NCBI GenBank assembly: GCA_964433435.1
Contig: CAYSRM010000002.1
Location: 1,292 to 65,291 of the forward strand
Reading direction: 5' to 3'
Source: an uncultured Victivallales bacterium
GTDB taxonomy: Bacteria; Verrucomicrobiota; Kiritimatiellia; UBA8416; CAYSRM01
Length of the DNA: 64,000 bases
Part shown: positions 1 to 64,000 of the stretch, in pieces
Position numbering within the stretch: the first letter of the stretch is position 1
Layout: every line of letters starts with the position of its first letter
Made by a program: the position numbers and the translations under genes
The notes under the pieces: generated by a model
Told to the model about the DNA's origin: nothing
The model's database searches: none
The model's input: the letters and a program-made list of their open reading frames with translations, nothing else

Positions 1-961
1 CCGGGGACATGTATTCCACGTTCCCCACCAGGACTCCGTGATCTTGCTCCATAAACTGCGCTGCTTTTGCGACTCCGAAATCGGTCAGTTTGACTTCGCC
101 CTCGCGGGTAATCATAATGTTATTAGGAGATACATCCCTGTGAACCAGTCCAAGCGCTTCGCCGTTTTCGCTGGTTTTTGTGTGAGCATACTCCAACCCC
201 CTACAGATTCGGCTGGCGATAAACCTTGCTAAGCGCCTGTTCATCCGTATATCAAGACATTTGTGTTGGTGAATCAAGTCTGACAGGTTAATGCCATTAA
301 TGTATTCCATAGCTATATAGTAGCCGTGGTCATGGCGGCCAAGCTGATGTATCTGCACTATATTCTGATGTACCAGGTTGGCCACCAGTTTGGCTTCGGC
401 TATGAAAGAAGTGACAAAACTTCTTTTCTTAACATATTTTGGGAGGATTGTTTTTATGGCCACTTTTTTAATGAAACCCTCGGCTCCGAATTGCTCCGCC
501 TCATACACAGAGCCCATGCCGCCATCGGCAATCTTGCGTTTCAGGTAATAGGTGACCTTGCCGAAGACATGGCGTGAAAGCTCCCGGGCAGTGTCCGGCG
601 GTTTGTCCATGGAATCATATTCCGCCAGAGCTTCCTGTGTATTTTCTATTGGCACTGTTTCCGAGGAAGGGGCCCCCTGTTCAGGCCGCTCGATACGGAT
701 CCTGCTGTTGCCTATTACCAACCCGTTGCCGTCGCGCAGTTCCGCCCTGATGAGTCTTTCCCCGTTTATTTTGATCCCGTTGGTGGACCCAAGATCTTTT
801 ATAAACCAGCAATTATTCTCTGGAAACAACTGGCAATGCACCAGAGAAACAGCCTGATCCCGAATCACGATATCGTTTGAGATATCTCTGCCTATTAAGG
901 CGGCGTCATGTATCCTATAGCGTTCTCCGGTCAACGGGCCGGACAGAAAGATCAATTTCAC
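1..961 (-). CDS. FHA-domain Ser/Thr protein kinase (Hanks type); C-terminal part lies beyond window start
   Basis: Reverse-strand translation: N-terminal FHA domain (…YRIHDAALIGRDISNDIVI…GSTNGIKINGERL…), then Gly-loop/VAIK (GGMGSVYEAEQ…VAIKTI), catalytic loop LVHRDVSPNNIM, DFG (LTDFGVAKA) and activation-loop YMSPE. Probable GTG start at 959-961. No stop before position 1, so it is absent from the ORF track. Confidence 0.8.
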   Translation of the reverse strand, partial: MKLIFLSGPLTGERYRIHDAALIGRDISNDIVIRDQAVSLVHCQLFPENNCWFIKDLGSTNGIKINGERLIRAELRDGNGLVIGNSRIRIERPEQGAPSSETVPIENTQEALAEYDSMDKPPDTARELSRHVFGKVTYYLKRKIADGGMGSVYEAEQFGAEGFIKKVAIKTILPKYVKKRSFVTSFIAEAKLVANLVHQNIVQIHQLGRHDHGYYIAMEYINGINLSDLIHQHKCLDIRMNRRLARFIASRICRGLEYAHTKTSENGEALGLVHRDVSPNNIMITREGEVKLTDFGVAKAAQFMEQDHGVLVGNVEYMSP

Positions 962-1147
962 GGTTTCAAGAGCTCCGGTTAAGCAAGTATGCTGATATAT
1001 TTACATTCCTGAAGGACTGTAGGCAAGAGTTTACGCCAATGGTCCCGGTTATCCGCGGCACCGTGTAGATTTGCGGGATATCGTCTCTTTACGGAAAGAA
1101 ATCGCGTCATCGAAAATAATGGGACAGCGTACCAGGTCTGCCCTTTA

Positions 1148-1344
1148 CCCGCATATCTCACAGAATTCCTGCTGCGAGCGCGGATAGCGCCACTGCGACG
1201 GCACGAATTGACAAAACGCCAGATTGCAGTATGTCTATACGGCTGCTCCGGCGTTTCACCAATTCGCACCCCCGCAGCAGCACTTTCCACGCTCTTCCGC
1301 CGTATGGCGGACAGGCTACTACGAAATCCTGTGAGATATGCGGG
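1148..1344 (+). mobile_element. MITE-like palindromic repeat, near full-length copy (197 bp), family copy 1
   Basis: Terminal inverted repeats CCCGCATATCTCACAGAATT (1148-1167) and AATCCTGTGAGATATGCGGG (1325-1344). Internal arms are mutually complementary (CTGCTGCG/CGCAGCAG, CGAATTG/CAATTCG). About 90% identical to the copy at 13209-13384, with partial copies at six further loci. Confidence 0.75.
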
Positions 1345-1482
1345 TTTACCCGCAAAATAGACCTGAGCAATTGGTTTGATTGCTTGCTGCAGAGCATCAG
1401 CCTTCAGGCTGCAAAAAAGGCTGTTTTATGGGGTTCATGCGAATCTTCCCTGCTATTCAACCTTGGGATAGTAGTGATTTTC

Positions 1483-2583
1483 TTACAGCAATGGAGGAAT
1501 TGGCACGTTGGCTTCTCTGCCTATGTCAACACACATATTCCAGGTTTTTCCGAGAACAGGCACACCTGTCTGTTCGGTTTCCTGCTCATGTTCCTGTTCT
1601 TTTTGCCCTGCAAAGTAAACACGTTCTGCGTCTTCGGCAGGCGGACACTTGCGAAGACTCTCAAGCATACGGTCCATATCATGGCGAAACTCCGCTGGCT
1701 CGCGGAAGGCTTCAATTTTGATTGCTCCGAAGAAATGGCTCACTCTCGCGGATGATTCAGCAGTATCAAAAACATCCTCCCCGAACGGGGCGCCGCATAG
1801 AACTGAGCAGAGCACATCGATCATCACGGCCAGACCATATCCTTTGTAACCGCCGTGCGACTCGCCCAGTCCGCCCAGAGGCAGGATGCCTCCGCCGATA
1901 CGTTCCTGCATATCATCAAGAAGACTGCGCGCGTTTCTGGCCGAGCGACCTGTTTTATCGACCGCCCAACCCTCGGGCAAAGGTTTTTCGTGGCGGTCAT
2001 ATACCTCTATTTTGCCACGGGTGACAACAGTTGTGGACATATCCAGTACAAAAGCCCCCTCTTTCTGTGCAGGCGCGGCAAATGCCAGTGGATTAGTGCC
2101 GAACATCACCTGTCGACCGAATGTTGGAACACCCAACGCAGCCGTGTTGGTCATGGCAATGCCAAGCATATCAGCCTCAAGCGCCATCATGGCGTAATAC
2201 CCGGCAATACCGAAATGATTGGAGTTGCGTACGCAACCAAAGGCAGATCCATTCCCCCGCGCCTTTTCAATAAGGGATTTCATGACTCCGACGCTTACCG
2301 GTGCGCCCATTCCCCCTTTTGCATTTACCACTAAAGAGCTCGAAGTGTCCATCAGAGTTTCCGGAACTGCGTCATGCACCATGAGGCCGGACTTTAATCC
2401 GTTGACATAGCGCCACAGTCTTCCAATTCCGTGAGAGGGAATCCCTCTTACATCGGCGGCTACCAGAACGGAGGCAGCCTGGCTGCTTTCTTGAGCGCCC
2501 AGACCCTGTTTCTCAAATACCGCTGCACAGAACTGTTCAAGTTCTTTACGTCCTACTCTTACCGTTTCTGCTGTTGTTGTCAT
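1483..2583 (-). CDS. Ldh_2 family (malate/L-lactate/ureidoglycolate/sulfolactate-type) NAD(P)H-dependent dehydrogenase
   Basis: 366 aa from ATG at 2583 (MTTTAETVRV…). Family-typical segments GIPSHGI, HFGIAGYY, GTNP, HGGYKGYGL. The ORF-track start at 2676 is probably an upstream in-frame extension. Confidence 0.75.
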   Translation of the reverse strand: MTTTAETVRVGRKELEQFCAAVFEKQGLGAQESSQAASVLVAADVRGIPSHGIGRLWRYVNGLKSGLMVHDAVPETLMDTSSSLVVNAKGGMGAPVSVGVMKSLIEKARGNGSAFGCVRNSNHFGIAGYYAMMALEADMLGIAMTNTAALGVPTFGRQVMFGTNPLAFAAPAQKEGAFVLDMSTTVVTRGKIEVYDRHEKPLPEGWAVDKTGRSARNARSLLDDMQERIGGGILPLGGLGESHGGYKGYGLAVMIDVLCSVLCGAPFGEDVFDTAESSARVSHFFGAIKIEAFREPAEFRHDMDRMLESLRKCPPAEDAERVYFAGQKEQEHEQETEQTGVPVLGKTWNMCVDIGREANVPIPPLL

Positions 2584-2605
2584 ATAATCCCTTAATCTGA
2601 TGTCT

Positions 2606-5263
2606 TTATATGTTCTCTGTACCTGTCTGCACCATTTCAATGTTTTTATTTGGGCAACGGTGAATGCACATGCCACAGCCTACGCATTTATCCTCATCAA
2701 GAATTACGCGTCCCTGCGGGTCCATGCTCCAGGCAAATACCTTGCATATGTCCTTGCATATCTCGCATCCAGCCCCGCAACCACAAGCCAGACAACGTCC
2801 GGCTTCTGACACCGCCTGCTCCTCGCTCAATACGGTTGAATAACGCTCGAAATCGGCAACCCGCTCGGCCGAAGGCCGCTTCTCAATCTGCACACGCGGA
2901 CGCCGTGGACGATTTCCGGTGCGTTCAAGCACTTTATCTCTGTCGCTCATGACTTTTTCAATATCAGCTGCCAGGAAGGCATCTTCACCTCGCAGATCAG
3001 CATCAATAGACGCGGCCGCACGTTTACCATCGGCAATAGCGGCAATTACACTGCTTGCTCCGCGCGCGCAGTCGCCTCCTGCATAAACGCCGTCAACGTT
3101 GGTGGCGCCGGTTGACTGGTCTATGCCAATGGTCTGACGCGCGGTCAACTCCAGGTCCATGCCTTGATCCAACCGAACCCGCTGCCCGAGCGCGCTGATT
3201 ACATTGTCAACTTCAAGCCTGAATTCAGTGCCGGGAACTTCTCTGGGCCGACGTCGATCGGATTCGTCCGCCTCGCCGAGAACATAGTTGAGCATGCGAA
3301 GCCCCTCAACGCGGTCGGAACCGAGAACAGCCTGTGGCGCCACGAGATACATGATTTGTATACCTTCAGCCTCGGCATCTTCAATCTCATCACCCGTTGC
3401 CGGCATCTCATCTTTTGTGCGGCGATATAAGACATAAACGGTTTCCGCGCCAAGCCGCCGGGCGGTTCGCGCGGCGTCCATTGCTGAATAGCCTCCGCCT
3501 ATAATTGCCACACGCTTGCCGAGTTCAGGCGCATTGCCATTGGAGACATGTTTCAGAAATTCAACAGCCGACATGGCTCCCGGCAGGTTTTCCCCGGGCA
3601 CGCCAAGTTCCAGCCCCTGCTGAGCGCCAATACCGATAAATATGCTGTCAAATCCATCCTTTCTGAGGTCGGCGAGGGTAAAATCGCGGCCAAGCCGACT
3701 GCCGGTCTGGAACGAAACCCCTGCCTCGCGGATCATATCAATCTCTTTTTTCAGCTTATCGTTATCAAGCCGAAAAGCGGGAATGCCGGAAACCAGCATA
3801 CCGCCCAGCCGGTCCGCAGCTTCAAAGACCTTGACAGTATACCCCGCGCGCGCCAGATCATAGGCGCAGGCCAGACCAGCAGGTCCTGACCCTACAACCG
3901 CCACGCTCCGGCCATGCTTCTCAGCGCGCGCGTCATGGATGCGCGGTTTCCAGCCCTCTTGCTCGGCCATATCCAGTACAAAACGCTTGATTTCACGAAT
4001 GCGGATCGATTCATCCATCAATCCGCGAGTACAAGCCTCCTCGCACGGATGGTCGCATACTTCCCCGCATATCGACTGCAGAGGCGAGCGCGACATAATG
4101 AGCTGATAGGCTTCCTCGAATTCGGATTCAGCGACCTTGCGGACGTACCCTTGAGCCGGAACCGAATTCGGGCAGGCCCAGGTGCATGGCGCCACAAGGC
4201 CGTCCACCGATTTTTCAGCGTGCCCGGCATATAACGTAAGGTCGGGCGCGGAAGTCACGGCCGACACGAGACGATCGCGCATTTCACGAGGCGCTTTATA
4301 ACCCTGTGCCTTGAGGAAGGCCTTGAAGTGATGAATAAATTCAGGCAGGAATCCATAACCATTGATCAGTGTAGCAGTGCACATGCCCACAAGATCTGCC
4401 CCGCACATTATCATCTCAACTGCATCCTGCCATTTGAGAACGCCGCCGGTAGCTGTAAGGATCGCGTTTTCCCCGCAACGTTTGCGCATTGTGTAGACAT
4501 CGCGCAAGGCCAGAGGTTTGAGCCATTCCCCGTTCATACAAGCCATGCCTATCTCTTTCTGCAGATAATGATCGCTGGTCTCCGGGGCATAAATATTCAC
4601 CGGCGGAATTCCCAGGCGGTTGGCGTTGCCTCCAACGGCATCGGCTCCTGCATCAATGGCAGCCCTGGCTATTTCCGCCTGCTTACCCCCTTCAGGGGTT
4701 ACTTTGAGAAATAACGGGATGGACGTTTCTGCTTTGATCGCCTTGACGATTTCGGCAATCGCTTCCAAATTCTGGCCCAGACTCGCTCCGGTCCGAGGTC
4801 CTTCACTATAAGTTCCGGAAACCTCAACATTAAAAGACATGTTCGGACAGCACATGTTTAGCTCATTGACATGCGCGCCCGCCTCTTCGCATTTTTTCGC
4901 CATTTCAGCCCAACCCGCGGCCCCTTTATCGCCCGAATAGGTTATGTTTGAAAACAAAACAAGGTTCGGAGCCTTTTTGCGGCCCTTCTCAATCAATTCA
5001 AGGAGTTGGTCAAGAGTTAATCTGCGCTCGGCTGTAAAGGTCAGGTAAGTCTTTTCGGGATAGTAACCATAACGCGGATGACGGTTGATATACGGCGCAG
5101 GGTCAACGGTTAATTTCAAAGAGGCACCGCCCCAACCGGTCGCATCGATACGCTCAAGCTGCTCCACTGTCATTGTGGTTGGGCCCGACGCGACATAGAA
5201 AGGATTACGGAACTTCACGCCGGCCATTTCAACCGGTAGGTCAAAATCAGTATATTTAGCCAT
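2606..5263 (-). CDS. fused dihydroorotate/dihydropyrimidine-dehydrogenase-like FMN domain + [4Fe-4S] + GltD/PreT-like FAD/NAD(P)H oxidoreductase + C-terminal 2x[4Fe-4S] ferredoxin
   Basis: 885 aa from ATG at 5263 (MAKYTDFDLP…; GGAG RBS). The N-terminal half is a DHOD/PreA-like TIM barrel. The middle has the Cys cluster CGEVCDHPCEEAC followed by a dinucleotide-binding motif VAVVGSGPAGLACAYDLARAG and a second IIGGGYSAMD. The C-terminus has CLACGCGAGCEIC…CVGCGMCIHRCP. A 4-nt gap separates it from the upstream gene. Confidence 0.75.
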   Translation of the reverse strand: MAKYTDFDLPVEMAGVKFRNPFYVASGPTTMTVEQLERIDATGWGGASLKLTVDPAPYINRHPRYGYYPEKTYLTFTAERRLTLDQLLELIEKGRKKAPNLVLFSNITYSGDKGAAGWAEMAKKCEEAGAHVNELNMCCPNMSFNVEVSGTYSEGPRTGASLGQNLEAIAEIVKAIKAETSIPLFLKVTPEGGKQAEIARAAIDAGADAVGGNANRLGIPPVNIYAPETSDHYLQKEIGMACMNGEWLKPLALRDVYTMRKRCGENAILTATGGVLKWQDAVEMIMCGADLVGMCTATLINGYGFLPEFIHHFKAFLKAQGYKAPREMRDRLVSAVTSAPDLTLYAGHAEKSVDGLVAPCTWACPNSVPAQGYVRKVAESEFEEAYQLIMSRSPLQSICGEVCDHPCEEACTRGLMDESIRIREIKRFVLDMAEQEGWKPRIHDARAEKHGRSVAVVGSGPAGLACAYDLARAGYTVKVFEAADRLGGMLVSGIPAFRLDNDKLKKEIDMIREAGVSFQTGSRLGRDFTLADLRKDGFDSIFIGIGAQQGLELGVPGENLPGAMSAVEFLKHVSNGNAPELGKRVAIIGGGYSAMDAARTARRLGAETVYVLYRRTKDEMPATGDEIEDAEAEGIQIMYLVAPQAVLGSDRVEGLRMLNYVLGEADESDRRRPREVPGTEFRLEVDNVISALGQRVRLDQGMDLELTARQTIGIDQSTGATNVDGVYAGGDCARGASSVIAAIADGKRAAASIDADLRGEDAFLAADIEKVMSDRDKVLERTGNRPRRPRVQIEKRPSAERVADFERYSTVLSEEQAVSEAGRCLACGCGAGCEICKDICKVFAWSMDPQGRVILDEDKCVGCGMCIHRCPNKNIEMVQTGTENI

Positions 5264-6320
5264 GCTGCTCCATTTGTATTGTGCGGGCTTCCTGGCTCGA
5301 TGTGTATAACGCTTCAACTATCCGGTTGCAGGCTGATCCCATACGTCCGCTTACGCCGTATTGCGGGGTTTGATCATTCTTCACGCAAGCCACACAATAA
5401 GCAAGCTCATCAACATAGCCCAGGTTGTGAAACTCGTCAACTGCCGGGCGGGTCCAGCCCAGGGTGTTGTCCGCTTTTTCGATACAATAAGAATAGCCCG
5501 ACCGGCTGTATACGTTGACCGGCGAACTGAAAGTCAAATCAACACTGACGCGTCCCTCGCTTCCATAGATCTCGATTTTGTCGTCCATCCCGCCCACGGT
5601 AATATAGTTGGCCTCAATAAACCCGTGCACTCCATTGCGGAATTTAAGAATGCCGCATGCCCAGTCCTCCCCGCTGTTGTCCTTGTGAACATAATTATCT
5701 TCGCCGCCGCCATTAGTTTTTCCGACCACTTCGACAACCGGGTTTGATCCTTCCTGTCCTAGAAAGTACAGCATCCAGCCTATGGGATGGATGCCAAGGT
5801 GTATAAGGCTGCCTCCGCCGCATGTCTTTTTGTTTTTTGCAAAAGGACTGTGTGTGCCGTTATGAACTTCCTTGGCCTTGACATATAAAACCTCGCCTAT
5901 GGCTCCCTCGCTCACAACCTCACCGACTTTTTTCAATGCCGGAGCAAAAACCCAATCCTCAGCATAAAATGCTTTGATGCCGGCGCCGTCGCAGGCCTTG
6001 ATCATTGCTTCGGCTTCTGCCGCGTTGATGCCGAAAGGCTTTTCGCAGACAACATGCTTGCCGGCTTCAGCCGCGGCGACAACTACGTCGTGATGCAGGA
6101 AATTAGGCACACAAACGGATACCAGATCTACATCGTCACGCTTCAGCATTTCATGGTAATCCTCGTGAGTTGAAGGTATATCCCACTTTTCGGCAAAAGG
6201 CTGCAAATTGTCGATTGCAGCAACAGCCGTCAACTCCACATTCGAGTTCCTGGAATATGCATCAGCATGAAAGTCGGCCGCAAACTTCGATCCTACAATC
6301 CCTACACGTACTTTATCCAT
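5256..6320 (-). CDS. Gfo/Idh/MocA family NAD(P)-dependent oxidoreductase
   Basis: N-terminal Rossmann segment MDKVRVGIVGSKFAADFHADAY, a conserved EKP motif (VVCEKPF) and the typical alpha/beta C-terminal domain. Its start overlaps the upstream stop (ATGA). Confidence 0.8.
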   Translation of the reverse strand: MDKVRVGIVGSKFAADFHADAYSRNSNVELTAVAAIDNLQPFAEKWDIPSTHEDYHEMLKRDDVDLVSVCVPNFLHHDVVVAAAEAGKHVVCEKPFGINAAEAEAMIKACDGAGIKAFYAEDWVFAPALKKVGEVVSEGAIGEVLYVKAKEVHNGTHSPFAKNKKTCGGGSLIHLGIHPIGWMLYFLGQEGSNPVVEVVGKTNGGGEDNYVHKDNSGEDWACGILKFRNGVHGFIEANYITVGGMDDKIEIYGSEGRVSVDLTFSSPVNVYSRSGYSYCIEKADNTLGWTRPAVDEFHNLGYVDELAYCVACVKNDQTPQYGVSGRMGSACNRIVEALYTSSQEARTIQMEQHG

Positions 6321-7102
6321 TATTCTGTTTCCCCCAATCCACTGTAATTCGCATTCTTCCGCAAACGCTCAATGCGGTCACGCAGGAAAGACAACAAACC
6401 TTCTTCGGCTGAACGCAGCAATGCTTTGCCTTTTTCCTGCGACGCCGTTTCGGAGCGGCCTATGACACCTTCTCTGTTGAAATGGCCGATACCGAAAGTT
6501 GTCAGATCCGGTTGACTCAATGGAACCGGGCCTTGCAATGGCGGCATATTCGGCCGGGCATCTCCCACCAGCTCAGGCGCCAGGGCCAGCATGAAGGAAG
6601 TCTCTGTTTCTGCCGCATGGATACTTAATCCTTCCTGCCGGGAAGCATCCAGCAACGAACGATCCAGAAAGGAAAATGGGCTGACCAGAATTATTTTTAC
6701 CGGTCCGTTATGCCTGTTGATATCGCGGCAAACAGGCACCAGCGCATGATTGCCGCCATGTCCGTTGAGAACAATCACTATTCTAAAGCCCTGCTGCCCG
6801 GCTTCTTCAACAATATCGCGAACAACCTGCATCAGTGTTTCGGGCTGCAGTGAAAACGAACCGCGAAAGCCTGAATGCTCCATGCTTGTTGCGATGGTCA
6901 GGCAGGGAAGCAAAGCCGCTGAAAAAGCATCTGCCGTTTTTCGCGCAAAATGTTCAATCTGAATGCTGTCTGTAGCCAGGGGCAAATGAGGGCCATGTTG
7001 TTCCATGCTGCCAACGGGCATCACAAGCATATCAGTATCACTCTGTTGCCAATCAAGCGACCTCGCTGAAGAATCAATTCTGGATGATCTGGAAGAAACC
7101 AT
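6320..7102 (-). CDS. creatininase-family amidohydrolase (creatinine amidohydrolase / ArfB / MftE-like)
   Basis: PVGSMEQHGPHLPLATD and LNGHGGN metal-binding motifs typical of the creatininase fold (PF02633). First gene of the minus-strand operon. Confidence 0.75.
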   Translation of the reverse strand: MVSSRSSRIDSSARSLDWQQSDTDMLVMPVGSMEQHGPHLPLATDSIQIEHFARKTADAFSAALLPCLTIATSMEHSGFRGSFSLQPETLMQVVRDIVEEAGQQGFRIVIVLNGHGGNHALVPVCRDINRHNGPVKIILVSPFSFLDRSLLDASRQEGLSIHAAETETSFMLALAPELVGDARPNMPPLQGPVPLSQPDLTTFGIGHFNREGVIGRSETASQEKGKALLRSAEEGLLSFLRDRIERLRKNANYSGLGETE

Positions 7103-7386
7103 AGTCTACACCTTCGCATTGCATTTTATATTACAATCGGCATGAGGTTGGCGCAGGCGTTTATACCCCGGAGCCGGGTGCCAGTTCGTCTTGTTGCACC
7201 ATGTCTGGGAATGTATAAATGCCTTGTTTTTTTGTCAAGCTTACAACCAGCAATTCGCATGACACCATGTCTGTGTCAAAGTCGAAAACGGAGCGAACAT
7301 GTTGGCACGCTGGAAGCATGATTAAAAGCATGATTGCACAGTTTAAACGCATGCAATAAGATAGTTGCCTGGAAAAGGAGTGTCTT

Positions 7387-7980
7387 TTGAAGAAACCTGT
7401 TTTGACGGAGAAAATGCTGGGCCGGTTTTACAGGCTGCTTTCCCCGGCTATGACCGACTTTGACTGTGGGAAGTTGTGTGCGTCAGATAATGGCGGTATT
7501 CCGGCCTGTTGCGAAGATGAGACGACCTATCCAGTGCTTTATGTTGACGAATTCAAATGGCTGCGAAAGAAGAACAGGTTCTGGAAACGTATGCCGTTGA
7601 GGAATAGGGTGGCCAGGAAGCTGGCCAGAGATCTGCATCAGAACTCATTGCTGGCAAAATGTCCCGGTCCAGCCGCCTGCAACCGCTCAAGCCGGGCAAT
7701 TGTATGCAGGATTTTCCCGTTCGAACCGCATCTTGATGAAGAGGGGCGGGTACAGGGCCTGACGTTCAACTTTGAAATGGAAGATAGATGTCCTCTTATA
7801 GGCAAGCCGGAATCGCTTTTCAATCCTGTCTATATCCGTAATTCAATTGTCTTCTGGAAAGAACTTCTTGATCTCATGCCCGAGGAACAAGATGTCTATA
7901 TGAATGAATCGGCGAGGTTACGGCGACAGTTTGCACGCAAAGGCAGAAAAGCGCCGGTTTTTACGGGCGAGAAGTTGTAG
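7387..7980 (+). CDS. YkgJ/UPF0153-family Cys-rich zinc/iron-chelating domain protein
   Basis: C-x3-C-x9-CC (CGKLCASDNGGIPACC) plus the downstream C…CRIFPFEP segment typical of PF03692. TTG start at 7387 with AAAAGGAG RBS 7 nt upstream (ATG alternative at 7414). Divergent from the 6320-7102 operon. Confidence 0.5.
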   Translation: MKKPVLTEKMLGRFYRLLSPAMTDFDCGKLCASDNGGIPACCEDETTYPVLYVDEFKWLRKKNRFWKRMPLRNRVARKLARDLHQNSLLAKCPGPAACNRSSRAIVCRIFPFEPHLDEEGRVQGLTFNFEMEDRCPLIGKPESLFNPVYIRNSIVFWKELLDLMPEEQDVYMNESARLRRQFARKGRKAPVFTGEKL

Positions 7981-7983
7981 AGA

Positions 7984-8997
7984 TTATTGCTTTTTTGTAT
8001 CGCACATCTTGAGAAGGTCATCCAGACTTGCCGTTGCAAGGCATTCGACTGTATCGGCTGATCCGTAGTAGATTTTGACTTCACCGCTATCCTCAACTAT
8101 GGCGGCTCCGGGAAAGACCACGTTGTTTCTGAATCCCCCGCTGATCTCATACTCAGCTTCCGGCGCGATGAGAGGTTTTGAGGAATACGCCTTGACTTTC
8201 CAAGGTTCATCTTTGTCCAGAAGCATAAGAGAGGCACAGTAACGTTTCTGCCATTTTTTTTCCCAGCCGTTTTTCCCTCTTGAGTTGTCGCGATCCACAG
8301 TATGTATTACGCACAGCCAGCCCTGATCAGTTTTCACTGGCGAAGCGCCCGGGCCGATTTTGTCGTTGGCAAACGGTATGTCTTCGACGGTAAGAACAAG
8401 CTGGTTATTACCCCAGTATTTAAGATCGGGAGAATCTGAAAACCAGGTATCGAACCTGTCAGCGCCACCGCGGCTGTAGACGGGGAACGGCCTTTCGAGC
8501 CTCATATACTTGCTGCCGATTTTTTCGGGAAAAAGCGCCATGTTGCGATTGTCCGGAGCGCTGAGCGAAAGCACCTCAAAGTTGTCAAAATCGTCGGTTA
8601 CTCCTATGCCGCCCCTTAAACCGTGCTTTGTGTCGACGGCAAAACACATGTAGCAGCGTCCTTCAAGCACGGTCAATCGCGGATCGTAGAAACGGACGAA
8701 CTCGGGATCATTGAGTTCTTCCTGTTTAATCCATGGCTCAGGCTGCACTTCCCATGAAATGCCATCGTTGCTGAAGGCCAGGCCGAGGTCAGTAATGATT
8801 TTCGGTCTTCCTTCGTTGCCCGGATACCTGGCTTCGTTACGAAAGACCATAACGTATTTCCCCTCGAATTTGGCGACACCCGCATTGAAAACAAGATCGC
8901 TTGGGTAAGGAATGTCCTTGGGCCCGAGAACGGGATTGTTTTCATGCCGATTGAGGCAGGAATCTGACTTGAGTATTTCAGAGACGGTTTCTCGCAT
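7984..8997 (-). CDS. GH130-family glycoside phosphorylase/hydrolase (beta-mannoside phosphorylase-like)
   Basis: 5-bladed beta-propeller signatures (NPVL…FNAGV…RN…DPRL…WLCVIHTVD…YYGSADT) characteristic of GH130. Confidence 0.7.
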   Translation of the reverse strand: MRETVSEILKSDSCLNRHENNPVLGPKDIPYPSDLVFNAGVAKFEGKYVMVFRNEARYPGNEGRPKIITDLGLAFSNDGISWEVQPEPWIKQEELNDPEFVRFYDPRLTVLEGRCYMCFAVDTKHGLRGGIGVTDDFDNFEVLSLSAPDNRNMALFPEKIGSKYMRLERPFPVYSRGGADRFDTWFSDSPDLKYWGNNQLVLTVEDIPFANDKIGPGASPVKTDQGWLCVIHTVDRDNSRGKNGWEKKWQKRYCASLMLLDKDEPWKVKAYSSKPLIAPEAEYEISGGFRNNVVFPGAAIVEDSGEVKIYYGSADTVECLATASLDDLLKMCDTKKQ

Positions 8998-9459
8998 TTT
9001 TATGATCCTGTCTTATTTTGCCTACAAAAGCAGGTCGGTTTCTTCGTCAAAGTTTCGTTCCAGCGCCTTGTCTTGAAACACTGAAATGCAATATTCACAC
9101 GCAAAAACGACGGTTTCCTTTGCCGGGTTGAACCCTTAAGAATACCTTCGCTGTATGCTGGCGAAGTATGTGCATGCACCATTTGTTCGCCATCGCGAAG
9201 CGATACGTTATGGACATTTATTACCAGTTTTTGAGATATTTGCAGATGATGTCCTGGAAAAGCAAGCGTCAAAACACATTTTGGCGCTTGCCGAGAAATG
9301 GAACAGGCCTTATTCCAGATCACACGCCCTGCATAAGTATTGAGCGCTGATTAGAAAAAAGTTGACACAGGACAAACTAAACAACACTTTTCTCTTTGAT
9401 GGCGGCATTGAGCTGCGTTTTGTTTTGAAAAAATAAGCGCTATAAAGAAGGTGTGTCGT

Positions 9460-12400
9460 ATGAGAGGATATTGGCGGACCGGTTTTGTCGGGGCGTGTGT
9501 GGCGATGTGGGTAGGACTGGTCGCGGGGCCGGCGGAGGCGGTGGTGAAATTTACCGAACGGCCGGCGGCGGCTGAAGAGAAGGGCGAGGTCCGGATTCGT
9601 TTTGCCGTGGATCTGGAAACGGACGTGGCGGTGAGTATTCGGAATGGGGCTGGAAAGGTGGTCCGGCATTTGGCGGCAGGGCGACTTGGAAAGCGGGCGC
9701 CGTCGCCACTACAGCCGGATTCGCTGGCACAGTCGCTGGTCTGGGACGGCAAAGACGACTGGGGGCGTCAAGTGGAGCCGGGCCGTTACACAGTTGAGGT
9801 GGGCCTGGGGCTGACGGCGAGCCATGAGAAGAATTTGGATTGGGATCCCCGGCGGATCGGCACGGTGCATGGCCTGGCGGTTTTGAGCGGCGGCAATGTG
9901 TTGGTTATGAGCGAGACGGGGCGGGACAACAGAGACAGCCAGATTCAGGTGTTTACGGGCACGGGCAAGTACGTGCGAACTCTGGTGCCGCGGTCGGCGT
10001 CCATCGCAGTCGATCGCGCTAAACCTCTGGGGGAAATGATTCTTGCGACCGGCGAACGGTTTCCCAGTTCGCTTTTGCCTCAGTTCGGCGGGCGGGTTTA
10101 TCAGGTTCCGCTGGCAATGCCGGACGGCGACATTATCATCTGCAACTGGCTGGCGCCGCAGGGGCATGCGGAGGCGAAGCGGTTTCGGAGCAAGGCATGG
10201 CGTCAAGACTTGGACCGGCGCTTGCTGAGGCTGGCCGCCGATGGCGGGGCGTCTTCCGCCGGATACCTTGGACCGACGTTAACCGGAGACCTTGAAAAGG
10301 CCGTGGTTTTTCTGGCGCTTGGGCCGGATAACCTGATCTATCTTTCTGGCGGTTCCGGCGCGGTATATCGGGTGAAGTGGGGGGAGAATGAAAAGCCGGA
10401 GGTGTTTGTCAAGGGTCTGAAACAGCCGCGCGGAATCGGGTTCGACGCGGCGGGGAATCTGTACGTGGCCGACCGAGGTCTTCACAAGGTGGTCGTTTTT
10501 AACCAAAGAGGGAAACGCATCGCCGAAATTCCGGTGGAATGGCCGCGACATCTGTGTGTTCACCCCCAACGCGGCCATATGTATCTTACCGCTGGTTATG
10601 AAAAACAACGTTTACTCAAGTTTGACAGTATGAAGAGTGTCGCGCCGGCGGTTGCCGTGGATTTAGTGACCGACTGGCCGTTCCTTGCGCTGGACACGTC
10701 GGCCCGCCGGCCGGTTCTGTATGTCGGTAATACGCACGTGAGTAAAAGGCCGGGGGCGTCGAACATGGGGATCACGCGTTTTGTGGACAAAGGATCAACG
10801 TTGGCGCCGGCCGGTATGCTGGGCGAAGCAGCGCGGCCGAGGCAGCCGTTGCTCTACGGAGTTGACCGGGTGTGGGACAAGATTTACGGGAACTGGCCAT
10901 TCAGTGACTGGTGGCGGATGGACGGGGCAACCGGAGCGGTGGAGACGTTCGATCCGTTAGTGTCGCCCAAGGCGAACGGCATCACGGAGATCGCGGCGTC
11001 TCCCGACGGGCTTGTGGTGGCGCATGTGCGTGGTGAAATCGGGCGACTGGATCATCATCTGCGTCCGTACCCGTTTGCGGCGACAGGTTCGTATATTGCC
11101 GAGCTTCCGAATGAAGACAGCATTCGGAGCTATTATGGGCGCGATGTGGCGATGGCGCCGGACGGCGGTATGTACTGGATTTTCGAGAGAGGCGGGTACA
11201 ATCAGCCCATGCGGTGTTCTGCACTGGATTTCCGGGGTGAAACGAAGCGGGATTCCCTTATTGTTTTCGAAAGCGGCAGTCCGGCGGGTGTTCGGGTGGA
11301 TCGTAAGGGGAACATCTACGTGGCGGACCATCTCAAGCCTTTGGACAAGCTGGTGCCGGACGCGGTAAAGGAGGTGGTGCAACCGCGCAGGCGGGACTTG
11401 TTCGTCCATCATTACGGGAGTTTGCTGAAGTTCAAACCCACGGGGGGAGCGGTGCGCCTACTGAGCCGAGGGAAGCCGACGGTTCGGAAACTGGAGCCAG
11501 GCCAGATGCAGTTCACGGCTGCAGAAGGAGTAGGAGATTTCGTAGTGGACGGCGCCATCTGGAGCTATTTCGGAGTCTCAATGATCCGGCCCGCGCGACC
11601 GCGCGACGGATGTCAATGTTGGACACCGCGGTTTGATCTGGACGATTTCGGGCGCGTTTTTGTGCCGGATCAGCTCCGCTGCCGGATCGTGGTGCTGGAC
11701 GGCAACGGGAACGAAATCCTGGCCTTTGGACAATACGGGAATATGGATGACAAGCCGGTAAAGGGCGAAGATGGGATTCGCTGCATTCCGCTCGCTGATC
11801 CGCGGACGGTGATGGTTGGACGCGATTCAATCTATGTGGGGGACATGACCAACCTGCGCGTGGTCAAGGTAGGGTTGTCCTATCGCGTTTCCGACACGTG
11901 TGGCGTCACCCTGAAGCGGACGCCCCTGGCGCCGACACAGGTCATGACGGCTCTTCGCCGGTACGCTCGAGAATTGAGCCCGTACGCGGCAGACAACCTT
12001 AACTGGGATCTTGTTGAAACGCGTATTCTGCGTCTCGGCGAAGATGTAACTCGGGATGAAGCGCGGGCGGAACTGTGTCTGGCCTGCCGCGATCTCGTGA
12101 AGTGGCCGGAAAAAGAGCTGAAGACATTGCTGGGAAATGCGCTTCAGAGCGAATCCGAGGTGTTGCGTTGTGCAGCGCTTTGGACGCTTTGGGACGGATT
12201 TGGGGGCGAGACGGGCGGGGAGATGCTGAAAACGGCGGCGGAAGAAGACGACTCGGAGCTGGTTCGGACCGTGGCGGCTGTCACGTTGCTTAGCATGGAC
12301 GACACTGCGGGACTGGCGCAGGTGTTTGAGAGCGCGATGTCGGCGAACGACGTTGTCTATCGGCTTGCTGAGACTGCCATCCTTAAGAAGGCGATTATGC

Positions 12401-13080
12401 GCGATGCCGAACACCCCAAAGCGCGGCTTGTGGATAAATGGCAGGTGATCGTTCCGCGGTATGAGATAGGCGATCGCGAGGTGGATTCTCTGGTTAAAAT
12501 ACTGAAGCAGATAAGCAAGCGTGATGAGAAAGGCCGTGTGACATCGTGGTATCTTCAGCGAGCCGCGATTTTTCTGCTTGGGTTGAGCGAGAACGAAAAG
12601 GCCGCACAAGCCCTGCACGGGGAGCTGGTGAACGGCAAACCGATCGGCAAAAATCTCAACCGGTTTATTGGCGGTCTTGGCGCCTTGAGATACCGGCCGG
12701 CTGTGAAGGATCTGCTGTTCTATCTGGCCCGCGGGTCAAACTCGTCGTGGCGGGGCGGGCATGGCGACCAGGCCGAAATGTACTCGGCAACAGCGCTGGG
12801 CAGGCTGGGCGCGCCAGAGTCGGTGAGCCCGGTAATTGATCTGCTGGACAGCAGGACTAAAGGCGTGTCCGAAGAGGCCCTGCGTGCCTTGACCCTGATG
12901 TTCGATCCGTCATGTCCTGCGGACAGCCGTGTGGTGCCGGCTGGCGACAAACTCGAGCGCGTGCGCATGGATGCGTTGCCGGACGCAAAGGCGAGGAAGA
13001 AGGCATGGGCGGATTACTGGGCGGCCCACAGTGAAGCGTACGCCTGGCAGAAAAAAGGGTGGGGCTTGGGGCGGAAATAA
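9460..13080 (+). CDS. large secreted NHL-repeat beta-propeller + C-terminal HEAT/PBS-lyase-like repeat protein
   Basis: ATG 9460 with GAAGG RBS. Signal peptide MRGYWRTGFVGACVAMWVGLVAGPAEA. Repeated …YVAD… NHL motifs (NLYVADRGLHKVVVFN, NIYVADH). The C-terminal third is alpha-helical HEAT-like repeats (AALWTLWDGFG…, VAAVTLLSM…). Confidence 0.6.
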   Translation: MRGYWRTGFVGACVAMWVGLVAGPAEAVVKFTERPAAAEEKGEVRIRFAVDLETDVAVSIRNGAGKVVRHLAAGRLGKRAPSPLQPDSLAQSLVWDGKDDWGRQVEPGRYTVEVGLGLTASHEKNLDWDPRRIGTVHGLAVLSGGNVLVMSETGRDNRDSQIQVFTGTGKYVRTLVPRSASIAVDRAKPLGEMILATGERFPSSLLPQFGGRVYQVPLAMPDGDIIICNWLAPQGHAEAKRFRSKAWRQDLDRRLLRLAADGGASSAGYLGPTLTGDLEKAVVFLALGPDNLIYLSGGSGAVYRVKWGENEKPEVFVKGLKQPRGIGFDAAGNLYVADRGLHKVVVFNQRGKRIAEIPVEWPRHLCVHPQRGHMYLTAGYEKQRLLKFDSMKSVAPAVAVDLVTDWPFLALDTSARRPVLYVGNTHVSKRPGASNMGITRFVDKGSTLAPAGMLGEAARPRQPLLYGVDRVWDKIYGNWPFSDWWRMDGATGAVETFDPLVSPKANGITEIAASPDGLVVAHVRGEIGRLDHHLRPYPFAATGSYIAELPNEDSIRSYYGRDVAMAPDGGMYWIFERGGYNQPMRCSALDFRGETKRDSLIVFESGSPAGVRVDRKGNIYVADHLKPLDKLVPDAVKEVVQPRRRDLFVHHYGSLLKFKPTGGAVRLLSRGKPTVRKLEPGQMQFTAAEGVGDFVVDGAIWSYFGVSMIRPARPRDGCQCWTPRFDLDDFGRVFVPDQLRCRIVVLDGNGNEILAFGQYGNMDDKPVKGEDGIRCIPLADPRTVMVGRDSIYVGDMTNLRVVKVGLSYRVSDTCGVTLKRTPLAPTQVMTALRRYARELSPYAADNLNWDLVETRILRLGEDVTRDEARAELCLACRDLVKWPEKELKTLLGNALQSESEVLRCAALWTLWDGFGGETGGEMLKTAAEEDDSELVRTVAAVTLLSMDDTAGLAQVFESAMSANDVVYRLAETAILKKAIMRDAEHPKARLVDKWQVIVPRYEIGDREVDSLVKILKQISKRDEKGRVTSWYLQRAAIFLLGLSENEKAAQALHGELVNGKPIGKNLNRFIGGLGALRYRPAVKDLLFYLARGSNSSWRGGHGDQAEMYSATALGRLGAPESVSPVIDLLDSRTKGVSEEALRALTLMFDPSCPADSRVVPAGDKLERVRMDALPDAKARKKAWADYWAAHSEAYAWQKKGWGLGRK

Positions 13081-13208
13081 GGGGCATAGGCGTTCCGGGT
13101 CTGTCCGCGAGGTATGCGCGTGGAGCGATATTTTCCCGCGTCTGTGAATCAGTCATGGTTTGGTTGCCAAACGGAGGATATGGATGAAAACGATAAGTAA
13201 AGTTCTAG

Positions 13209-13384
13209 CCCGCATATCTCGCAAAATTCCTGCTGCGATCGCGAATAGCGCCACTGTGAGGGCACGAGTTGACCAAACACCAGATTGCAGTATGTCTATA
13301 CGGCTGCTCCGGCGTTTTATCAATTTACGCCCCCGCAGCAGCGCTTTCCACGCTCTCACTACGAAATTCTGTGAGATATGCGGG
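13209..13384 (+). mobile_element. MITE-like repeat copy 2 (176 bp; lacks the internal 21-bp CCGCCGTATGGCGGACAGGC hairpin segment)
   Basis: Same TIRs as copy 1 (CCCGCATATCTC… / …CTGTGAGATATGCGGG) and same orientation. It ends 9 bp before the first plausible start codon of the downstream gene. Confidence 0.75.
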
Positions 13385-13393
13385 CTAGCCTTA

Positions 13394-16300
13394 ATGATAT
13401 TTGCCGTCGGTTGCGGCTCTCCGTTGGCGGTGGCCAATGGCATGGAGGCGCAGACAAAACTTGACCTTCGTGTGTTTGACGGGAGGGCCTCAAGCTTCCT
13501 GGCGCGGATGGAGGAAGCGGGCATGCCGGTGTATAGGCTGACGGATGTGGCGGAGATTCGCGTGCCGCCGTTGGCCGGGGTAACGGATCCCCGGACGGCA
13601 TTGGAGCAGGTGGCCGCGGCGAGCGATTTGCATCTGGAATGGGTGGAGAACAAACCGCTGTTGTGCTATCTCTCGCCGCCGGGACAAAAGCGTGTTCTCC
13701 AAGACAAGGACGATGTCGACACTATAGGATGGAGCGGAAGCAAACAGGATGTTGCCGCTATTCTTGCCTTTTCGCGTAAAGCCGATCCGCCGTTGAAGCG
13801 GGCTTGCGCGGAAGCGGTGCTTCGTTTCGGCCGCGCCGCTGGTGCGGCCTTGCTCGACCGGGAAGCCGCCGAGGATCTGGTCAGGTTTGCTTTGACCGAT
13901 GACAACTGGCTTTTGCGTCGGCAAGCGGTTCTTGCGGCCGTTGATCTGGGCCTGGATAATGCCGCTGCGATGGTCGAAAAAGCGGCCATGGATAAGCATT
14001 CCGAGGTGGTTCGCGCTGCCGCGCTTGCGGCTGGACGTCTGGGTGGCGAGAAGGGTGCGGCGATTCTTGAAAAGCTTTTGAACCCGGAGCACGTGGACCG
14101 GCGTTTTCGCAGGGATGTTCGGTTTGCGGTGACTTATGGCTGTGCCGAATTGGGGACGGACAAGGCCGTCGAGCTTCTCGATAAACTCGTAGAGGGGAAG
14201 GACGCCTATCTGGCGGTTTGGGCGTTGCGAGCGGCGGGCCTGGTCGGGAATGATCGCGCTCTGGCTTTGCTGAAGGAGGCGGCGGCCGATTCCGACCCGA
14301 GGAGAAAACGGGGAGCGGCAATCGGGCTGGGTCATTGCCGGGCCGAGGGAGCCGTCGAGACATTGGCACCGCTGGCAATGTTTTCCCCACCCCGGGAAGG
14401 GATGTGGGTTCAGCCTCAGAATGCGGCAGCGGTCGCACTGGGCCGACATGGCACAAAAGAAGCGGTAAAGATCCTGATCGAAGCCTGGGATAAGCCGGCG
14501 GACTCGCCAAGGCTTGGGATCCTGTACGCGCTGGGGTTGGCGGGAACGCCGGCAGCGCTGGATTTTCTCGAAACGCAGCGCAAGAACCCGGATGAGCGGC
14601 TTCAACAGGCTGCTTCCTGGGCATTGGACAAAAAAAATGGTATGGAGGGTGGGCCCGTTAAGGCGGATGGTGTGGAGGTAGAGGTGCTTCCCGGACGTCC
14701 GCGTCTCTGGCTGCGGGCTGGCAATCGAGACGGTTACGAGGGGCCAAGCCTCGTGAAAATCCGCCGGAACTTCAGGCGGCCGGATTACCGGCGGGCAGCC
14801 AAAATGGACAAGCTGCCCCGGGACCGGATGGGACAATTGGTTCTATGGTTGGTGTCCGGCGACGAGTTTGCGGGGATGGACGCTGCTGCATGGGCCTGCG
14901 AAATGCAGGACAAGGGCATTGCGCGGGCGCGTGGAAGGACGCCGAGTTACTGGGGCATCAGTGTTCAACGCACGGCCGCAGCCTACGACTGGCTTCATGG
15001 CCATGGCGACGTGGACCCCGTTACCCGCCGCATGATAATGCACCATCTGGAGGATTGGGCTTTGAATGCCTATGAATGGGTGGAAAAGAAGCATTCAACT
15101 GTCTTTTACTCCAGACGATGGGGTGCGCTGGCGGGCTGCGGGGTGGCGGGCCTGGCCTTGTACGGAGACAGTCCCCTGGCGGACAAGTGCGTTGAACTTG
15201 CGGCCTGGCATATGACGGCGGCGGACGGCCTGGGAAGCATACGCCAGGCTCAGGACGGGGTGACAGCAGGTTCGTGTTATGGACTTCACCATATGTTTAC
15301 GGACAATGCGAATCTGGTGGCTGCCCTTACCTATGCGACGGACCTGGACGTGGCGTCCATTATCCGGGAGCAGCGCGGGGACTGGCTCCGGAAGCAGCTT
15401 TACTTCCAGATGCATTGCACCTATCCGGACGGCACTTTTCTCAAGGACGGCGATATGTGGTCCGGCGCCAGCGAAAGAAGCCAGTATCGGATGCAGGTGG
15501 ACGTGGTAACGGGGCTTTATCAAGACGGTTTCGGGCGAACTTGGGCCGACCGGATGGCGGCGCGGTGGCCGGCGTACTATCCGTCTGACTACCACACCAA
15601 ATATGTCTGGCAATTCTTTGTGTTCAACGACCCGGATGTGAAGGGGCGGCCGTTAGCGGAAATGCCGCGCTGCATGCTGTTCAGTCCGAAACTGGACGGC
15701 TATGTTCTGTGGCGGTCCGGATGGGGCAAGGACGACACGGTGGTTCATTTTCATTGCGGGGATTCGCTGGATATGCACGGCGGCTATGACCAAGGCAAAT
15801 TCGTTATCTTCAAGCACAAGCCGCTGGCCAACAAGAACGGCATATACAAGCACTTCGGATCGCCGTTGCACAAGTATTACAGGAGCGCCCTGAGCGCCAA
15901 TGTGGTGATTTTCGATTCACCTGTCAGAAGAGGCAAGGGACGTACGACAGAGCAGATTGGTTATCAGAACAAGGCCGGCGGAGTGAATTCGTTCGATGAG
16001 TTCAAGAAGGTCCGCGCTTCCTTCGGGCCGCCGGTCGGCAAAATTGTGAAGCATGAAGTCACAAAGAACTATGCCAGGGCTGTGGGTGTTCTTGACGGCT
16101 CCACGCAGGACAAGGGCAAGGAAAATAAATGGACGAGAGAGATGGTTTTCCTGGACTATCAATATGTTGTGGTTCTGGACAGGGTGCGAACCGGTCCGCA
16201 AAGCAGCGCCAAATGGTTGCTTAATTTCGAAAAAGAGCCTCGGGTTGAGTCCGATGTTATCCGGTTTGACAATGAACCCGGCCGCTTGTTCTGTCGGACA

Positions 16301-16543
16301 CTCTTGCCCGAAAACCCCGCCTTCAAGAAAGTTGGCGGCAACGATGCGCCCGAGGTCATGCGCCACCAGTGGCGCGTTGAGGTGAGCGGACCCGATCCCG
16401 GCGCCGCGGACCAGGTATTCCTGCACGTTCTGTTTCCGGCGGAGACAACGACGAAAGCCATGCCTAAGTGCGAGGTTAGGAAAAAGGGAGCCGAGTATGT
16501 AGTAACCGTCGGAGGGCAGACGATTTCGGTTGGAGCAGAGTGA
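13394..16543 (+). CDS. HEAT-repeat + heparinase II/III-like polysaccharide-lyase-domain protein
   Basis: N-terminal about 400 aa of PBS-lyase HEAT-like repeats. The C-terminal region has the …HFHCGDSLDMHGGYDQGKFVIFKHKPLA… signature of heparinase II/III-like/alginate-lyase-type domains. The start is uncertain: the ORF is open in frame back through the MITE to 13160, ATG 13394 gives MIFAVGC(lipobox-like)GSP, and ATG 13274 lies inside the MITE. Confidence 0.6.
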   Translation: MIFAVGCGSPLAVANGMEAQTKLDLRVFDGRASSFLARMEEAGMPVYRLTDVAEIRVPPLAGVTDPRTALEQVAAASDLHLEWVENKPLLCYLSPPGQKRVLQDKDDVDTIGWSGSKQDVAAILAFSRKADPPLKRACAEAVLRFGRAAGAALLDREAAEDLVRFALTDDNWLLRRQAVLAAVDLGLDNAAAMVEKAAMDKHSEVVRAAALAAGRLGGEKGAAILEKLLNPEHVDRRFRRDVRFAVTYGCAELGTDKAVELLDKLVEGKDAYLAVWALRAAGLVGNDRALALLKEAAADSDPRRKRGAAIGLGHCRAEGAVETLAPLAMFSPPREGMWVQPQNAAAVALGRHGTKEAVKILIEAWDKPADSPRLGILYALGLAGTPAALDFLETQRKNPDERLQQAASWALDKKNGMEGGPVKADGVEVEVLPGRPRLWLRAGNRDGYEGPSLVKIRRNFRRPDYRRAAKMDKLPRDRMGQLVLWLVSGDEFAGMDAAAWACEMQDKGIARARGRTPSYWGISVQRTAAAYDWLHGHGDVDPVTRRMIMHHLEDWALNAYEWVEKKHSTVFYSRRWGALAGCGVAGLALYGDSPLADKCVELAAWHMTAADGLGSIRQAQDGVTAGSCYGLHHMFTDNANLVAALTYATDLDVASIIREQRGDWLRKQLYFQMHCTYPDGTFLKDGDMWSGASERSQYRMQVDVVTGLYQDGFGRTWADRMAARWPAYYPSDYHTKYVWQFFVFNDPDVKGRPLAEMPRCMLFSPKLDGYVLWRSGWGKDDTVVHFHCGDSLDMHGGYDQGKFVIFKHKPLANKNGIYKHFGSPLHKYYRSALSANVVIFDSPVRRGKGRTTEQIGYQNKAGGVNSFDEFKKVRASFGPPVGKIVKHEVTKNYARAVGVLDGSTQDKGKENKWTREMVFLDYQYVVVLDRVRTGPQSSAKWLLNFEKEPRVESDVIRFDNEPGRLFCRTLLPENPAFKKVGGNDAPEVMRHQWRVEVSGPDPGAADQVFLHVLFPAETTTKAMPKCEVRKKGAEYVVTVGGQTISVGAE

Positions 16544-16631
16544 GAATCACGGCGGTGCAATCGCTACGGGAAGGCTTGCCTGGATGGACGGCGAGTCTCC
16601 CCCGAATACATCATTGCAGGGGCCTGCGGTA

Positions 16632-16668
16632 TCCGCGCTCGCAGCAGGAAATCTGTGAGATATGCGGG
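16632..16668 (-). repeat. MITE-family fragment (left-terminal about 37 bp, inverted orientation)
   Basis: TCCGCGCTCGCAGCAGGAAATCTGTGAGATATGCGGG is the reverse complement of the left end of copy 1. Lies 31 bp upstream of the GH94-like gene start. Confidence 0.6.
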
Positions 16669-16699
16669 TTAGGCTTGGATAGAGAAAGGGAGTTTGCTT

Positions 16700-19039
16700 A
16701 TGCCGCCCCATCCCCGGTTCATTAACGAAGATAGGCGCTATACGGTGCGGGACGCCAACGGCAGCGTTTGTGCCGACAGCTACCTGCACAACGATGCGCT
16801 TTATATTAAGGCGGACCAGCGCGGCAACGTGGCGGCGCATTTCAACCAGCCGCAGTTCACGCGTTATTCGGAAGGCCTTCGAAGCTTCTACATCCGCGAC
16901 AAGAAATCCGGCGAGTTCTGGAGCGCTCCCTTCGACCCGGTTCAGGTTCCGGCGGAACGCTTCGAGTTTTCCGCCGGGCTGGACGACCTGGTCTGGATCA
17001 ACCAGACCCATGGCATCGAAACCGTCCTCCGTCTCTTTGTCCCGCGCCACGACTGTGTCGAGGTCTGGACGGCCACCCTGGCCAACCGATCCAGTTACAC
17101 CCGCCGCCTTTCGGTTTTTAGCTATTTTCCTATCGGTTCTCCCAGTTCGTTGTACCAGAGGGGAAATTTTGATTCCAATTTGAATGGCATTGTTCTGTGG
17201 CATTTTCCGGGGCACAGCGATGCGGAAGAGTACTGGAGACTCAAGGAAGGCCATAACTTCACGTTTTGCCTGGCGGACCGAAAACCGGTAGCATATGAAA
17301 CCACGCGCGAGGCCTTTCTCGGACATACCGGGTTAAAGTCGCCGCATGGACTCATGCGGCGCCGGTTGGCCAGTCGCCCCTGTTTTATGGATCCGTGCGC
17401 AGCTATCATGCAATTTTCCGTTACGTTGAAAGCGGGACAGGAAACGGACTTGCGGTTTCTTTTTGGGCCGGCCGTGGACCGAACCCGGATTCGTCGGCTC
17501 CGGACTCGTTATTTTCGTCCGGGCGGTTTCGAGCGCGCCTGGCGTATGGTCGAAGCGTTCCGGGAAAAACACGCGCCCGCCGTTCGGATTGAAACCCCCG
17601 ATAAGGTTCTGAATAATTTTGTCAACGATTGGCTTCCCAAACAGACTATCTATTGCGGATATAATCAGCGCATGAGTATGGCTCCCTGTATCCGCAATTG
17701 CCTGCAGGATGCGATGGGCCTGGTTTTCAACGCCCCGCAACGGGCGCGCGAGCTGTTTCTGAAAGCTTTCGCGGAGCAGGATTCGGATGGCGGACTCTGG
17801 ATGTCGGTCATGCTGGCACCCGTTTCCTTGGACCGCGGGTTTGTTGCCAAACATCGGGACAAGAACGTCTGGAGTCCCTTTGTGCTGCAGTACTATCTTT
17901 TGGAAACCGGCGACAACAGTCTGCTCACGGAACCGGTTCCCTTCAAGGATGCCCCGCGGCAAAAAGCCTCGGTATTCGATCACGTTTGCCTTGGGCTCGA
18001 CTGGTTGCTCAGGGATCGCACGCGCCGGGGACTCAGTCTTTTGGGCGAAGGAGATTGGTGCGATCCCCTTAACATGGCCGGCGTGCGCATGAAAGGCGAG
18101 TCAGTTTGGTTAAGCCAGGCTTTGGTTCACGCGCTCGATATCTGGAGTGACGTGTCGGAGGATCTAGCACACCGTCCGGATATCGCTGCGCGCTACCGCA
18201 AAGAGGCAGAGAAGCTCCGGCAAATTATCAACCGACATGCCTGGGATGGAGCTTGGTACGCCGCAGGTTTTACGGATGCAGGCAAACCATTCGGTGTTGC
18301 CGCCGATCGCGAAGGAAAGGTGTGGCTCAATGCGCAGAGCTGGGCATTGATCGGCGGAATTGCTACAGAATGGCGGGCCGAGCGCGTGCGCAAAAGCGTT
18401 GCCCGCTGGGTTTCCACGCCGACCGGACCCACCGTCCTAAGTCCTGCCTACACCTCAATGCGGGAGGATATCGGCCGGGTGACAATCAAGGTTCCCGGGA
18501 CCAATGAAAATGGCGCAATCTATTGCCATGCAGCCTCCTTTATGGCTTATGCGCATTACCTCACGCGCAGTCCGGACGAAGCTTTTGCCGTTCTGCGGCC
18601 GCTTCTTCCGGGTGGACGGGGCAATCCCAACACGGTTGCCCGGTGCGGGCAACTGCCCCTATACATTCCCAATATGTATCGCGGACCGGGCGCCGGATGG
18701 ACGGCCGGACAAAGCAGCCGCGATCCCGCCACAGGTACGGCCGCCTGGTTCTATCGGCTCGTGATCGGACACCTGCTCGGGGTTCGCGCCGAACCGAATG
18801 GACTGCGCCTGGATCCGCAGCTCCCTTCCTATTGGTCCCGTGCGCGTGTGTGGCGCCGTTTTCGTGGCGCGGAATTCGATATCGTCATAACGCGAAACCG
18901 TAAAGGATCCCGCATCGAAGTCGAATTGGATGGGAATCGGCTTCAAGACACGATTGTCCCGCCGCAAGAACCTGGGAGCACACACAAAATAACGGTGCGT
19001 TATCCGGCTATTGAAGATGATAAACCGAATATTACATAA
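16700..19039 (+). CDS. GH94-like (cellobiose/chitobiose-phosphorylase type, former GT36) (alpha/alpha)6-barrel glycoside phosphorylase
   Basis: ATG 16700 with AAAGGGAG RBS. N-terminal beta-sandwich plus (alpha/alpha)6 region containing the GEGDWCDPLNMAG catalytic-acid-type motif of GH94/GH65-clan phosphorylases. No signal peptide. Confidence 0.65.
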   Translation: MPPHPRFINEDRRYTVRDANGSVCADSYLHNDALYIKADQRGNVAAHFNQPQFTRYSEGLRSFYIRDKKSGEFWSAPFDPVQVPAERFEFSAGLDDLVWINQTHGIETVLRLFVPRHDCVEVWTATLANRSSYTRRLSVFSYFPIGSPSSLYQRGNFDSNLNGIVLWHFPGHSDAEEYWRLKEGHNFTFCLADRKPVAYETTREAFLGHTGLKSPHGLMRRRLASRPCFMDPCAAIMQFSVTLKAGQETDLRFLFGPAVDRTRIRRLRTRYFRPGGFERAWRMVEAFREKHAPAVRIETPDKVLNNFVNDWLPKQTIYCGYNQRMSMAPCIRNCLQDAMGLVFNAPQRARELFLKAFAEQDSDGGLWMSVMLAPVSLDRGFVAKHRDKNVWSPFVLQYYLLETGDNSLLTEPVPFKDAPRQKASVFDHVCLGLDWLLRDRTRRGLSLLGEGDWCDPLNMAGVRMKGESVWLSQALVHALDIWSDVSEDLAHRPDIAARYRKEAEKLRQIINRHAWDGAWYAAGFTDAGKPFGVAADREGKVWLNAQSWALIGGIATEWRAERVRKSVARWVSTPTGPTVLSPAYTSMREDIGRVTIKVPGTNENGAIYCHAASFMAYAHYLTRSPDEAFAVLRPLLPGGRGNPNTVARCGQLPLYIPNMYRGPGAGWTAGQSSRDPATGTAAWFYRLVIGHLLGVRAEPNGLRLDPQLPSYWSRARVWRRFRGAEFDIVITRNRKGSRIEVELDGNRLQDTIVPPQEPGSTHKITVRYPAIEDDKPNIT

Positions 19040-19094
19040 TGCGTAGCTCGGTCCGAACTTTCAAACACATTGTTTATGCTCGAAAGGAAAACTA

Positions 19095-20132
19095 ATGAAG
19101 ACACCAAGAGAATCCATGATGGCCGCGCTGAATCGCGAACCAACGAGCGGGCGGCCGCCGCATTTCGAACTGGAGTTTTTTCTGACCATGGAGGCCTTCG
19201 GCCGCGTGCATCCTTCGCAACGAGATTACCGGCAATGGCAACAGATGTCCGAGACCGAACGCGACCTCCATCGGCGCGATGTGGCGGACCTGCATCTGGA
19301 AACGGCACGGCGCTACGAGCAGGCAGGCATGCTCTTTCACAGTCCGCGCGGCTGGAACGAAACGGATACCCGGCAGGCGCTCGAATACGTGCGTAAGCTG
19401 GGAGGCCAGGAACGTTGGATCGCTTTGCACGGCGACGCCACATACGCTATTCCTCATGGCGATGCGATGATGGCATTCGTTGCGAGATTGGCTGACGATC
19501 CGGAAGGGGTCAAAGATGAAGCGCGACGGCGCGTGGATAAAGCGCTGGAGCGAGGCAAACGCCTGCGCCGATGGGGAACACTCGATGGGTTCTGTCTGTG
19601 CGCGGACTATTGCTTTAATGACAACCCTTTCCTTTCTCCGGCTATGTTCGATGTGTTCGTGGCCCCCTACCTGAAAGATTTGGTGACCGGATATCGGGAA
19701 ATGGGCTATTATGTTGTGAAACATACCGACGGCAATATCATGCCCATTTTAGATGTCTTGGTTTCTGCCAATCCGCATGCCTTGCACAGTCTTGATCCGC
19801 AAGGCGGTGTGGATCTGGCGGAAGTCAAGCACCGTGTTGGAGACCGCGTCTGCCTGATTGGCAACGTGAACTGTGCCTTGCTCCAGACCGGTACGGACCA
19901 GGAAGCTGCCGCCGATGTCCAGCGTGCTCTTGTCCAGGGCGCACCGGGAGGCGGCTACATATTTAGTACCAGCAACTGTATCTATACCGGGATGAGTTTG
20001 AAACGCTACGAGATGATGCTCGATATCTGGCGTCAGTTTTCCGTCGAGACGGCTTGCCGCCCCAAAGCTGAAATGAATCCGCAACCCGACAACACGGGTT
20101 TGGATACAACATCCGGAGAAACCATAGTATGA
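19095..20132 (+). CDS. uroporphyrinogen decarboxylase (URO-D) family protein (MtaA/CmuA-like fold)
   Basis: TIM-barrel URO-D-like sequence ending in …GGGYIFSTSNCIYTGM…. RBS GAAAGGAAAACTAATG. Function within this family cannot be assigned from sequence. Confidence 0.65.
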   Translation: MKTPRESMMAALNREPTSGRPPHFELEFFLTMEAFGRVHPSQRDYRQWQQMSETERDLHRRDVADLHLETARRYEQAGMLFHSPRGWNETDTRQALEYVRKLGGQERWIALHGDATYAIPHGDAMMAFVARLADDPEGVKDEARRRVDKALERGKRLRRWGTLDGFCLCADYCFNDNPFLSPAMFDVFVAPYLKDLVTGYREMGYYVVKHTDGNIMPILDVLVSANPHALHSLDPQGGVDLAEVKHRVGDRVCLIGNVNCALLQTGTDQEAAADVQRALVQGAPGGGYIFSTSNCIYTGMSLKRYEMMLDIWRQFSVETACRPKAEMNPQPDNTGLDTTSGETIV

Positions 20133-21988
20133 ACCTATGTGCGACTCGGTATAGACGAATCCCGCGGCTTCCCGGCCCCGCTGATCGTATCCCGATTCTG
20201 ATCGATACCGATGCCGGATGCGAAAACGACGACCAATACGCCATAGCTCTTGCGTTATGCATGCCCGAGCGCTTCGAAATCAAAGGCTTTGTGGCTACTT
20301 TTTTTCGCCAATCCCCTGACAGCATCCCGGAGGCTGTCGAAGAAATTGCGCTTGTCCAAAATCTTTGTGGTTGCGAATATCCTGTTTACGCAGGCGGTGC
20401 TCCGCTTAGCTATCCGGGGGTAGGCAATAACAGCGCGGGCGCGGACTTCATTATTGAAACGGCCCGGGCGCATGATGCCGACAACCCTATCTGGGTCGTT
20501 GTTTTGGGACCCACAACGAATACGGCTTCGGCGCTTCTGCAGTGCCCGGAGATCGCAAGCAAAATGGTTGTTCTGTTTCACGGACGAACCCGTTACTGGC
20601 CCAGGCAGGCTTGGAACAACAATGTTGATGCCGATCTCCGTGCGACGCAGGCGCTTTTCCGGTCGCGCGTTCCCCTGGTGTTATTCGACACTGGCTCCTA
20701 CCTTCGCATTGACAACGCCGTCACGACCCGTCGCCTGGGGGTACACGGAGCCATTGGCGCTTACCTGCAGGACCTGCGCGAAGCCAAGCCGATTCGAAAA
20801 ACTCCGCGCAAGGCGTTTTTTGATCTGGGCGATATTGCCTGGCTCGCGGATCAGTCGGTAGGCGCCGTCGAGAAAATCGAAGTTCCCGAACTCGGCAACG
20901 ACACGTTTCTTGACTGGAGACAAAGGCATGGTGAGGCGCTCCGGGTATATCAACTGGACGATGCCCGCGTCTGGGAACTGTTCTTCTCGGCGCTGAAACA
21001 CCGGTATCCGGACCCCACCCCCTACTTTGCCAGGCCCGAACGGGTCAAGCTCTATCCGGAAACGGCGCGCGCCGCCGCGGAAGCGGCGGCCAAGGCCGCC
21101 GGTCCTATCCCTCAGCGCGTTGTTCCCCCCTCTCCGCCTCCAGGCCGCCTGCCCGTTCTCATTGATGCCGATGTGGGCGCGGAAATTGATGAGCAGTATG
21201 CGATCGCCCTGGCCCTGCGGTCCCCGGACCGCTTTCACATTGTCGGCATCACCGGCAGTCATTTTCAGGGTGCACCCGGTAGCCCGGCGGAATGCGTTGA
21301 ACAGGCGCGCCGGCTTCTCGATCTCGCCGGACGTCCGAATCTTTGTCCCGTGGCCCGCGGTTGCGATCCGTTGTCATGGCCTCGTTGCCCGATGCAAGGC
21401 GAGGCGGTGGACCTCATCATCACGAAAGCCATGGAAAGGTCGCCCCGCGATCCTCTGTGGGTGATTGTGCTCGGCCCGTTGAGCAACATGGCGTCGGCCT
21501 ATTTAAAGCAGCCGGAAATATCGGAGCGGATTGTTCTTCTGTTTCACTCTTGCTCTCGGCATTGGGATATGAAGTTTTCCAGCTACAATGCGCTTCAAGA
21601 CTGGCGGGCTGCGCAGGTGGTGTTAACCTCGCGGATTCCCCTGATTCTGTTCGATGCCGGCGCCCATTTGACCCTTTCTATGGAAGAAACCGGTTCTCGA
21701 CTCGCGTCTGCCGATCTATTAGGCGCCTACCTGCATGACTGCCGGCATCGGCACTCCGACTATGCCGATCCGTGCAAAGGTTTCTTCGATCTGGCCGGTA
21801 TCGCCTGGCTTTGCGAACCCGCCATCGGCGAATGGCAGGAAGTCGATATGCCGGCGATCGACGCGGATACCATGCTTGATTTCACGCGAACGCATGGCCG
21901 CTGCCTCCGTGTCTACCAGATAGACAATCGCAGGGCACGAGCGCTTTTCTTCGATAGAATGCTATCTTCCGGGGGAGGGTCGTCATGA
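20129..21988 (+). CDS. tandem-duplicated inosine-uridine nucleoside N-ribohydrolase (IUNH)-like protein
   Basis: Two IUNH-fold halves, each opening with the DxDxxxDDxxA aspartate cluster (IDTDAGCENDDQYAIALAL and IDADVGAEIDEQYAIALAL), separated by an Ala/Pro-rich linker. Start overlaps the upstream stop (ATGA). Confidence 0.65.
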   Translation: MNLCATRYRRIPRLPGPADRIPILIDTDAGCENDDQYAIALALCMPERFEIKGFVATFFRQSPDSIPEAVEEIALVQNLCGCEYPVYAGGAPLSYPGVGNNSAGADFIIETARAHDADNPIWVVVLGPTTNTASALLQCPEIASKMVVLFHGRTRYWPRQAWNNNVDADLRATQALFRSRVPLVLFDTGSYLRIDNAVTTRRLGVHGAIGAYLQDLREAKPIRKTPRKAFFDLGDIAWLADQSVGAVEKIEVPELGNDTFLDWRQRHGEALRVYQLDDARVWELFFSALKHRYPDPTPYFARPERVKLYPETARAAAEAAAKAAGPIPQRVVPPSPPPGRLPVLIDADVGAEIDEQYAIALALRSPDRFHIVGITGSHFQGAPGSPAECVEQARRLLDLAGRPNLCPVARGCDPLSWPRCPMQGEAVDLIITKAMERSPRDPLWVIVLGPLSNMASAYLKQPEISERIVLLFHSCSRHWDMKFSSYNALQDWRAAQVVLTSRIPLILFDAGAHLTLSMEETGSRLASADLLGAYLHDCRHRHSDYADPCKGFFDLAGIAWLCEPAIGEWQEVDMPAIDADTMLDFTRTHGRCLRVYQIDNRRARALFFDRMLSSGGGSS

Positions 21989-22137
21989 TAGGGATTGTCG
22001 TTGGAACTGCCGCACCGGGGCATTCTTTTCGTTCTTTTTTTGCAGCAAGGGCGATGGAGTATTACAAATTCAAAATCACTAGCGTCCCATATGGCAAAGG
22101 GGGACTAACCACGGAGACACTGAGTTACGGAGAAGAG

Positions 22138-22173
22138 GTCGTGTGAATTCGCGAGGATCCGAATTCACACGAC
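22138..22173. repeat. perfect 14-bp-stem palindrome containing EcoRI–BamHI–EcoRI sites
   Basis: GTCGTGTGAATTCG-CGAGGATC-CGAATTCACACGAC. NdeI (CATATG), HindIII (AAGCTT) and PstI (CTGCAG) sites also lie within about 150 bp. It sits in the 385-bp gap after the 20129-21988 gene and has no U-tract. Confidence 0.5.
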
Positions 22174-22373
22174 GGTGGTGGTGGGAGAAAGATGAGAGCA
22201 CGAGAGAAGGCTCCGAGTCTCCGTGCCTCCGTGGTAAGCTTTCTTCTGCAGTAGGAAAATATCGAATGCAGGGTTGACGCGGCATGCCGAAAACGTTAGT
22301 AAGTGCGGCTGTTTCCGGCCCAATATCAGGGCTTATGGGATGGTAGTGATTCAAAATAGGAGGGTTGGCAATT

Positions 22374-23561
22374 ATGGAATATCTTAACTTGAGAGACGAT
22401 GAACAATCTCTTTTTCTAAACGCAGCACGATTAGCGGCCAACTGGCTGAACCATACGCAAAATACGGAACGTCATCCCTGGACAACCTATCGGGTCGCCC
22501 AAAGCGCCGACAACGGGCGCTTTTTGGAGAAGATGTGTCCGGCTCGCGAGGACCGCATGCCGGCAGGCGTGTGGCTGAGTGGTCTTTATCTGTGCGGGCT
22601 GACGGCCATGGACAAAACGCCTGTTCTCAATCGCGATCGCTATGGCTATGCCGTGGAATGCGGCGCGCGGTTTCTGAAAAGCCTGCAGTGCTTTGACACA
22701 CGCTGGCCAAAGGCGATCGGCGGATTTCATGAAGTCTGGCCTGGCCACTCTTATTCGGCTCCGCGTGACGCTGCCACGGGCGCGTTCGGGCTGGTCGCGT
22801 TGTACGAGGCTACCGGCGACAAGGATCTGCTGGACCGCGCCATCCGGTTCGGACAATGGTACAAGACGCACGGCAGCGATCCCGACGGCTATCCCTGGGA
22901 CGACTTCAACCTGGAAACCGGCGAAGGAACCAGTCATAAACGCGGCGACTGGCAAGCGGGCGGAACTTTGATCTACTGGATGCTGTGGACGCTGACAGGC
23001 GACGAGGCATGGAAAGCGCCGCTGAAAAGAGCTCTCGACGTTTTACTGGAGATATGCGCCAACGATCCTGGTACGGATACCGCCTATACCTTCCACGGCG
23101 ACAACATCATCTCAATTGGCAACGACGATTTCGCCACGACTGCGCTGATGGCAGGCTACAAGCTTTTCGGTGACGAGCGGTACCGCGATTTGGCCGCGCA
23201 CCGACTTCGCGCCGAGCTGGTCAGACAGGCGCCGAGTGGCGCTTTCCCGGGCTATGGCGGCACCTTTGTTACGGCGCTTGAACTGCTCGAAGCGCTTGCT
23301 ATGGCGTTGCAAGGCATGGAAATCCTGACGCCGGACGAAATCCGCGAGCCGTTGCTCAAGGCGGCTCGCCACTCGCTCTTGCTGCAGGAAACTGTCAACC
23401 CGGACCGTTATGTGCATGGCGGTGTGTACGGCGAGAGCAACTACGGGCAAAGCCGCGACGTTATTCACGGACGCGATACTGGCTATGCCATTCAGCTATG
23501 GCTGCGACTGGCCGGCTATCGGGCTCCGACCTACGAAGTGGTCGGGAGGCAAGCTTCATGA
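22374..23561 (+). CDS. (alpha/alpha)6-barrel (six-hairpin glycosidase-like) hypothetical protein
   Basis: ATG 22374 with TAGGAGGG RBS. Repeated helical-hairpin pattern with …LVALYEATGDKDLLDRAIRFGQWY… resembling GH88/GH105/AGE-type toroid proteins. Family not assignable by eye. Confidence 0.4.
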   Translation: MEYLNLRDDEQSLFLNAARLAANWLNHTQNTERHPWTTYRVAQSADNGRFLEKMCPAREDRMPAGVWLSGLYLCGLTAMDKTPVLNRDRYGYAVECGARFLKSLQCFDTRWPKAIGGFHEVWPGHSYSAPRDAATGAFGLVALYEATGDKDLLDRAIRFGQWYKTHGSDPDGYPWDDFNLETGEGTSHKRGDWQAGGTLIYWMLWTLTGDEAWKAPLKRALDVLLEICANDPGTDTAYTFHGDNIISIGNDDFATTALMAGYKLFGDERYRDLAAHRLRAELVRQAPSGAFPGYGGTFVTALELLEALAMALQGMEILTPDEIREPLLKAARHSLLLQETVNPDRYVHGGVYGESNYGQSRDVIHGRDTGYAIQLWLRLAGYRAPTYEVVGRQAS

Positions 23562-23628
23562 CGACGAACGCTTTTGATCTGAACGAACACGCACTAACAG
23601 CGCTCTGAATTGTTTCTGCTCGAAAAAG

Positions 23629-23737
23629 TGTGTGATATGCGTGTTAACTCGTATATCTCACCAGAATTCCTGCTGCGAGTATGGATAGCGCCACTGCGGG
23701 GGCACGAATTGACAAAACGCCAGATTGCAGTATGTCT
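23629..23737 (+). repeat. MITE-family truncated copy (right-end-like remnant GTGTGATATGCGTGTT followed by left half)
   Basis: TATATCTCACCAGAATTCCTGCTGCGAG…CGAATTGACAAAACGCCAGATTGCAGTATGTCT matches the left half of copy 1 and breaks off after GTATGTCT. Confidence 0.6.
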
Positions 23738-23922
23738 CGCGTGGTGAAATGATGCTTTCTTTCCAATCCATGTATTACGTTGTTTAAAAAAGCCTTTTCA
23801 TTGGTAGTTCAGGAGAGTAGTTTTTTTTAAATAAAAGTGGTCTTCCCTTCTGAAAGCTACCGAGCGAAGCTCAGTGACGCATAGACGGAGAGAACACTAT
23901 AGAAAGGATAATCTACTGAAAC

Positions 23923-24195
23923 ATGAGTATTTTTGAAATAACGATGCTGGTATGCTTCGGTATCAGCTGGCCCATCTCCATAAGGAAAGCCGTTAAAACA
24001 AAAGTTGTGGAAGGCAAAAGCCCGCTGTTTATGACTATTGTATGCGTGGGCTACCTAAGTGGAACAGTCCACAAGGCCATATACTCCTTCGATCCGGTCA
24101 TAGCGCTATACATTCTCAACTTCTTCCTCGTAGCAACCGACCTGTTCTTATACTACCGCTACCTGCCTAAAGCAGCTGGTGAAAGGAAGCGCTGA
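23923..24195 (+). CDS. small membrane protein with lipid-A-biosynthesis N-terminal (LAB_N)-like domain
   Basis: 90 aa with 2-3 TM helices. Pattern SWPISIRKAVKTKVVEGKSPLFMTIVCVGYLSGTVHKAIYSFDPVIALYILNFF resembles PF07578. Confidence 0.45.
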   Translation: MSIFEITMLVCFGISWPISIRKAVKTKVVEGKSPLFMTIVCVGYLSGTVHKAIYSFDPVIALYILNFFLVATDLFLYYRYLPKAAGERKR

Positions 24196-24281
24196 AACTG
24201 TAAGAAGAGCAGATATTCGAGCTTGCTCAAAGTCCGGTTCCTGTCCATCGGGCTCGTGTTGGGATTCTGGAAATATGCAGG

Positions 24282-25280
24282 CTATATGCCCGCAAGCCGC
24301 GCGGCCCAGAGTATGCTCTGTGCCATGCTCGCCGAAGAAGCCTTTCCCTGCCATGCTATGTCAAAAGCGGTGCCATGGTCCGGAGAAGTCCGCACAATGG
24401 GGAGTCCGAGAGTTATGTTCACGCCTTCGGCAAATGAAACCATCTTGAACGGGATCAGCCCCTGATCATGATACATCGCCACATAGACATCAGTCTCATC
24501 CATCAGCCGGGACGTAAAAGCCGTGTCCGGAGGAACCGGACCGCTGACATTAATGCCCTTCTGCCTCTGATCTTCAACTGCAGGCGCTATAATTTGTTCC
24601 TCCTCGTTTCCGAACAGGCCATGCTCGCCCGCGTGCGGATTTAGCGCACAAACGGTAACTCGCGGGTCTTTTCTACCCAATGCAACCATGGTTTTGTGAC
24701 TAAGCCCGATAACCTCACAAATACGTCTTGTGCTGAGTGCTTCTGCTACGCTTTTATAGGAAACATGGGTGGTCACAAGGCTGACGCATAATTTTTCAGA
24801 TGCCATCATCATACACGCCGACGGGGAATCCAGGAGTGCGGCTAACATATCGGTGTGGCCCGCAAAATTCACGCCCGCACTGTGAAATGCCTCCTTGTTT
24901 ATGGGGGCGGTGGAAATTCCATGGACCTTGTTTTCCACTGCAGCATCCACCGCAGCTTTTATATACATATAAGCGGCTTGCCCGCAAAGGGCATCAATCT
25001 TGCCGGCCTCTACGAAATCCACGTCAACTGCTCCAATATTTACAATCACCGGCACATCTGGAGGGTCTTGTTGCCATGACTCATAATCCATAATCAGAAT
25101 TTCCGGCGCTGGAATTCGGGCTTGCTTTGCGACTTTATTAATAACGTCTGCATCGCCAAATACCACAAGGCTACACCTGGAACTTAAAATTTTGTCGGTA
25201 AGCATACGCAGGCAAAGCTCCGGGCCTATTCCGGCCGGATCGCCCATGGATATTCCTATCCTGCCCCTGTTACTCATCAT
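24282..25280 (-). CDS. pdxA: 4-hydroxythreonine-4-phosphate dehydrogenase family (PdxA/PdxA2)
   Basis: Start at MMSNRGRIGISMGDPAGIGPE (ATG 25280, GAGG RBS). Metal-binding His/Asp pattern …NPHAGEHG… typical of the PdxA family. Overlaps the upstream anti-sigma gene by 11 nt. Confidence 0.75.
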   Translation of the reverse strand: MMSNRGRIGISMGDPAGIGPELCLRMLTDKILSSRCSLVVFGDADVINKVAKQARIPAPEILIMDYESWQQDPPDVPVIVNIGAVDVDFVEAGKIDALCGQAAYMYIKAAVDAAVENKVHGISTAPINKEAFHSAGVNFAGHTDMLAALLDSPSACMMMASEKLCVSLVTTHVSYKSVAEALSTRRICEVIGLSHKTMVALGRKDPRVTVCALNPHAGEHGLFGNEEEQIIAPAVEDQRQKGINVSGPVPPDTAFTSRLMDETDVYVAMYHDQGLIPFKMVSFAEGVNITLGLPIVRTSPDHGTAFDIAWQGKASSASMAQSILWAARLAGI

Positions 25281-25746
25281 TGTCTTTTTCCTCGAACTTT
25301 TCGTCTGTGATATCGTCTCTTGAACTATCACCGATAAACACAGGCCTGAGACTGCCCCACTCAGGTTTTTTCAATATTTGAACGTCCTTAATCGCAGCGA
25401 AAAGCAAGAGTATGGCTATCAGTGCTATACATAGAGATATCAGAATATGATGCCTGTAGATCCAGTCGAGAAAGGGATGCTCCACTGCCCGCATCATCCT
25501 GTCCCTGGTCTTTCGGGACATGTGCCGAGGAATAGATTCGACTTGTGAAGCGCCGCGAAGAAGGTTGATCGTTTTCTGGAGTTCACCGGCTTCAGTCTGG
25601 CATTTATCGCATTTGCGCAGGTGTTCCCGGATAAGGTCTGACCGTGCTTCTCCGAGATCGCGGGTAAGGTAATCCATCAGATTGTTCTGGATCTCCTCGC
25701 ATCCCGGACCCTGGTATCCTTTCTTGCTATTTTTTTCCGTTGACAT
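25270..25746 (-). CDS. anti-sigma factor (zinc-finger type, single TM segment)
   Basis: HLRKCDKCQ zinc-finger anti-sigma motif and the C-terminal hydrophobic helix ILISLCIALIAILLLFAAI. Overlaps the ECF sigma gene by 20 nt. Confidence 0.6.
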   Translation of the reverse strand: MSTEKNSKKGYQGPGCEEIQNNLMDYLTRDLGEARSDLIREHLRKCDKCQTEAGELQKTINLLRGASQVESIPRHMSRKTRDRMMRAVEHPFLDWIYRHHILISLCIALIAILLLFAAIKDVQILKKPEWGSLRPVFIGDSSRDDITDEKFEEKDNDE

Positions 25747-26290
25747 TTCCTGTCTCTGTCGAAAGCAACAACGCCATTTTTTTCATTGCATGGTGCAGTA
25801 TATAACCCACGTTGCTTACTGTAAGCCCGGTTATGTTGCTTATTTCTTTGTATGATTTTTCCTCGTAAACTTTAAGTACCACAAGCTGCTGCTCGCGTTC
25901 AGAGAGCTTTTTCAAGGCTTTGGCGGCATTGGCTGCCGGCTCGCTGATTCGAAAGAAGCCTCCGCGATTGGGAGGCGCATAAGTCTGTTTTTCCTCAGCA
26001 TGCCGCTTGTGAAGAGATTGCTTTCGGGATTCCTTTCTCATGTAATCTACGGTCATGTTGTGCGCAACACGATAGAGCCAGCTTGAAAGCTGGGGCGACG
26101 GCGTGAGGTCATCCTTCCATTTTTTATAAAGTTTTATAAAAGTTTCCTGTACAATGTTTTCCGCAACATCATGATGAGACACAATGCGTGTTACATACCT
26201 CAACAGGGGAGTTTCGTATTCGTTTACGATATTCTCAAAGGCGGAAATACGCGGACTGGCAGAAGAATCCTGTTTTTTCTTCTTTCTCAT
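25727..26290 (-). CDS. RNA polymerase ECF-type sigma-70 factor
   Basis: Region 2 (…LLRYVTRIVSHHDVAENIVQETFIKLY…) and region 4 HTH (…SYKEISNITGLTVSNVGYILHHAMKKM…). Confidence 0.75.
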   Translation of the reverse strand: MRKKKKQDSSASPRISAFENIVNEYETPLLRYVTRIVSHHDVAENIVQETFIKLYKKWKDDLTPSPQLSSWLYRVAHNMTVDYMRKESRKQSLHKRHAEEKQTYAPPNRGGFFRISEPAANAAKALKKLSEREQQLVVLKVYEEKSYKEISNITGLTVSNVGYILHHAMKKMALLLSTETGNVNGKK

Positions 26291-26489
26291 GTTCAGTCGA
26301 TCGCCTTTTCTTTAAAAACGTTTTATGGACTCTGTCTCTTAGTTTAGATAAGATCATGTTTTCACAAAGTGTACTTTTACTCAAATCACTATTCTGAATT
26401 ATCCATTTTAGTGATCCAGTTATCAACTCCTGAGAGTTGAGAACTGGATCCGGCGTATCAGGAAAAACATATTATTGCAGAAAATTTCT

Positions 26490-27128
26490 ATGAAGACGAT
26501 TCAGCATGTAATATGGGACTGGAATGGAACTCTGCTGGATGACGTTTCGGCCTGCGTGCTTTCGTTGAACCACATTCTGGCCCAGCGTGGTTTACGATAT
26601 ATGACCGCAGAGGACTACCAGTCGGAATTCGATTTTCCCGTCAAAAGCTTCTATACAAGGTTGGGGCTGGATTTCGAACGGGAAGACTGGGACGCCCTTG
26701 CCAGGGAATACTATGATCTTTACGACTCTTACTCGGTAGATACACCCTTAAGAAAGGGGATTGTCGAAACCCTCAACCATATCAGCAGCCTCGGAATAAA
26801 AATGTCCGTTCTGTCAGCGTGCGAAAAGAATATACTGGCACATATGCTTAGTCAGAGAGGCATCAACTCATACTTCCAGCAGGTCTCCGGGTTGCACAAT
26901 CTTTACGCGGAATCCAAGGTTGACATTGGGAAGGAACTCATATCAAAGTTTCAGGTTCCTTCGACAAACATTATACTTGTGGGCGACACAACGCATGATT
27001 TCGAGGTAGCCAGAGAATTGAACTGCCGTTGTATCCTGGTTGCAGGAGGACATCAGTCCAGCAACAGGCTGGAAGCATGCGGTTGCCCGCTTGTAGCGGA
27101 GCCCGGCGATATAACCGACTGGCTGTAA
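26490..27128 (+). CDS. HAD-superfamily hydrolase (phosphoglycolate-phosphatase-like)
   Basis: HAD motif I DWNGTLLDD and motif IV VGDTTHD. The start could alternatively be the TTG at 26475. Confidence 0.7.
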   Translation: MKTIQHVIWDWNGTLLDDVSACVLSLNHILAQRGLRYMTAEDYQSEFDFPVKSFYTRLGLDFEREDWDALAREYYDLYDSYSVDTPLRKGIVETLNHISSLGIKMSVLSACEKNILAHMLSQRGINSYFQQVSGLHNLYAESKVDIGKELISKFQVPSTNIILVGDTTHDFEVARELNCRCILVAGGHQSSNRLEACGCPLVAEPGDITDWL

Positions 27129-27141
27129 TGAAAGGACCGGT

Positions 27142-28977
27142 ATGGACAAGGAACTGAAAGTAACTTTTGAGCCTTCCGGCCGCACAGTTTATGTACTGGC
27201 GGGAACAACACTTCTTGAAGCGGCTGCACGGGGCGGATACATCATAGAAACGCCGTGCGGGGGCGCCGGCAGGTGCGGAAAATGCCTGGTTCGAATCACT
27301 GCAGGAGAATGCCCGGCATCTAACCCGAAAGAGTCTGTTCTGTCCAACGAACAGATACAAAAAGGATACCGCATGGCCTGTCAGTGCACCGTCGAAGACA
27401 GTCTCACTGTAGAAATACCGGAGAAATCCCTGTTCCAAACCGCACAGAAGATCCTTTCGGAAAGCCTTCAGAGAGAAGGCGAACTGCGTACCGCGGTTGT
27501 GAAAAAGCCGGTGCAGCTGGAAAGACCCTCACGGTCTAACATACTTTCCGATATAGAAAGCCTGAAAAAAACCATCGGAGAAGTACAGATTGACCTCGCG
27601 GCAACAAGAAAACTTCCTGATGCCTTGCGGGCGGGTGACTATTGGATAACAGTGACGCTCGTAGACAGTACGGTTATTGATGTCGAACCCGGGGATACCT
27701 CGCAGGAATGTTATGGTGTAGCCTTTGATATAGGCACCACCACAGTGGTCGGCACTCTGGTAGACATGATACGTGATAAAGATGTTGCCGTCGCAAGCGC
27801 TATAAACCCACAGACGTCTTTCGGAGACGACGTCGTTTCCCGAATAAAGAAATGCAGGGAAGAGCCTGATGGACTCATCGAACTTCAATCGTCGATAATC
27901 AATGCGGTAAATCGAATCATAGAAGAACTAGCCACAAAGGCCGGCATTCAAGCCCCCCGGATTTGCGAAGGAGTCTTTGCGGGCAATACAACCATGCAGC
28001 AGCTTTTATGCGGCATAACGCCTTTGGCGTTGGGCGAAATTCCTTTTGCTCCGGTTTTTCGTGAAGCTTTCGAAACAACAGCGGCGAGTCTTGGGCTTGA
28101 CATTAACCCTGCGGCAAGGGTCCATCTGTTGCCGCAACTTGGCGGCTTTGTCGGGGGAGACACCGTCGCAGGTATACTGGCTTCAAGGTTGAACGAATAC
28201 AAAGAGCCTGCATTGCTGATTGATGTAGGAACAAACGGTGAAATCGTGCTGGCGAACCGTGGACGCCTTGTTGCCACTTCAGTTGCAGCAGGCCCGGCTT
28301 TTGAAGGCGCAAGAATAACCAACGGCATGAGAGCAACGGCGGGTGCAATTGAAAAAGTCGTGCTTAACGAAGACGTGTTGATAAATGTAATCGGCAATGC
28401 TGCCCCCTCGGGCATATGCGGAACAGGTCTGGTAGACGCAACGGCAGAATTGCTCCGTTCAGGCATCCTGGAGAGCACCGGCCGCATAAAGGACCCGGCG
28501 GAAGCGCCAGAAGAACTTCCGCCGGCTATTCGGGAGCGAATAGTAAAGAACGGTGATCATTCTGATTTTGTCCTTGCCTGGAAGAAAGAATCTTCTACCG
28601 GAGAGAATGTCTGCCTCTATCAAAAAGACGTCAGAGAACTACAACTGGCTAACGGAGCAATCAGGGCAGGAATAAATATGCTGCTAAAAAAAGAAAACCT
28701 TTCCGTCAACGACCTTGGGAAAGTTCTGATTGCAGGCGCCTTCGGCAACTTTATAAGACGCCGGAACGCGAAGCGAATAGGAATGATGCCGGATGTGGAA
28801 CTGGAAAGAATACAGTTTGTAGGAAATACAGCTTCATTCGGGGCCAAAAGGGTGCTTCTTTCGTTGACTGAAAGAAGCTATGCGGAAAGAATTCTGAAGA
28901 TAACCGAACACCTCGACCTGTCACTGAATCCCGAATTCCAGATGGAGTTCGCAGAGGCAATGATGTTTCCCGATTAA
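27142..28977 (+). CDS. RACo-like ASKHA-domain protein with N-terminal [2Fe-2S] ferredoxin (reductive activator of corrinoid proteins family)
   Basis: Plant-type ferredoxin Cys pattern CGGAGRCGKC…C…C at the N-terminus, followed by ASKHA ATPase motifs DIGTTTVVG and DVGTNGEIV (COG3894/DUF4445 architecture). Confidence 0.7.
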   Translation: MDKELKVTFEPSGRTVYVLAGTTLLEAAARGGYIIETPCGGAGRCGKCLVRITAGECPASNPKESVLSNEQIQKGYRMACQCTVEDSLTVEIPEKSLFQTAQKILSESLQREGELRTAVVKKPVQLERPSRSNILSDIESLKKTIGEVQIDLAATRKLPDALRAGDYWITVTLVDSTVIDVEPGDTSQECYGVAFDIGTTTVVGTLVDMIRDKDVAVASAINPQTSFGDDVVSRIKKCREEPDGLIELQSSIINAVNRIIEELATKAGIQAPRICEGVFAGNTTMQQLLCGITPLALGEIPFAPVFREAFETTAASLGLDINPAARVHLLPQLGGFVGGDTVAGILASRLNEYKEPALLIDVGTNGEIVLANRGRLVATSVAAGPAFEGARITNGMRATAGAIEKVVLNEDVLINVIGNAAPSGICGTGLVDATAELLRSGILESTGRIKDPAEAPEELPPAIRERIVKNGDHSDFVLAWKKESSTGENVCLYQKDVRELQLANGAIRAGINMLLKKENLSVNDLGKVLIAGAFGNFIRRRNAKRIGMMPDVELERIQFVGNTASFGAKRVLLSLTERSYAERILKITEHLDLSLNPEFQMEFAEAMMFPD

Positions 28978-29096
28978 AAAAAGCGGCCTGCGTCCGCAGA
29001 AAAAGGTGCTATGCATTGGCAATTGGCCACTTGCCTGCCCGCGCCGTAGCTGCCTGAGCGAAGGATGGTCGAAGATTGGAATGCGCAACTTCGTCT

Positions 29097-30677
29097 TTAA
29101 AGTTTTATGCTGAAGGAAGCAAGGGCGTTTATATCCTTTTCTATTTCCGTTACCAGGGCCTGCGGGACTCGCTGGTTGACTTTCATTATGGCAAGAGAAT
29201 GGTTGGTCCTCGGGTCATGCGGGTTGCGAACATCTTCTATGTTTATGCCTCGCTCCGCAAGCTTAACCCCTATGTTGCCTAGCACACCAGGGCGATCATC
29301 ATAGAGAAACATAACTGTATTCCCGCACGGCTCAAACCATAGCTTGTTGAATTCATTAATCCTGGAGACTATGAGTACGCTTTCAGCCACAGTCCCGCGC
29401 ACACTCGCGTGACGCAACTCACCACCTCCCGCCGTGCTGGTCATGTCAATGGTAATAGAATTCTCGTATCCTTTGCTCTGGTCAACTTTGCGATTGACAT
29501 ATTCTATGCCAACTTCTTCAAGATACGGAGTCGCGGCCTTATGGTCCATGTGCCTGTCAAAGTCCTCGGAAAAACCCGCGATTATAGGTACAAGGAGCCA
29601 GTCACTATAGGGTTCAAGCGACCCGTAAAAACTCGTCTCCAGAAGCTTCAGCGCTGTATTGTGCCCCACAATACACCTGCACAGCTTTGAAAGAGTATTG
29701 GCCAGTGTGCAGAACGTCTCATCGAGTCCCTCGGGAATGCCCCTATTGACGATGAAGCTGGTGATGCCCTTTTCGTCGAAATCTATGAGTTCCTCCGCCG
29801 CTCTCTTTGCCGCCTTGTAGTTGGCTTCATAGGTGCTGGCTCCAAGATGCGGCAGCATCAAGTCGGCAATGTCTGCAACGCTTTTCTTCCCCTCGGCGTC
29901 TTTATCATAAACATCGTTGAGAAAACGCAGATTCTTGTTTTTCTTTGCCTTGCGCAAGGCTTCCTCATTAACTATTCCGGCGCGTGCACAGTTTATCATC
30001 GTGGCATTATCCTTGATCCGGCTCAGAACCTCGTTGTTTATCATGCCACGAGTCTCGTCATTTTCCGGCACATGAAGAGTCACATAGTCGGATCTCTCAA
30101 ACAACTCGGGAAGAGCAACAAGCTGTATTCCCTCGTCTCTGGCCCGTTCTTCCGAAATCACCGGGTCGTAACCGAGAAGTTCAACGTCAAAACCGGACAG
30201 TCGTTTACATACCAGTCGCCCAATGTTTCCGAGCCCAACAACACCAACCGTCTTTCCGGCTATTTCCCGGCCCATATATTGTTTTTTCTCCCACTTGCCT
30301 TCCCTGGTAGAAGGATCAGCCTCAATGATGTGGCGCGCATCTGCCAACATCATGGCTACAACTTCTTCGGCTACAGCGTTGGAATTTGCCCCTGGCGTGT
30401 TCATGACATCAATACCCTTCACACGGGCATGCGTCAAATCTATAGTATTTACGCCGGAACCTGCTCGCACAATGACTTTCAGTTCCGGCAGGGCATTGAT
30501 AATTTCAGCAGTCACCTTGTCGCTGCGAACTATGAGCGCGTACGCATCGGGGTGCTGTTTCACAAGCTCACCGAGCGGGGTAGATTCATCCTGGATTACA
30601 TTGTAGTGTCCGTCTTCCGTTAGAATTTGCCCGGCAACAGCATTCAATTTCGTTGGTATAAGCACTTTTTTCTGCAT
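29097..30677 (-). CDS. serA: D-3-phosphoglycerate dehydrogenase with C-terminal ACT domain
   Basis: 2-hydroxyacid dehydrogenase NAD-binding motif GVVGLGNIGRLV, catalytic His/Glu region and C-terminal ACT domain. 526 aa. Confidence 0.85.
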   Translation of the reverse strand: MQKKVLIPTKLNAVAGQILTEDGHYNVIQDESTPLGELVKQHPDAYALIVRSDKVTAEIINALPELKVIVRAGSGVNTIDLTHARVKGIDVMNTPGANSNAVAEEVVAMMLADARHIIEADPSTREGKWEKKQYMGREIAGKTVGVVGLGNIGRLVCKRLSGFDVELLGYDPVISEERARDEGIQLVALPELFERSDYVTLHVPENDETRGMINNEVLSRIKDNATMINCARAGIVNEEALRKAKKNKNLRFLNDVYDKDAEGKKSVADIADLMLPHLGASTYEANYKAAKRAAEELIDFDEKGITSFIVNRGIPEGLDETFCTLANTLSKLCRCIVGHNTALKLLETSFYGSLEPYSDWLLVPIIAGFSEDFDRHMDHKAATPYLEEVGIEYVNRKVDQSKGYENSITIDMTSTAGGGELRHASVRGTVAESVLIVSRINEFNKLWFEPCGNTVMFLYDDRPGVLGNIGVKLAERGINIEDVRNPHDPRTNHSLAIMKVNQRVPQALVTEIEKDINALASFSIKL

Positions 30678-31053
30678 AAATTCTCCCTTTCAGGATCTCT
30701 TTGTAATTTCACAAATTAAAGTATCTTACCTTCGAGTGAGACATTAATCAAGACTTCACCCTGGATAACCATTCTGACTATGGGTGCCTGCTTATAGCCC
30801 CACATAATACTCCATATTTCCGAACCTCCTTAATCGATCTGGATAATGAGCGAGACAACAATCCCGTCGAGGAAAATTGTAACAACGATTTCGACGACGA
30901 TCAATTCGGATAGCGCTGCAAAAAAAGTGTTTTCAGGAGTTCCTGGCAAAGTCCACTTGTCTTGAATGACCGACCTAGCGCATCGTGAGTTGCCATTCTT
31001 TTGCTGCGGGTTATTCTTGTGCAATCGGACAACGATAATGTAAAGTTCTCTAC

Positions 31054-32040
31054 ATGCGATGGTTTTTATTAATTTTATTCCCGTTTTTACTTGCGCCCGC
31101 TTATGCGCAGGTTGAAGAAGATGGCGGAGATGTTTTGTGGGAAGAAACTCAGGTTCAAGTGCCCGAAAAAAGGGAGCCCGGCTTTTTTAAACGCCCGGAT
31201 AGAGAAAACCCGGCGGCACAGATCGACTATGCAGAGAATCTGCTTGAAAGCGGCAAAATCCGAAAGGCCAAAAGAGCGTTTCTTACACTCACTTATCAAT
31301 GGCCCGATTCTGACGAGGCCCCGAAAGCACAGTATGAATACGCAAAGCTCCTGGTGCGGAGCGGGGCTTATATGAAAGCTTTCAAGGAGTTTCAATACCT
31401 TATCAAGCAGTATCCCGGTGAATTCCCATATAAGGAAACGCTGGACTACCAGTTCAGAATTGCTAATGAAGTTAGGACAGAAAGATGGGGTGACATACTG
31501 TTCCTGCCGGGCTTCTCAACGGCAGAGCGGTCACTGCCATTATACAAGCAAATAGCCGAAAACGGCCCCAACTGGGAAAAAGTCCCTGAAGTCTGGTTCT
31601 ATATCGGTAATGTATACGAGCACACTCATGAGTATGCTGAGGCAATAGAGGCATATGAAAGGATAATATATGGAAATCCGGACCACGATGTTGCACGCCG
31701 CGCAGCCTACAGGCGCTTAAATTGCTTCTACGTCATGGTAAAACGCCTTCCCCGCGATGAAAATATCTATCGCCGGGCAATATCTGCTCATTTCCGGTTT
31801 CTCGGAAAATACCCGGATCATGAGAAATCAGCCCATGCCCGGAAAATGCTTTCTGACCTGAAACAGGAGCTTGAGGATATGCATTATCGCCGGGCAATCT
31901 TTTATGACCGCAATGCCAACAAGATCAAAGCGGCATTGATATCTTACCGGGAATTTCTGAAAAACTTTCCTTCATCGAAAAGAGCTTCAGAAATTAAAGC
32001 ACGCATAGAAGAGCTTGAGGCAACTGTAGAGCAAGAATGA
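31054..32040 (+). CDS. bamD: outer-membrane protein assembly factor BamD-like TPR lipoprotein
   Basis: Signal peptide MRWFLLILFPFLLAPAYAQ and TPR-like helical repeats (YEYAKLLVRSGAYMKAFKEFQYLIKQYP…). Confidence 0.6.
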   Translation: MRWFLLILFPFLLAPAYAQVEEDGGDVLWEETQVQVPEKREPGFFKRPDRENPAAQIDYAENLLESGKIRKAKRAFLTLTYQWPDSDEAPKAQYEYAKLLVRSGAYMKAFKEFQYLIKQYPGEFPYKETLDYQFRIANEVRTERWGDILFLPGFSTAERSLPLYKQIAENGPNWEKVPEVWFYIGNVYEHTHEYAEAIEAYERIIYGNPDHDVARRAAYRRLNCFYVMVKRLPRDENIYRRAISAHFRFLGKYPDHEKSAHARKMLSDLKQELEDMHYRRAIFYDRNANKIKAALISYREFLKNFPSSKRASEIKARIEELEATVEQE

Positions 32041-32606
32041 ACAGCAGGATAGATATGGACAGGAGAAGATACTCCACATCCAGAAAAAACAGTCTGATAG
32101 ATCCCGGTCGAGTTCTTTTTTTGACGGTTTGTGTTGTCTGTGCGGGTCTGGTTGCCGGTTGTGGCTACAGGCTTGGCACATCTCTTCCGCCGGGAATCCG
32201 CACCGTGCACATAAAGCCGTTTGCCAACCAGAGCGAGGAACCGGACGTGGAAAATGCCACAACCAGGGCGGCAATAAGCGAGTTTATCCGGGACGGCACC
32301 CTGGAAGTTGTTGATGCTTCCAATGCAGATGTGCTTCTTCAAGGCGCCATTACGAAATACAATCTGATTCCCCTTGATTATGATGAGAATACTTCCGCAA
32401 CCCCCGAAGAATACCGGCTGGTTCTGACAGCGCACATTAAGCTGGTTCACAGATTAACAGAAGCAGTATTGCTTAATACAACCACAAAAGGTAACGCCGA
32501 CTTTTCTATCCGTGGGGATCTTACTTCGGCAAAAAGAGAAGCGCTACCGGATGCCACCGAAGACCTGGCCCGACACATTGTCGACGCCGTGGTAGAATAC
32601 TGGTAG
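32037..32606 (+). CDS. LPS-assembly lipoprotein LptE-like
   Basis: Lipobox LVAGC|GYRLG, LptE-like size, and position immediately after bamD with ATGA overlap. Assignment from motif and context only. Confidence 0.45.
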   Translation: MNSRIDMDRRRYSTSRKNSLIDPGRVLFLTVCVVCAGLVAGCGYRLGTSLPPGIRTVHIKPFANQSEEPDVENATTRAAISEFIRDGTLEVVDASNADVLLQGAITKYNLIPLDYDENTSATPEEYRLVLTAHIKLVHRLTEAVLLNTTTKGNADFSIRGDLTSAKREALPDATEDLARHIVDAVVEYW

Positions 32607-32611
32607 CGGCT

Positions 32612-32875
32612 TCAAGCCGCGCTACTGAGCTTCTTTGCCGCTCGCGACTTGCGCCTTGCTGCTGCATTAGCTTTGACGGCACCTTTCTTGACCGCCTTGT
32701 CTACAATAGAACACAGTTCCCTGTACGCACTGCTGCGCTCTTCTTCGGAACCGCCTTCTACCGCCACGTCAAACTTCTTCGCTACTGTTCTAATCCGATG
32801 CCGTGCCGCCTTATTGCGGTCGTGCTTTTCCATGGATGTCCGCATTCTTTTTGCTGCGCTTTTTGTATTTGGCAT
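32612..32875 (-). CDS. rpsT: 30S ribosomal protein S20
   Basis: MPNTKSAAKRMRTSMEKHDRNKAARHRIRTVAKK matches the bS20 N-terminus. The ORF-track start at 32902 is an upstream extension. Confidence 0.85.
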   Translation of the reverse strand: MPNTKSAAKRMRTSMEKHDRNKAARHRIRTVAKKFDVAVEGGSEEERSSAYRELCSIVDKAVKKGAVKANAAARRKSRAAKKLSSAA

Positions 32876-33060
32876 AAATATCCAACCTCCCTCAATTTTC
32901 AAGCCACTGAATAGTAGCTAGGATTGAATATGAATCAATGCAAAAAATCAAGTTCCTTAAAAAACAAACAGGTCATGTCGGATTGAAGAATGTCATTTTC
33001 TTCGGGAATCCGCACCAACAGCCACAATGCCGACAGTAACAAAACCACCCTTCATGCGCT

Positions 33061-36000
33061 CTATGCGGGCCCGGCTTTGAGGTCAACCACCTGCGCTGAG
33101 TACGTAAAAACCAGCTTTAACGAGACAACTGACCCTGGAATACCCAGCATCTTCAGAAGCGCCTTTTCGTATAGGGCCATCTGAGATTTATATCTTTTTG
33201 CCATTTCCGCGGGATCCGCACCCCCATCGACTCTGTCGCTCTTGAAATCAAGAATAGTGGCTCCCGATATTTCCCCTTCGCGGTCATAGCTGATGGCGAC
33301 CCTGTCAAACGCCCCGGAAACCAGCCTGCTGTCAAGAAGTAACTCGAACCTTTTTTCCCTCCAGAGCAATTGCTCTCCGGGCCCCTTCCGCAAAACTTCC
33401 TTTACTGCTGGAGATTTCAGGGCGCCGCGAAATTCAGAAAGAACCGCCTCCGCAATGTGAGGAGGGGGGTTCTCTTTTTCAAGCCACTGTTCTACTACAA
33501 CATCTTCGTCTGAATCATCGATCCATTCCACCTTCTCGAATAAAGCATGAATTGCGGTGCCGATTTCCATCGATCGTTTGCGCCGACTATCGAAAACAAA
33601 CGATATGCCACCTGTTGGCTCTTCGCTACGCGATGGCTCCACTCTTTCCAGCTTGTGTTTTCCTATCTTTACTGGTTCGTCTAGTCCTTTTGCGGCTACA
33701 TCCTGTGCTATCTCCGCAGGGGGCAGCTCATTGTACCATTCCCTTTTTCCTGTTTCATAAACAACCCCCATCTCGTGTTTTCCGATGCGCGCCCGAACAG
33801 AATTGTCAACTCCCGCCTTACCGGAAAGACGACTGCATAGAAATGCCCCGGCAGTATGTTTCCCTGCATCCTGCAGCGTTACCATGTATAAGGCACGTTT
33901 GGCGCGCGTGAGCCCCACGTAAAGCGTACATAACTCCCCATAACACCGCCTCGCTCTTTCCGTCTCGAGCGCTTCGGTTAAAACCGGATCGCCTTCGACT
34001 ATCACCCTGCGAGGCATTTTCAGCAGCCAGTCGGGGTCCTCCTGCCGGCCGCCCACCAGAAGTTTATCGAGCCTGGGCCTGAAAAGTGCATTGCCGAGAA
34101 GATCAGGCAATATAACAACATCAAAATCAAGCCCCTTGGCCTGGTGAAAAGTCATAACCCGTACCGCGGAAATCGTGGCCTCCTCGTGCCGCGTATAATT
34201 GTCAATAAAACTGAGGAACGCGTTGCAGTCCGGATCATGAGAAGCATCAAATTCACCTGCCGCTATGTTAAGGTCTTCAATGCGCAAGCGCGCAAAATCA
34301 TCAAGTTTAACGGTCTCACGAAGAACCAGACTCCAGTAAATCACAAATTTGCGGAAACCTTCGTTATGGATCATATTCTGAAGTTTCAGCGCAGTATTTG
34401 CCCTGGTAAAACTATGCTCCCGCAGCTTTTCTGCAAGAGGACTCATCTCAATGTGCCGCCACGAAGCGCTATCTCCCGGGTGCGCCGCAATCCGAACAAG
34501 AGAAAGAATAAGCTCCACAACCGCATTATCGCGAATAGCGGCCTTCCCCTCGTTTACAACAGGCATCTGCGGGCATTCGCTCCGCAGGATATTCACAAGC
34601 TCCTTGCCTTCCTTGTTTGTCCTTACCAGGACGGCCACAGACAGGCCCCTCTCAAGAGGACTGGTTTGATTGATAAGAGCCGCAACCGACTGGTAAACAG
34701 ATACTCCTGACTCGTCCATGTTTCCCTTTTTCGGGACCGTAAGCATGCAAGCATAGCCGGTCTCCGGGACATGATGTATATTGGAAGAATGCGGGAACCA
34801 GTGCATGTTCCATTCATCAACCGCCTCGGGAGGCAATCCGGCAGATTCCAGGTTATCGAACACAGAGTTTACCGTATCAATTACCGGTTGCGCCGATCTG
34901 AATGATTCAGTGAGCGGCACTTGCTCAATGTTGCCGCCGAACCGGTTAAGCAAACGCCGGAAAAGCTTATGGTTTCCGCCCCGCCAGCCATAGATGGCCT
35001 GCTTTACATCGCCTACATAGAAGAAACTGCGTTGGCCGGTTGTGTCCTGAATTACTTCATCGGCGAGGTTTGCCAGCGCATTCCATTGCAAATTGCTGGT
35101 GTCCTGGAATTCGTCCAGGAGCCAGTGATCAAGTCTACAGTTGAGCCTGTAATCTATGTAGAGTCTGTTAAAAGCATCAGCAGTCCGGCTTATTTGCACA
35201 CCCCCGGATTCGGCCCTGCTCAGCAAATGCTGAGCGTCTTCGAATGTAAGATTGCCGACAGCCAGAGAGATGTTATTATATACACGAGAATAGTGATCGA
35301 GAACCTTGTAAAGGCCTTTTGTCTGGTTTATGCACCTGTCTATTTCCACCCTCATTATGTTCGAAAGAAGTTTGAAAAGATTTCCGGAAATCTGTCCGGG
35401 AACGTGATACTCCTTGCGGTTATAGTGTAGATTGGCGCTTTTTCCATTAAGAGATGCGATTAGTGACATGAGTTCTTTAAAAATCACGTTCTCTATACTG
35501 CCGTCCCAAAGTGAACTCGTGTTGTAGTTGGCCGCAAAATCAACGATTTTTTCCAGCCCTTCAATCATTTTATCCGGTGCGCGCAGATCTTTTGCCCACT
35601 CTTTAATTGTGTCTTCCGCCTGCCCAAGTTCCCCGGTCTTTTCCTGCCACTGCTTACCCTGCGGCCATATCAGGTCTTCGTTGCCCCATCGCTGAGAGTC
35701 CGGTGCAAGGTCGTAATACGACTTCATCGAGCTTATAAACTGATCCAGGTTCCTTCCCATGTCTTTCTCTTCATAACCGAACGTAGCCTGCTTGAATGCT
35801 TCGCGAAACCGTCTTTGTGCACGGATTCCGACAAGAGAAGGGTTTAATATCCTGCCCAGCACCTTCTGCCTCATGATCTGAGCTGCTGCACCTTCATTAT
35901 CACAAACACGGAAATCGGGGGCAACTCCAAGCTCAAGGGGGAATGCCCGCACTACCCCTATAAGGAAGCTGTCAAGAGTTCCTATATTCAGATTGTGCAG

Positions 36001-36288
36001 GTTGTGCAAAAAGTTGCGCAGACAATCAAGGAAAGTCGGGCAGCCGGCTGTTTTCCTGCCGGTAATAGCTTCAATCTGCTTGACCTTTGCGTCGCTCGAA
36101 GCCGCCTCACAGAGATTGCGCACAACACTCTCGAATATCTCACCGGCAGCTTTCCTGGAGAAAGTCAGGGCACAGATCCGCGCAGGAGAGACGTCTGCAA
36201 GCATCAGATTGATATACCTGTGCGCAAGCTGAAAAGTCTTTCCTGTTCCCGCAGAAGCGGAGATGGCTGTATTCCGTATCGGCTTCAT
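33061..36288 (-). CDS. addA: AddA/RecB-type UvrD-family helicase fused to PD-(D/E)XK nuclease
   Basis: Walker A (SASAGTGKTF), UvrD helicase motifs and a C-terminal RecB-type nuclease motif (…ILDFKSDR…). Start overlaps the stop of the upstream gene. Confidence 0.7.
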   Translation of the reverse strand: MKPIRNTAISASAGTGKTFQLAHRYINLMLADVSPARICALTFSRKAAGEIFESVVRNLCEAASSDAKVKQIEAITGRKTAGCPTFLDCLRNFLHNLHNLNIGTLDSFLIGVVRAFPLELGVAPDFRVCDNEGAAAQIMRQKVLGRILNPSLVGIRAQRRFREAFKQATFGYEEKDMGRNLDQFISSMKSYYDLAPDSQRWGNEDLIWPQGKQWQEKTGELGQAEDTIKEWAKDLRAPDKMIEGLEKIVDFAANYNTSSLWDGSIENVIFKELMSLIASLNGKSANLHYNRKEYHVPGQISGNLFKLLSNIMRVEIDRCINQTKGLYKVLDHYSRVYNNISLAVGNLTFEDAQHLLSRAESGGVQISRTADAFNRLYIDYRLNCRLDHWLLDEFQDTSNLQWNALANLADEVIQDTTGQRSFFYVGDVKQAIYGWRGGNHKLFRRLLNRFGGNIEQVPLTESFRSAQPVIDTVNSVFDNLESAGLPPEAVDEWNMHWFPHSSNIHHVPETGYACMLTVPKKGNMDESGVSVYQSVAALINQTSPLERGLSVAVLVRTNKEGKELVNILRSECPQMPVVNEGKAAIRDNAVVELILSLVRIAAHPGDSASWRHIEMSPLAEKLREHSFTRANTALKLQNMIHNEGFRKFVIYWSLVLRETVKLDDFARLRIEDLNIAAGEFDASHDPDCNAFLSFIDNYTRHEEATISAVRVMTFHQAKGLDFDVVILPDLLGNALFRPRLDKLLVGGRQEDPDWLLKMPRRVIVEGDPVLTEALETERARRCYGELCTLYVGLTRAKRALYMVTLQDAGKHTAGAFLCSRLSGKAGVDNSVRARIGKHEMGVVYETGKREWYNELPPAEIAQDVAAKGLDEPVKIGKHKLERVEPSRSEEPTGGISFVFDSRRKRSMEIGTAIHALFEKVEWIDDSDEDVVVEQWLEKENPPPHIAEAVLSEFRGALKSPAVKEVLRKGPGEQLLWREKRFELLLDSRLVSGAFDRVAISYDREGEISGATILDFKSDRVDGGADPAEMAKRYKSQMALYEKALLKMLGIPGSVVSLKLVFTYSAQVVDLKAGPA

Positions 36289-39113
36289 TCTGAGTTCTCC
36301 TGCTCAACAGGGAAAAAACACTCTTCGGAACTGCCGTAAAACAGATGGGCGAAATCATCCTCCCAGCCAACGGTTTCCGAGGGCGGCCAGAAGATCCCGT
36401 TCTTTATGCGGCAGATTACCTGTTTTGCGCATGCAACGGCAGAAGCTTCTAGATCTTTGCTGAAGTTCCGCCACATGATGATTCCGGTCTCAGTGACAGC
36501 CTTAGGCAGGTTAAAGTAGCCCGGTTCGATCAAACCCTCTTTACCATAGGTCTTGGCCAACATTCTCACGTACAGTGGCAATTGAAGGTCAACCCATTTC
36601 CCTTTTTTCTTTCCTGTTTTGGCCTGCATATACTCGAGCATATCGGCATCGGCTTTTTTCAGATGCTCCCGTTCGGGTGTGCGACCCTGGTCTGTTGTCT
36701 TATAATCAAGTACACGTAACGCGCCTGTCTCTTTATGCCTGTCCACCCTGTCGATCTGACCTTTGATCTTTATCCCACATACTTCTATCTCACATGGCTG
36801 TTCCCAGAGAATTATTTCCCAGCCTTCGGCCACCAGTTCAGAATGCCGCAAAGCGGCTGCCTTAAGCCTCTGAACAGCCGCATCAAGAGCTATCTCAACA
36901 GGTAGAGACAACGATCTGCCATAGCGGGAAATAACCCACGCTTCAGCATTCTCTGTAAGAAAAGCCGAAAGCGCTTTCTCGTCTTCGCAGCAGCGGTACT
37001 TCTTGTCTTCAGCCATCTTTCTCAATGCGTGGTGAACAAGAATGCCGAAATCCAGCGCATCAGGCCCCATCTTTTCATCGCTGACTTTCTCCATTCCAAG
37101 AACACGCTTCAGGTAGAAGCGGAAAGGACAGGCAAAGTAATCCCGGAAGGCGGTTACGCTCATTTGCCGCTGCACACTGCTTTTTTTCCGCAAATCCGGA
37201 AAATTGGGATTCAGCCGGAAACTGATTGAATGCGGACAGTTGATCCTGCGCGGCGAAATATGTGCAAAAAGCCGCGAAGCACGGTCAACCAGCTCCGAAT
37301 CCTTGCACCGGAAAAGCAACCGCGAAGGTTTCAACGGATCTCCCTGTGCAGATGTCCGGCCCGTAAGAAAGACGACCCTCCCATTCCTTTTGCGGGTTTC
37401 AATGAGAGTCTTCATAAGAAAAGCGTCCCTGGCCAGTCTTGTATCGTCATTCCTCAGTCCGATTTTCTTTCTGAAATCATCAGGAAGCAAGACATCCTGC
37501 ACATGTGTGTCGGGCACAAATCCATCGTTCATGCCGGTTACCACCAGAAAAGGCGCCGCATTGAAAGAAAGCTCAAGCCAACCTTCCATATCCAGCAATG
37601 CGTTCCCGCGATCACTCCTGTAGGTCTGATTCTCCAGCCTTGCGGCCAGAAGTTCCAACCTGTGCCGACCTTCGATTTTCGCAAGAATAGAGGCTGCATT
37701 CTCGCTGAACTCATGCAGAACCTCGTCAACAGCAGTGGCGACGTTAATAAGTTCTTTCCGCCGGGAAGCCTCCTCGGGCACATGCGTCGAAAGTATATCC
37801 ATAAGAAATTCTCGAAGCGCTTCCTCGGGGGGCGCATCCGTGAATGGCTTTACCTGTCCAGAAATCGTACTGACTACTTCAGTGAATGCAGGATATTTTT
37901 GACCGTTTACAGGATTCTGCACGAGAAAATCGACCATTCCAGAGAAGTCAAGTGGCAGATGCTCGTTTTGGAAAGCGTCCATTTCCTTGAGCACAGATTC
38001 GGCAGTGACTCCGACGGTCTCACAGAGATGCTCAAGAACATAGGGATGTCTAAGATAAGCCGCCACTGCCGCGTATCCGCCTTCGCGTACCAGATCAAAT
38101 ACGCGCTCAATCAGGCGCCACAACGGATGGTTCGACACCGGTTGGTCCGCCGGATCAAAGGCAGAAAGACCATGATTCGAGAGTTCAGTGTCAAGAAACG
38201 GAATCAAAGATCTGTCCGGGACAGCCAGGGATAATAAATCCGCATCAGCCGGCGATTCTTCACGAATCAGATCAACAACCTTTGCTGCCTGTTCTGCGGG
38301 GTTCGCGCACGGAATCAGATTGCGGCGCTCTTCAGGTATCAATATCTCTTCTTCGCGCCATTTACCGGGTATGGTCCGTCCCCACTGGTCAAAATGCATG
38401 GCATATTCCACGGGCGCATGAATCAGGACGCAAACCGGCACTATCCGGGAAAGTGATTCCAACGCTGTGACAGCTAGTCCGGGAGGGTCCGGCGTCCCGG
38501 CAAGTGTAATACGCTCGACGTCCTTTTCCAGAAAGGGCGATTTTGCCCTGTTGATTTTATAGACACAGGGGTCCTGCATGCCAAGGTCGCCTGTTTTTTC
38601 CAGGTACAACCGCTCAAGCTCGGCCAGGTCTTGCCATCTCTCCGGCTCTTCCAGGTTTTCTCCCTGCAAAGCAACCAGGCCGCTTATTGTCATTCCCCCA
38701 TCACTCAGTTCATTACGCAGGGACTGTATCAGTTCACCGGTTCGGACCGCCCAGGAGCCGTTCTGCTCGGGAACCGGCCCGGGAAAGAAACCGGAATATT
38801 CACCCGGGTCGATATCAAGAAGTAATCGGCACCATGCCGCTGAAATCGCTGTAGGTGAAGCCAATTCCAAATTGCTGTCGGCTTTAAGGAAAAAGGTCGG
38901 CTGAACAGTTGCAGGCGGAAATAAGGTCGTGCCCAGTTCTTCGCACCTCACAGCGAGCGCCTCCCTGAGCCTGCGCCCCGCATGCCGCGTCGGGACTACA
39001 ACAATATCTCTTTCAAGGTTTATAGGGGCATCATGCTTGCCGCGAAGCAGAAAATCGCAGAGGCTGGAAGTAAAGGTTCTGTCCCATCCCAGAAAGTGGT
39101 GTTCAACAGACAT
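36285..39113 (-). CDS. addB: AddB/RecB-family helicase-nuclease partner subunit
   Basis: 942 aa with a C-terminal PD-(D/E)XK nuclease motif (RVLDYKTTDQG), a degenerate helicase-like N-terminal region and an operonic position upstream of addA. Confidence 0.6.
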   Translation of the reverse strand: MSVEHHFLGWDRTFTSSLCDFLLRGKHDAPINLERDIVVVPTRHAGRRLREALAVRCEELGTTLFPPATVQPTFFLKADSNLELASPTAISAAWCRLLLDIDPGEYSGFFPGPVPEQNGSWAVRTGELIQSLRNELSDGGMTISGLVALQGENLEEPERWQDLAELERLYLEKTGDLGMQDPCVYKINRAKSPFLEKDVERITLAGTPDPPGLAVTALESLSRIVPVCVLIHAPVEYAMHFDQWGRTIPGKWREEEILIPEERRNLIPCANPAEQAAKVVDLIREESPADADLLSLAVPDRSLIPFLDTELSNHGLSAFDPADQPVSNHPLWRLIERVFDLVREGGYAAVAAYLRHPYVLEHLCETVGVTAESVLKEMDAFQNEHLPLDFSGMVDFLVQNPVNGQKYPAFTEVVSTISGQVKPFTDAPPEEALREFLMDILSTHVPEEASRRKELINVATAVDEVLHEFSENAASILAKIEGRHRLELLAARLENQTYRSDRGNALLDMEGWLELSFNAAPFLVVTGMNDGFVPDTHVQDVLLPDDFRKKIGLRNDDTRLARDAFLMKTLIETRKRNGRVVFLTGRTSAQGDPLKPSRLLFRCKDSELVDRASRLFAHISPRRINCPHSISFRLNPNFPDLRKKSSVQRQMSVTAFRDYFACPFRFYLKRVLGMEKVSDEKMGPDALDFGILVHHALRKMAEDKKYRCCEDEKALSAFLTENAEAWVISRYGRSLSLPVEIALDAAVQRLKAAALRHSELVAEGWEIILWEQPCEIEVCGIKIKGQIDRVDRHKETGALRVLDYKTTDQGRTPEREHLKKADADMLEYMQAKTGKKKGKWVDLQLPLYVRMLAKTYGKEGLIEPGYFNLPKAVTETGIIMWRNFSKDLEASAVACAKQVICRIKNGIFWPPSETVGWEDDFAHLFYGSSEECFFPVEQENSE

Positions 39114-39124
39114 CGGGCCTCCTG

Positions 39125-39652
39125 CTACTTGAGAAAATCAGGACGTAGTTTCTGTACTCGCTGGACCGCACCGGGCGACATGTGTATGCCTTTGTCCGCT
39201 TTGTGCTTATCAATGAATTTCAAAAGATATTTCTGACTCATAATGTTGACATGGAGAAGCTGAAAAGGCCGGACACGTGTATTTACAAACACCAGTGCCG
39301 CATGGACCCAAACCTTCCTGCCGGTTTTTTTTCCTATAAAGTCTTTCAACCAACGTGTCTTCTCCGCTATCAACGGAATGAGATTCTGATCCGGAACTTC
39401 GTTTATCAGCAACTCGTGATCATGAGCGCCAATTCTTCCGGGATCCTCTTGTGATTCTATAAGAATTACAGCGCCCTGTTGAGTTTCGACTACAAACTCA
39501 ATAGGCCCATGCTCTGAATCGACATCGCAGAACACGGTATAGTTTTCGGGAAGACATTCGAGCTGCTGGAGCACCAGATCATGGGCCGAAAGGTTCGGGT
39601 CTTTAGATCCATTCACCGCATATCTTTTTATAAAGAAATTCTTGAGTTTCAT
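39125..39652 (-). CDS. NERD-domain (nuclease-related domain) protein
   Basis: …HGPIEFVVETQQGAVILIESQEDPGRIGA…W… pattern resembling PF08378. Lies 11 bp upstream of addB on the same strand. Confidence 0.45.
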   Translation of the reverse strand: MKLKNFFIKRYAVNGSKDPNLSAHDLVLQQLECLPENYTVFCDVDSEHGPIEFVVETQQGAVILIESQEDPGRIGAHDHELLINEVPDQNLIPLIAEKTRWLKDFIGKKTGRKVWVHAALVFVNTRVRPFQLLHVNIMSQKYLLKFIDKHKADKGIHMSPGAVQRVQKLRPDFLK

Positions 39653-39967
39653 CTACCTCTTCCTTCCTCGCATCGCAACGGCGAATCAATAACCCGGCAG
39701 GAAAATACCCTGCGTCGGCAATACACTTCGCATAATTTTTCTGCAATCAGCGCAAAGCATTTTTAAGGATGATACATGTAAAACACAAACAGAGCAAGAG
39801 GCCATAAAGAATTGCCGAGGGCAAAAAACTGCTTGTATTAACTTCCCTTTAACATAAAAATAGTATTGTCGGCTGGCATCAGGATAGCGGAGGGTTATTT
39901 ATAAACCATCGTTTTAGAGAGTGCCGCCGTCACCATTTTTAACACTCAACAGGAGGAACAACGAGAA

Positions 39968-40240
39968 ATGACAAAAACTCAAACCATTGCATCGCTGGCA
40001 GAACGAACAGGATTATCAAAAGCACAGGTATCGGATTTGCTTGATGAACAGGCTAAGCTGGCATACCAGGAAGCCAGGAATGGATTTACCATTCCCGGAA
40101 TCGGAAAGCTTGTGCTGGTTAACCGCAAGGCGCGTATGGGAAGAAACCCGGCGACAGGCGAGGAGATTCATATTCCCGCCAAGACCGCCGTCAAATTCCG
40201 CGTTGCCAAAGCGTGCAAAGACGCAGTGCTGTCCGGCTGA
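39968..40240 (+). CDS. hup: DNA-binding protein HU
   Basis: 90 aa with the HU/IHF signature …GFTIPGIGKLVLVNRKARMGRNPATGEEIHIPAKTAVKFRVAK… and a GGAGG RBS. Confidence 0.85.
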   Translation: MTKTQTIASLAERTGLSKAQVSDLLDEQAKLAYQEARNGFTIPGIGKLVLVNRKARMGRNPATGEEIHIPAKTAVKFRVAKACKDAVLSG

Positions 40241-40303
40241 AGCACACATTGCGAGTGCAATGCATGAGAAAACACTCATGCAACGCACAAACAAACTTGC
40301 GCA

Positions 40304-40359
40304 GGCGGGAAACAATTGCTACATTGTAAATACTCATGCATTGTTTCCCGCCTTTTTTT
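40304..40359 (+). terminator. Rho-independent terminator downstream of hup
   Basis: Stem GGCGGGAAACAA (40304-40315) pairs with TTGTTTCCCGCC (40341-40352) and is followed by TTTTTTT. Smaller hairpins precede it at 40246-40300. Confidence 0.6.
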
Positions 40360-40384
40360 GGCTTTAAACTAAAGATATATACAC

Positions 40385-42577
40385 ATGTTTAATAGAAGCT
40401 TTAACTCCTTTTCTTCTGGCGTACTCTGCTGCATTGCCGCTGTTCTGATCAGCACAATGGCGACAGCAGACAGCCTGAAGCCCGAAGAGGACTTCTCCAC
40501 TATATCAACCGTTTTCGCAAAGACGTTTCCTAGCAAACATCTCTCAAGAACACGGCTTAATGATGCGATCGCAGCAACAGCATGGACTAACTACCTGGCC
40601 TCCATGGATTTTGACCGGGTTTATTTTCTGGCCTCAGATATAGAAAACTTCAGGAAGCAACAGCAACTGCTCGACAATCAGCTCAAGGCCGGGCAAGTCG
40701 ATTTCGCCTACGAAGTATTCGAAGTCTACAAAGAACGCGTTCAGAATCGATTCGAATATGTCAAACAACTTCTTGAAAAAGGATTCGATCTTGAAAAGGA
40801 CGAAGAATACAGGTGGAGAAGAAAGAAGGAGCCATGGCCACGGGACAAGGAAGAATGGAACGCAATATGGCGAAAAAAAATAAAGAATGACTACGTCCAG
40901 AATGCTGTAAGAAAAAAATTGGCCGAGCAGGAAAAGGCAAGAGAAGTAGTAGAAGAAAAGAAAGAGAAAAATAACAAAAAGGAAAATAGTGACGCCACAG
41001 AAAACGATGCTGATAATGAACTGAAGCCTCTTACACCCGAGGATGAGATCATCAAGCAATACAAACAGCTCAATACTGTATTGCAGGATTACGATGCCGA
41101 ATGGGTTCTGGAGCGGTATCTTACATCCTTTGCCCATGCTTACGACCCTCATTCCGGATATTTGTCTCCAAGTTCCGTTGAAGACTTCAACATAGAAATG
41201 AAACTTTCCCTCGTTGGCATCGGAGCCTTGCTCAAATCTACTGAAGGCACTGCGGAGGTGGTCAGGATAATTCCCGGCGGACCTGCCGACAAAGATGGCC
41301 GGCTTCAGCCGGGAGACAGGATTATTGCCGTAGCGCAGGGAGATAAGGAACCCAGCGACGTCCGCCATCTGCCTTTGAACAAAACAGTCCGGCTTATACG
41401 CGGTGAAAAAAACACCAAGGTCGTCCTGACGGTAATCCCCGCATCGGATCCTACAGCATCCACCACAAAGAAAATCGATATTATTCGAGATACAGTAGAA
41501 CTTGAGGAACAGGCCGCGAAACACTCTGTTGAAGAAATAACCCACGAGGAAAAATCCTTCAGGCTTGGCGTTGTCAGACTGCCGAATTTCTATGCAGACG
41601 TCGAAGCTAGTATGCAAAACAAGAAAGACTACCGCAGTTCTTCCCGAGATGTCCGAAACATCCTGGATCAGATCAAAAATGATAATGTAGACGGAATTCT
41701 TCTAGACCTTCGCAATAACGGGGGCGGCTATCTGCCGGAAGCAGTACACATGACCGGGCTGTTCATCAAAACCGGCCCCGTTGTTCAGATAAGAAAGGGC
41801 TGGCGCAAAAATTGGCTTGGCGACCAGGATCCTTCAGTCAGCTACGCGGGCCCAATGGTAGTGTTGGTTAACCGGCTGAGCGCTTCCGCAACTGAAATTC
41901 TGGCAGGAGCCTTGCAGGACTACGGACGGGCAATAATCATAGGCGACTCCAAGACACACGGCAAAGGGTCCGTACAGGCAATTACCGATTTGGACGAAGA
42001 CGAGAATCATGGAAAGATAAAGGTTACTACCTCTCTTTTCTATCGTATTTCCGGAGCATCAACGCAACTCAAGGGCATAACCCCGGATATCATTTTGCCT
42101 TCACCTTCAGACTATATGAAGATCGGCGAAGACCACCTCCAGAATGCCATCGAGTGGACCCGTACACATCCCGCGCAATACGTTCCCCTGGCGGACTTGA
42201 GTCAGGCAACGGTGCAACTTCGCAAAGAATCACGCCAGCGCCGGGACTCGAATCCAGGTTTTGAAAAGTACATCGAACTGTTGCAAAGAATCGAAAAAAT
42301 GTACGATAGTGGGAAAGTGCCCCTGCAGCTTGAAAAACGCATGAAACTGGCAGCCACCGAACGCAAGGTTTCCCAGCTGCAAGAAGAGCTTTCTGCGTGG
42401 GAACGGGAGGAACCCGACACAAACAGAGACGTGGTACTTGCCGAGAGTCTTAAAATCCTTGCGGACCTGAGCCAGATCCAGGGCAAACAACCTTATCCTT
42501 CTCTGACAGACAATACGGGGGAAAAGACAAAGGATATCGCGGAAACGGTATCCGAATGGCTGGACTGGTTTTTCTGA
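40385..42577 (+). CDS. carboxyl-terminal processing (tail-specific) protease, S41 family with PDZ domain
   Basis: Signal peptide, PDZ domain (…GIGALLKSTEGTAEVVRIIPGGPADKDGRLQPGDRIIAV…) and S41 catalytic region (…GGGYLPEA…SASATEILAGAL…). Confidence 0.8.
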   Translation: MFNRSFNSFSSGVLCCIAAVLISTMATADSLKPEEDFSTISTVFAKTFPSKHLSRTRLNDAIAATAWTNYLASMDFDRVYFLASDIENFRKQQQLLDNQLKAGQVDFAYEVFEVYKERVQNRFEYVKQLLEKGFDLEKDEEYRWRRKKEPWPRDKEEWNAIWRKKIKNDYVQNAVRKKLAEQEKAREVVEEKKEKNNKKENSDATENDADNELKPLTPEDEIIKQYKQLNTVLQDYDAEWVLERYLTSFAHAYDPHSGYLSPSSVEDFNIEMKLSLVGIGALLKSTEGTAEVVRIIPGGPADKDGRLQPGDRIIAVAQGDKEPSDVRHLPLNKTVRLIRGEKNTKVVLTVIPASDPTASTTKKIDIIRDTVELEEQAAKHSVEEITHEEKSFRLGVVRLPNFYADVEASMQNKKDYRSSSRDVRNILDQIKNDNVDGILLDLRNNGGGYLPEAVHMTGLFIKTGPVVQIRKGWRKNWLGDQDPSVSYAGPMVVLVNRLSASATEILAGALQDYGRAIIIGDSKTHGKGSVQAITDLDEDENHGKIKVTTSLFYRISGASTQLKGITPDIILPSPSDYMKIGEDHLQNAIEWTRTHPAQYVPLADLSQATVQLRKESRQRRDSNPGFEKYIELLQRIEKMYDSGKVPLQLEKRMKLAATERKVSQLQEELSAWEREEPDTNRDVVLAESLKILADLSQIQGKQPYPSLTDNTGEKTKDIAETVSEWLDWFF

Positions 42578-42588
42578 TAAGGAGCTTC

Positions 42589-43401
42589 ATGGTTATACCA
42601 TTTTCAAAAATGCATGGCGCAGGTAATGACTTCATCCTTGTGGACGACCGCAATAATACCTTCCCTTTTGAAGACCGCCAATGGCTTGCAGAAATAGCTG
42701 CCCGGCGAACCGGAGTAGGCTGCGAAGGAATTATCGCCGTTCAGCAATCGGAAACAGCAGACTTCAGGATGAGATTTTTCAATCCCGACGGCAAAGAAGT
42801 TGAAATGTGCGGCAATGGCGCAAGATGCGTTGCAAGGTATGCCTTTGACAGGAAACTGGCTCCTGAAAACATGTGTATTGAGACTGCGGCGGGCAACCTG
42901 AAAGCCAAAATGCAGGGGACGGATGTTAAACTTTTCATGACCAGCCCTGCCGACCTTGCCATGAACCGCAAACTAAGGATAAGCAACGGCGAAATAGTAT
43001 ACGATTTTGTCAATACCGGAGTCCCGCATGTTATTGTAAAAGTTTCCCAACTCAGGAGTTTTGATGTCAACAGTGTCGGGGCAGAGATCCGGTATCACCA
43101 GGCATTCAGTCCCGAAGGCACAAATGCCAACTTCATTGCCATTGACAGCGCCAACGAAATATCTATCCGTACATACGAACGAGGCGTGGAAGATGAAACC
43201 CTCGCATGCGGAACGGGAATCACAGCTGCGGCAATAGTTGCGTCTGCTTCGGGTGCGGTCTCTCCTCCCGTATCCGTCAATACTGCGGGGGGAGATAAGC
43301 TTATTGTTGACTTCAGGCTGCATGGAGAAGACGTAAATAGCGTCACACTCCTCGGGCCCACTATGTACACTTTCCAGGGCGAACTTAAGTATAGTTCCTG
43401 A
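42589..43401 (+). CDS. dapF: diaminopimelate epimerase
   Basis: MVIPFSKMHGAGNDFILVDD N-terminus and the two catalytic Cys regions (MCGNGARC, LACGTGITAAA). AAGGAG RBS 5 nt upstream of ATG 42589. Confidence 0.85.
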   Translation: MVIPFSKMHGAGNDFILVDDRNNTFPFEDRQWLAEIAARRTGVGCEGIIAVQQSETADFRMRFFNPDGKEVEMCGNGARCVARYAFDRKLAPENMCIETAAGNLKAKMQGTDVKLFMTSPADLAMNRKLRISNGEIVYDFVNTGVPHVIVKVSQLRSFDVNSVGAEIRYHQAFSPEGTNANFIAIDSANEISIRTYERGVEDETLACGTGITAAAIVASASGAVSPPVSVNTAGGDKLIVDFRLHGEDVNSVTLLGPTMYTFQGELKYSS

Positions 43402-43419
43402 CTGCAACCGGTATAATGT

Positions 43420-44220
43420 ATGAAGATTGCCACATTCAACGCAAACTCCATCAGAGCGCGCATTCCTATAACAGAGAGATGGCTCAAGAAAAAACGGCCG
43501 GATATCCTTTGCATCCAGGAAACCAAAACACAGGACGAATTTTTCCCCCGAAATGAATTCTCAAAACTGGGCTACTACGTATCTTTCCATGGCGAAAAAG
43601 GATACAATGGCGTGGCAATAGCGTCGCTTCAACCCCCCGACAAAATCCATTTCGGATTTTGCGACGGAAAGGGCTCTCAAGATGAGACCCGCCTTGTTTA
43701 TGCAAAGTTCGGACAGGTTCACGTGGTAAACACCTATGTTCCCCAAGGTCGGGATATCACGAATCCTGCTTACAAATATAAACTGGACTGGTTTAACCGC
43801 CTCAAAAGTTTTTTTCAAACCCGATTTACGACACGACAGAAAGTGCTTTGGACTGGCGACCTCAATATAGCGCCCACGCCGATAGATGTTCACAATCCCG
43901 AAAGACAATCCAACCATGTCTGCTTTCACAAAGACGTTAAAGAGGCTTTCCGGGATACAGTCTCATGGGGTTTTGTTGACGTTTTTAGAACACACCACCC
44001 GGGACCGGGACATTATTCTTTTTTCGACTACCGGACAAAAAACGCGGTTGAGCGGTCTATCGGCTGGCGCGTTGACCACATCCTTGCAACCGGGCCCCTT
44101 GCCAATACATCACAAGACTGCTACATAGATGTGGAACCGCGAAAATGGGATAAACCTTCAGACCACACTTTCGTCATCGCCGAGTTTGACTTTTCTGTCC
44201 ACAACCGTGCCAAAAGCTGA
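43420..44220 (+). CDS. xthA: exodeoxyribonuclease III
   Basis: MKIATFNANSIRAR…DILCIQETK…GDLNIAPT…VDHIL are hallmark Exo III/EEP motifs. Confidence 0.85.
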   Translation: MKIATFNANSIRARIPITERWLKKKRPDILCIQETKTQDEFFPRNEFSKLGYYVSFHGEKGYNGVAIASLQPPDKIHFGFCDGKGSQDETRLVYAKFGQVHVVNTYVPQGRDITNPAYKYKLDWFNRLKSFFQTRFTTRQKVLWTGDLNIAPTPIDVHNPERQSNHVCFHKDVKEAFRDTVSWGFVDVFRTHHPGPGHYSFFDYRTKNAVERSIGWRVDHILATGPLANTSQDCYIDVEPRKWDKPSDHTFVIAEFDFSVHNRAKS

Positions 44221-44472
44221 CTCAGGTTTATTTGTGCTGTCAGGAAAACCAGATAGTAACATGCACCCGCAGCCAGCCTGAACTCGGACCTTTGGCAACG
44301 CCGCGAACATCACGTCTTTCCGCCGGATGGCAAACAGGATAACGCCTGGGGCTGGTTTCCCGTCAAACCACATGTACGCCAGCACTCCGAAGACCATGGC
44401 GACAATAAATGAGAAGGCGACAGGCACGCCAAAAAAAAGCGAAAAGGGATACTCGGCGCTGGTTCGGGATGA

Positions 44473-45732
44473 TCAGTCCTGTTCGGATTGGCAAGGGGAG
44501 GGGATCTCAAACACCTTTTTCCCGTTTAATGCCTGATGGGCGATGACTGCGGCCGCAGCGCTCCAGCCCTGGTTTTTTGTGCCCTGGGGGGTCAAGTCAC
44601 GTCCATGCAGATATTCAGGAAAACTCCATTGTTCTCCATCCATCTGGGAGGAGTTGGCGCGGTCGATGTCTTTGGTATACCTGTGAGCCAGATCTTTTTT
44701 GTTTCGGCGGGAAAGGTCCGCTACGTAAAAGCCTGAGATTAACGGCCAGCGACCTCCGTTGTGGTATTCGTAGGGTGAATTCCGGAATTTGTAGGAATAC
44801 GTGGCCTGCAGTTCTTCCCAGTCGTCGTCAACCGGTTTGATTACCGGGTGGAACGCTGGCATGAGGGTGGTTCCTTCCATGACCAGTTTCTCGGTGATGT
44901 ACTCATCCACCTTTTTTGTGCGGTCTGCTCCTGCGACATCAAGCAGAGATACAAGAACATTTGCGAAAGAGTCAAAGCGATACCCGTATCCATGGGGAGT
45001 GAAATAAGCCATCCAGTAACGATCCTCCTTGCGTGCCCGGGCAGCTTTTTTGCCATTCCTGTAGATCACTTCATGGTAAACATATTCCGGGACGCCGTCA
45101 TCCTGGCTGAACCAGTAGTTGTCCCTGATAAGGTTTTTGAGCCGCGCTTCGCGTTCTTTCAGGCGGTGATCAGGAGTGCCGTGGACGTATTTGCGTATTT
45201 CGCACAATGTTCGGAGAACCTGGAGATAGAGGAGTTGATCATAGAGTACATATCCGTTGTGTAGAAATTCATCTGCCCAGTCGCCGGTTTCAGGGATATA
45301 CAGAAGTCCTCGCTGGTTGAATTCCCACGCGCCAAGAAGGAAATGAATTTTTTCTATTGCATCAAGCATTTCTTCAAGGAAATCGTCGTCGCCTGTTTTC
45401 TTCCAATACTCTCCGCAGCAGATAACAAACCAGAGGTTGGCGTCAACTCTGCCGGCAGAGCCCCCGTAGCTGATTCTTGCGGTTCTTGGATCCACATTGC
45501 TTGGTATTTCGCCGTGATAACCCTGGTTGTTTTTGAGGGTTTCGAGTGTTCGGCGACAGGAGAGGATGAGGTTTTCGTCGTCGGTTAACAGCGCGGCGAG
45601 CCCCATGATGGATCCATCGCGGCCCCATATCCTTTGGTAATTAGCGGTCCCGCTTGTCGAAGCCAGGAACCCGTCCCCGCTACTGCAGGCTTCGAGCATC
45701 TCAAGAGCCTTTTTGTATCCTTCAGCTATCAT
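44473..45732 (-). CDS. (alpha/alpha)6-barrel glycoside hydrolase, GH63/GH100-like (neutral-invertase / mannosylglycerate-hydrolase-like)
   Basis: …YQRIWGRDGSIMGLAAL…GDWADEF…HNGGRWP… pattern of the GH15/GH63/GH100 toroid clan. Family not resolvable by eye. Confidence 0.5.
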   Translation of the reverse strand: MIAEGYKKALEMLEACSSGDGFLASTSGTANYQRIWGRDGSIMGLAALLTDDENLILSCRRTLETLKNNQGYHGEIPSNVDPRTARISYGGSAGRVDANLWFVICCGEYWKKTGDDDFLEEMLDAIEKIHFLLGAWEFNQRGLLYIPETGDWADEFLHNGYVLYDQLLYLQVLRTLCEIRKYVHGTPDHRLKEREARLKNLIRDNYWFSQDDGVPEYVYHEVIYRNGKKAARARKEDRYWMAYFTPHGYGYRFDSFANVLVSLLDVAGADRTKKVDEYITEKLVMEGTTLMPAFHPVIKPVDDDWEELQATYSYKFRNSPYEYHNGGRWPLISGFYVADLSRRNKKDLAHRYTKDIDRANSSQMDGEQWSFPEYLHGRDLTPQGTKNQGWSAAAAVIAHQALNGKKVFEIPSPCQSEQD

Positions 45733-45766
45733 GTTTTTCCGATCGCAAAAGCTTGAGGTCTATGGT

Positions 45767-46732
45767 TTATTCGGGCCGATTACTGACATGGTATGCAAGG
45801 TCGGAGATCGACTTGATGCCTAGTTTTTGGGCTTGTTTCTCACGCATCAGCAGAGTGTAAGTATTGTTGAAGTCGACACGGTCCAGCCATATAAGCCCTT
45901 CTACTTTGTCCTTCTCTTTCACCCAATCATATACTTTCACGGGATCGCGCATTATGTCTGGATCGCTCTGGCCGTAAAAAACCGTATACGCGGTGCCGGT
46001 GTATTCATAGTAGAGGTCGATCTGATCGTTGATTAGCGATTTCCTTGCGATTTCCGAACCTACCCCGGTTTTCAATTTGACCTCATAACCCGCCTCTTGA
46101 AGAAGAGCGGCGGCCATCCGGGCAAGGATGTACTGTTCTGTGAAGTTCTTTCCACCGACGATGATTTTCGGTTTTGTCCCGGAAGCCTTTTTATCTTCAG
46201 TTTCCTGTTGTTTGTCTATCAGTCCCTGCTGTTGCAGCCAGTTTGCAGCTACTTCTTGCTCATTTATGTGTTCCACATCCACCTGCTTATTGAGTTTGCG
46301 CATGGTTACAGTAGTGAGTTTTTTCGTTAGCGGAGCCAGTGTGTCGCGAATTTCCGGATGCCTGTCTAAGACCTCCTTGCGGATTACTGGAGCGGGATTG
46401 TAGACGGGGAAGAACTGTTTGTTGTCTTCAAGCGCGATGAATCCGAAAGCGTCAATCCGTCCATCAGTTGCAAAACCCATTGCCACGTCGACCTGTTCGT
46501 TCCTCAGTGCCTTGTACGTGAGGCCGATAGACATTTTCTTTATGTTGCCGGTGTCCGGCTGGAAGTCATAAGATTCGAGGAGTTTCTTGAAGCCGTCGGG
46601 CCTTTCAAAGAACTCCACACCGACGGCGAAAATCAGGTCGTTATTGTCAGACTTCTGTTTGCAGCCGGAAAGGTTAAGGCATAAAGATACCAGAAAAAGA
46701 GCGACAATCACCTGCATTAGAAATCGTTTCAT
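45767..46732 (-). CDS. glycine betaine/osmoprotectant ABC-transporter substrate-binding lipoprotein (OpuAC-like)
   Basis: Lipobox LSGC. OpuAC-type segments …IIVGGKNFTEQYILARMAAALLQEAGYEV…DLYYEYTGTAYTVF…. ATG 46732 with AAGGAGG RBS. No permease or ATPase gene adjacent. Confidence 0.7.
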   Translation of the reverse strand: MKRFLMQVIVALFLVSLCLNLSGCKQKSDNNDLIFAVGVEFFERPDGFKKLLESYDFQPDTGNIKKMSIGLTYKALRNEQVDVAMGFATDGRIDAFGFIALEDNKQFFPVYNPAPVIRKEVLDRHPEIRDTLAPLTKKLTTVTMRKLNKQVDVEHINEQEVAANWLQQQGLIDKQQETEDKKASGTKPKIIVGGKNFTEQYILARMAAALLQEAGYEVKLKTGVGSEIARKSLINDQIDLYYEYTGTAYTVFYGQSDPDIMRDPVKVYDWVKEKDKVEGLIWLDRVDFNNTYTLLMREKQAQKLGIKSISDLAYHVSNRPE

Positions 46733-47130
46733 CAATAATCCTCCTTAGGTTAGATCATGTTCTATCAAGAGTACCGGGCAAGTGGCAAGAAGGAAGCAGC
46801 CTGACGCCTGTACCGCCGGGCATTTGCCTGACCTGAGACAGGAACCTTCGAGGGTTTCCTTATTTTGTCTCTTCTGAACTTCAGGATTTTATCCCGGGCT
46901 ATCGAATAGCGGCCCTTCAGGCTGCGCAAGTGCATACTCTGCCGCAAGCACTCAATCTGTAGTTATTCAGATACCACTTCTTTTCCAATATGCTCCTGTT
47001 CTTGATGTTTCTGATTTCTACCGGATTAATATATACCGGTTCAACCGCACAATGTGTTCATTTTAATCCACAAGTTTTGCACTGTGTCGGCTTTGAGGGC
47101 AAGTTGAGCTGCTTGTTTGATTCTTGTTGG

Positions 47131-48645
47131 TCAGTCAATGGTTACGTGGCTTCCCCACCAGTCCTCGTTCGGTTGCCACTCCGGGTTCAGATATTCGGCG
47201 TGCTCGGCCTCAAGCTGTGGCATCAGCTCATGTTTCAGCTTGTGCAAGTATGCCTCTTCCGCCGCGCGGTCATATTGCGGATCGCGGGCGGGCAGTTTTG
47301 CATCGGTCTCAAATAGCCACTGGTTCAGGCGCCGGCGTAGCTCCTTTGCGCGCTTTGCATGGGTGGCCGCCACATTATTTTGTTCGCCTGGATCACAGTC
47401 AAGATTATAGAGTTCGTCTTGATAGTCCTCATAGTAGTGTATAAGCTTCCAATCACCACTTCTGATGATGGATGATGGATCACCGCCCTGATTGCCATAG
47501 TGTGGGTAGTGCCAGAAGAGGTCACGTTCAGCAAGATCCCTGTTTTCCTCTCCCATCAGTAAAGGGAGGATACTCCTCCCGTCAACAATTTGATCGGAGG
47601 GGATCTGAAGCTTGGCTACATCCATGAAAGTAGGATAGAAGTCGATGCCGGAGACAGGCACATCACAGACAGTGCCCGATTCAATGTGTCCGGGCATGCG
47701 GATATAAAGCGGTTCGCGTATGCCCCCTTCCCATTGCCGTCCCTTTCCTCCCCGGAGCGGAAGCATGGATGACGGGTAGGCATCGCCTGAGGATACGCCT
47801 CCGTTATCCGAGGTGAAGCAGACAAACGTGTTATCTGCCAGACTCAATTCATCAAGTTTGTTTAAGAGTATACCAACTGCATCATCCATGGCTTCAATCA
47901 TACCTGCATAAATGGGACAATCCTGAACTTGCCGAACTGGCAGCCTTCTATCAAAGATGAAGCGCTTGTCAGGTATATCTTGCATGGCTGCTTTTTTCCT
48001 GAACTTTTCCCATCTATCTTTGCTTGTCTGGATCGGACCATGCACAGAATAGAAAGAAAGGTAGGCAAGAAACGGTTCGTCTTTATGATCGGCAATGAAC
48101 TGCGCCGTTTCATTTGCAAGTCGGATAGGTAAGGACTCACCGTCCGGGCCCGGTTCCAGCGATGGGTTTTGCCATGGCGCAAAATAGCCGCCAACCGGAC
48201 TGCCAGCCTTCCATCCGCCCTTATTGACCTCAAACCCGAAGTTTTCAGGATAGGCGCCCTCTTCACCACAATGCCATTTTCCTGCGAAGAAAGTGCGGTA
48301 GCCTGCACGGCGCATGACTTCAGCAAACGTGATTTCATCAGCTCTAAGTCCATGTTCATATGCTGGTGGGAGCAGCTTGTTAAAGCGACCGGCCTTACGC
48401 CAGGCTTCGCCGCTTGATGCACCTATCCAATCCGTCACACCATGTCTTGGGGTATACTTACCCGTGAGTATGCTGGCACGAGATGGACTGCAAACCTGGC
48501 AAGTTGCATACCCTTGTGTGAACCGCATGCCTTCTCTTGCGATGCGGTCAATGTTCGGACTCTCATGGAAGGAGCTCCCGTCTGCACTGAGATCGCACCA
48601 TCCTAGATCGTCAGCTAAAATGAACAGAATGTTTGGTCGTGTCAT
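47131..48645 (-). CDS. sulfatase (formylglycine-dependent arylsulfatase family)
   Basis: ILADDLGW plus the FGly motif CQVCSPSRASILTG. GGAG RBS favours ATG 48645 (MTRPNILF) over 48657. No obvious signal peptide. Confidence 0.8.
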   Translation of the reverse strand: MTRPNILFILADDLGWCDLSADGSSFHESPNIDRIAREGMRFTQGYATCQVCSPSRASILTGKYTPRHGVTDWIGASSGEAWRKAGRFNKLLPPAYEHGLRADEITFAEVMRRAGYRTFFAGKWHCGEEGAYPENFGFEVNKGGWKAGSPVGGYFAPWQNPSLEPGPDGESLPIRLANETAQFIADHKDEPFLAYLSFYSVHGPIQTSKDRWEKFRKKAAMQDIPDKRFIFDRRLPVRQVQDCPIYAGMIEAMDDAVGILLNKLDELSLADNTFVCFTSDNGGVSSGDAYPSSMLPLRGGKGRQWEGGIREPLYIRMPGHIESGTVCDVPVSGIDFYPTFMDVAKLQIPSDQIVDGRSILPLLMGEENRDLAERDLFWHYPHYGNQGGDPSSIIRSGDWKLIHYYEDYQDELYNLDCDPGEQNNVAATHAKRAKELRRRLNQWLFETDAKLPARDPQYDRAAEEAYLHKLKHELMPQLEAEHAEYLNPEWQPNEDWWGSHVTID

Positions 48646-48695
48646 CTTTTTCTCCATCTAAAGGCGATCATATTTCATGCTGAACGAAATTTGGG

Positions 48696-50231
48696 TTATA
48701 TGTAGTTTTGATTAATATTGTCCAGGTGGGTGGGCTGAATGGAATTCGGCGCCCGACCATCCCCGCATAATGGGTAGTGATAGGTTCCTCTTAGTCCCTT
48801 TCCAGTGAGTCGGGATCTCTGCGCCGGGTGGCTTGTTGTAATGCGGGTAGTCCGAATGAGCCATTCCAGCAGCAATCGACGACCCTCCGTTACAGTCTCT
48901 TGATAGGCCGGATTCGAATAGAGATTGTTTTTTTCCTGTGGGTCTTCATCAATGTTGTAGAGCTCTCCGACGTCCGTTCCCTGAAACATCTCGGGCTGAT
49001 AATGCACCATCCGCCACGGTCCCCAACGCAGGGCTTTACTCCAGGGGTTCTCTGTCACGGCCACGGTATGGATAAAGGTGTCTTTTCCCTCAAGGAGAGG
49101 GGTGATATCAGAGCCATCTACTGTTTCCATAGGGGGAAGACCACACAAGCTGAGCAGGGTGGGAGCGATATCTGTGTTTTCCACGAGGGCCTTGCAGTGG
49201 TGACCCTCGGGTGTAAGGCCGGGAACACGCCAGATCATCGGCACTTTGCACACAGCATCTGAGCAAATCCCGGGAGCTTTTTCGGGAAGGCCATGGATGG
49301 TATGGTAGCCGCCATGGTCGCTTCCATAGATCACGATTGTATCATCTTGAAGACCGCGATCCTGCAGGTACTGAAGAAGCATGCCAAAGACATCGTCAAT
49401 CTGACTGATACACGCCAAGGTGCCACGCCAGGCGCGGCGAGCGCCTTCCCGGTAGGTTTCGCCAGGTTGCCCGAAGTCCCAATCCATTTGACGAAGGCTT
49501 CGCCACCTGTTTTGGAAATGGGCCGGCCGATGGCCTGGCTCCGTGTCGCACGAGTTCGGCAGTTCCAGATCATCGGGATATAGGTTCCAGAAATTCTCGT
49601 TCGGTAGCAACGGGTGGTGTGGCCTCTGAAATGCAATCTGGATGCAGAAAGGGGCGGTGGCATCGTCCTCTATGAATGCCATTGCCTGCTTCGCACTCCA
49701 AACCTCCTGAGTATATTCATATGGCAGCATGGACGGGCGTGCATCAAGCGAGATGGGTCCTTTTCCGTAATTCAATTCATTATGCCAGCTATCCTCAAGG
49801 TCGCGAAGCCCACATGCCTCAAGATGTTCCAGAAAGGCTGATTTGCCATGCTCGCCGTCAACCGTCTCGTAAGTATCTCCAAAGAAATCGAGATCGTTGG
49901 CAAGCCAGTTGCGCGGCGAATTCGGCAAATGCAGTTTGCCGAACCCGGCTGTTCGGTAGCCGGCTGCCCTGCAATGGCGCATGAGGTTGGGTAGGCCCAT
50001 CGGAGCCGGCCCCGAAAGACCGTATATGCCATGATTATGGCAATACTGACCGGAAAGAATACTGACGCGGCTGGGTGTACATATGGGATTTTGGCAGTAG
50101 GCGTTTTCAAAATACATGCCGCTTGCTGCAAACTGATCAAAATTTGGTGTGCGCACCTGGTGATGGCCTGCGCAGCCCAATACACCAGCGTTGTGCTGGT
50201 CGGCCAAGACCATCAAAATATTTTTCGACAT
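48696..50231 (-). CDS. sulfatase (formylglycine-dependent)
   Basis: VLADQHN plus FGly motif CTPSRVSILSG. Start at MSKNILMVLADQ (ATG 50231, GGAGG RBS). The ORF-track start at 50255 is an extension. Confidence 0.8.
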   Translation of the reverse strand: MSKNILMVLADQHNAGVLGCAGHHQVRTPNFDQFAASGMYFENAYCQNPICTPSRVSILSGQYCHNHGIYGLSGPAPMGLPNLMRHCRAAGYRTAGFGKLHLPNSPRNWLANDLDFFGDTYETVDGEHGKSAFLEHLEACGLRDLEDSWHNELNYGKGPISLDARPSMLPYEYTQEVWSAKQAMAFIEDDATAPFCIQIAFQRPHHPLLPNENFWNLYPDDLELPNSCDTEPGHRPAHFQNRWRSLRQMDWDFGQPGETYREGARRAWRGTLACISQIDDVFGMLLQYLQDRGLQDDTIVIYGSDHGGYHTIHGLPEKAPGICSDAVCKVPMIWRVPGLTPEGHHCKALVENTDIAPTLLSLCGLPPMETVDGSDITPLLEGKDTFIHTVAVTENPWSKALRWGPWRMVHYQPEMFQGTDVGELYNIDEDPQEKNNLYSNPAYQETVTEGRRLLLEWLIRTTRITTSHPAQRSRLTGKGLRGTYHYPLCGDGRAPNSIQPTHLDNINQNYI

Positions 50232-50416
50232 TTTTAGGCATCCTCCGCTTATCAAACCATTCTATGTCCGGCACTCTCAATTGCAAGGCATTGTTCCGGC
50301 CCGGTGCTGCTGCAATATGGAACAATTTCAGAAGTTACCAACCCTTTCAAAGCAGTGTCTCTCCGAAAAGCTTTATGAGGCATAGGCGCTTTCTTGTTTT
50401 GTGAGCGCTTCCAAGT

Positions 50417-51796
50417 TCAATATCCTTTTGGGTATGGCTCCGGTAGTTGTGACGGCTTGATAGCGATGTCGCCCGCTTGATTGAGATCGAAGTTCTCGCG
50501 GCGGGCAATCTCGTGGCCATCGACGAAGTCATCTCCTACATCGCAAAGTCTAGCCGTTAGTCGGGCATCAAGCTCTGCAACCCGTGCCGCATGCGTAGGA
50601 TCGTCGACAAGATTACGAACCTGCCACGGGTCGTCTGAATTGTCGTACAGCAGCCACGGTCCAGCGAGGGTGCGGACATAGGTGTAGCGTTTGCCATGGA
50701 GGCCGCGGTACTCGCGCCCCCCGTTAGCGTAGCGCCAGTCATGGAACGGCAGATACAATGCCAGCAATGCCTCCTCGGTTCCGGATGGGGTGCCATCCAG
50801 GATAGTGCGGCTGAAGTCCCGTCCCTGAACCCCTTGGGGAATCGGCGCCCCACAGAGCGTCAAAAGCGTCGGCATCAGGTCTGGCGCATTGATCGGGGTG
50901 TCATCGGTCCCCGGTCCGGCGCCGTTTGGATGCCGCACGAGGAAGGGAACACAAATGGACTCGGCCCAGGGCTTCTGTTTCCTGAAATGCCCTTGGCTGC
51001 CGAGCATGTCTCCATGGTCCGACGTGAACACGACTATTGTGTCCCGATCCCGGCCGGTTGCGGCTAGGGTGCTAAGCAGCCGTCCAAACGCCGTATCCAG
51101 CGCCGAACAGTGCGCGTAGTAGCCCGCCAGCTCTTTGCGGGCTTGGTCCGCGAATGCTTCGGGGACGTTCGGCGGCAAATGAATGCGTTGCGTATCGTAC
51201 ATCGCCTCGAATTGAGCCGGCGCAGTGCCAAACGGGTTGTGCGGCGGACCCCACGAGAGAAACAGTGCAAACGGTTCTTCCCCCGCTTCCTCTCGGAGGT
51301 AGCGGCATGCCTCATCCGTCTGCGCATCAGCGTCGTACCCTTCCCACTGGTACGGTCGGGAATCGTTGCCGAAGTAGTAGTACGATGCCTGATAGTCGTG
51401 CGAACACTCAAACCCTTTCCACCAATCGAACCCGAGACGCCGCTTTGGCGGCACGAACGCGTTCCGGCCATTTCCGTCGATGTGCCACTTGCCGATATAT
51501 GCGGTGCGGTAACCGGTGTTGCGCAGGCACTCCCCGAGGAAGGGCCCCTCGTAGAGACGATACAAGCATTGGTCATTGACCATTACCCGGTGACGGTTTG
51601 GATATACGCCGGTCATGAGGGATGCCCGGTATGGACTGCACACCGGGCAGCCCGAAACGGCATTTGTGAAATGCAGGCTTTGAACCGCGAAACGGTCGAT
51701 ATTCGGCGTCGCCACATTACGGTCACCGGAGTAGCCGGCAGCTTGGTAGCGCCACTGATCGGCAAAAACAAACACGAGGTTGAGATTGCTATTCAT
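50417..51796 (-). CDS. sulfatase (formylglycine-dependent)
   Basis: FADQWRYQAAG plus FGly motif CPVCSPYRASLMTG. Looks noticeably higher in GC than the two neighbouring sulfatase genes. Confidence 0.8.
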   Translation of the reverse strand: MNSNLNLVFVFADQWRYQAAGYSGDRNVATPNIDRFAVQSLHFTNAVSGCPVCSPYRASLMTGVYPNRHRVMVNDQCLYRLYEGPFLGECLRNTGYRTAYIGKWHIDGNGRNAFVPPKRRLGFDWWKGFECSHDYQASYYYFGNDSRPYQWEGYDADAQTDEACRYLREEAGEEPFALFLSWGPPHNPFGTAPAQFEAMYDTQRIHLPPNVPEAFADQARKELAGYYAHCSALDTAFGRLLSTLAATGRDRDTIVVFTSDHGDMLGSQGHFRKQKPWAESICVPFLVRHPNGAGPGTDDTPINAPDLMPTLLTLCGAPIPQGVQGRDFSRTILDGTPSGTEEALLALYLPFHDWRYANGGREYRGLHGKRYTYVRTLAGPWLLYDNSDDPWQVRNLVDDPTHAARVAELDARLTARLCDVGDDFVDGHEIARRENFDLNQAGDIAIKPSQLPEPYPKGY

Positions 51797-51837
51797 TGTT
51801 CTTTTCCCCTAAGGCGGCCTTTGGCCGCAACCAACAC

Positions 51838-51912
51838 GGAAGCAGGTTGGTTGCTGGATGCTGGATAAACTCTGTCATAGCTCTGTTCCCTTCCAGCAAC
51901 CAACCTGCTGCC
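51838..51912. repeat. inverted repeat pair (GGAAGCAGGTTGGTTGCTGG … CCAGCAACCAACCTGCTGCC), about 35-bp spacer
   Basis: 16-bp perfect core (51842-51857 / 51893-51908), extended to 18 of 20 matches. Followed by iterated CAATGAC(G/A) motifs at about 51990-52060. Lies next to the transposase remnant. Confidence 0.5.
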
Positions 51913-52399
51913 CTTTCGCGCTTTTCGTAGTTTATCTTTTCTCTCTTCCCTTTATCATTGGATATTCCGTGCCGTGCCCGCCGCAAGCTTGGCAAGCAGG
52001 CGGGCAGGCCAATGACGCGCCGTCAGGCGCAAATGACGCGAGCAAAGCGAGCCAATGACAAATGACTTTCTCTCCCTTCCCCCTTTGCCGCATCTACGCA
52101 ATCAGCCTTCGTCCCGACCTCCGCCACTGAGTCGGGACTACGGCTTAACATGAACACACAGAACTTATTGGTCCAGAATGTAACTCCGGGACGTTGAGTT
52201 CAAACGCAAGAGAAGCCTTCCGACAGTTCTGAGCCCAGGCGAGGTAAAGCGCATTATCTGCAACCTGCCTACACTCCAGGCACTGTCTTCTACGTTACTC
52301 TCTTTTTTTTGGAGGATTGCAGCTTAACCTGATCTATCTATCAAGGTCAAGTCCGAGGCGTATTGGACCACTGACGCACACGAAATTCAACCACGGATT

Positions 52400-52810
52400 T
52401 CACTGGTGACACGGATAGTGTGGCACAGGGAGGGCGCCGATCTTCCACAGATGCAAGCGGATCGTGTTGAACTGGGCGTGGGCCAGCTCGGAAGATCGCA
52501 GCAGATTGACGCGTAGGGTGTGCATCAGCACGTAAGCGGCCGAGTGAATGAACAACCGGAACTGATCGGCCGGATCACCGTTGAATGGTTGTGGCAGAGA
52601 TGTTGAACGACAGGCTATTGTTGGTGTTAGAAGGACAAGGCGAAGTTTTGGCATGCCCCAAGCTTCAGCAATCCATTCTTCGGGGTTGCAGGAGATGCCG
52701 CTCTTCTCCTTTTCAAGAAGCTTACTGAACTCCCATGGGGAAATAGCCGAAAGAAGAAGTTGTTCATAGCGTTTTGGGTTTGAAAGCGAGGCCCGAACTT
52801 TGGTGGACAG
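52400..52810 (-). pseudogene. DDE transposase (IS4/IS5-like, DDE_Tnp_1-type) C-terminal fragment, IS remnant
   Basis: The reverse frame is open from an in-frame TAG at 52811-52813 with no proper start. It encodes …PKRYEQLLSAISPWEFSKLL…GDPADQFRLFIHSAAYVLMHTLRVNLLR…, which resembles transposase C-termini (h-h-A-Y-N-L-h-R). The N-terminal about 200-300 aa, including the DDE core, are absent. Confidence 0.4.
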
Positions 52811-52877
52811 CTACTTTAATCGTCAACCCGGTCTGGTTCTTCTAGGCTGTCGCGCAGCTTGACCAGCCGAACCGCTA

Positions 52878-52894
52878 ACCCGCATATCTCAGTG
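52878..52894 (+). repeat. solo MITE terminal repeat (ACCCGCATATCTCAGTG)
   Basis: Matches the MITE left TIR for about 14 nt, then diverges. Lies at the boundary of the transposase remnant. Confidence 0.4.
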
Positions 52895-53024
52895 CGCATA
52901 ACGCAAATTGCTCGTAAGAATACAAATATTTCTGTTGAGTCAGTCAAGAGAGATGATAGCATGCCTTGAAGAGGCGCAGTGCCAACAGGTGAAATTACAT
53001 GAAAAAGGACCCAAGGATGAGGCA

Positions 53025-53249
53025 ATGAAAAGTCTCTATAATGAACGGGGAATAGATCCAGCTAACACACCGGTTATAGGAGACGACTGCTCAGAAATAA
53101 AGGCCGGCACAGAAATGGGCAGTGTAACCATATCGCGACTGGAACAACACCAAACACGTGCGTCCGAGTTGCATACAGAGTTTGGAACTAACTATATTAC
53201 TCAAGAGTTTGCTTCTCCGGTTCTTGGTAGACTTATCATAGATGCATAG
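53025..53249 (+). CDS. hypothetical small protein (74 aa) in low-GC islet
   Basis: ATG 53025 preceded by AAGGATGAGG RBS (MKSLYNERGIDPANTPVIGDD…). No recognisable motif. The ORF-track version starting at 52908 lacks an RBS. Confidence 0.3.
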   Translation: MKSLYNERGIDPANTPVIGDDCSEIKAGTEMGSVTISRLEQHQTRASELHTEFGTNYITQEFASPVLGRLIIDA

Positions 53250-53489
53250 CAAATGGCCGGGCGATACAGTTGGACAAGTCAAATTGTGCCAATAATGGAT
53301 TTTTCTTGCCTTTGGAGCGGTTTGCTTGGGAAATTTTTATTTAATTGAAGAAAATGGAAGAGAAAACTGCTAAACTTCAACTATTCGTGCAGCGCATGAA
53401 TAGTCCGTTTTCGCCAGAGGTGGAAAACATATTGTTGGCAGTTTTCCACAAAAAGATAGCATTTGCAGCGTTTACAGGAACGTAAGCGA

Positions 53490-53517
53490 TTCACATGAAT
53501 TGCTAATCAAATATAAC
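53490..53517 (+). promoter_or_regulatory. sigma70-like promoter candidate (TTCACA – 16 nt – TATAAC)
   Basis: −35-like 53490-53495 and −10-like 53512-53517, about 20 nt upstream of the GGAGAAAAG RBS and ATG 53538. AT-rich context. Confidence 0.3.
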
Positions 53518-53537
53518 ACATAACGGAGAAAAGTGGA

Positions 53538-53756
53538 ATGGGTTTAATCAACAAGCTTTTAGGCAAGGACCAGCAGGAAGACGAACGGCAGCAACCCGAT
53601 TCCGGCGAGGAACAAACACCGCCGGAGGGCAACAATGAAATCGGACCAAAACGTTCTGAACATGAACAGGTTGCACAGGAAATGCGCAGGAAAGAAAAGA
53701 GGAAGCGCAGCAAAGAGCGGAAGAAGAAAAAGAAACGGAAGAGGAAGAGAAACTGA
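53538..53756 (+). CDS. small highly charged protein: acidic/Gln-rich N-terminal half, poly-Lys/Arg C-terminal tail
   Basis: 72 aa, MGLINKLLGKDQQEDERQQPDSGEEQTPPEGNNEIGPKRSEHEQVAQEMRRKEKRKRSKERKKKKKRKRKRN. Strong RBS and a plausible promoter upstream. No family recognised. Confidence 0.45.
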   Translation: MGLINKLLGKDQQEDERQQPDSGEEQTPPEGNNEIGPKRSEHEQVAQEMRRKEKRKRSKERKKKKKRKRKRN

Positions 53757-53764
53757 CCGTTTCA

Positions 53765-53853
53765 CCGGCATATCTCACGGGATTTCGTAGCTGCCTGTCC
53801 GCCATCCGGCGGATGAGCGTGGAAACTGCTGCTGCGGGGGGCGCGGATTGGTG
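53765..53853 (-). repeat. MITE-family right-half copy, inverted orientation
   Basis: CCGGCATATCTCACGGGATTTCGTAGCTGCCTGTCCGCCATCCGGCGGATGAGCGTGGAAACTGCTGCTGCGGGGG… is the reverse complement of the right half of copy 1. Sits between convergent genes. Confidence 0.6.
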
Positions 53854-53924
53854 CAATGATTGACAAATTGCCCGCTCCGCAGTCAACTTGTTGTCTCGGA
53901 GACATAATGCGAATTACTTATACT

Positions 53925-55148
53925 CTACGAAGGATTTGTAACCCGTCCCATAAAGAGAATACTTTCTGAACCCGTTTCTCGGATTATGAAAAGAAAAGGG
54001 TGATCGGCTCTAAAGACGATTGGTTTGGGCTTTAAGGAGGTCGTGGTAAATCCAATTCCCGTGGCTGCTGCCGCTTCGGTTCCTTTTTCATCCACATCTA
54101 CAAATGCCTTGTGGATAGCGGCTGAGATATACAGGTCCTGTGTGCCGTCAATGGCTGAGAAGTCGGCCTTCGGAACAAACGCTGTTTTCATGCCCATATC
54201 GGAAAGCGTCTTGTTCAGTTGGAATCTTGATGAAATTCTGAACCTGGGCAGGTATACCTCGACATGGCGGGGTTTTAAGTTGCTTAAATACTTGTTCAGG
54301 TTGCCCCGCAATTGCTTTTCAATCATGGGCAGCGCTCCGGGCTCCCGAGGCAGAACTATCACCATCTGAACCTGTTTGCCCCGATAGGGTAAGGCTAGAA
54401 CCTGGACCTTACTGGTTTCATAATACCTGAACTGTCCGGTCTGCTTCATAGTTGGGGTCATTGTCTTGCCTTCTTTTCCCGGGCGAAAAGGAAGGTCTCG
54501 GGTTTTATCTTCAGAAAAACTATTCTCCCACTTGCCCCTGAAGTATATGGCGTTGGCCAGAACAAGGCGGGCCATTCTGTCAATAGCGCCTGGTGGAATA
54601 AGATCCTTGATCTTATCTTGTGTTTTATCTGCAACCCACTTGTTTATAGTCTGTCGGCTCTGTTCAAGATTCTTCCTGTAATCGACAGCCTGGATTTCCG
54701 CATCGTAATACTTTCTCATTACCTGCAGATACTCTTCTCGCAGGGAATAATCTTTCTGCGGCCATAATGAATTGGCGATAAACAATTCAACCGTTTCCTG
54801 TTTCTGTAGTTTGTTGAGCCTGGAATTCAAATCCTCAAAAGTGCTATGAAGCCTCTCTTTCGACTGAGAGAAATGGAGTGTCTGTTTTATCTCTTCTGCG
54901 GTCTCTCCCTGCGCGCCTGCATATGCCATGGCAAAAGCCGCAGAAATGCTGTACGGGGAGAAGAAGAGGTTGCCCTCTTGTTCACTGAGGCTGGAATACA
55001 AATCAAGTGCGAAAGAAGTGTTACGACCGGAAAGCTGCTTCACGTTTCCTCCAGTTTTAGCGAAAGAAAAATCAGGGCCGACGATAAACACGGCAAGAAG
55101 ACATAAGCTCATCCTTCTAAAAAATGAAAAAGAATTTATAATCTTCAT
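53925..55148 (-). CDS. serpin-family serine protease inhibitor (secreted)
   Basis: Start MKIINSFSFFRRMSLCLLAVFIVGPDFSFA (signal peptide). Serpin core …NLFFSPYSISAAFAMAYAGA…, shutter and breach regions, reactive-centre-loop hinge …GTEAAAATGIGF…, C-terminal …PFLFIIRE…. The ORF-track start at 55214 is an extension. Confidence 0.75.
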   Translation of the reverse strand: MKIINSFSFFRRMSLCLLAVFIVGPDFSFAKTGGNVKQLSGRNTSFALDLYSSLSEQEGNLFFSPYSISAAFAMAYAGAQGETAEEIKQTLHFSQSKERLHSTFEDLNSRLNKLQKQETVELFIANSLWPQKDYSLREEYLQVMRKYYDAEIQAVDYRKNLEQSRQTINKWVADKTQDKIKDLIPPGAIDRMARLVLANAIYFRGKWENSFSEDKTRDLPFRPGKEGKTMTPTMKQTGQFRYYETSKVQVLALPYRGKQVQMVIVLPREPGALPMIEKQLRGNLNKYLSNLKPRHVEVYLPRFRISSRFQLNKTLSDMGMKTAFVPKADFSAIDGTQDLYISAAIHKAFVDVDEKGTEAAAATGIGFTTTSLKPKPIVFRADHPFLFIIRETGSESILFMGRVTNPS

Positions 55149-55354
55149 ATTAGACGCTCCTTTGTGCCCGTTCATCAATTGCCATTCCAGCCCAGGGCCT
55201 ATAGGTCTCCACATTGGCCGGAATGCTCAGCCAATGATGTTGTTACAGAGGCTTTTTGTCAAGCAATCGAGCTCGTGTGCCGGTTTTTTGCATTGTATAG
55301 CGGGGATGCTTACACTATATATACCAATTCACATTTGTTTGGCGCAGGAAGAAC

Positions 55355-56173
55355 ATGAAAACATCTCTTAAATACAGGGAATTTGTGGTTGATGTGAGGC
55401 GCATCGTTGTAAAGATCGGCAGCCGTGTGCTGGTACAGAAGAACGGCAGGCCGGATGTCCGGCGCATGAGAGCATTGACCAGGCAGATTGCGGATCTGCG
55501 CAAACAGGGATACGAGGTGGTAGTTGTTACATCCGGTGCAATAGGAGCCGGTATGCAGGCCCTAAGAATGTGTGAACGGCCCACTTCACTGCCCGACCTG
55601 CAAATGGCTGCCGCAGTTGGCCAGACAAGACTGATGTCCAAATATGGGGAAATGTTCTCCTCCTACGGATACAAAGTTGGCCAGGTCCTTCTTACACACC
55701 AGGATTTTCATCACAAAATCCGGCTGAGTAACGCAAGACGTACTATAGAAAACATGTTGCGCAAAGGCGTAATACCGATTGTTAACGAAAACGACGTTGT
55801 AGCCGACGAAGAAATACGGGCGGACCTGGCATTGGGGGACAATGATTTGCTTGCATCCCTGCTGGTTAAGCTCATAAGGTCGGACCTATTGGTAATGCTA
55901 ACAACCGTGGACGGCCTCAGAAGACCGGGTAAATCCGGGCATACGCGACGCATAAGGTATGTGGAGACTGTGAACCGGAAAACATTCGAACTGGTCGGGC
56001 CCGGTAAGTCCAGCCTTAGCAAAGGCGGCATGTACAGCAAGCTGAAGGCCGCCCAGGCTGCCGCAAAAGTCGGGTGCTCGGTCATAATCGCTAACGGGAG
56101 ACAGGATCAGGTGTTGAAAAAAATTATGCGTGGAGAAGATACAGGAACGATTGTTCTCGCTTCGGGAATATGA
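55355..56173 (+). CDS. proB: glutamate 5-kinase (no PUA domain)
   Basis: Amino-acid-kinase-fold motifs …IVVKIGSRVL…VVVVTSGAIGAG…IPIVNENDVVA…. Size of 272 aa fits a PUA-less ProB. Confidence 0.85.
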   Translation: MKTSLKYREFVVDVRRIVVKIGSRVLVQKNGRPDVRRMRALTRQIADLRKQGYEVVVVTSGAIGAGMQALRMCERPTSLPDLQMAAAVGQTRLMSKYGEMFSSYGYKVGQVLLTHQDFHHKIRLSNARRTIENMLRKGVIPIVNENDVVADEEIRADLALGDNDLLASLLVKLIRSDLLVMLTTVDGLRRPGKSGHTRRIRYVETVNRKTFELVGPGKSSLSKGGMYSKLKAAQAAAKVGCSVIIANGRQDQVLKKIMRGEDTGTIVLASGI

Positions 56174-56216
56174 GAATCAAGGTGTTGTCACGGCCGTAAA
56201 TAAGTGAGGATATACT

Positions 56217-57473
56217 ATGACTTTGCATGATGAAATAGTCGGTTTTGGAAAAAGAGCCCTGGAAGCTTCTCGTGAATTAGTACTCCTGAATTCACGCAAA
56301 AAGAACACAATTCTCATGGCCATGGCTGATTGCCTCGATGACCGCCGCAATGAGATAAAAGAGGCCAATGCAAAAGACCTGGAGTCGGCCAGATCATCAG
56401 GGCTTTCTTCCGCCATGCTGGATCGTCTTACTCTTACAGATGCGCGGTTGAAAAACATGATCAAGGGAATCCGTGCTATTGCAGCATTAAAAGACCCCAT
56501 AGGCGCCAGGATCAGCCGATGGATCCGACCCAGCGGACTGGAGATAATCAAACGACGCGTTCCCATAGGTGTAATCGGTATCATTTACGAGTCACGCCCA
56601 AACGTTACTGCCGATACTGCCGTCCTCTGCTTTAAAACGGCAAATGCAGTTATACTTAGGGGCGGCAAGGAAGCCTTGAATTCCAACCGTGCAATTGCTG
56701 AAGCTCTGATCACCGGCGGCAAGAGCAAAGGTATGCCAAAGGATTCAATCCAGCTTATACATACCACCGACCGAGATGCAGTCAGAGAGCTGGTGCAGCT
56801 CGAAGGCCTTGTGGACCTTGTCATTCCGCGCGGCGGAGAAGCGCTGATAAAGACTGTTACTGAGCAGGCTCGTGTTCCTGTCATCAAACACTATAAGGGG
56901 GTTTGCCACACTTACATCGATGAATCAGCCGATTTTGACAAGGCCATAAATATAGTTGAAAATGCCAAATGCCAGCGTCCTGGCGTCTGTAACGCGATGG
57001 AGACATTACTGATTCATGAAAAAATCGCAGGAGAAATTCTGCCGCCAATTGCCAAGAGGCTGATTGAGCTTAATGTTGAGCTGCGGGGCGATGCGGTCGC
57101 AAGAAAGATAGTCCCTGACATTAAAGAAGCAAAAGAAGCCGACTGGTACGAGGAATATCTGGACCTGATACTGGCAGTCAAAGTTGTTCCCTCTGTTCAG
57201 ACAGCCGTAAAACATATCAACAAATACGGTTCTCACCACTCCGATGCGATCATTGCCGAAAACAAAAAGGTGCAGGATGTATTTCTCAAAGAAGTTGACT
57301 CGTCTACTGTATATCTTAACGCTTCAACCAGGTTCACCGATGGCGGGGAGTTCGGGATGGGAGCGGAAATTGGAATCAGCACCGATAAACTTCATGCCCG
57401 CGGCCCGATGGGACTGGAAGAACTTACCACCTACAAGTATATTATTGTGGGGCAAGGGCAGGTGAGAGAATAG
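56217..57473 (+). CDS. proA: gamma-glutamyl phosphate reductase
   Basis: Aldehyde-dehydrogenase fold with catalytic Cys region (…KGVCHTYID…GVCNAMETLL…). Immediately downstream of proB. Confidence 0.85.
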   Translation: MTLHDEIVGFGKRALEASRELVLLNSRKKNTILMAMADCLDDRRNEIKEANAKDLESARSSGLSSAMLDRLTLTDARLKNMIKGIRAIAALKDPIGARISRWIRPSGLEIIKRRVPIGVIGIIYESRPNVTADTAVLCFKTANAVILRGGKEALNSNRAIAEALITGGKSKGMPKDSIQLIHTTDRDAVRELVQLEGLVDLVIPRGGEALIKTVTEQARVPVIKHYKGVCHTYIDESADFDKAINIVENAKCQRPGVCNAMETLLIHEKIAGEILPPIAKRLIELNVELRGDAVARKIVPDIKEAKEADWYEEYLDLILAVKVVPSVQTAVKHINKYGSHHSDAIIAENKKVQDVFLKEVDSSTVYLNASTRFTDGGEFGMGAEIGISTDKLHARGPMGLEELTTYKYIIVGQGQVRE

Positions 57474-57483
57474 ACCAAAAGAT

Positions 57484-57565
57484 TTGCGCCCCCGCAGCAG
57501 CGCTCTCCACGCTCTTCCGCCGGATGGCGGACAGGCAGCTACGAAATTCTGTGAGATATACAGGG
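57484..57565 (+). repeat. MITE-family right-half copy
   Basis: …GCGCCCCCGCAGCAGCGCTCTCCACGCTCTTCCGCCGGATGGCGGACAGGCAGCTACGAAATTCTGTGAGATATACAGGG begins 11 bp after the proA stop. Confidence 0.6.
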
Positions 57566-57624
57566 CTAGCTACTCGTAAAAGCTTCGCATTATGGTGGCC
57601 GTGGGGATCCGGTTTTTGATGCCT

Positions 57625-58344
57625 CTACTTGTCTTCGGGGGCTATGTCTGCGTCTTCTTTCTCTATAACCACAGCATTGTCTTTTTCTTCTTCAACAGCA
57701 AGTGGCGCCACTTCCTCTATTACGAGGCTTGAAGGGGCAATCTTTTTTTCCGTTTGCTGTATAGTCGTTTCGTCTATAATGCTTTGGGTAGCGGGTTTCT
57801 TTTGTTGTGTGCCGGGTTTGCCGTATTTACCCCATCGCCTCAAATCTTCGTTCAAATCTTTCAGCTTCAGACCGTATTTCCCCGAGAGCCACCGCCACTC
57901 CGCCGCCGAAAAATTAAAGATCCTGTCCAGGCTATTTGCGAGCGTGACCATGTCCAGAGACTCGATTCTAACAACAGTGTCCGCCCACGAAGATTCATTG
58001 ATCAAGCTGGCAGGAATCTGCTTGTCGCTGCCTATAAGTACTACCATTGCGGCAACGTTGTCCTCAACAGCGCCTCCGCTGCGATACACCGACAGGTCTA
58101 CAGGATCCCACGCCCTCAATCTTCTGTTCCACTCGTAAAGAAGCGTCTCGCTGGTCGTTGTGTTGTCGTGGTAACTCATCAATTTAACGCTACGAAGCTT
58201 AGCAAGGTCGAAACCCAGCTTGACCAGAGTATAACGCGAAGGAACGATAACAACCTTTGACTCATCTGCAGCTTCCGATGCTTTGCCGGGAAGGCAGCAT
58301 AGCGAAATAATTGCGGTAATCGTCAAAGCTATTCTAGAAAACAT
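57625..58344 (-). CDS. hypothetical secreted protein
   Basis: Start MFSRIALTITAIISLCCLPGKASEA (signal peptide, ATG 58344). Acidic, Glu-rich C-terminus. No motif recognised. Confidence 0.4.
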   Translation of the reverse strand: MFSRIALTITAIISLCCLPGKASEAADESKVVIVPSRYTLVKLGFDLAKLRSVKLMSYHDNTTTSETLLYEWNRRLRAWDPVDLSVYRSGGAVEDNVAAMVVLIGSDKQIPASLINESSWADTVVRIESLDMVTLANSLDRIFNFSAAEWRWLSGKYGLKLKDLNEDLRRWGKYGKPGTQQKKPATQSIIDETTIQQTEKKIAPSSLVIEEVAPLAVEEEKDNAVVIEKEDADIAPEDK

Positions 58345-58402
58345 AATACACCCCCGTATGCTGTGTGTCCCGATTGTCTTTCCAGGCAAAGTCTTTGTCA
58401 AT

Positions 58403-59629
58403 CTATTTCCCACGGACTTTGCGGAAAGATTCGGTCAAGGCAGGCAGCACTTCAAACAGATCGCCGACTATTCCATAGGTTGCTATGTCAAAGATCGGAG
58501 CATCGCGATCTTTGTTAATTGCCACAATGATATCAGAAGAAGACATTCCGGCGAGGTGTTGAATCTGGCCACTGATACCACAGGCGAAATATATCTTTGG
58601 GCAAACTGTTTTGCCGGTTTGTCCAACCTGGTGCGAATACGCTATCCATCCGGCATCTACTACAGCTCTGGATGCGCCGACACCTGCGCCAAGCATTTCA
58701 GCCAGTTTACGCACCAGCACGAAATTTTCCGGTTTCTGAAGGCCGCGTCCGCCCGAAACAATGATGTCAGCCTCGCTGATATTGGCAGTGGTTTCAACTT
58801 CAGGCACAAACTTCAATCGTTTCGCCTTGCTTTCCAGCAGCGCTTTTTCCACATCAAGAAGATTCGTCTCTCCCGTGCGCGATGCATCAGGCTCGGCCTC
58901 TTTCATGACTTTGTGCCTCACAGTAGCCATTTGCGGGCGGTTATTTGGACAGACAATGGTAGCCATTATGTTTCCACCGAATGCGGGCCGGGTCTGAAGA
59001 AGATTACCTTCTTCAGGGTCAATGGCAAGTCCGGTGCAGTCTGCTGTAAGCCCGGCGTCTACAGATACAGCTACCCTGGAAACAAGGCTTCGCCCTACCG
59101 TGGTAGCCCCGGATAGAAAAATAGACGGTTTGTGCTTTCTGACGAGGTCGATCAGAACCTTGGAATAAATCTCATCCTGAAAGTATTCAAGTTCAGGCTT
59201 GTCTACGACATACACGACTTCCGCACCACGCTTAATTAGCTCGGAAGCCTTGTCTTCAATGCCCGAACCAAGCAATACCGCGCAAAGGCGCTGTTGGGAA
59301 TCAGAGGCCAGCTTCCGACCAATCCCAAGGAGTTCATAAGCTGTAGACTGGATCTCGCCGTCGAACTGCTCGGCAAACACCCATACATCTTTGTATTCCG
59401 AAAGATCCGTTGCACCGGCTGTCTTTTCCACCATCTCGATGGCATCAAATTTACAGGCTTCAATGCAGGCGCCGCAAAGTGTGCACCTGGTCAGATCAAT
59501 CCTGGCAACCTTCGAGGAATCCTTGCTTTCGTTTTCGACCATATCTATTGCATTAAATGCACAGGCCTTGACGCACAAGCTACAGCCCACACAGTTCTTT
59601 TCTATTACAGAAATTGGTTCTTTGCTCAC
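58403..59629 (-). CDS. etfA: electron-transfer flavoprotein alpha subunit with N-terminal 2x[4Fe-4S] ferredoxin domain (FixB/CarE-like)
   Basis: N-terminus CVGCSLCVKAC…CTLCGACIEAC, then the EtfA FAD-binding domain (…PKIYFACGISGQIQHLAGM…). GTG start 59629 with GAGGAG RBS overlapping the etfB stop. Confidence 0.75.
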   Translation of the reverse strand: MSKEPISVIEKNCVGCSLCVKACAFNAIDMVENESKDSSKVARIDLTRCTLCGACIEACKFDAIEMVEKTAGATDLSEYKDVWVFAEQFDGEIQSTAYELLGIGRKLASDSQQRLCAVLLGSGIEDKASELIKRGAEVVYVVDKPELEYFQDEIYSKVLIDLVRKHKPSIFLSGATTVGRSLVSRVAVSVDAGLTADCTGLAIDPEEGNLLQTRPAFGGNIMATIVCPNNRPQMATVRHKVMKEAEPDASRTGETNLLDVEKALLESKAKRLKFVPEVETTANISEADIIVSGGRGLQKPENFVLVRKLAEMLGAGVGASRAVVDAGWIAYSHQVGQTGKTVCPKIYFACGISGQIQHLAGMSSSDIIVAINKDRDAPIFDIATYGIVGDLFEVLPALTESFRKVRGK

Positions 59630-59638
59630 AGTTACTCC

Positions 59639-60433
59639 TCAGGAAGCATTTTCAATTACAACATCTTTGAGTTTTTCAACAAGCTGCGGAATAGTTTCGG
59701 ATGTTTCGCCTTCGAAAATCTCTCCGCCGCCGCGGGGAGGTGGAGAAAAAACCTTCACAACCTTGGTGGGCGATCCTTCCAGGCCCAGTTTGGAAGACTC
59801 AGCCTCGATATCAGCCGCTCCCCAGGTTGGAATCTCCGCCTTTCTGGCCGCCATCTTACCTTTCAGGGAGGGCAGGCGCGGTTCATTAATTTCCTTCACA
59901 ACTGTCAACAGACACGGAAGAGGCGCCTTGATTACTTCGTACCCGCCTTCAAGAAGACGTTCGGCTGTTATTTCGGTCTCGCTTACTTCCTCTATTTTCC
60001 GTGTATAAGTGATCTGGGGCATCTCCAGGTGTGTTGCAATGCCCGGTCCCACCTGAGCGGTGTCTCCGTCAGAAGCCTGTTTCCCGCAAAGGATAATATC
60101 TGCATCTCCGACCTTCCTGATGGCCATTGCCATTGTATAGCTAGTAGCCCAGGTGTCGCTTCCTGCGAATGCACGGTCGGAAATAAGTATGGCTTCGTCT
60201 ACCCCCATGGAAATAGCCTCGCGCAAAGCCTTTTCCGCCTGAGGAGGGCCCATGCTGAGGGCAGTCACCTTTGCGCCAAGCTTTTCCTTAAGGCGCAAAG
60301 CTTCCTCTATGGCGTAAGTGTCAAATGGATTGACAATCGATTCAACACCTTCGCGCATGAGCGTATTTGTCTCCGGGTTGATCTTGACATCTGTTGTTTC
60401 CGGAACCTGTTTAATACACACAACAATATGCAT
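59639..60433 (-). CDS. etfB: electron-transfer flavoprotein beta subunit
   Basis: MHIVVCIKQVPETTDVKINPETNTL… is a typical EtfB N-terminus. Immediately upstream of etfA. Confidence 0.8.
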   Translation of the reverse strand: MHIVVCIKQVPETTDVKINPETNTLMREGVESIVNPFDTYAIEEALRLKEKLGAKVTALSMGPPQAEKALREAISMGVDEAILISDRAFAGSDTWATSYTMAMAIRKVGDADIILCGKQASDGDTAQVGPGIATHLEMPQITYTRKIEEVSETEITAERLLEGGYEVIKAPLPCLLTVVKEINEPRLPSLKGKMAARKAEIPTWGAADIEAESSKLGLEGSPTKVVKVFSPPPRGGGEIFEGETSETIPQLVEKLKDVVIENAS

Positions 60434-60553
60434 AGGTACGCACCTTTCAAACGTTTCCTGACAAATAAACTCGAAGATTATAACAAGGTCTTAACCTTTT
60501 CAAGCCAGAACAGTAAAATGACAGGATCCCCCAGTTTGTCTCGACGGCCTGCA

Positions 60554-60570
60554 ACCTTGCATATTGCAAG
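60554..60570. promoter_or_regulatory. perfect palindrome CCTTGCA-TAT-TGCAAGG, candidate operator about 120 bp upstream of etfB
   Basis: 17-bp dyad (7+3+7) in the 445-bp intergenic region that is shared with the divergent nifX-like gene. Confidence 0.3.
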
Positions 60571-60717
60571 GGAATTCCCAGCGTTTTGATTTGTCCGTTT
60601 CTGGTTAGAATGTTGCCAGTTAGGAGCTTATAAAGATAAAGTCTTTCTGGCATGGTATATGCTTAACAACTGTTTGACAGAAAAGTGAAGAATCTGCGCA
60701 AATTCTTGTTTTAAGGC

Positions 60718-60791
60718 GCATATCTCACAGGTTTTCTGTTGCGAGCGGGGATGGCAGACAGGCAGTTACGAAATTCTGTGAGATATGCGGG
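60718..60791 (+). repeat. MITE-family compact copy (74 bp; both TIRs retained, core deleted)
   Basis: CGCATATCTCACAG…GCAGTTACGAAATTCTGTGAGATATGCGGG. Lies 88 bp upstream of the nifX-like gene. Confidence 0.65.
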
Positions 60792-60878
60792 TTAAGGAAG
60801 TTTTGTGTGAGTTCTGAGTTGGGAAAAATAACTTCTGTCAACTTTTGACAGAACCCATCTGAAATAAAGGAGGGAAAG

Positions 60879-61247
60879 ATGAAAGTAGCTGTAACATCCA
60901 AAGGACAAACTCTTGATGACCAGATCGAAACCCGATTCGGAAGAAGTCCTTATTTTCTGGTCGTTGATATTGACTCAATGAGTTCGGAAGCGATAAAAAA
61001 CCCGAACACCACAGCAGGAGGCGGAGCAGGAATCCAATCTGCGCAACTGATGACCGAACACAATGTAGAGGTGGTTCTGACGGGCAATTGCGGACCCAAT
61101 GCATTTCGAACCCTGGAGGCAGCAGGTGTCAAATTGATCACAGGCGTAAGCGGTACCGTACGGGAAGCCGCACAGAAATTCAAGAACGGCGAACTATCGA
61201 ACGCATCCGGTCCGAATGTGCAGAACCATTCCGGAATGCAAGGCTGA
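60879..61247 (+). CDS. NifX/NifB-family dinitrogenase FeMo-cofactor-binding-domain protein
   Basis: 122 aa. MKVAVTSKG…FGRSPYFLVVD…GAG… matches PF02579 proteins. GGAGGGAAAG RBS. Confidence 0.65.
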   Translation: MKVAVTSKGQTLDDQIETRFGRSPYFLVVDIDSMSSEAIKNPNTTAGGGAGIQSAQLMTEHNVEVVLTGNCGPNAFRTLEAAGVKLITGVSGTVREAAQKFKNGELSNASGPNVQNHSGMQG

Positions 61248-61534
61248 CCCGACTTCGCCCAGGTGGATTCGTCGGGCTTGCGGTGTGACAAGTCGGCGGG
61301 CGCGGCAGTATTGACACGACTGCACAGCATTGCAACATACCGACTTGCAAACCGGGCAGTGTTGTGAAATGCGAGAGGGACGCCGCAAGCAAGCATTTGC
61401 AATAATGACTCCATCTGTCTGCCAGGGCGCAACTTACCGTACATCAAGGCTGTTGGCACACTGTATGCATGTCTATCTTAGGACAACAATAAAATCATGG
61501 GGCTGATGCCCCTGACAAAAAAAGGAGGTGCAAT

Positions 61535-61852
61535 ATGCCACGTGGAGATGGAACAGGTCCAGCAGGAATGGGTGCGATGACAGGTCGCACAGCAGGATAC
61601 TGTGCAGGGTATAACACTCCCGGTTTTGCCAATCCAATTCCGGGAAGAGGATTCGGACGCGGCTTCAGACGCGGACGTGGCTGGGGCGGTAACTGGTATG
61701 CAGCGCCAGCATCCGCTGTGCCTTATCCTTCAGCCTATCCTCAGCCTACAGCTCAGCAGGAAGCTGACACGTTGAAAAACGAGGCAGAATACCTGAAAGG
61801 CACACTGGAGAATATTAACAAACGCATCAGTGAACTGGAAAAAGATAATTGA
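61535..61852 (+). CDS. DUF5320-family protein (Gly-rich N-terminus, coiled-coil C-terminus)
   Basis: MPRGDGTGPAGMGAMTGRTAGYCAGY… is the hallmark DUF5320 N-terminus. AAAGGAGGTG RBS. Confidence 0.6.
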   Translation: MPRGDGTGPAGMGAMTGRTAGYCAGYNTPGFANPIPGRGFGRGFRRGRGWGGNWYAAPASAVPYPSAYPQPTAQQEADTLKNEAEYLKGTLENINKRISELEKDN

Positions 61853-61869
61853 GATGCGTTGAACACCGG

Positions 61870-61904
61870 CAGGAAAGGAAAGGGTCCAGTCCCTTCCTTT
61901 CCTG
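61870..61904 (+). terminator. stem-loop 18 nt after the DUF5320 stop (15/14-bp stem, no clear U-tract)
   Basis: CAGGAAAGGAAAGGG-TCCAGT-CCCTTCCTTTCCTG. Confidence 0.35.
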
Positions 61905-62203
61905 TGCTAAACCACTCGCCAGAAAAAACAGCCTGTCATAATCACTATGACAAGCAGACAAAAGATATCGGTCCCATGCTTTCCGAGACGTACAGGGTTG
62001 GTTCGGGAATTTGTCCTGAACAATTCCATTTGATTCAGCAGCGAATAACGCTTTAATGTCGGGCATGAAAGTGATCGAGTACAGAAAAGTGCCAGCCGGA
62101 GAAATAACGCTTGAAGTATAGCGAAATCTTTATGGTTTGCTATGGTAACGAAAATGGAGGGACGCGCTCCCGCTCGTCCGTATAACAAAAGGAGAACAAA
62201 CAC

Positions 62204-62581
62204 ATGAAAAACGCCAAAGAGATTCTTAAAGCCGCATGGGAAAAGAAAGAAGGACCAGGCATTCTTACAACTGTGGACGGGAATGGCATGCCGAATTCAA
62301 TCTATGTGGGTGAGATCAGATATGAACCGGATGTTGGAATCATTGTTGTTGATAATTACTTCTGTAAAACACGGGAAAATATAAAAAATGGAAGCCTCGG
62401 GTCCTTTCTCTTCCTGACTGAAGAGCGCAAAGCCTACCAGGTAAAAGGGTCACTAGATTATTTGACCGAAGGCCCGGTCTTCGATTCAATGAAACAGTGG
62501 CACAACGATAAGCACCCCGGCGTTGCTGCAACCGTTATCAAGGTAGCAGAACTTTATTCAGGAGCGGAGAAGCTGGGCTGA
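62204..62581 (+). CDS. pyridoxamine 5'-phosphate oxidase-like FMN-binding split-barrel protein
   Basis: 125 aa. …GILTTVDGNGMPNSIY… pattern. AAAAGGAGAAC RBS. Confidence 0.55.
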   Translation: MKNAKEILKAAWEKKEGPGILTTVDGNGMPNSIYVGEIRYEPDVGIIVVDNYFCKTRENIKNGSLGSFLFLTEERKAYQVKGSLDYLTEGPVFDSMKQWHNDKHPGVAATVIKVAELYSGAEKLG

Positions 62582-62588
62582 GCCGGTA

Positions 62589-63389
62589 ATGACAAGCCAG
62601 GAATTTACGGAAATCAAGGAGCGCTTTGCGGGTTATATAGACGGCTTCAGGTCCGAAAACGGCATCCTTGAACCGATGCTGCAACTGAAACTCGAACACT
62701 GTGAGAAAGTGGAGAAAGAAGCCCTGGAGTTGAGCACTGATTTAGGGTGGTCATCATCTGATCAATGTCTTGCTGGAGTTCTGGGCTTGGTACACGACAT
62801 AGGCAGGTTTTCTCAGTTTACCGATTTCAGAACTTTTTCGGATGCTGCATCTGTTGACCATGGCAAGCGAGGAAGGGAGATTGCCTCGCACATTGATCTT
62901 TTCTCCGGACTGGGTAACATGGAACAAGCCGTGTTGCTCGATGGTATAGCCTTTCATAATGTAAGGGAAATCCCTGATGGCTTGCCGGTCAGGAGCCTTC
63001 TTTTTGTTTCCATGATCCGTGATTGCGATAAGCTGGATATCTATCGAATTGTTCTTGCTTCCGTGAAAAAGGATGGATTCAAGGATCTCCCGAACATGCT
63101 GCCAGAAGTAAAGCTTGATAGAACCGTGTGCGGCGAAATGGTCGGGGAATTCCGCCAGGGCAAAAGCTGCAATCTCTCCGCGGTGAAAACTCTTGGAGAT
63201 TTTTTGTTAATGCAATTATCCTGGATGTATGACTTCAGTTACAAGCCGACTTTAAAAAAGGTTGTTGATCGTGGCATTCTTAATGACCTGCTCGCCAATA
63301 TAGAGTTTTCCGGCCCGGGTCAAAATGTGCAGTCGGAAACGCTGCAATTCATCTCGAACACCCTGAACTCTCAAACGGAAAAGACCTGA
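62589..63389 (+). CDS. HD-domain phosphohydrolase
   Basis: …GLVHDIGRF… (H…HD metal-binding motif) and a downstream D (…RDCDKLD…). Follows the previous gene after a 7-nt gap. Confidence 0.6.
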   Translation: MTSQEFTEIKERFAGYIDGFRSENGILEPMLQLKLEHCEKVEKEALELSTDLGWSSSDQCLAGVLGLVHDIGRFSQFTDFRTFSDAASVDHGKRGREIASHIDLFSGLGNMEQAVLLDGIAFHNVREIPDGLPVRSLLFVSMIRDCDKLDIYRIVLASVKKDGFKDLPNMLPEVKLDRTVCGEMVGEFRQGKSCNLSAVKTLGDFLLMQLSWMYDFSYKPTLKKVVDRGILNDLLANIEFSGPGQNVQSETLQFISNTLNSQTEKT

Positions 63390-63506
63390 AGTGCGAACTG
63401 ACACTACCGCCTTGCGCAGCAGGATATGGCGCTTCGCAGCCGCTGCGAATCTTCCCTTCAGTAAAAACGGGCTCCATATGTTGACAATGATCAATCATCT
63501 TCTTTC

Positions 63507-64000
63507 TCAGTCGTTTTCCAGCTTCCTTAATACAAGAAGCAACAACCCGAGCAGACCCAGGATTATCAGAAAATACCAGCGGTAAACATCAAGTCTATCC
63601 AGATTGAAACCGGACAGAAAGCCCAGGAGTCCTCCGCCTACCACCGAACCGCCCAACCCGGCCGCGGTTCCGGACGCTATACGCATAATTAAAGCATTGC
63701 CTACTCGTTCCACAGGGGAAATTGTTTCAAGAAAATATTTGTTTATCCCTATTATACTGCCCATTTTGCAAAAACCGGCAACAAAAAAAACAATCCCTAT
63801 AGCTACCGGTATATAAACCGCCGGAGCCAGACTCCAGAAAAGAGCCACGGCCATCAATCCTATACAATACATGATGAGCAGTGTCCGCGCTTGAAAGCGG
63901 TCGGATATCTTTCGGTTAACATAACCGGAAATCACCCCGCCCAGGATAAGTATAAGAGCGAATCCCAAGGCGGCAAAATCGGATACATCATAACCGTTTT
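63507..64000 (-). CDS. MFS-type transporter (C-terminal part; N-terminus beyond window end)
   Basis: Hydrophobic TM helices (…LILILGGVISGY…, …IGLMAVALFWSLAPAVYIPVAIGIVFFVAGF…). The minus-strand reading frame stays open to position 64000, so the N-terminal part of the gene is outside the window. Confidence 0.55.
   Translation of the reverse strand, partial: NGYDVSDFAALGFALILILGGVISGYVNRKISDRFQARTLLIMYCIGLMAVALFWSLAPAVYIPVAIGIVFFVAGFCKMGSIIGINKYFLETISPVERVGNALIMRIASGTAAGLGGSVVGGGLLGFLSGFNLDRLDVYRWYFLIILGLLGLLLLVLRKLEND

Follow-up and report, generated by a model that had tools for sequence, protein, structure and literature searches.

What is the 197-bp palindromic element at positions 1148-1344 of the window (the whole stretch of 64,000 nucleotides from an uncultured Victivallales bacterium that was analysed here), and by what means did its relatives come to lie at several other places in the same DNA? 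In a sequence-only reading it had been taken for a MITE-like repeat, with a REP-like element or a family of structured sRNAs as alternatives. Our results suggest that the repeat is very probably a MITE family derived from, and presumably mobilised in trans by, an insertion sequence (IS) of the IS1380 family.

The element and its copies in the window

The element at 1148-1344 (copy 1) is real, as are its 20-bp terminal inverted repeats, CCCGCATATCTCACAGAATT at the start and AATCCTGTGAGATATGCGGG at the end, which pair at 19/20 positions. The sequence previously quoted as the right repeat of copy 1 (AATTCTG...) belongs to copy 2. The 20-mer terminus has eight matches with three or fewer mismatches in the 64-kb window, against a mean of 0.00 over 100 dinucleotide-preserving shuffles, not one of which contained a match. 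Copies were located by blastn with the element and by an nhmmer profile built from 18 copies, and the two methods agree on seven secure loci where none is expected by chance. The repeat family and its inverted repeats are thus observed directly. The loci, with two weaker matches, are as follows.

1148..1344, plus strand: full MITE copy 1, the 197-bp form with the 21-bp hairpin; target-site duplication TTTA at 1144-1147 and 1345-1348
13209..13384, plus strand: full MITE copy 2, 176 bp, the majority form, 90% identical; target-site duplication CTAG at 13205-13208 and 13385-13388
16626..16668, minus strand: left-end fragment, 43 bp, 95% identity; the profile match reaches 16612
23596..23645, plus strand: degenerate piece of the right end of another copy (...TGTGTGATATGCGTG); weak, nhmmer E 0.16
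23650..23737, plus strand: left half covering element positions 3-89, with the break close to the apex of the hairpin; TTAA before it (23646-23649)
52879..52891, plus strand: possible solo end, 13 nt (CCCGCATATCTCA), CTAA before it; weak and not secure, blastn E 0.41
53765..53858, minus strand: right half, positions ~105-197, with the 21-bp hairpin; 3' of a serpin gene
57482..57565, plus strand: right half, positions ~115-197, with the hairpin; right flank CTAG
60715..60791, plus strand: compact 77-bp derivative with both ends kept; target-site duplication TTAA at 60711-60714 and 60792-60795

Seven of the eight or more loci that had been claimed are therefore secure, the eighth being the 13-nt match at 52879-52891; by the same token one of the two proposed solo ends holds, that at 16626-16668. 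The half copies and the compact version were confirmed with the boundaries listed above, the compact copy now measuring 77 bp. The density of about one copy per 8 kb is a figure for this 64-kb window alone.

Copy 1 lies 139 bp 3' of the stop codon of an Ldh_2 gene (1483-2583, minus strand). The fragment at 16626-16668 has a TTAG flank and lies 31 nt 5' of the start of a GH94 gene, the serpin gene beside the right half at 53765-53858 occupies 53925-55214 on the minus strand, and the right half at 57482-57565 begins 8 nt past the stop of the gene at 56217-57473. The statement that every copy is intergenic fails for copy 2, which lies within the 5' coding region of the gene at 13184-16543. No transposase was found in or next to the copies by tblastn with IS1380 transposases, in agreement with the earlier view that they encode no protein. 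At 23596-23649 the right-end fragment ending in TGTGTGATATGCGTG, a TTAA and then the left half follow one another, an arrangement of tail-to-head ends with one common target tetramer.

Target-site duplications and target preference

Target-site duplications were looked for around the full copies and were found, 4 bp each. All three complete copies in the window have perfect 4-bp direct repeats (TTTA, CTAG and, for the compact copy, TTAA), and across all loci about 18 of about 30 paired-end elements have a perfect 4-bp duplication, the chance of which is 1 in 256 per element; most of the others are one base off. In the Victivallales loci and the window together, YTAR directly borders 58 of 101 termini, compared with a tetramer background of 0.45%, the flanks being TTAG (20), TTAA (17), CTAA (13) and CTAG (8), with T at flank position -3 and A at position -2 in 85 of the 101. 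The duplications and the preference are direct observations, and a flank bias of this kind is the mark that transposition into a preferred target leaves.

YTAR tetramers are depleted in the Victivallales loci and the window, at 0.45% compared with the 1.56% (4/256) given by equal frequencies.

Termini shared with IS1380-family insertion sequences

The terminus found at both MITE ends extends over 16-20 nt, its shared 16 nt being CCCGCATATCTCACAG. Outside the Victivallales this 16-mer, preceded by YTAR, also begins longer elements: the terminal 16 nt of the MITE are identical at 16/16 positions to the left ends of ISs in L034, L030 and L021, and at 15/16 to that of an IS on plasmid pKF715A. Three of these ISs are complete.

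L034 (Dyella), 1649 bp: complete IS, CCCGCATATCTCAC to GTGAGAAATGCGGG; flanks TTAG (left) and CTAG (right)
L030 (Acidobacteriaceae MAG), 1697 bp: complete IS; flanks TTAG and TTAG
L101:2211-3865 (Pseudomonas putida plasmid pKF715A): complete IS, beginning CCCGCATTTCTCACAGG after CTAG and ending CTGTGAGAAATGCGGG before CTAG

The IS in L021, from another Acidobacteriaceae MAG, is near-identical to that of L030 and has TTAG on its right; its left flank is unreadable because the left end of the IS is the start of the contig. Identical flanks, and hence a true 4-bp duplication, are found in two of the three complete ISs, those of L030 and pKF715A. The complete ISs measure 1.65-1.70 kb, and those of Dyella and the Acidobacteriaceae each contain one gene of 459-460 codons, the proteins matching NCBIfam NF033539 ('IS1380 family transposase') with E-values of 4e-120 and 1e-121 and Pfam PF13701 with 4e-152. 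The gene of the pKF715A IS carries the annotation 'IS1380 family transposase'. At the DNA level the Dyella IS is 70-75% identical to annotated IS1380-family elements of Bradyrhizobium and Rhizobium plasmids, and 107 plasmid records match it, 47 of them from Acetobacter. Members of the IS1380 family have ends beginning with CC and 4-5-bp duplications (ISfinder family descriptions). For IS1247 a 5-bp direct repeat has been tabulated (PMC3281130).

The termini, the YTAR flanks and the transposase matches of these ISs together indicate that the element in the window has the ends, and makes the kind of duplication, that belong to this IS1380 subgroup. That the termini are identical is itself an observation, and on its account the possibility that the family has no known affiliation was set aside. 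The MITE interpretation is accordingly supported by small size, absence of a transposase gene, terminal inverted repeats, 4-bp target-site duplications, the strong preference for YTAR, many copies in several related genomes and IS1380-type ends.

IS5 and IS701, too, are classically recognised by a 4-bp YTAR duplication (ISfinder family descriptions). For that reason the assignment to IS1380 rests on the identity of the termini. Mobilisation by a transposase of the IS5 group or the IS701 family would fit the 4-bp YTAR target, but we consider it very unlikely. The MITE termini start with CC, those of the IS5 group with GG or GA, and over 16 nt the MITE termini are the same as those of elements with a gene for an IS1380-family transposase; moreover, none of the loci examined contains an IS5 or IS701 element that ends in this way.

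In the preferred reading, a DDE transposase of the IS1380 family, supplied from another part of the genome, would bind both MITE termini and insert the element at YTAR tetranucleotides, those 4 bp becoming duplicated in the process. What we infer here is the mobilisation in trans, along with which transposase carries it out and whether neighbouring genes are affected. An autonomous partner with matching ends was looked for by tblastn, in about 40 Victivallales loci as well as the window, and in two metagenome scans, and was not found: one scan with the terminus, subterminal motif and transposase start gave no match, and one with the left 31-mer of the MITE gave a single match, which is another partial copy (L102). 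Viral contigs contained no match to the MITE.

Many of the matches to the 16-mer outside the Victivallales were rejected as chance or coding matches (the motif in L025 encodes FCEICG, and several others encode PAYLT).

Anatomy and origin of the hairpin

Folding confirmed the long self-complementary hairpin described earlier. Copy 1 forms a long imperfect hairpin with an RNA minimum free energy of -97 kcal/mol (z -9.4), and its folding as DNA gives -54.7 kcal/mol (z -7.9). The claim that copy 2 is about 90% identical and lacks exactly the 21-bp hairpin segment also held: the missing bases are those at 1296-1316 of copy 1, and the CCGCCGTATGGCGG hairpin (1297-1310) is among them. Among 18 aligned full copies, 15 have the 176-bp form, two the extra 21 bp and one a 2-bp insertion; their mean pairwise identity is 92%, with nearly invariant termini followed by the subterminal sequence TTCCTGCTGCGAG.... 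Copies range from 71 to 197 bp, below the MITE limit of about 600 bp, and contain no transposase gene.

Compared in inverted orientation, the arms of the consensus agree at 74% of positions (67/91), a score equalled in none of 1000 shuffles, and both MITE ends carry the left-end IS variant ATATCTCAC, the right IS ends being ATTTCTCAC. From the arm identity and the left-end variant at both ends, the most fitting reading of the element is that about 88 bp from one end of an IS were duplicated in inverted orientation, an origin that would explain both the presence of the same terminus twice and the long hairpin.

The central 40 nt (columns 71-110 of alignment A1; CCAGATTGCAGTATGTCTATACGGCTGCTCCGGCGTTT) are conserved like the termini and above the arms. 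The conservation of centre and termini could reflect binding of the transposase or of a host factor, or simply a young master copy. The consensus reads without a stop in three of six frames; no homologues of these frames were found, and the open frames merely reflect composition.

A very stable hairpin (-97 kcal/mol, z -9.4), termini and a central 40 nt conserved above the arms, and copies that are often near gene ends are also what might be expected of structured sRNAs or cis-regulatory RNA hairpins kept for a function in the host, the repeats then being copies of a gene. We regard this as extremely unlikely. Rfam gave no match at the gathering score, and in E-value mode returned generic miRNA hairpins far below threshold, so that the match to a known RNA family that might have overturned the MITE interpretation is absent from Rfam at that threshold. 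RNAalifold attributes to covariation only -0.45 of -58.9 kcal/mol, with double-sided changes in 3 of 60 pairs, and with covariation this low the hairpin structure is explained by the palindromic origin. The occurrence of copies in both orientations and in coding regions, together with the target-site duplications, is not explained by RNA genes. Consensus scans revealed no promoter-like or terminator-like sites in copies 1 and 2, and an internal TTGACA is not conserved across the aligned copies.

A REP/BIME-like repeat spread by a RAYT (IS200/IS605-like) enzyme would likewise be palindromic, mostly extragenic and multicopy, but has practically no chance of being correct given the 4-bp duplications, the defined YTAR target and termini common to ISs with a DDE transposase, and no RAYT was seen. 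To our knowledge, REPs are imperfect palindromes of 20-40 nt without such terminal inverted repeats and without target-site duplication. Neither of the alternatives raised in the sequence-only reading is therefore supported.

Decay of inserted copies

The decay spectrum noted previously is real, and the compact forms correspond to deletions between short direct repeats of the two arms. The 71-bp forms in L001 and L015 are deletions between the direct repeats CACTGCGA and CACTACGA, while the 77-bp copy at 60715-60791 and a similar one in L056 are deletions between GGATAGCG and GGATGGCG. Half copies break near the hairpin apex. We propose that an IS1380-derived MITE, once inserted, may decay by three routes: deletion between short repeats in the arms would give compact forms, half copies would result when an arm is lost close to the tip of the hairpin, and other elements may insert into copies.

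In L102:1640-1760 (metagenome contig Ga0207797_1037045), a half MITE stops at its central CTAT, directly against ...TGAATAGATCAGG, which is the terminus of a second IS1380-type element. The arrangement is that of a nested insertion into the YTAR-like centre of a MITE, and the junction points to insertion of other elements into the centre as one route to half copies.

Distribution in other Victivallales genomes

The element is not unique to the window. A scan of one genome per species with the terminal 16-mer found the same family in three Victivallales/Victivallaceae MAG species (CAYTRK01, CAZIXB01 and CAYYVQ01), and blastn confirmed it. The forms of the family are the main one of 176 bp, the 197-bp form with the 21-bp hairpin and compact forms of 71-77 bp. 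In two of the MAGs the contigs with copies number at least 15 and at least 21. Many of these copies lie at contig ends, as is expected of a repeat that breaks assemblies. Matches to the element were absent from the E. coli, plasmid and viral collections, and a literature search with the terminal sequence gave none. The family may no longer be active, since its copies differ by about 8% on average.

Searches for an empty site were made around both full copies. An exact look-up of the Ldh_2 protein that flanks copy 1 returned no contig; its nearest homologue is 80% identical, and the locus of that homologue (L100) is syntenic upstream only. Synthetic empty-site queries against all fetched loci gave self matches and no empty site, the closest relative standing at 80% protein identity, and the reconstructed N-terminus of the copy-2 gene, used as a homologue query, found nothing.

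Copies inside coding regions

Most copies lie between genes. Three of about 23 are in frame and stop-free within coding regions (copy 2 of the window, L026:2415-2611 and L004:2433-2608), and the frame in which the element is read is the same each time (...ARISHKIPAAS...FCEICG...); two of them split signal peptides. Copy 2 contributes 180 bp (60 stop-free codons) to the signal-peptide part of the gene at 13184-16543. When copy 2 and one CTAG are excised in silico, the result is MKTISKVLALMIFAVGCGS..., a signal peptide of the lipoprotein type, and the restored gene has its ATG at 13184, a GGAGG 6 nt upstream, and reads MKTISKVLALMIFAVGCGSPLAVANG.... The copy at L026:2415-2611 is of the 197-bp form, and excision of 201 bp, or 67 codons, restores MVFDFKKNFLGFAALISAFLMCVCAAGA, the start of a 657-residue protein that we take to resemble a polysaccharide deacetylase (PgaB-like). 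The copy at L004:2433-2608, also in frame, lies in the gene of a membrane protein, 12 codons short of the stop of that gene. These in-silico excisions amount to virtual empty sites and in that capacity support insertion.

The lengths of the main forms, with the 4-bp duplication added, are multiples of three (176+4, 197+4, 71+4, 77+4 and 41+4), a pattern that was noticed post hoc and to which the minor forms (175, 178, 99 and 49 bp) are exceptions; it could be coincidental. Stop-free frames combined with a length divisible by three would allow some copies to persist in frame within genes. One consequence is that gene callers mis-start such genes: copy 2 makes the lipoprotein gene seem to start inside or after the element, a gene-calling error that can now be flagged.

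Relation to known systems

The element is a well-known kind of genomic parasite, and no new mechanism or kind of system is involved. Within the IS1380 family (IS1380 of Acetobacter, IS1247 of Xanthobacter, ISEcp1, ISPme1), the nearest relatives are the subgroup whose members end in CCCGCAT(A/T)TCTCACAG. Ends starting with CC and a 4-bp duplication at CTAG or TTAG are common to the MITE and these ISs; however, the ISs are 1.65-1.7 kb long and encode a DDE transposase of 459-460 amino acids, whereas the MITE measures 71-197 bp and has no transposase, both of its ends are of the left type, and its interior is unlike the interiors of the ISs.

With classical MITEs, such as the Correia/NEMIS elements of Neisseria, ERIC/IRU, the MaeMITEs of Microcystis and MITEPye1 of Paracoccus yeei, the family has in common that it is small, non-coding and multicopy, with terminal inverted repeats and target-site duplications, that it folds into a hairpin, that it is mostly intergenic, and that full, internally deleted and partial forms coexist. 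MITEPye1 was defined on the same criteria (PMC11578231), yet it derives from IS1182 and not from IS1380, and Correia elements differ in their TA target and in their parent family. The literature searched describes no IS1380-derived MITE (ISfinder lay outside that search) and no MITE of any kind in Victivallales. Our results add IS1380, whose transposases are bacterial relatives of those of piggyBac, to the IS families that generate MITEs, and do so with a well-defined YTAR target; they also supply an annotation for a repeat that breaks metagenome assemblies of Victivallales (Lentisphaerota).

The Rickettsia palindromic elements (RPEs) are also palindromes that lie in frame within genes without stopping translation, as in the three cases found here. 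We know of no recognisable transposase-type inverted repeats or target duplications in RPEs. The Victivallales MITE further differs in that its copies are mostly intergenic. If the insert-bearing proteins are made, the MITE would generate protein variation in the manner of RPEs, with a defined transposase as the driving force.

The eukaryotic-type comparison is with piggyBac, which has CCC...GGG termini and a 4-bp TTAA duplication. The MITE termini (CCCGC...GCGGG) and its YTAR target, which includes TTAA (17 of 101 flanks), are similar to these, but the host of the MITE is bacterial, its target is relaxed to YTAR, and the likeness of the ends is limited to the CCC. IS1380-like transposases have been described as the prokaryotic counterparts of piggyBac (PMC5718144) and have been used as an outgroup to it (PMC10813416).

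The same terminus in other phyla and a second IS1380-derived element

The more unusual aspects of the family are the frame-preserving insertions in signal peptides and the fact that the same terminus seeds short elements in several phyla. Short elements of 40-206 bp with the CCCGCATATCTCACAG terminus, mostly with CTAG duplications, occur in the following distant groups.

Acidobacteria: L049:5055-5232, L073:3538-3714 and L085:1087-1263
Acetobacter: L018:246-395 and L068:161-310
Ectothiorhodospiraceae: L031:790-948
Verrucomicrobiota: L052:6825-7030
Burkholderiales: L002:4964-5003

The Acidobacteria element and the Victivallales MITE have about 35-44 nt of subterminal sequence in common. The comparison suggests that MITEs may have formed repeatedly from one IS1380 lineage. 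A broader proposal, which we offer as a speculation more likely wrong than right, is that CCCGCATATCTCACAG marks a cross-phylum IS1380 (piggyBac-like) lineage that repeatedly spawns hairpin MITEs, the Victivallales family having been shaped for intragenic survival.

The sole trace of a transposase in the window, 47 residues at 52430-52570 that are about 50% identical to IS1380 transposases, was considered as the partner of the MITE and rejected because its IS1380 lineage is a different one and has other ends. It overlaps the following feature.

52325-52566, minus strand: what is left of a second non-autonomous element, distinct from the MITE and derived from IS1380; at 52325 its end adjoins TTAA

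The repeat behind this remnant of a second element is 644 bp long, CCTGGATTATTCACCAG...CATGAATAGATCAGG, with a TTAG duplication (L098:3823-4466 and L099:3823-4465). Its ends are CCTGATCTAT... and its target TTAG/TTAA, and its lineage is other than that of the MITE. It keeps the last ~90 codons of the transposase, seen as ORFs of 89-105 residues (P0001-P0006) with PF13701. The remnant in the window is further deleted, positions 204-338 of the 644-bp element being joined to 528-635.

Follow-up and report, generated by a model that had tools for sequence, protein, structure and literature searches.

Operon structure

Four open reading frames, all on the minus strand, were found at 1483-7102 of the window (the whole 64-kb stretch of DNA that was analysed), where the original prediction had placed them. 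Pfam searches returned the gene families that it had named, and gene calls of identical length (260, 354, 885 and 366 aa) were present in the public protein collection. The genes and associated features were as follows.

7210..7238, minus strand: promoter-like site TTGACA-17-TACATT, ∼110 nt upstream of the first gene, 10 of 12 matches
6320..7102, minus strand: creatininase-fold metal hydrolase, 260 aa, first gene of the operon (PF02633, E 5.8e-55)
5256..6320, minus strand: Gfo/Idh/MocA NAD(P)-dependent dehydrogenase, 354 aa (PF01408, PF22725, PF02894)
2606..5263, minus strand: fused single-chain DPD/YgfK-type flavo-iron-sulfur oxidoreductase, 885 aa from ATG (Pfam and NCBIfam domain matches)
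2584..2605, minus strand: 22-nt fused/Ldh_2 spacer with an AAGGGA Shine-Dalgarno-like motif (candidate RBS) ahead of the Ldh_2 ATG
1483..2583, minus strand: Ldh_2-family NAD(P)-dependent 2-hydroxy/2-oxo-acid dehydrogenase, 366 aa from ATG, last gene (PF02615, E 2.2e-111)

The creatininase/Gfo junction reads TAATG, a 1-nt overlap at 6320 and not the 4-nt ATGA overlap described originally; the 8-nt overlap of the Gfo and fused genes (ATGGCTAA, 5263..5256) and the 22-nt gap before the Ldh_2 gene both read as claimed. Promoter-like sites did not exceed the shuffled expectation in the region, and the evidence for the site at 7210..7238 is weak. The identical four genes were found in the same order in the closest relatives, at L084/L085 and L086 (L numbers denote loci of the fused gene), with fused proteins 80% identical and with flanking genes unrelated to those of the window. 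Because the order is kept while the flanks differ, the arrangement exceeds chance, and the claim of a minus-strand operon with tight junctions was confirmed. Overlapping genes and a constant order amid varying flanks make four unrelated neighbours very improbable. Equally improbable is the companion alternative, in which the fused protein would serve pyrimidine biosynthesis as an atypical dihydroorotate dehydrogenase (see below). None of the operon proteins passed an NCBIfam equivalog model.

The fused flavo-iron-sulfur reductase

The Pfam scan was performed on a 903-aa open reading frame, in whose numbering DHO_dh spans 27-333, Fer4_20 372-455, Pyr_redox_2 471-764 and the 4Fe-4S dicluster 849-897. 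Numbering of the ATG-started 885-aa protein is used for the features below.

4319..5239, minus strand: DHO_dh-type FMN TIM-barrel, N-terminal, presumed substrate site, aa 9-315 (PF01180, E 1.3e-25)
4838..4864, minus strand: active-site loop ELNMCCPNM (from translation and alignment to DPD), invariant in 69/69 family members
4616..4621, minus strand: invariant N215-R216, at the DPD N736-T737 position with a one-column offset; the Arg is not in DPD
3953..4204, minus strand: Fer4_20 domain, aa 354-437 (PF14691, E 2.6e-21)
3026..3907, minus strand: FAD- and NAD(P)H-binding GltD/PreT-like domain, aa 453-746 (PF07992, E 5.2e-32)
2627..2773, minus strand: C-terminal 2x[4Fe-4S] ferredoxin-like dicluster, aa 831-879 (Fer4-type Pfam matches)

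NCBIfam PRK12771 matched residues 374-897 of the longer reading frame with 497 bits. Fer4_20 holds two 4Fe-4S clusters in DPD and GltD. Its invariant Cys in the fused protein are 360, 364, 399, 403, 407 and 411, and those of the C-terminal dicluster are 824, 827, 829, 833, 836, 840, 860, 863, 866 and 870. The protein shares with DPD (mammalian; bacterial PreT/PreA = PydA) the set of FMN, FAD, NAD(P)H and four 4Fe-4S clusters, and the top solved match of its FMN barrel was domain IV of pig DPD (residues 531-839, E 7.7e-22). The domain order is permuted relative to DPD, the FMN barrel being N-terminal, and the PreA equivalog was failed (166.8 against a cut-off of 335). Neither dihydropyrimidinase nor beta-ureidopropionase adjoined the operon.

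Residue invariance was assessed over 69 full-length members, in all of which K50, R64, R81, N136, C139, P140, N141, K187, N215 and R216 were invariant. In the alignment N136 and C139 of the loop correspond to DPD N668 and the catalytic C671, and the positions of the DPD FMN lysines 574 and 709 are also conserved. Two of the uracil-contacting Asn of DPD (N609 and N736) are without conservation in the aligned family, the N609 column being variable, whereas R64, R81 and R216, the last aligned with DPD Val738, are invariant in the family. Since catalytic residues of DPD/DHOD are kept, two uracil Asn lost and Arg invariant, DPD/DHOD-like chemistry on a ligand other than uracil is suggested; this ligand is probably anionic.

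The closest precedent for a single chain of this kind is YgfK, which reduces 2,8-dioxopurine (isoxanthine) in the anaerobic reductive breakdown of uric acid. It has been proven to reduce a ring C=C bond with NAD(P)H, acts in tandem with a hydrolase and has SsnA, HyuA and YgeW/UacY as partners. Both proteins are NAD(P)H-dependent, share the order FMN barrel, Fer4_20, FAD/NAD(P) and two 4Fe-4S clusters, and align colinearly over residues 243-871 with 30% identity. Amide-bond hydrolases are co-workers of both, with OTCase-family and PF07969 proteins as alternative partners. The fused protein nevertheless scored 356 bits against a YgfK cut-off of 835, and its barrel matches Pfam DHO_dh, whereas the N-terminal barrel of YgfK does not. 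Genes xdhD, ssnA, hyuA, ygeX and ygeY were absent from the fused-gene context, which has a Gfo/Idh/MocA dehydrogenase as its constant partner and a lower pathway of sugar-acid type.

The original prediction was of a reductive route for a pyrimidine-, hydantoin- or creatinine-like N-heterocycle. Worked out further, it becomes the reduction and ring opening of a ureide-type heterocycle (pyrimidine-, hydantoin- or purine-like), along the lines of YgfK-SsnA-YgeW/UacY or of pyrimidine biosynthesis in reverse. The fused enzyme would dearomatise the ring and the creatininase-fold enzyme open it, a ureido group would be lost via a transcarbamylase or hydrolase where present, and the Gfo and Ldh_2 enzymes would process the hydroxy or amino acid. 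The full DPD cofactor set, the catalytic Cys, the YgfK domain order and the coupling of YgfK to an amidohydrolase agree with this scheme. Loss of two uracil Asn and failure of all Pyd, YgfK and creatininase equivalog models argue against it, as do a window operon with one hydrolase and no decarbamoylating enzyme and a constant partner that is a sugar-type dehydrogenase and no hydrolase. On balance it is less likely than the pathway proposed below but is its strongest rival, with further evidence given under the neighbourhood census.

The hydrolase and the two dehydrogenases

Aligned with creatininase structures, the creatininase-fold protein retains the E-x-H...D and NGH motifs and the catalytic His, sharing the fold and most metal-site motifs with the family, but has NGHGGN in place of the creatininase NGHYEN. 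It fails all four specific models of that family (creatininase, MftE, ArfB and IolN). A true creatininase was rejected at 105.6 against a cut-off of 235; scores were 107.5 against 172 for MftE and 65.6 against 245 for IolN. Its close homologs are fused to or adjoin GNAT acetyltransferases, an arrangement not known from any characterised member. From sequence, the protein is likely a de-N-acylase or a hydrolase of a cyclic amide, lactone or beta-diketone. Orthologs (56-69% identity) occupy the same operon slot in L084, L086 and L087. In a rough NJ tree, creatininase genes from fused-gene loci split into at least two clades, and the hydrolase step may therefore differ between loci.

The top solved relatives of the Gfo/Idh/MocA protein were 6jw6, the T. 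maritima dehydrogenase 3ezy and the C-glycoside 3-oxidase DgpA (E 1e-25 to 1e-28). It shares a common fold with the enzymes that oxidise and then eliminate (NanOx/YjhC, DgpA, levoglucosan dehydrogenase and IolG), but has low identity to all of them and fails all of the equivalogs. In those systems the enone is resolved by hydration or by xylose-isomerase-like lyases, and we know of none with a DPD-type reductase.

These relatives bear on catabolism of an inositol-like or shikimate-like cyclitol. The Gfo protein would then be an inositol-type dehydrogenase, the fused enzyme would reduce a ring enone after dehydration, and the creatininase-fold enzyme would, like IolN, hydrolyse a C-C bond of a cyclic 1,3-diketone, yielding a ketoaldonate for the Ldh_2 or SDR enzymes and the KDG route. 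Matches to IolN (3-dehydro-scyllo-inosose hydrolase, E 3.9e-18) and IolG (E 1.5e-34) are consistent with this scheme, as is the second-best solved relative, 3ezy, which is TM0414 and serves as IolG in inositol breakdown by T. maritima. The final steps of that pathway are a KDG kinase and an aldolase, which also counts in favour of the scheme, together with CUT2 transporters, whose monosaccharide substrates include inositol, in L010, L011 and L080 and xylose-isomerase-like TIM-barrel genes (IolE fold) in L004, L008, L012 and L087. The matches lie far under the cut-offs, however (119 against 355 for IolG, and IolN as above), the MftE and creatininase models outscore IolN on the creatininase-fold protein, and many N-related partner genes would be left without a role. 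The cyclitol scheme was judged improbable.

The Ldh_2 protein (top solved relative 1v9n, 250 bits) fails every equivalog model, AllD scoring 177 against a cut-off of 496. With the PreA and creatininase results and the missing pyrimidine partners, this upholds the claim that the canonical Pyd, Rut and creatinine pathways are not represented. In most lineages a 2-Hacid_dh gene, usually directly after the fused gene, stands one-for-one in the place of Ldh_2; in 87 loci 2-Hacid_dh occurred 23 times and Ldh_2 6 times in addition to the window, never together. The Ldh_2 family had been described as acting on ureidoglycolate, sulfolactate and cyclic imino acids; given the exchange, a generic 2-oxo/2-hydroxy-acid step fits better than one specific for a cyclic imine or ureidoglycolate. 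The 2-Hacid_dh partner resembles GhrB-type glyoxylate/hydroxypyruvate reductases, and GhrB is also a 2-ketoaldonate reductase.

Distribution and gene neighbourhoods

Genomes of at least 388 species from more than 10 phyla encode the fused protein, all of them MAGs among the matches listed. Full-length relatives (50-80% identity) came from PVC bacteria, Clostridia, Bacteroidota, Acidobacteriota, Gemmatimonadales and others. The family is thus a widespread, uncharacterised relative of the uracil-reducing enzyme, and no paper on it was found in the literature. A neighbourhood census was compiled for 87 non-redundant loci. A Gfo/Idh/MocA gene lay within 8 kb of the fused gene in 58/87, mostly directly adjoining, and these partners were 42-69% identical across phyla. 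The Gfo and fused-reductase pair is the conserved core, a two-enzyme redox couple kept across more than 10 bacterial phyla. Neighbourhood conservation, proposed as a check on the original prediction, was seen for the four-gene unit in the closest relatives; the creatininase-fold gene was present at only 12 of the 87 loci.

Partner genes included SDR (19 loci), KDPG aldolase (19) and KDG-type kinases of the PfkB (15) or FGGY (4) family; the SDR scores above the cut-off of the D-mannonate oxidoreductase model, and so does the aldolase for the Eda models. De-N-acylases, aminotransferases and NagB-like genes were also present, and 37 loci had at least one gene for a transcarbamylase or for an amide-cleaving enzyme, the latter being of several folds. 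In L087 the order is DegT aminotransferase, creatininase, Gfo, fused and 2-Hacid_dh, with KDPG aldolase and PfkB adjoining, and in L080 and L021 creatininase, Gfo, fused and Ldh_2 genes occur together with SDR, Eda and PfkB. Clusters of relatives carry CUT2 sugar ABC transporters, MFS and SSF carriers and TetR/AraC/GntR regulators, which marks a catabolic role.

An OTCase-like transcarbamylase (PF00185; 10/87) and Amidohydro_3 (PF07969; 6/87) recur beside the fused gene. Both families are alternative ureido-cleaving enzymes in the YgfK pathway, which favours the N-heterocycle scheme. The OTCase-like protein is divergent and tightly linked, and retains the carbamoyl-phosphate motif STRTR with altered second-substrate motifs. 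RutR-like TetR regulators are linked to the fused gene and L080 has a CN_hydrolase, further points for that scheme; a Liv-type ABC transporter with MttB was also found. This transporter and the OTCase-like and CN_hydrolase genes are easier to reconcile with a substrate bearing a ureido or amine group than with a simple sugar acid. Against an N-heterocycle, no carbamate kinase was found near the OTCase-like genes in L003 or L093, and the frequent sugar-acid kinase, aldolase, SDR and CUT2 transporter genes would be useless to a free nucleobase pathway. As regards pyrimidine biosynthesis, the DHO_dh domain, OTCase/ATCase-fold gene and amidohydrolases mirror PyrB-PyrC-PyrD, the PyrB-like and PyrC-like neighbours occurring in some genomes; the PyrD models, however, fail (113.7 against 270), the OTCase-like protein is nearer OTCase than ATCase with non-canonical motifs, and the clusters contain regulators, transporters and catabolic kinase and aldolase partners.

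The original coupling of a reductase to an amide-bond hydrolase remains sensible, with YgfK and SsnA as characterised precedent. A free pyrimidine, hydantoin or creatinine substrate is unlikely, given the Gfo and fused core, the sugar-acid neighbours, the 2-Hacid_dh exchange and the two lost uracil Asn; a compound that derives from a sugar, bears nitrogen and may be cyclic is the likelier substrate. As relatives sit beside both sugar-acid and amide-cleaving genes, an N-bearing sugar derivative is probably degraded.

Sugar-to-KDG routes are known for GlcNAc1A (OngB/OngC/KdgK) and, in Luteolibacter, for L-galactose/L-glucose, and have in common with the clusters a KDG-type kinase, Eda aldolase, aldonate/ketoaldonate dehydrogenases and a D-aminoacylase-fold de-N-acetylase. 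They differ in using a PLP deaminase or dehydratase without a flavo-iron-sulfur reductase. In an amino-sugar oxidation of the GlcNAc1A type, the Gfo enzyme would oxidise an N-acetylhexosamine at C1, the creatininase-fold enzyme would be a de-N-acetylase or lactonase, and the Ldh_2 or 2-Hacid_dh enzyme a 2-ketoaldonate reductase. The fused enzyme would act as an NAD(P)-linked deaminating dehydrogenase of a 2-amino aldonate, taking hydride from the N- and COO--bearing carbon as in dihydroorotate. All four window genes thereby receive a role, and there is an aerobic precedent in which GlcNAc1A passes through a deacetylase (D-aminoacylase fold) and a deaminase to KDG and KdgK (PMC12017989). The varied de-N-acetylase folds (PF07969, CE4, creatininase) and GNAT, NagB-like and aminotransferase genes adjoining the fused gene, and the GhrB-like 2-Hacid_dh partner, also agree. 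Yet C-N bond oxidation is known for no DHO_dh family member, the invariant Cys139 indicates acid/base chemistry on a C-H group in the alpha position to a carbonyl, a PLP ammonia-lyase would suffice in a single step, and the OTCase-like gene is left without explanation; such a route has little probability.

Proposed pathway

The reading tentatively favoured is a self-contained catabolic operon in which the fused enzyme reduces the C=C bond of an anionic, orotate-like (amino)sugar-acid whose product enters a KDG-type route. We infer the class of substrate, the sequence of the steps and their redox directions as follows. The creatininase-fold hydrolase would remove an N-acyl group from, or open a cyclic amide or ester of, a small sugar-derived and probably N-bearing substrate; an N-acylated amino sugar or sugar acid is one candidate and an unsaturated uronate/ulosonate-type acid another. 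The Gfo/Idh/MocA enzyme would then oxidise a secondary (allylic) alcohol to a ketone, giving a conjugated anionic enone X-C(COO-)=CH-C(=O)-, an orotate isostere. In the fused enzyme, which may instead work in the opposite direction as a desaturase, electrons would pass from NAD(P)H through FAD and the four 4Fe-4S clusters to FMN; as in DHOD/DPD, FMN would then donate hydride and Cys139 a proton to reduce the C=C bond. The Ldh_2 enzyme (2-Hacid_dh in other lineages) would interconvert the resulting 2-hydroxy and 2-oxo acid, and the product would enter a KDG/KDPG-type lower pathway of SDR reductase, sugar-acid kinase and Eda aldolase.

Free 4,5-unsaturated uronates convert spontaneously to a keto acid and would require no reductase, which speaks against this reading. 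The kinase, aldolase and SDR genes of the last step, in cis in many relatives, were not found within the 64-kb window, which differs in this from known sugar-to-KDG routes, and would have to be located elsewhere in its genome. In support of the favoured reading, the Gfo/Idh/MocA enzyme NanOx/YjhC forms 4-keto-DANA, a conjugated enone carboxylate of the type proposed here as substrate for the fused enzyme (PMC7535918). The operon's neighbours in the window, namely GH130, GH94 and heparinase II/III-like proteins, are carbohydrate-active, in keeping with a sugar-derived substrate.

Gene calling and operon structure

Open reading frames were called in the window and their products were searched against Pfam. 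The four minus-strand genes placed at 1483-7102 by the original prediction are present as claimed:

6320-7102, minus strand, creatininase family (Pfam PF02633, E 5.8e-55)
5256-6320, minus strand, Gfo/Idh/MocA family (Pfam)
2606-5263 from ATG, minus strand, fused reductase with DHO_dh, Fer4_20, Pyr_redox_2 and 4Fe-4S dicluster (Pfam)
1483-2583 from ATG, minus strand, Ldh_2 family (Pfam PF02615, E 2.2e-111)

All four predicted protein lengths were matched exactly by gene calls in a public protein collection. The predicted tight coupling was borne out when the junctions were read from the sequence. The Gfo/Idh/MocA (Gfo) and fused genes overlap by 8 nt (ATGGCTAA), and the 22-nt gap between the fused and Ldh_2 genes contains an AAGGGA ribosome-binding motif. 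The ATGA reported at the creatininase/Gfo junction was a small error; the sequence reads TAATG, with an overlap of 1 nt. A TTGACA-17-TACATT site lies ∼110 nt upstream of the first operon gene. Such sites were not enriched in the region, and promoter-like and terminator-like matches were no more numerous than expected from shuffled sequence. An Rfam search of window positions 900-9500 matched no family.

Domains and active site of the fused reductase

The fused protein contains all parts of a DPD-type enzyme (FMN barrel, Fer4_20, FAD/NAD(P) domain and C-terminal dicluster, identified with Pfam), and its Cys sets are invariant. The FMN barrel best matched residues 531-839 of pig DPD (E 7.7e-22), followed by class-1A DHODs, and the C-terminal 520 residues matched the PRK12771 GltD-like module with dicluster at 497 bits. 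Relative to DPD the domain order of the fused protein is permuted, whereas YgfK has the same order in one chain; YgfK residues 337-951 are colinear with residues 243-871 of the fused protein at 30% identity (BLASTP). Neither equivalog assignment was accepted, with scores of 166.8 bits against a cut-off of 335 for PreA/DPD and 356.5 bits against 835.3 for YgfK (TIGR03315). PyrD was rejected likewise (pyrD_sub1_fam, 113.7 against 270; PRK07259, 108.2 against 269). Neither the window nor the related loci have the uricolytic context of YgfK (xdhD, ssnA, hyuA, ygeW/X/Y). Dihydropyrimidinase and beta-ureidopropionase are absent in and next to the operon and the PreA model fails, in agreement with the earlier view that this is not a canonical Pyd pathway.

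Full-length members of the family (n = 69) were aligned, and residues are numbered on the 885-residue window protein. Invariant positions were N20, K50, R64, F76, E79, R81, N136, C139, P140, N141, K187, N215 and R216, and the loop motif of the family is ELNMCCPNMS(F/Y)N. The catalytic Cys (C139) and the FMN lysines (K50 and K187) are thus conserved in 69/69 members; C671, N668, K574 and K709 of DPD correspond to C139, N136, K50 and K187. Of the pyrimidine contacts of DPD (Asn609, Asn668 and Asn736/Thr737) only N668, equivalent to N136, stays in register. In the fused family the N609 column varies (T, A, S or C), and N736 falls opposite A214, next to the invariant N215-R216 pair. We read this pattern as retention of hydride-plus-Cys chemistry on a C=C bond, with a ligand other than uracil or thymine, probably an anionic one. 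Fused proteins from loci that have no Gfo gene carry the same motifs, and a single reaction is therefore probably shared by the whole family.

The fused protein goes by generic public names ('FAD-dependent oxidoreductase'; 'glutamate synthase beta subunit-like/dihydroorotate dehydrogenase'), and a literature search on the family did not find a paper. The family is without a characterised member and passes no curated family model. It is highly conserved, with 50-80% identity across phyla and an invariant active-site motif.

Conservation and distribution

Exact look-up of the window creatininase-family and fused proteins gave no contig, and gene context was taken from homologs. A search with the fused protein gave full-length relatives at 56-80% identity. 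The neighbourhood is conserved, as the original prediction required: the two closest relatives, with fused proteins 80% identical to that of the window, have all four genes in unchanged order. Their flanks are wholly different, with PMSR and OsmC genes in one and APH and exonuclease genes in the other, and the window operon is flanked by FHA-kinase and GH130 genes. The same gene order between unrelated flanks indicates that the four-gene unit moves or persists as a module. A housekeeping role or chance arrangement of the genes is disfavoured and considered very improbable.

The distribution was scanned with a pattern-based search of one genome per species, for which the count is a lower bound. 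Relatives of the fused protein were found in at least 388 species-level genomes. The best 80 of these were all MAGs, with 50-70% identity over the full length. Carriers among the best 80 belong to Planctomycetota, Kiritimatiellia, Lentisphaerae, Verrucomicrobiota and Clostridia/Oscillospiraceae/Christensenellaceae, and further to Bacteroidota, Acidobacteriota, Gemmatimonadales, Firestonebacteria and others. The 80 loci examined came from sediments, soda lakes, peat, rumen and human gut, all from uncultured anaerobes. A tblastn search of 72,556 plasmids found no full-length fused relative; only the C-terminal GltD-like module was matched.

Neighbouring genes were counted by tblastn in 87 non-redundant loci. 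A Gfo/Idh/MocA ortholog (42-69% identity) was located within 8 kb of the fused gene in 58/87 loci, mostly directly adjacent. Genes for 2-Hacid_dh were found in 23/87 loci and for Ldh_2 in 6/87 plus the window, and the two never co-occurred. Most 2-Hacid_dh genes and the window-type Ldh_2 genes occupy the position directly after the fused gene. The shared slot indicates non-orthologous displacement at a single 2-oxo/2-hydroxy-acid step. At least one amide-cleaving or transcarbamylase gene was present in 37/87 loci and at least one lower sugar-acid gene in 31/87. The remaining counts are listed below.

Partner genes of the fused reductase, number of loci out of 87
SDR, 19
KDPG aldolase, 19
PfkB kinase, 15
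Creatininase, 12
OTCase-like, 10
Amidohydro_2, 6
Amidohydro_3, 6
Class-III aminotransferase, 6
FGGY kinase, 4
CE4 deacetylase, 4
GNAT, 4
NagB-like, 4

Two Oscillospiraceae MAG loci (L049 and L081) carry two paralogous fused reductases each, together with Gfo, SDR, Amidohydro_3 and CE4 deacetylase genes.

Assignment of the partner proteins

Curated equivalog models (NCBIfam) accepted none of the four operon proteins. The Gfo protein has the Rossmann domain PF01408 (E 1.4e-25) and the C-terminal alpha/beta domains PF22725 (5.3e-19) and PF02894 (3.1e-17), and an EKP motif was seen in its sequence. Its scores fell short of the cut-offs for the named Gfo subfamilies, among them inositol 2-dehydrogenase IolG (119.4 against 355) and levoglucosan dehydrogenase (92.7 against 650). 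PF02615 covers the full length of the Ldh_2 protein (E 2.2e-111, 372.6 bits), for which sulfolactate dehydrogenase ComC (210.7 against 500), ureidoglycolate dehydrogenase AllD (177.2 against 496) and YiaK-type 2,3-diketogulonate reductase (126.8 against 316) were rejected.

The creatininase-fold protein is a member of PF02633 (E 5.8e-55, 186.7 bits against a cut-off of 31.3). True creatininase (EC 3.5.2.10, TIGR04448) was rejected on score (105.6 bits against 235) and on the replacement of NGH-Y-E-N, with Tyr121 and the metal ligand Glu122, by NGHGGN. The mycofactocin peptidase MftE scored 107.5 bits against 172, and mftA-D are absent from a context made up of Gfo, fused reductase and Ldh_2 genes. 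The 3-dehydro-scyllo-inosose hydrolase IolN scored 65.6 bits against 245, with the match confined to residues 22-181. A cyclitol route with an IolN-like C-C hydrolase would be based on such sub-threshold matches and is improbable.

The window creatininase-fold protein lies within a PVC subfamily at identities of at least 45%. Some members of this subfamily are fused to or beside GNAT acetyltransferases, outside the fused-gene clusters. GNAT acetyltransferases are fused to, or encoded directly after, close creatininase-fold homologs with 48-51% identity (P0152, P0154; L088, 9001-10813), a hydrolase-acyltransferase pairing. GNAT genes of the same type adjoin the fused reductase in loci L022, L032/L091 and L060. 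A rough NJ tree divided those creatininase genes that are linked to the fused gene into at least two clades. It seems that more than one recruitment filled the hydrolase slot, in keeping with the diversity of other amide hydrolases that occupy it.

In the related loci, the partner SDR passes the NCBIfam cut-off for the D-mannonate-oxidoreductase subfamily (339 against 281), and Eda models accept the aldolase. KDG/KDGal kinases are the nearest to the PfkB kinase, and the 2-Hacid_dh resembles glyoxylate/hydroxypyruvate reductases. Transporters in the same directons are CUT2 sugar ABC, MFS, SSF and AEC carriers, and regulators are TetR (RutR-like), AraC and GntR. DegT aminotransferase, lyxose-isomerase-like cupin, xylose-isomerase-like TIM barrel, CN_hydrolase and Peptidase_C26 genes are also present. 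In an Actinomycetota MAG (L048, 4085-10073) genes for a Liv-type (Peripla_BP_6) ABC transporter and an MttB-family methyltransferase come after the Gfo and fused genes, a context in which the substrate of that lineage might be amino-acid-like or a quaternary amine.

A highly conserved OTCase-like gene lies directly upstream of the Gfo and fused genes in PVC genomes, in tight coupling with them:

L003 7950-8915, OTCase-like gene
L015 1714-2697, OTCase-like gene
8 further loci, OTCase-like gene

Its product reaches none of the NCBIfam cut-offs, those for ArgF and PyrB included. STRTR is kept, and H(S/A)TH stands for HPxQ, SML for SMG and HSGP for HCLP. The altered motifs beside an intact STRTR identify it as a divergent transcarbamylase and not ordinary ArgF/PyrB.

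Taken with the census, the clusters are catabolic and join sugar-acid chemistry with N-acyl, amino or carbamoyl removal. The window operon is their minimal four-gene version; no lower-pathway gene (kinase, aldolase or SDR) was found within the 64-kb window, where the neighbours encode GH130, heparinase II/III-like, GH94 and nucleoside-hydrolase-like proteins. The minimal operon is a convenient set for expression and assay.

Proposed reaction

The original prediction assigned the operon to reductive catabolism of a pyrimidine-, hydantoin- or creatinine-like N-heterocycle. The parallel with YgfK gives this real support. YgfK reduces 2,8-dioxopurine with NAD(P)H, as seen only when it is coupled to the amidohydrolase SsnA, and ureido removal downstream is carried out by the OTCase-family YgeW or the PF07969 amidohydrolase UacY (bioRxiv 10.1101/2025.05.19.654654). 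OTCase-like and PF07969 genes also alternate among the partners of the fused reductase. An N-heterocycle substrate leaves the sugar-type partners and the altered pocket unexplained, however, and is considered unlikely. If the substrate were a ureide, the module would join Pyd and the uric-acid route as the third reductive pathway for N-heterocycles.

The module is a DPD/YgfK-type reductive catabolic unit with an unprecedented constant partner, Gfo/Idh/MocA, and a sugar-acid context. The fixed pairing with a sugar-type dehydrogenase and the location in catabolic operons suggest that a step is missing from the known turnover of carbon and nitrogen from abundant glycan-derived compounds by anaerobes. 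We tentatively infer that a sugar-derived enone acid is the substrate of reduction. The Gfo enzyme would oxidise an allylic or beta-substituted alcohol of a sugar-derived compound to a conjugated enone acid, the C=C bond of which would be reduced by the fused enzyme. Through de-N-acylation or ring opening the hydrolase may supply or process the substrate. The 2-position would be adjusted by Ldh_2 or 2-Hacid_dh, and the product would pass via KDG and KDPG to pyruvate and glyceraldehyde-3-phosphate. Candidate substrates are unsaturated uronates/ulosonates, N-acetyl-hexosamine-derived acids, for which a GlcNAc1A to KDG route offers a comparison (PMC12017989), and hexosaminuronic acids. A sugar-derived substrate would extend DPD/DHOD/YgfK chemistry from N-heterocycles to carbohydrates.

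A precedent for the first step is NanOx/YjhC, a Gfo/Idh/MocA enzyme that forms 4-keto-DANA, an O-C(COOH)=CH-C(=O) ring (PMC7535918). Orotate, N-C(COOH)=CH-C(=O), is isosteric with this motif and represents the type of substrate on which the DHO_dh fold acts. The fused protein might then be the founder of a widespread isofunctional DPD/DHOD-type family acting on a Gfo-generated, carbohydrate-derived orotate isostere, X-C(COO-)=CH-C(=O)-, a more specific proposal that we regard as doubtful. The isostere, a ring or a chain, could derive from an unsaturated uronate/ulosonate or from an N-acyl dehydro-amino-sugar acid. If true, this would constitute a new anaerobic route from (amino)sugar acids to KDG and the first dihydropyrimidine-dehydrogenase chemistry in sugar catabolism.

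Two other sugar-based schemes were considered. In one, GlcNAc is converted to gluconate and the fused enzyme serves as a deaminating dehydrogenase. This scheme assigns a role to all four genes but needs chemistry unknown for the DHO_dh fold, and its chances are judged slim. Replacement of a sugar-acid dehydratase by the Gfo and fused pair was rejected, since elimination beside a hydroxylated carbon gives an enol and no ene-reductase is needed.

Other features of the window

A hairpin is located at 1450-1474, just downstream of the operon. The ∼520 nt at 962-1482, which separate the end of the Ldh_2 gene from the FHA-Ser/Thr kinase gene (minus strand, 2-961), gave no Rfam match and a single short ORF call (979-1290, minus strand, 103 residues). 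Divergent from the operon at 7387-7980 (plus strand) is a Cys-rich ORF of 197 residues, with no Pfam or NCBIfam match and no counterpart among 83 related loci. The G+C content rises from ∼0.47-0.50 to ∼0.58-0.62 near 9.4 kb (9400-16600), and two very large proteins that contain HEAT and NHL repeats are encoded there, at 9451-13080 (1209 residues) and 13160-16543 (1127 residues), the second with a weak C-terminal match to heparinase II/III. Genes for a GH94 phosphorylase, a URO-D-like protein and an inosine-uridine nucleoside-hydrolase-domain protein follow in succession at 16694-21988. A URO-D-like gene is also located upstream of the four-gene unit in L084, one of the closest related loci.

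Follow-up and report, generated by a model that had tools for sequence, protein, structure and literature searches.

A GH94 phosphorylase, a URO-D-fold protein and a tandem nucleoside-hydrolase-like protein in a probably imported glycan-utilisation cluster

The closest described counterpart of the first of three adjacent genes considered here is the cellobionic acid phosphorylase of Saccharophagus degradans (SdCBAP, PDB 4ZLE, EC 2.4.1.321). Nam et al. (2015) reportedly found that residues R609 and K613 of SdCBAP, together with Q190 of the neighbouring subunit, make up a carboxylate-recognising +1 subsite, in which R609 and K613 bind the carboxylate of the acceptor. The product of the second gene has the fold that is shared by HemE and the corrinoid methyltransferases MtaA/MtbA, CmuA, O-demethylase MT I and CdmB (Acetobacterium; PDB 4AY7, 9RUI). 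For the third gene, the described systems are the PF01156 hydrolases and the nucleoside-hydrolase-like (NH-like) domain of Sde_0182 (PF07632; PDB 2YHG), the latter being a precedent for an NH-like domain that binds furanose and is inactive on nucleosides (PMC8910321). We compared these systems with a 64,000-nucleotide stretch of DNA from an uncultured Victivallales bacterium, the whole of which is referred to as the window. Our preferred reading, with a probability of roughly 0.65, is that the three genes do not constitute a conserved three-step pathway but make up the cytoplasmic portion of a six-gene glycan-utilisation cluster (9451-23561), which is specific to this lineage and was probably acquired by horizontal transfer.

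The trio and the GC-rich block

The genes for the GH94 phosphorylase (16700..19039), the URO-D-fold protein (19095..20132) and the tandem NH-like protein (20129..21988) all lie on the forward strand. AAAGGGAG precedes the GH94 start codon, an ATG at 16700, and the GH94 stop at 19039 is followed by a gap of 55 nt (19040-19094). The start of the URO-D-fold gene at 19095 is backed by alignment with orthologs beginning MTPRESF, and the start of the NH-like gene (20129) overlaps the stop of the URO-D-fold gene (20132) as ATGA. Moreover, contig L179 of an independent assembly (Logan SRR15425353) is 100% identical to positions 13360-22101 of the window, both junctions included, and the junctions are therefore not an artefact of binning or assembly. 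Since the open reading frames, the junctions and the independent assembly agree, the side-by-side arrangement described in the initial annotation was borne out, as were its three family assignments, which Pfam confirmed (GH94, URO-D and IU_nuc_hydro). The trio is thus real and tightly packed. It is probably co-transcribed, and the ATGA overlap suggests translational coupling of the URO-D-fold and NH-like genes. A signal peptide was looked for in all three proteins and was found in none of them.

The six same-strand genes between 9451 and 23561 have GC contents of 0.56-0.60 and GC3 values of 0.62-0.68, and the genes flanking this block mostly have values of 0.46-0.54 and 0.47-0.57, respectively. 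The block is a mosaic glycan-utilisation cluster that was probably acquired horizontally. It opens with a gene (9451..13080, forward strand; GC 0.60, GC3 0.68) for a secreted protein of 1209 aa, whose N-terminus is a signal peptide and in which Pfam identified FlgD-Ig, NHL beta-propeller and HEAT repeat domains. The next gene (13160..16543, forward strand) encodes a probable lipoprotein of 1127 aa with a lipobox-like FAVGC, HEAT repeats (PF13646, 2.8e-23) and a weak heparinase II/III-like C-terminal domain (PF07940, 25.5 bits against a cut-off of 24). This protein is a candidate polysaccharide lyase, and against the HepB model it scored far under the cut-off. The heparinase-like assignment of the gene is weak.

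Downstream of the trio lies a strongly structured intergenic region of 385 nt (21989..22373), for which a search of Rfam gave no match. It contains inverted repeats nested within one another, among them a perfect 14-bp hairpin (22138-22173). The independent assembly breaks within this region, at 22101. The last gene of the block (22374..23561, forward strand) encodes an (alpha/alpha)6-like protein of about 395-398 aa, which has weak matches to GH76, GH88 and GH127 and is not assigned to any family.

The GH94 phosphorylase and its partner

The 779-residue product of the first gene of the trio, which is predicted to be cytoplasmic, matched both the GH94 supersandwich domain (PF06165, 1.2e-28, 100.7 bits) and the GH94 catalytic domain (PF17167, 2.7e-61, 208 bits) over the respective cut-offs. 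The best solved structure was that of SdCBAP (4ZLE), with an E-value of 2.6e-161 over residues 47-771, and by sequence the protein is closest to cellobionic acid phosphorylase (CBAP), in whose branch of GH94 it is placed. The two proteins share the supersandwich and (alpha/alpha)6 architecture, and the GDWCDP around the catalytic general-acid Asp (D472 of SdCBAP) is identical in their alignment. Arg and Lys are also present at the positions of R609 and K613 (in GRVTIKVPG), whereas the position of Q190 is taken by Ser and the overall identity is only roughly 45%. The subclade to which the protein belongs is small (about 7 clusters at 60-78% identity) and, unlike SdCBAP, it has no tie to oxidative cellulose degradation, its members being found with an uncharacterised (alpha/alpha)6 protein and with large secreted beta-propeller proteins. 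A 64%-identical homolog of the (alpha/alpha)6 gene lies directly upstream of the GH94 ortholog at two loci (L011, L012), and a 54%-identical homolog lies about 2 kb from it at another (L014), which identifies this gene as a conserved partner of the GH94 subclade. The phosphorylase would act together with the (alpha/alpha)6 protein (22374-23561) and would phosphorolyse a beta-glucosyl disaccharide with a carboxylate on the reducing-end sugar, an aldonic or uronic acid, to yield glucose 1-phosphate and an acid sugar. The CBAP-like subclade with its conserved (alpha/alpha)6 partner is a further lead.

The URO-D-fold and nucleoside-hydrolase-like proteins

The URO-D-fold protein (345 aa) belongs to a subfamily that has no name and is highly conserved. 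Its match to the Pfam URO-D family (PF01208, 2.1e-19) covers residues 179-314 only, i.e. the C-terminal 136 residues, and the N-terminal half resembles no named family. A C-terminal tail of about 27 residues (approximately 316-345) is non-conserved and was modelled with low pLDDT; most orthologs have no such tail, their sequences stopping no more than about ten residues past the conserved core, and the tails that do occur in orthologs are unrelated in sequence. There are more than 7000 homolog clusters in the subfamily, the best 120 of which show 66-76% identity over many phyla, and it is present in at least 568 species, with 60-76% identity across phyla. Its members carry the annotation 'uroporphyrinogen decarboxylase family protein' throughout. 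The possibility that the gene is a bona fide hemE, which had been raised together with the initial annotation, was checked and discarded: the protein scored 19.3 bits against a cut-off of 302.95 on TIGR01464, the N-terminal substrate-binding half was unmatched, and the likeness to HemE is one of overall fold, with no haem-pathway context.

Models for MtaA and CmuA outscored hemE, but all scores were under cut-off (29.3 against 235.4 for TIGR01463 and 36.6 against 244 for NF004889; 29-37 bits against cut-offs of 235-400 for the corrinoid methyltransferases as a group). The best solved relative by profile was the corrinoid methyltransferase CdmB (6e-06), and the TIM barrel superimposes on that of MtaA with a TM of about 0.66-0.70. 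In a transitive alignment via a paralog to 4AY7 and HemE, the invariant K-H210-T-D212-G-N and S-N294-C295 were compared with the MtaA zinc motif H-x-C...C. The His and the G-N that follows the metal motif are kept, whereas Asp stands in place of the first Cys ligand and the second Cys is found one position away.

The immediate neighbours of the orthologs include no fixed partner, as the census returned 123 families among 131 ORFs; over the 80 genome loci examined, URO-D paralogs were the commonest neighbours (17 loci). In some genomes the subfamily is accompanied by corrinoid proteins or by RACo, the reductive activase of corrinoid enzymes, and in others by sugar transporters and glycosidases. 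A corrinoid protein is adjacent to the ortholog at four of the 80 loci (L047, L068, L087 and L095), at the last three of which it is B12-binding and lies 45-133 nt downstream, and RACo is adjacent at two (L047 and L077). The set at L047 consists of an S-methyltransferase, the URO-D ortholog, RACo, DUF1638, a corrinoid protein, an MtaB-like protein and two URO-D paralogs, and at L077 RACo lies directly upstream of the ortholog, with a GH106 rhamnosidase two genes downstream. Corrinoid machinery is near only about 5-6 of the 80 loci, and, in contrast to the corrinoid methyltransferases, the subfamily usually sits amid carbohydrate and transporter genes of polysaccharide degraders, often without a corrinoid protein nearby. 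Three of the corrinoid-associated loci are from Chloroflexota and might all go back to one event. Because orthologs stand beside corrinoid proteins or RACo in several lineages, the URO-D-fold protein is probably a corrinoid-dependent methyltransferase, and the earlier idea of corrinoid methyl transfer thereby gains indirect support.

Such an enzyme would depend on a metal and a corrinoid, in the manner of MtaA or the O-demethylase MT proteins. No corrinoid-binding protein was found to be encoded in the 64-kb window, and the methyltransferase would use one encoded elsewhere, with RACo keeping the system active. The window does contain a RACo-type gene (27142..28977, forward strand), with Fer2, RACo linker, middle and ASKHA domains according to Pfam. 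This gene is not part of the GC-rich block but follows the URO-D-fold gene at a distance of 7 kb, and it is possible that its product helps the URO-D-fold protein, but the two may be unrelated. In a sugar context, the most attractive role for the URO-D-fold protein would be the anoxic removal of a sugar O-methyl group. A search of the literature gave no paper tying the subfamily to sugars and no methylated-sugar substrate, and for sugar demethylation it returned only the oxygen-dependent P450 route. That the whole subfamily is a corrinoid-dependent sugar O-demethylase component, slotted by polysaccharide-degrading bacteria into many different glycan-utilisation loci as the missing O2-independent route for methyl ethers of sugars, and accompanied here by a phosphorylase for acid disaccharides and a tandem NH-like enzyme acting on furanosides, is a speculative and rather unlikely proposal. 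If it holds, a corrinoid route that works anaerobically would close a real gap in the breakdown of methylated algal and plant glycans.

The tandem NH-like protein (619 aa) has a rare architecture of two NH folds, and only 5 full-length homologs were found. PF01156 matched in two stretches (1.9e-31), with an extra Sde182_NH-like match, and in the model (pLDDT 92) both halves match NH structures with a TMt of about 0.7. The protein resembles the Sde_0182 domain and the PF01156 hydrolases in its NH fold, its acidic metal-binding cluster and its association with carbohydrate genes, but it differs from them in combining two NH modules within a single cytoplasmic chain that has no carbohydrate-binding modules. 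Instead of the canonical DxDxxxDD, the two halves have DTDAGCENDD and DADVGAEIDE, in which the acidic residues are present but a 2-residue insertion gives DxDxxxxxDD. The leaving-group His (LHD) is Phe in both halves (FFD), whereas the Asp cluster, the calcium-ligand Asp and the ribose-binding Asn are kept. The tandem protein would therefore be expected on these features to bind or hydrolyse a furanosyl, ribosyl-like unit and not a canonical nucleoside.

Conservation of the trio and competing explanations

The initial annotation had proposed that the trio is a multi-step pathway for a modified glycoside or nucleoside-like sugar. In a dedicated pathway of this kind, phosphorolysis would be followed by demethylation or decarboxylation and then by N- or O-ribosidic cleavage, all on one compound, and the combination would be selected as a unit. 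The shared strand, the 55-nt gap, the ATGA overlap and the GC and GC3 values common to all three genes would fit this proposal, and, when only the families are considered, NH-like genes are repeatedly found close to URO-D paralogs, as immediate downstream neighbours at one locus (L015) and at most 5-8 kb apart at others (L006-8, L101). However, these neighbouring URO-D genes are not orthologs of the one in the trio but paralogs only distantly related to it (20-28% identity). Within about 10 kb of URO-D orthologs (56-74% identity), none of 80 genome loci had a GH94, NH-like or (alpha/alpha)6 gene; none of 80 metagenome loci of NH-like relatives had a GH94 or orthologous URO-D gene; and none of the five further lineages in the GH94 subclade (60-78% identity) had a URO-D or NH-like partner. 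The triad is thus absent from 160 related loci and from five GH94-subclade lineages, and each of its genes keeps other company elsewhere. Moreover, the ATGA overlap falls within the non-conserved URO-D tail, which suggests that this junction is recent. The proposal of a dedicated pathway is therefore already largely refuted and very unlikely to hold, although the trio could cooperate in this one lineage, given its tight packing and shared composition.

Two further alternatives concern single genes. The URO-D-fold protein might be a decarboxylase that needs no cofactor, or some other enzyme independent of corrinoids, and might act on the carboxylated sugar that the phosphorylase sets free. Indeed, uroporphyrinogen decarboxylases were the top Foldseek matches of its model (TM 0.64-0.70), the predicted GH94 product is an acid sugar, and most ortholog loci have no corrinoid protein nearby. 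However, HemE and MtaA structures score equally against the model, at 14-16% identity, the sequence models prefer MtaA/CmuA, and the N-terminal half, which binds the substrate in URO-D, has no match to the family model. A corrinoid protein or RACo is immediately adjacent in at least three independent lineages, and GH94 never co-occurs with the orthologs at the 80 genome loci, all of which makes this alternative quite improbable. Likewise, an ordinary nucleoside hydrolase for salvage, placed next to sugar genes by chance, would agree with the PF01156 match, the NH fold and the conserved Asp cluster of the tandem protein, with RihA and RihC as its closest named families, and with the RpiB and transketolase genes that adjoin NH-like orthologs and would suit ribose catabolism. 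We nevertheless consider this unlikely, since none of the RihA, RihB, RihC and UriH equivalog cut-offs was reached (the best score being 67.6 against 382, for RihC), the Asp motif carries its insertion and the leaving-group His is lost in both halves, its relatives carry GH5, F5/8C, PIG-L or pectate lyase domains in fusion, and the related domain of Sde_0182 shows no activity towards nucleosides.

In the absence of the trio from every other genome examined, the arrangement looks like a one-off patchwork within an imported sugar-degradation island. According to this reading of a lineage-specific cluster, the URO-D-fold and NH-like pair seems to have separated the GH94 gene from its usual (alpha/alpha)6 partner by inserting between them, with the new junction in the non-conserved C-terminal extension of the URO-D-fold protein. 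Our confidence in the individual roles falls from the GH94 phosphorylase through the URO-D-fold protein to the NH-like protein. The leads worth following are the three uncharacterised families, first among them possible anaerobic sugar O-demethylation. As for the carbohydrate-linked NH-like family, its genes elsewhere repeatedly lie beside those for an IolO-like isomerase/epimerase and a split transketolase, which points to an undescribed sugar catabolic module.

Arrangement of the three genes and its origin

The GH94 gene extends on the + strand from an ATG at position 16700, preceded by AAAGGGAG, to a stop at 19039. After a 55-nt gap it is followed on the same strand by the URO-D-like gene (19095-20132) and the tandem nucleoside hydrolase (NH)-like gene (20129-21988), the ATG of the latter overlapping the TGA of the former as ATGA. 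The exact positions of these three ORFs in the initial annotation were borne out, and so were their family assignments, which were also refined. By Pfam, the GH94 protein has a supersandwich and a catalytic domain, and the tandem NH-like protein has two IU_nuc_hydro stretches and an Sde182_NH-like signal. A signal peptide is absent from all three proteins. An assembly or binning chimera can be ruled out by a contig that was assembled independently from SRR15425353 (Logan) and is 100% identical to window positions 13360-22101. The junctions within the trio are therefore not an assembly artefact.

The independent contig stops at the edge of the repeats in the spacer that follows the NH-like gene. 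This spacer (21989-22373) contains three nested inverted repeats, namely 22074-22091/22334-22351, 22105-22132/22211-22238, and a perfect 14-bp hairpin at 22138-22173, and its RNA is predicted to fold with -114.5 kcal/mol (z = -5.4). An Rfam search of the whole window gave zero matches, and no copies of the structured element were found elsewhere in the window or in any related locus retrieved. A scan for promoters and terminators was uninformative, with counts at or below shuffle expectation.

The initial annotation had proposed that the trio encodes one multi-step pathway. We searched for the triad from three starting points, the URO-D, NH-like and GH94 homologs, and it was found in no related locus from any of them. 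Because non-conservation was the outcome that the annotation itself had named as refuting its proposal, the pathway interpretation is unsupported. In the best 80 loci with URO-D orthologs (56-74% identity), examined with flanks of up to 10 kb on either side and drawn from orthologs present in at least 568 species, neither a GH94 gene, nor an NH-like gene, nor the (alpha/alpha)6 gene that lies beyond the spacer in the window was present. Likewise, GH94, orthologous URO-D and (alpha/alpha)6 genes were all missing from the 80 NH-like loci of a metagenome scan. The GH94 subclade of the window enzyme comprises about 7 sequence clusters with 60-78% identity, and the loci examined were L096-98 (77%), L013 (73%), L011/L012 (70%) and L014 (60%). 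Here, the GH94 gene is accompanied by genes for large Kelch-type beta-propeller proteins, a sulfatase, GH130, GH65, an SSF transporter and a 499-aa Pfam-less protein, while orthologous URO-D genes and NH-like genes of any kind are absent. In the closest relatives, L096-L098, the gene for the 499-aa protein (1770-3269) overlaps the GH94 stop and is followed by one for a Kelch-like secreted protein.

The conserved partner of the GH94 subclade is the (alpha/alpha)6 protein, the gene of which is located directly upstream of GH94 in L011/L012 (64% identity) and about 2 kb away from it in L014 (54% identity). In the window, the (alpha/alpha)6 gene (22374-23561, +) is separated from the GH94 gene by the URO-D and NH-like genes. 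Furthermore, most URO-D orthologs end within about 10 residues of window residue 315 and a few carry unrelated tails; the window protein has about 27 further, non-conserved residues (~316-345) with pLDDT values below 50, and it is in this tail that the ATGA overlap is located. Probably, the URO-D and NH-like genes were recently inserted as a pair into a GH94 module. Such an insertion would fit the non-conserved tail, the adjacency of the GH94 and (alpha/alpha)6 genes elsewhere and the variable neighbours of the URO-D orthologs, whereas an old, selected pathway does not. The cluster is best described as a mosaic glycan-utilisation operon of a familiar kind. The three genes may still be co-expressed, and their products may target portions of a single complex glycan in the source organism. 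The main value of the finding lies in three uncharacterised families, which are now easy to test.

Candidate activities of the GH94 and tandem NH-like proteins

By far the best solved relative of the GH94 protein is 4ZLE (E 2.6e-161, residues 47-771), the cellobionic acid phosphorylase of Saccharophagus degradans (PMC8950772). The catalytic GDWCDP motif of 4ZLE is identical in the window enzyme. The Arg and Lys at the R609 and K613 positions are kept as well, and Q190 aligns with a Ser; according to Nam et al. 2015, R609, K613 and Q190 reportedly bind the acceptor carboxylate. Since 4ZLE is the closest solved relative, the GDWCDP motif is identical and the R609 and K613 equivalents are basic, the window enzyme can be read as a putative phosphorylase that acts on a beta-glucosyl disaccharide in which the reducing-end sugar is an aldonic or uronic acid.

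The tandem NH-like protein was modelled with confidence (pLDDT 92, pTM 0.90), and each of its two halves superposes on nucleoside hydrolases (TMt of about 0.7, roughly 20% identity). The acidic cluster is present in both, though it contains an insertion of two residues (DTDAGCENDD and DADVGAEIDE), and so are the Asn-rich ribose-binding segment and the C-terminal Asp. However, the His that activates the leaving group in the characterised enzymes is replaced by Phe, and all Rih equivalog scores are far below the cut-off. Only five full-length homologs were found among 5.8 billion protein clusters, and single-domain relatives (about 40% identity) occur in fusions with GH5, F5/8C, PIG-L or pectate lyase domains. 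Sde_0182 contains a related NH-like domain, which shows no activity towards nucleosides and for which binding of furanoses has been proposed (PMC8910321). Most likely, the tandem NH-like protein would recognise or hydrolyse a furanosyl (ribosyl-like) unit rather than a standard nucleoside.

Closer examination of the NH-like loci revealed a recurrent module (L006-L010, L099, L101, L104, L131, L142, L156), in which the gene for a tandem or single-domain NH-like protein immediately precedes those for an IolO-like AP_endonuc_2 isomerase/epimerase and a split transketolase, frequently together with RpiB, Fe-ADH, GntR, URO-D paralogs and GH29 fucosidases. In three lineages (L006, L007/8 and L009/10) the AP_endonuc_2 gene overlaps the stop of the NH-like gene. 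It is followed in L006-L008 by the split transketolase, GntR, Fe-ADH, RpiB, two URO-D paralogs and GH29 fucosidases, while the L009 and L010 contigs end inside the next gene. Among the 80 metagenome loci, the IolO-like AP_endonuc_2 recurs in L099, L101, L104, L142 and L156, and the split transketolase in L101, L131, L142 and L156. A URO-D paralog is located immediately downstream of the NH-like gene in L015, and the URO-D paralogs of L006-L008 and L015 are only 20-28% identical to the window URO-D-like protein. The module looks like an undescribed route of sugar catabolism, and the NH-like protein elsewhere may feed this isomerase and transketolase route, which the window is without. The D-apiose transketolase pathway was considered for the pair of AP_endonuc_2 and split transketolase and rejected: the isomerase is closest to IolO in NCBIfam (247.7 bits versus a cut-off of 300), and for the transketolase halves the only matches, below the cut-offs, are to generic transketolase models, so that nothing points to apiose.

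Family and possible role of the URO-D-fold protein

The possibility that the URO-D-like gene is a bona fide hemE, which the initial annotation had raised against its own proposal, can be dismissed, with a score of 19.3 bits against a cut-off of 303 and with PF01208 covering only the C-terminal part (residues 179-314). HemE and MtaA structures match the AlphaFold model (pLDDT 85) equally well, with TM values of 0.64-0.70 and 14-16% identity. MtaA/CmuA sequence models score above hemE, all of them below cut-off, and the best PDB profile match is CdmB, a product of the Acetobacterium cdmBCA cluster for corrinoid-dependent chloromethane methyl transfer. Conservation within the family is remarkably high: the top 120 homologs are 66-76% identical and represent Lentisphaerota, Kiritimatiellota, Planctomycetota, Marinimicrobia, Spirochaetota, Bacteroidota and other phyla, to which a genome scan added Chloroflexota and Armatimonadota, and there are few 50%-identity clusters near it. 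Where MtaA has its zinc motif H-I-C-G-N and G-C-G, the family has an invariant K-H210-T-D212-G-N and S-N294-C295. The family retains the His, has Asp in place of the first Cys and carries the second Cys one position away, which is compatible with H210/D212/C295 being a putative variant metal site.

The strongest clue to function is the genomic context elsewhere. A small B12-binding corrinoid protein is encoded 45-133 nt past the ortholog in L068, L087 and L095, in L068 followed by a URO-D paralog and in L095 with genes for a sugar-type ABC transporter and an HpcH aldolase ahead of the pair. A complete, uncharacterised system for corrinoid methyl transfer in a non-acetogen and non-methanogen is encoded in the Phycisphaerales locus L047 (9056-18169): a protein with a homocysteine-S-methyltransferase domain, the ortholog, a reductive activase of corrinoid enzymes (RACo) lacking the ferredoxin domain, DUF1638, a corrinoid protein, an MtaB-like protein and two URO-D paralogs. 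L077 has the gene for a full RACo immediately before the ortholog and that for a GH106 rhamnosidase two genes downstream of it. The commonest neighbours are URO-D paralogs (17 of 80 loci). The 131 ORFs adjoining the orthologs represent 123 Pfam families, led by MFS transporters and AraC regulators, and include no single conserved neighbour. In the window, a RACo gene is located 7 kb from the URO-D-like gene, outside the GC-rich block, and no corrinoid protein was detected by tblastn. We consider it moderately probable that the URO-D-like protein acts as a corrinoid-dependent methyltransferase; a role in the demethylation of O-methyl sugars is purely hypothetical. A literature search found no published link between URO-D-family proteins and polysaccharide utilisation or methylated sugars.

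Composition and surroundings of the cluster

The trio belongs to a block of six + strand genes (9451-23561) with a GC content of 0.56-0.60 and GC3 of 0.62-0.68. The flanking genes mostly have values of 0.46-0.54 and 0.47-0.57, respectively; a sulfatase gene at 50417-51796 is likewise GC-rich. In the block, the trio is preceded by genes for a secreted NHL/HEAT protein and a lipoprotein that combines HEAT repeats with a weak heparinase II/III-like domain. It is followed, past the 385-nt structured spacer, by the gene for the (alpha/alpha)6 protein of about 395 aa, which has only weak similarity to glycosidases of this fold. Because the six genes have elevated GC and GC3 in common, this ~14-kb block probably has a separate history, and its composition suggests that the whole cluster was acquired horizontally.

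The flanks of native GC content contain a GH130 gene, three sulfatase genes, a serpin gene and a HAD-RACo gene pair, and this gene content suggests that the source organism is a polysaccharide degrader of the PVC type. In the HAD-RACo pair (26475-28977), the gene for a HAD-family hydrolase is separated by 13 nt from that for a full-length RACo with a 2Fe-2S domain, and no corrinoid protein or methyltransferase gene adjoins the latter within the window. The GH130 protein (7984-8997, -) is 61% identical to a GH130 whose gene immediately follows that of a URO-D ortholog in a Victivallales MAG (L022, 3163-5158). In the window, the GH130 and URO-D-like genes are separated by 10 kb, have opposite orientations and belong to regions of different composition. 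A four-gene run at 1483-7102 (-) encodes an Ldh_2 dehydrogenase, a 903-aa fusion of DHO_dh, 4Fe-4S and pyridine-nucleotide-disulphide oxidoreductase domains that resembles dihydropyrimidine dehydrogenase, a Gfo/Idh/MocA oxidoreductase and a creatininase-family amidohydrolase. Lastly, the three sulfatase genes in succession (47131-51796, -) and the bacterial serpin gene (53925-55214, -) fit a lifestyle of sulfated-glycan degradation.
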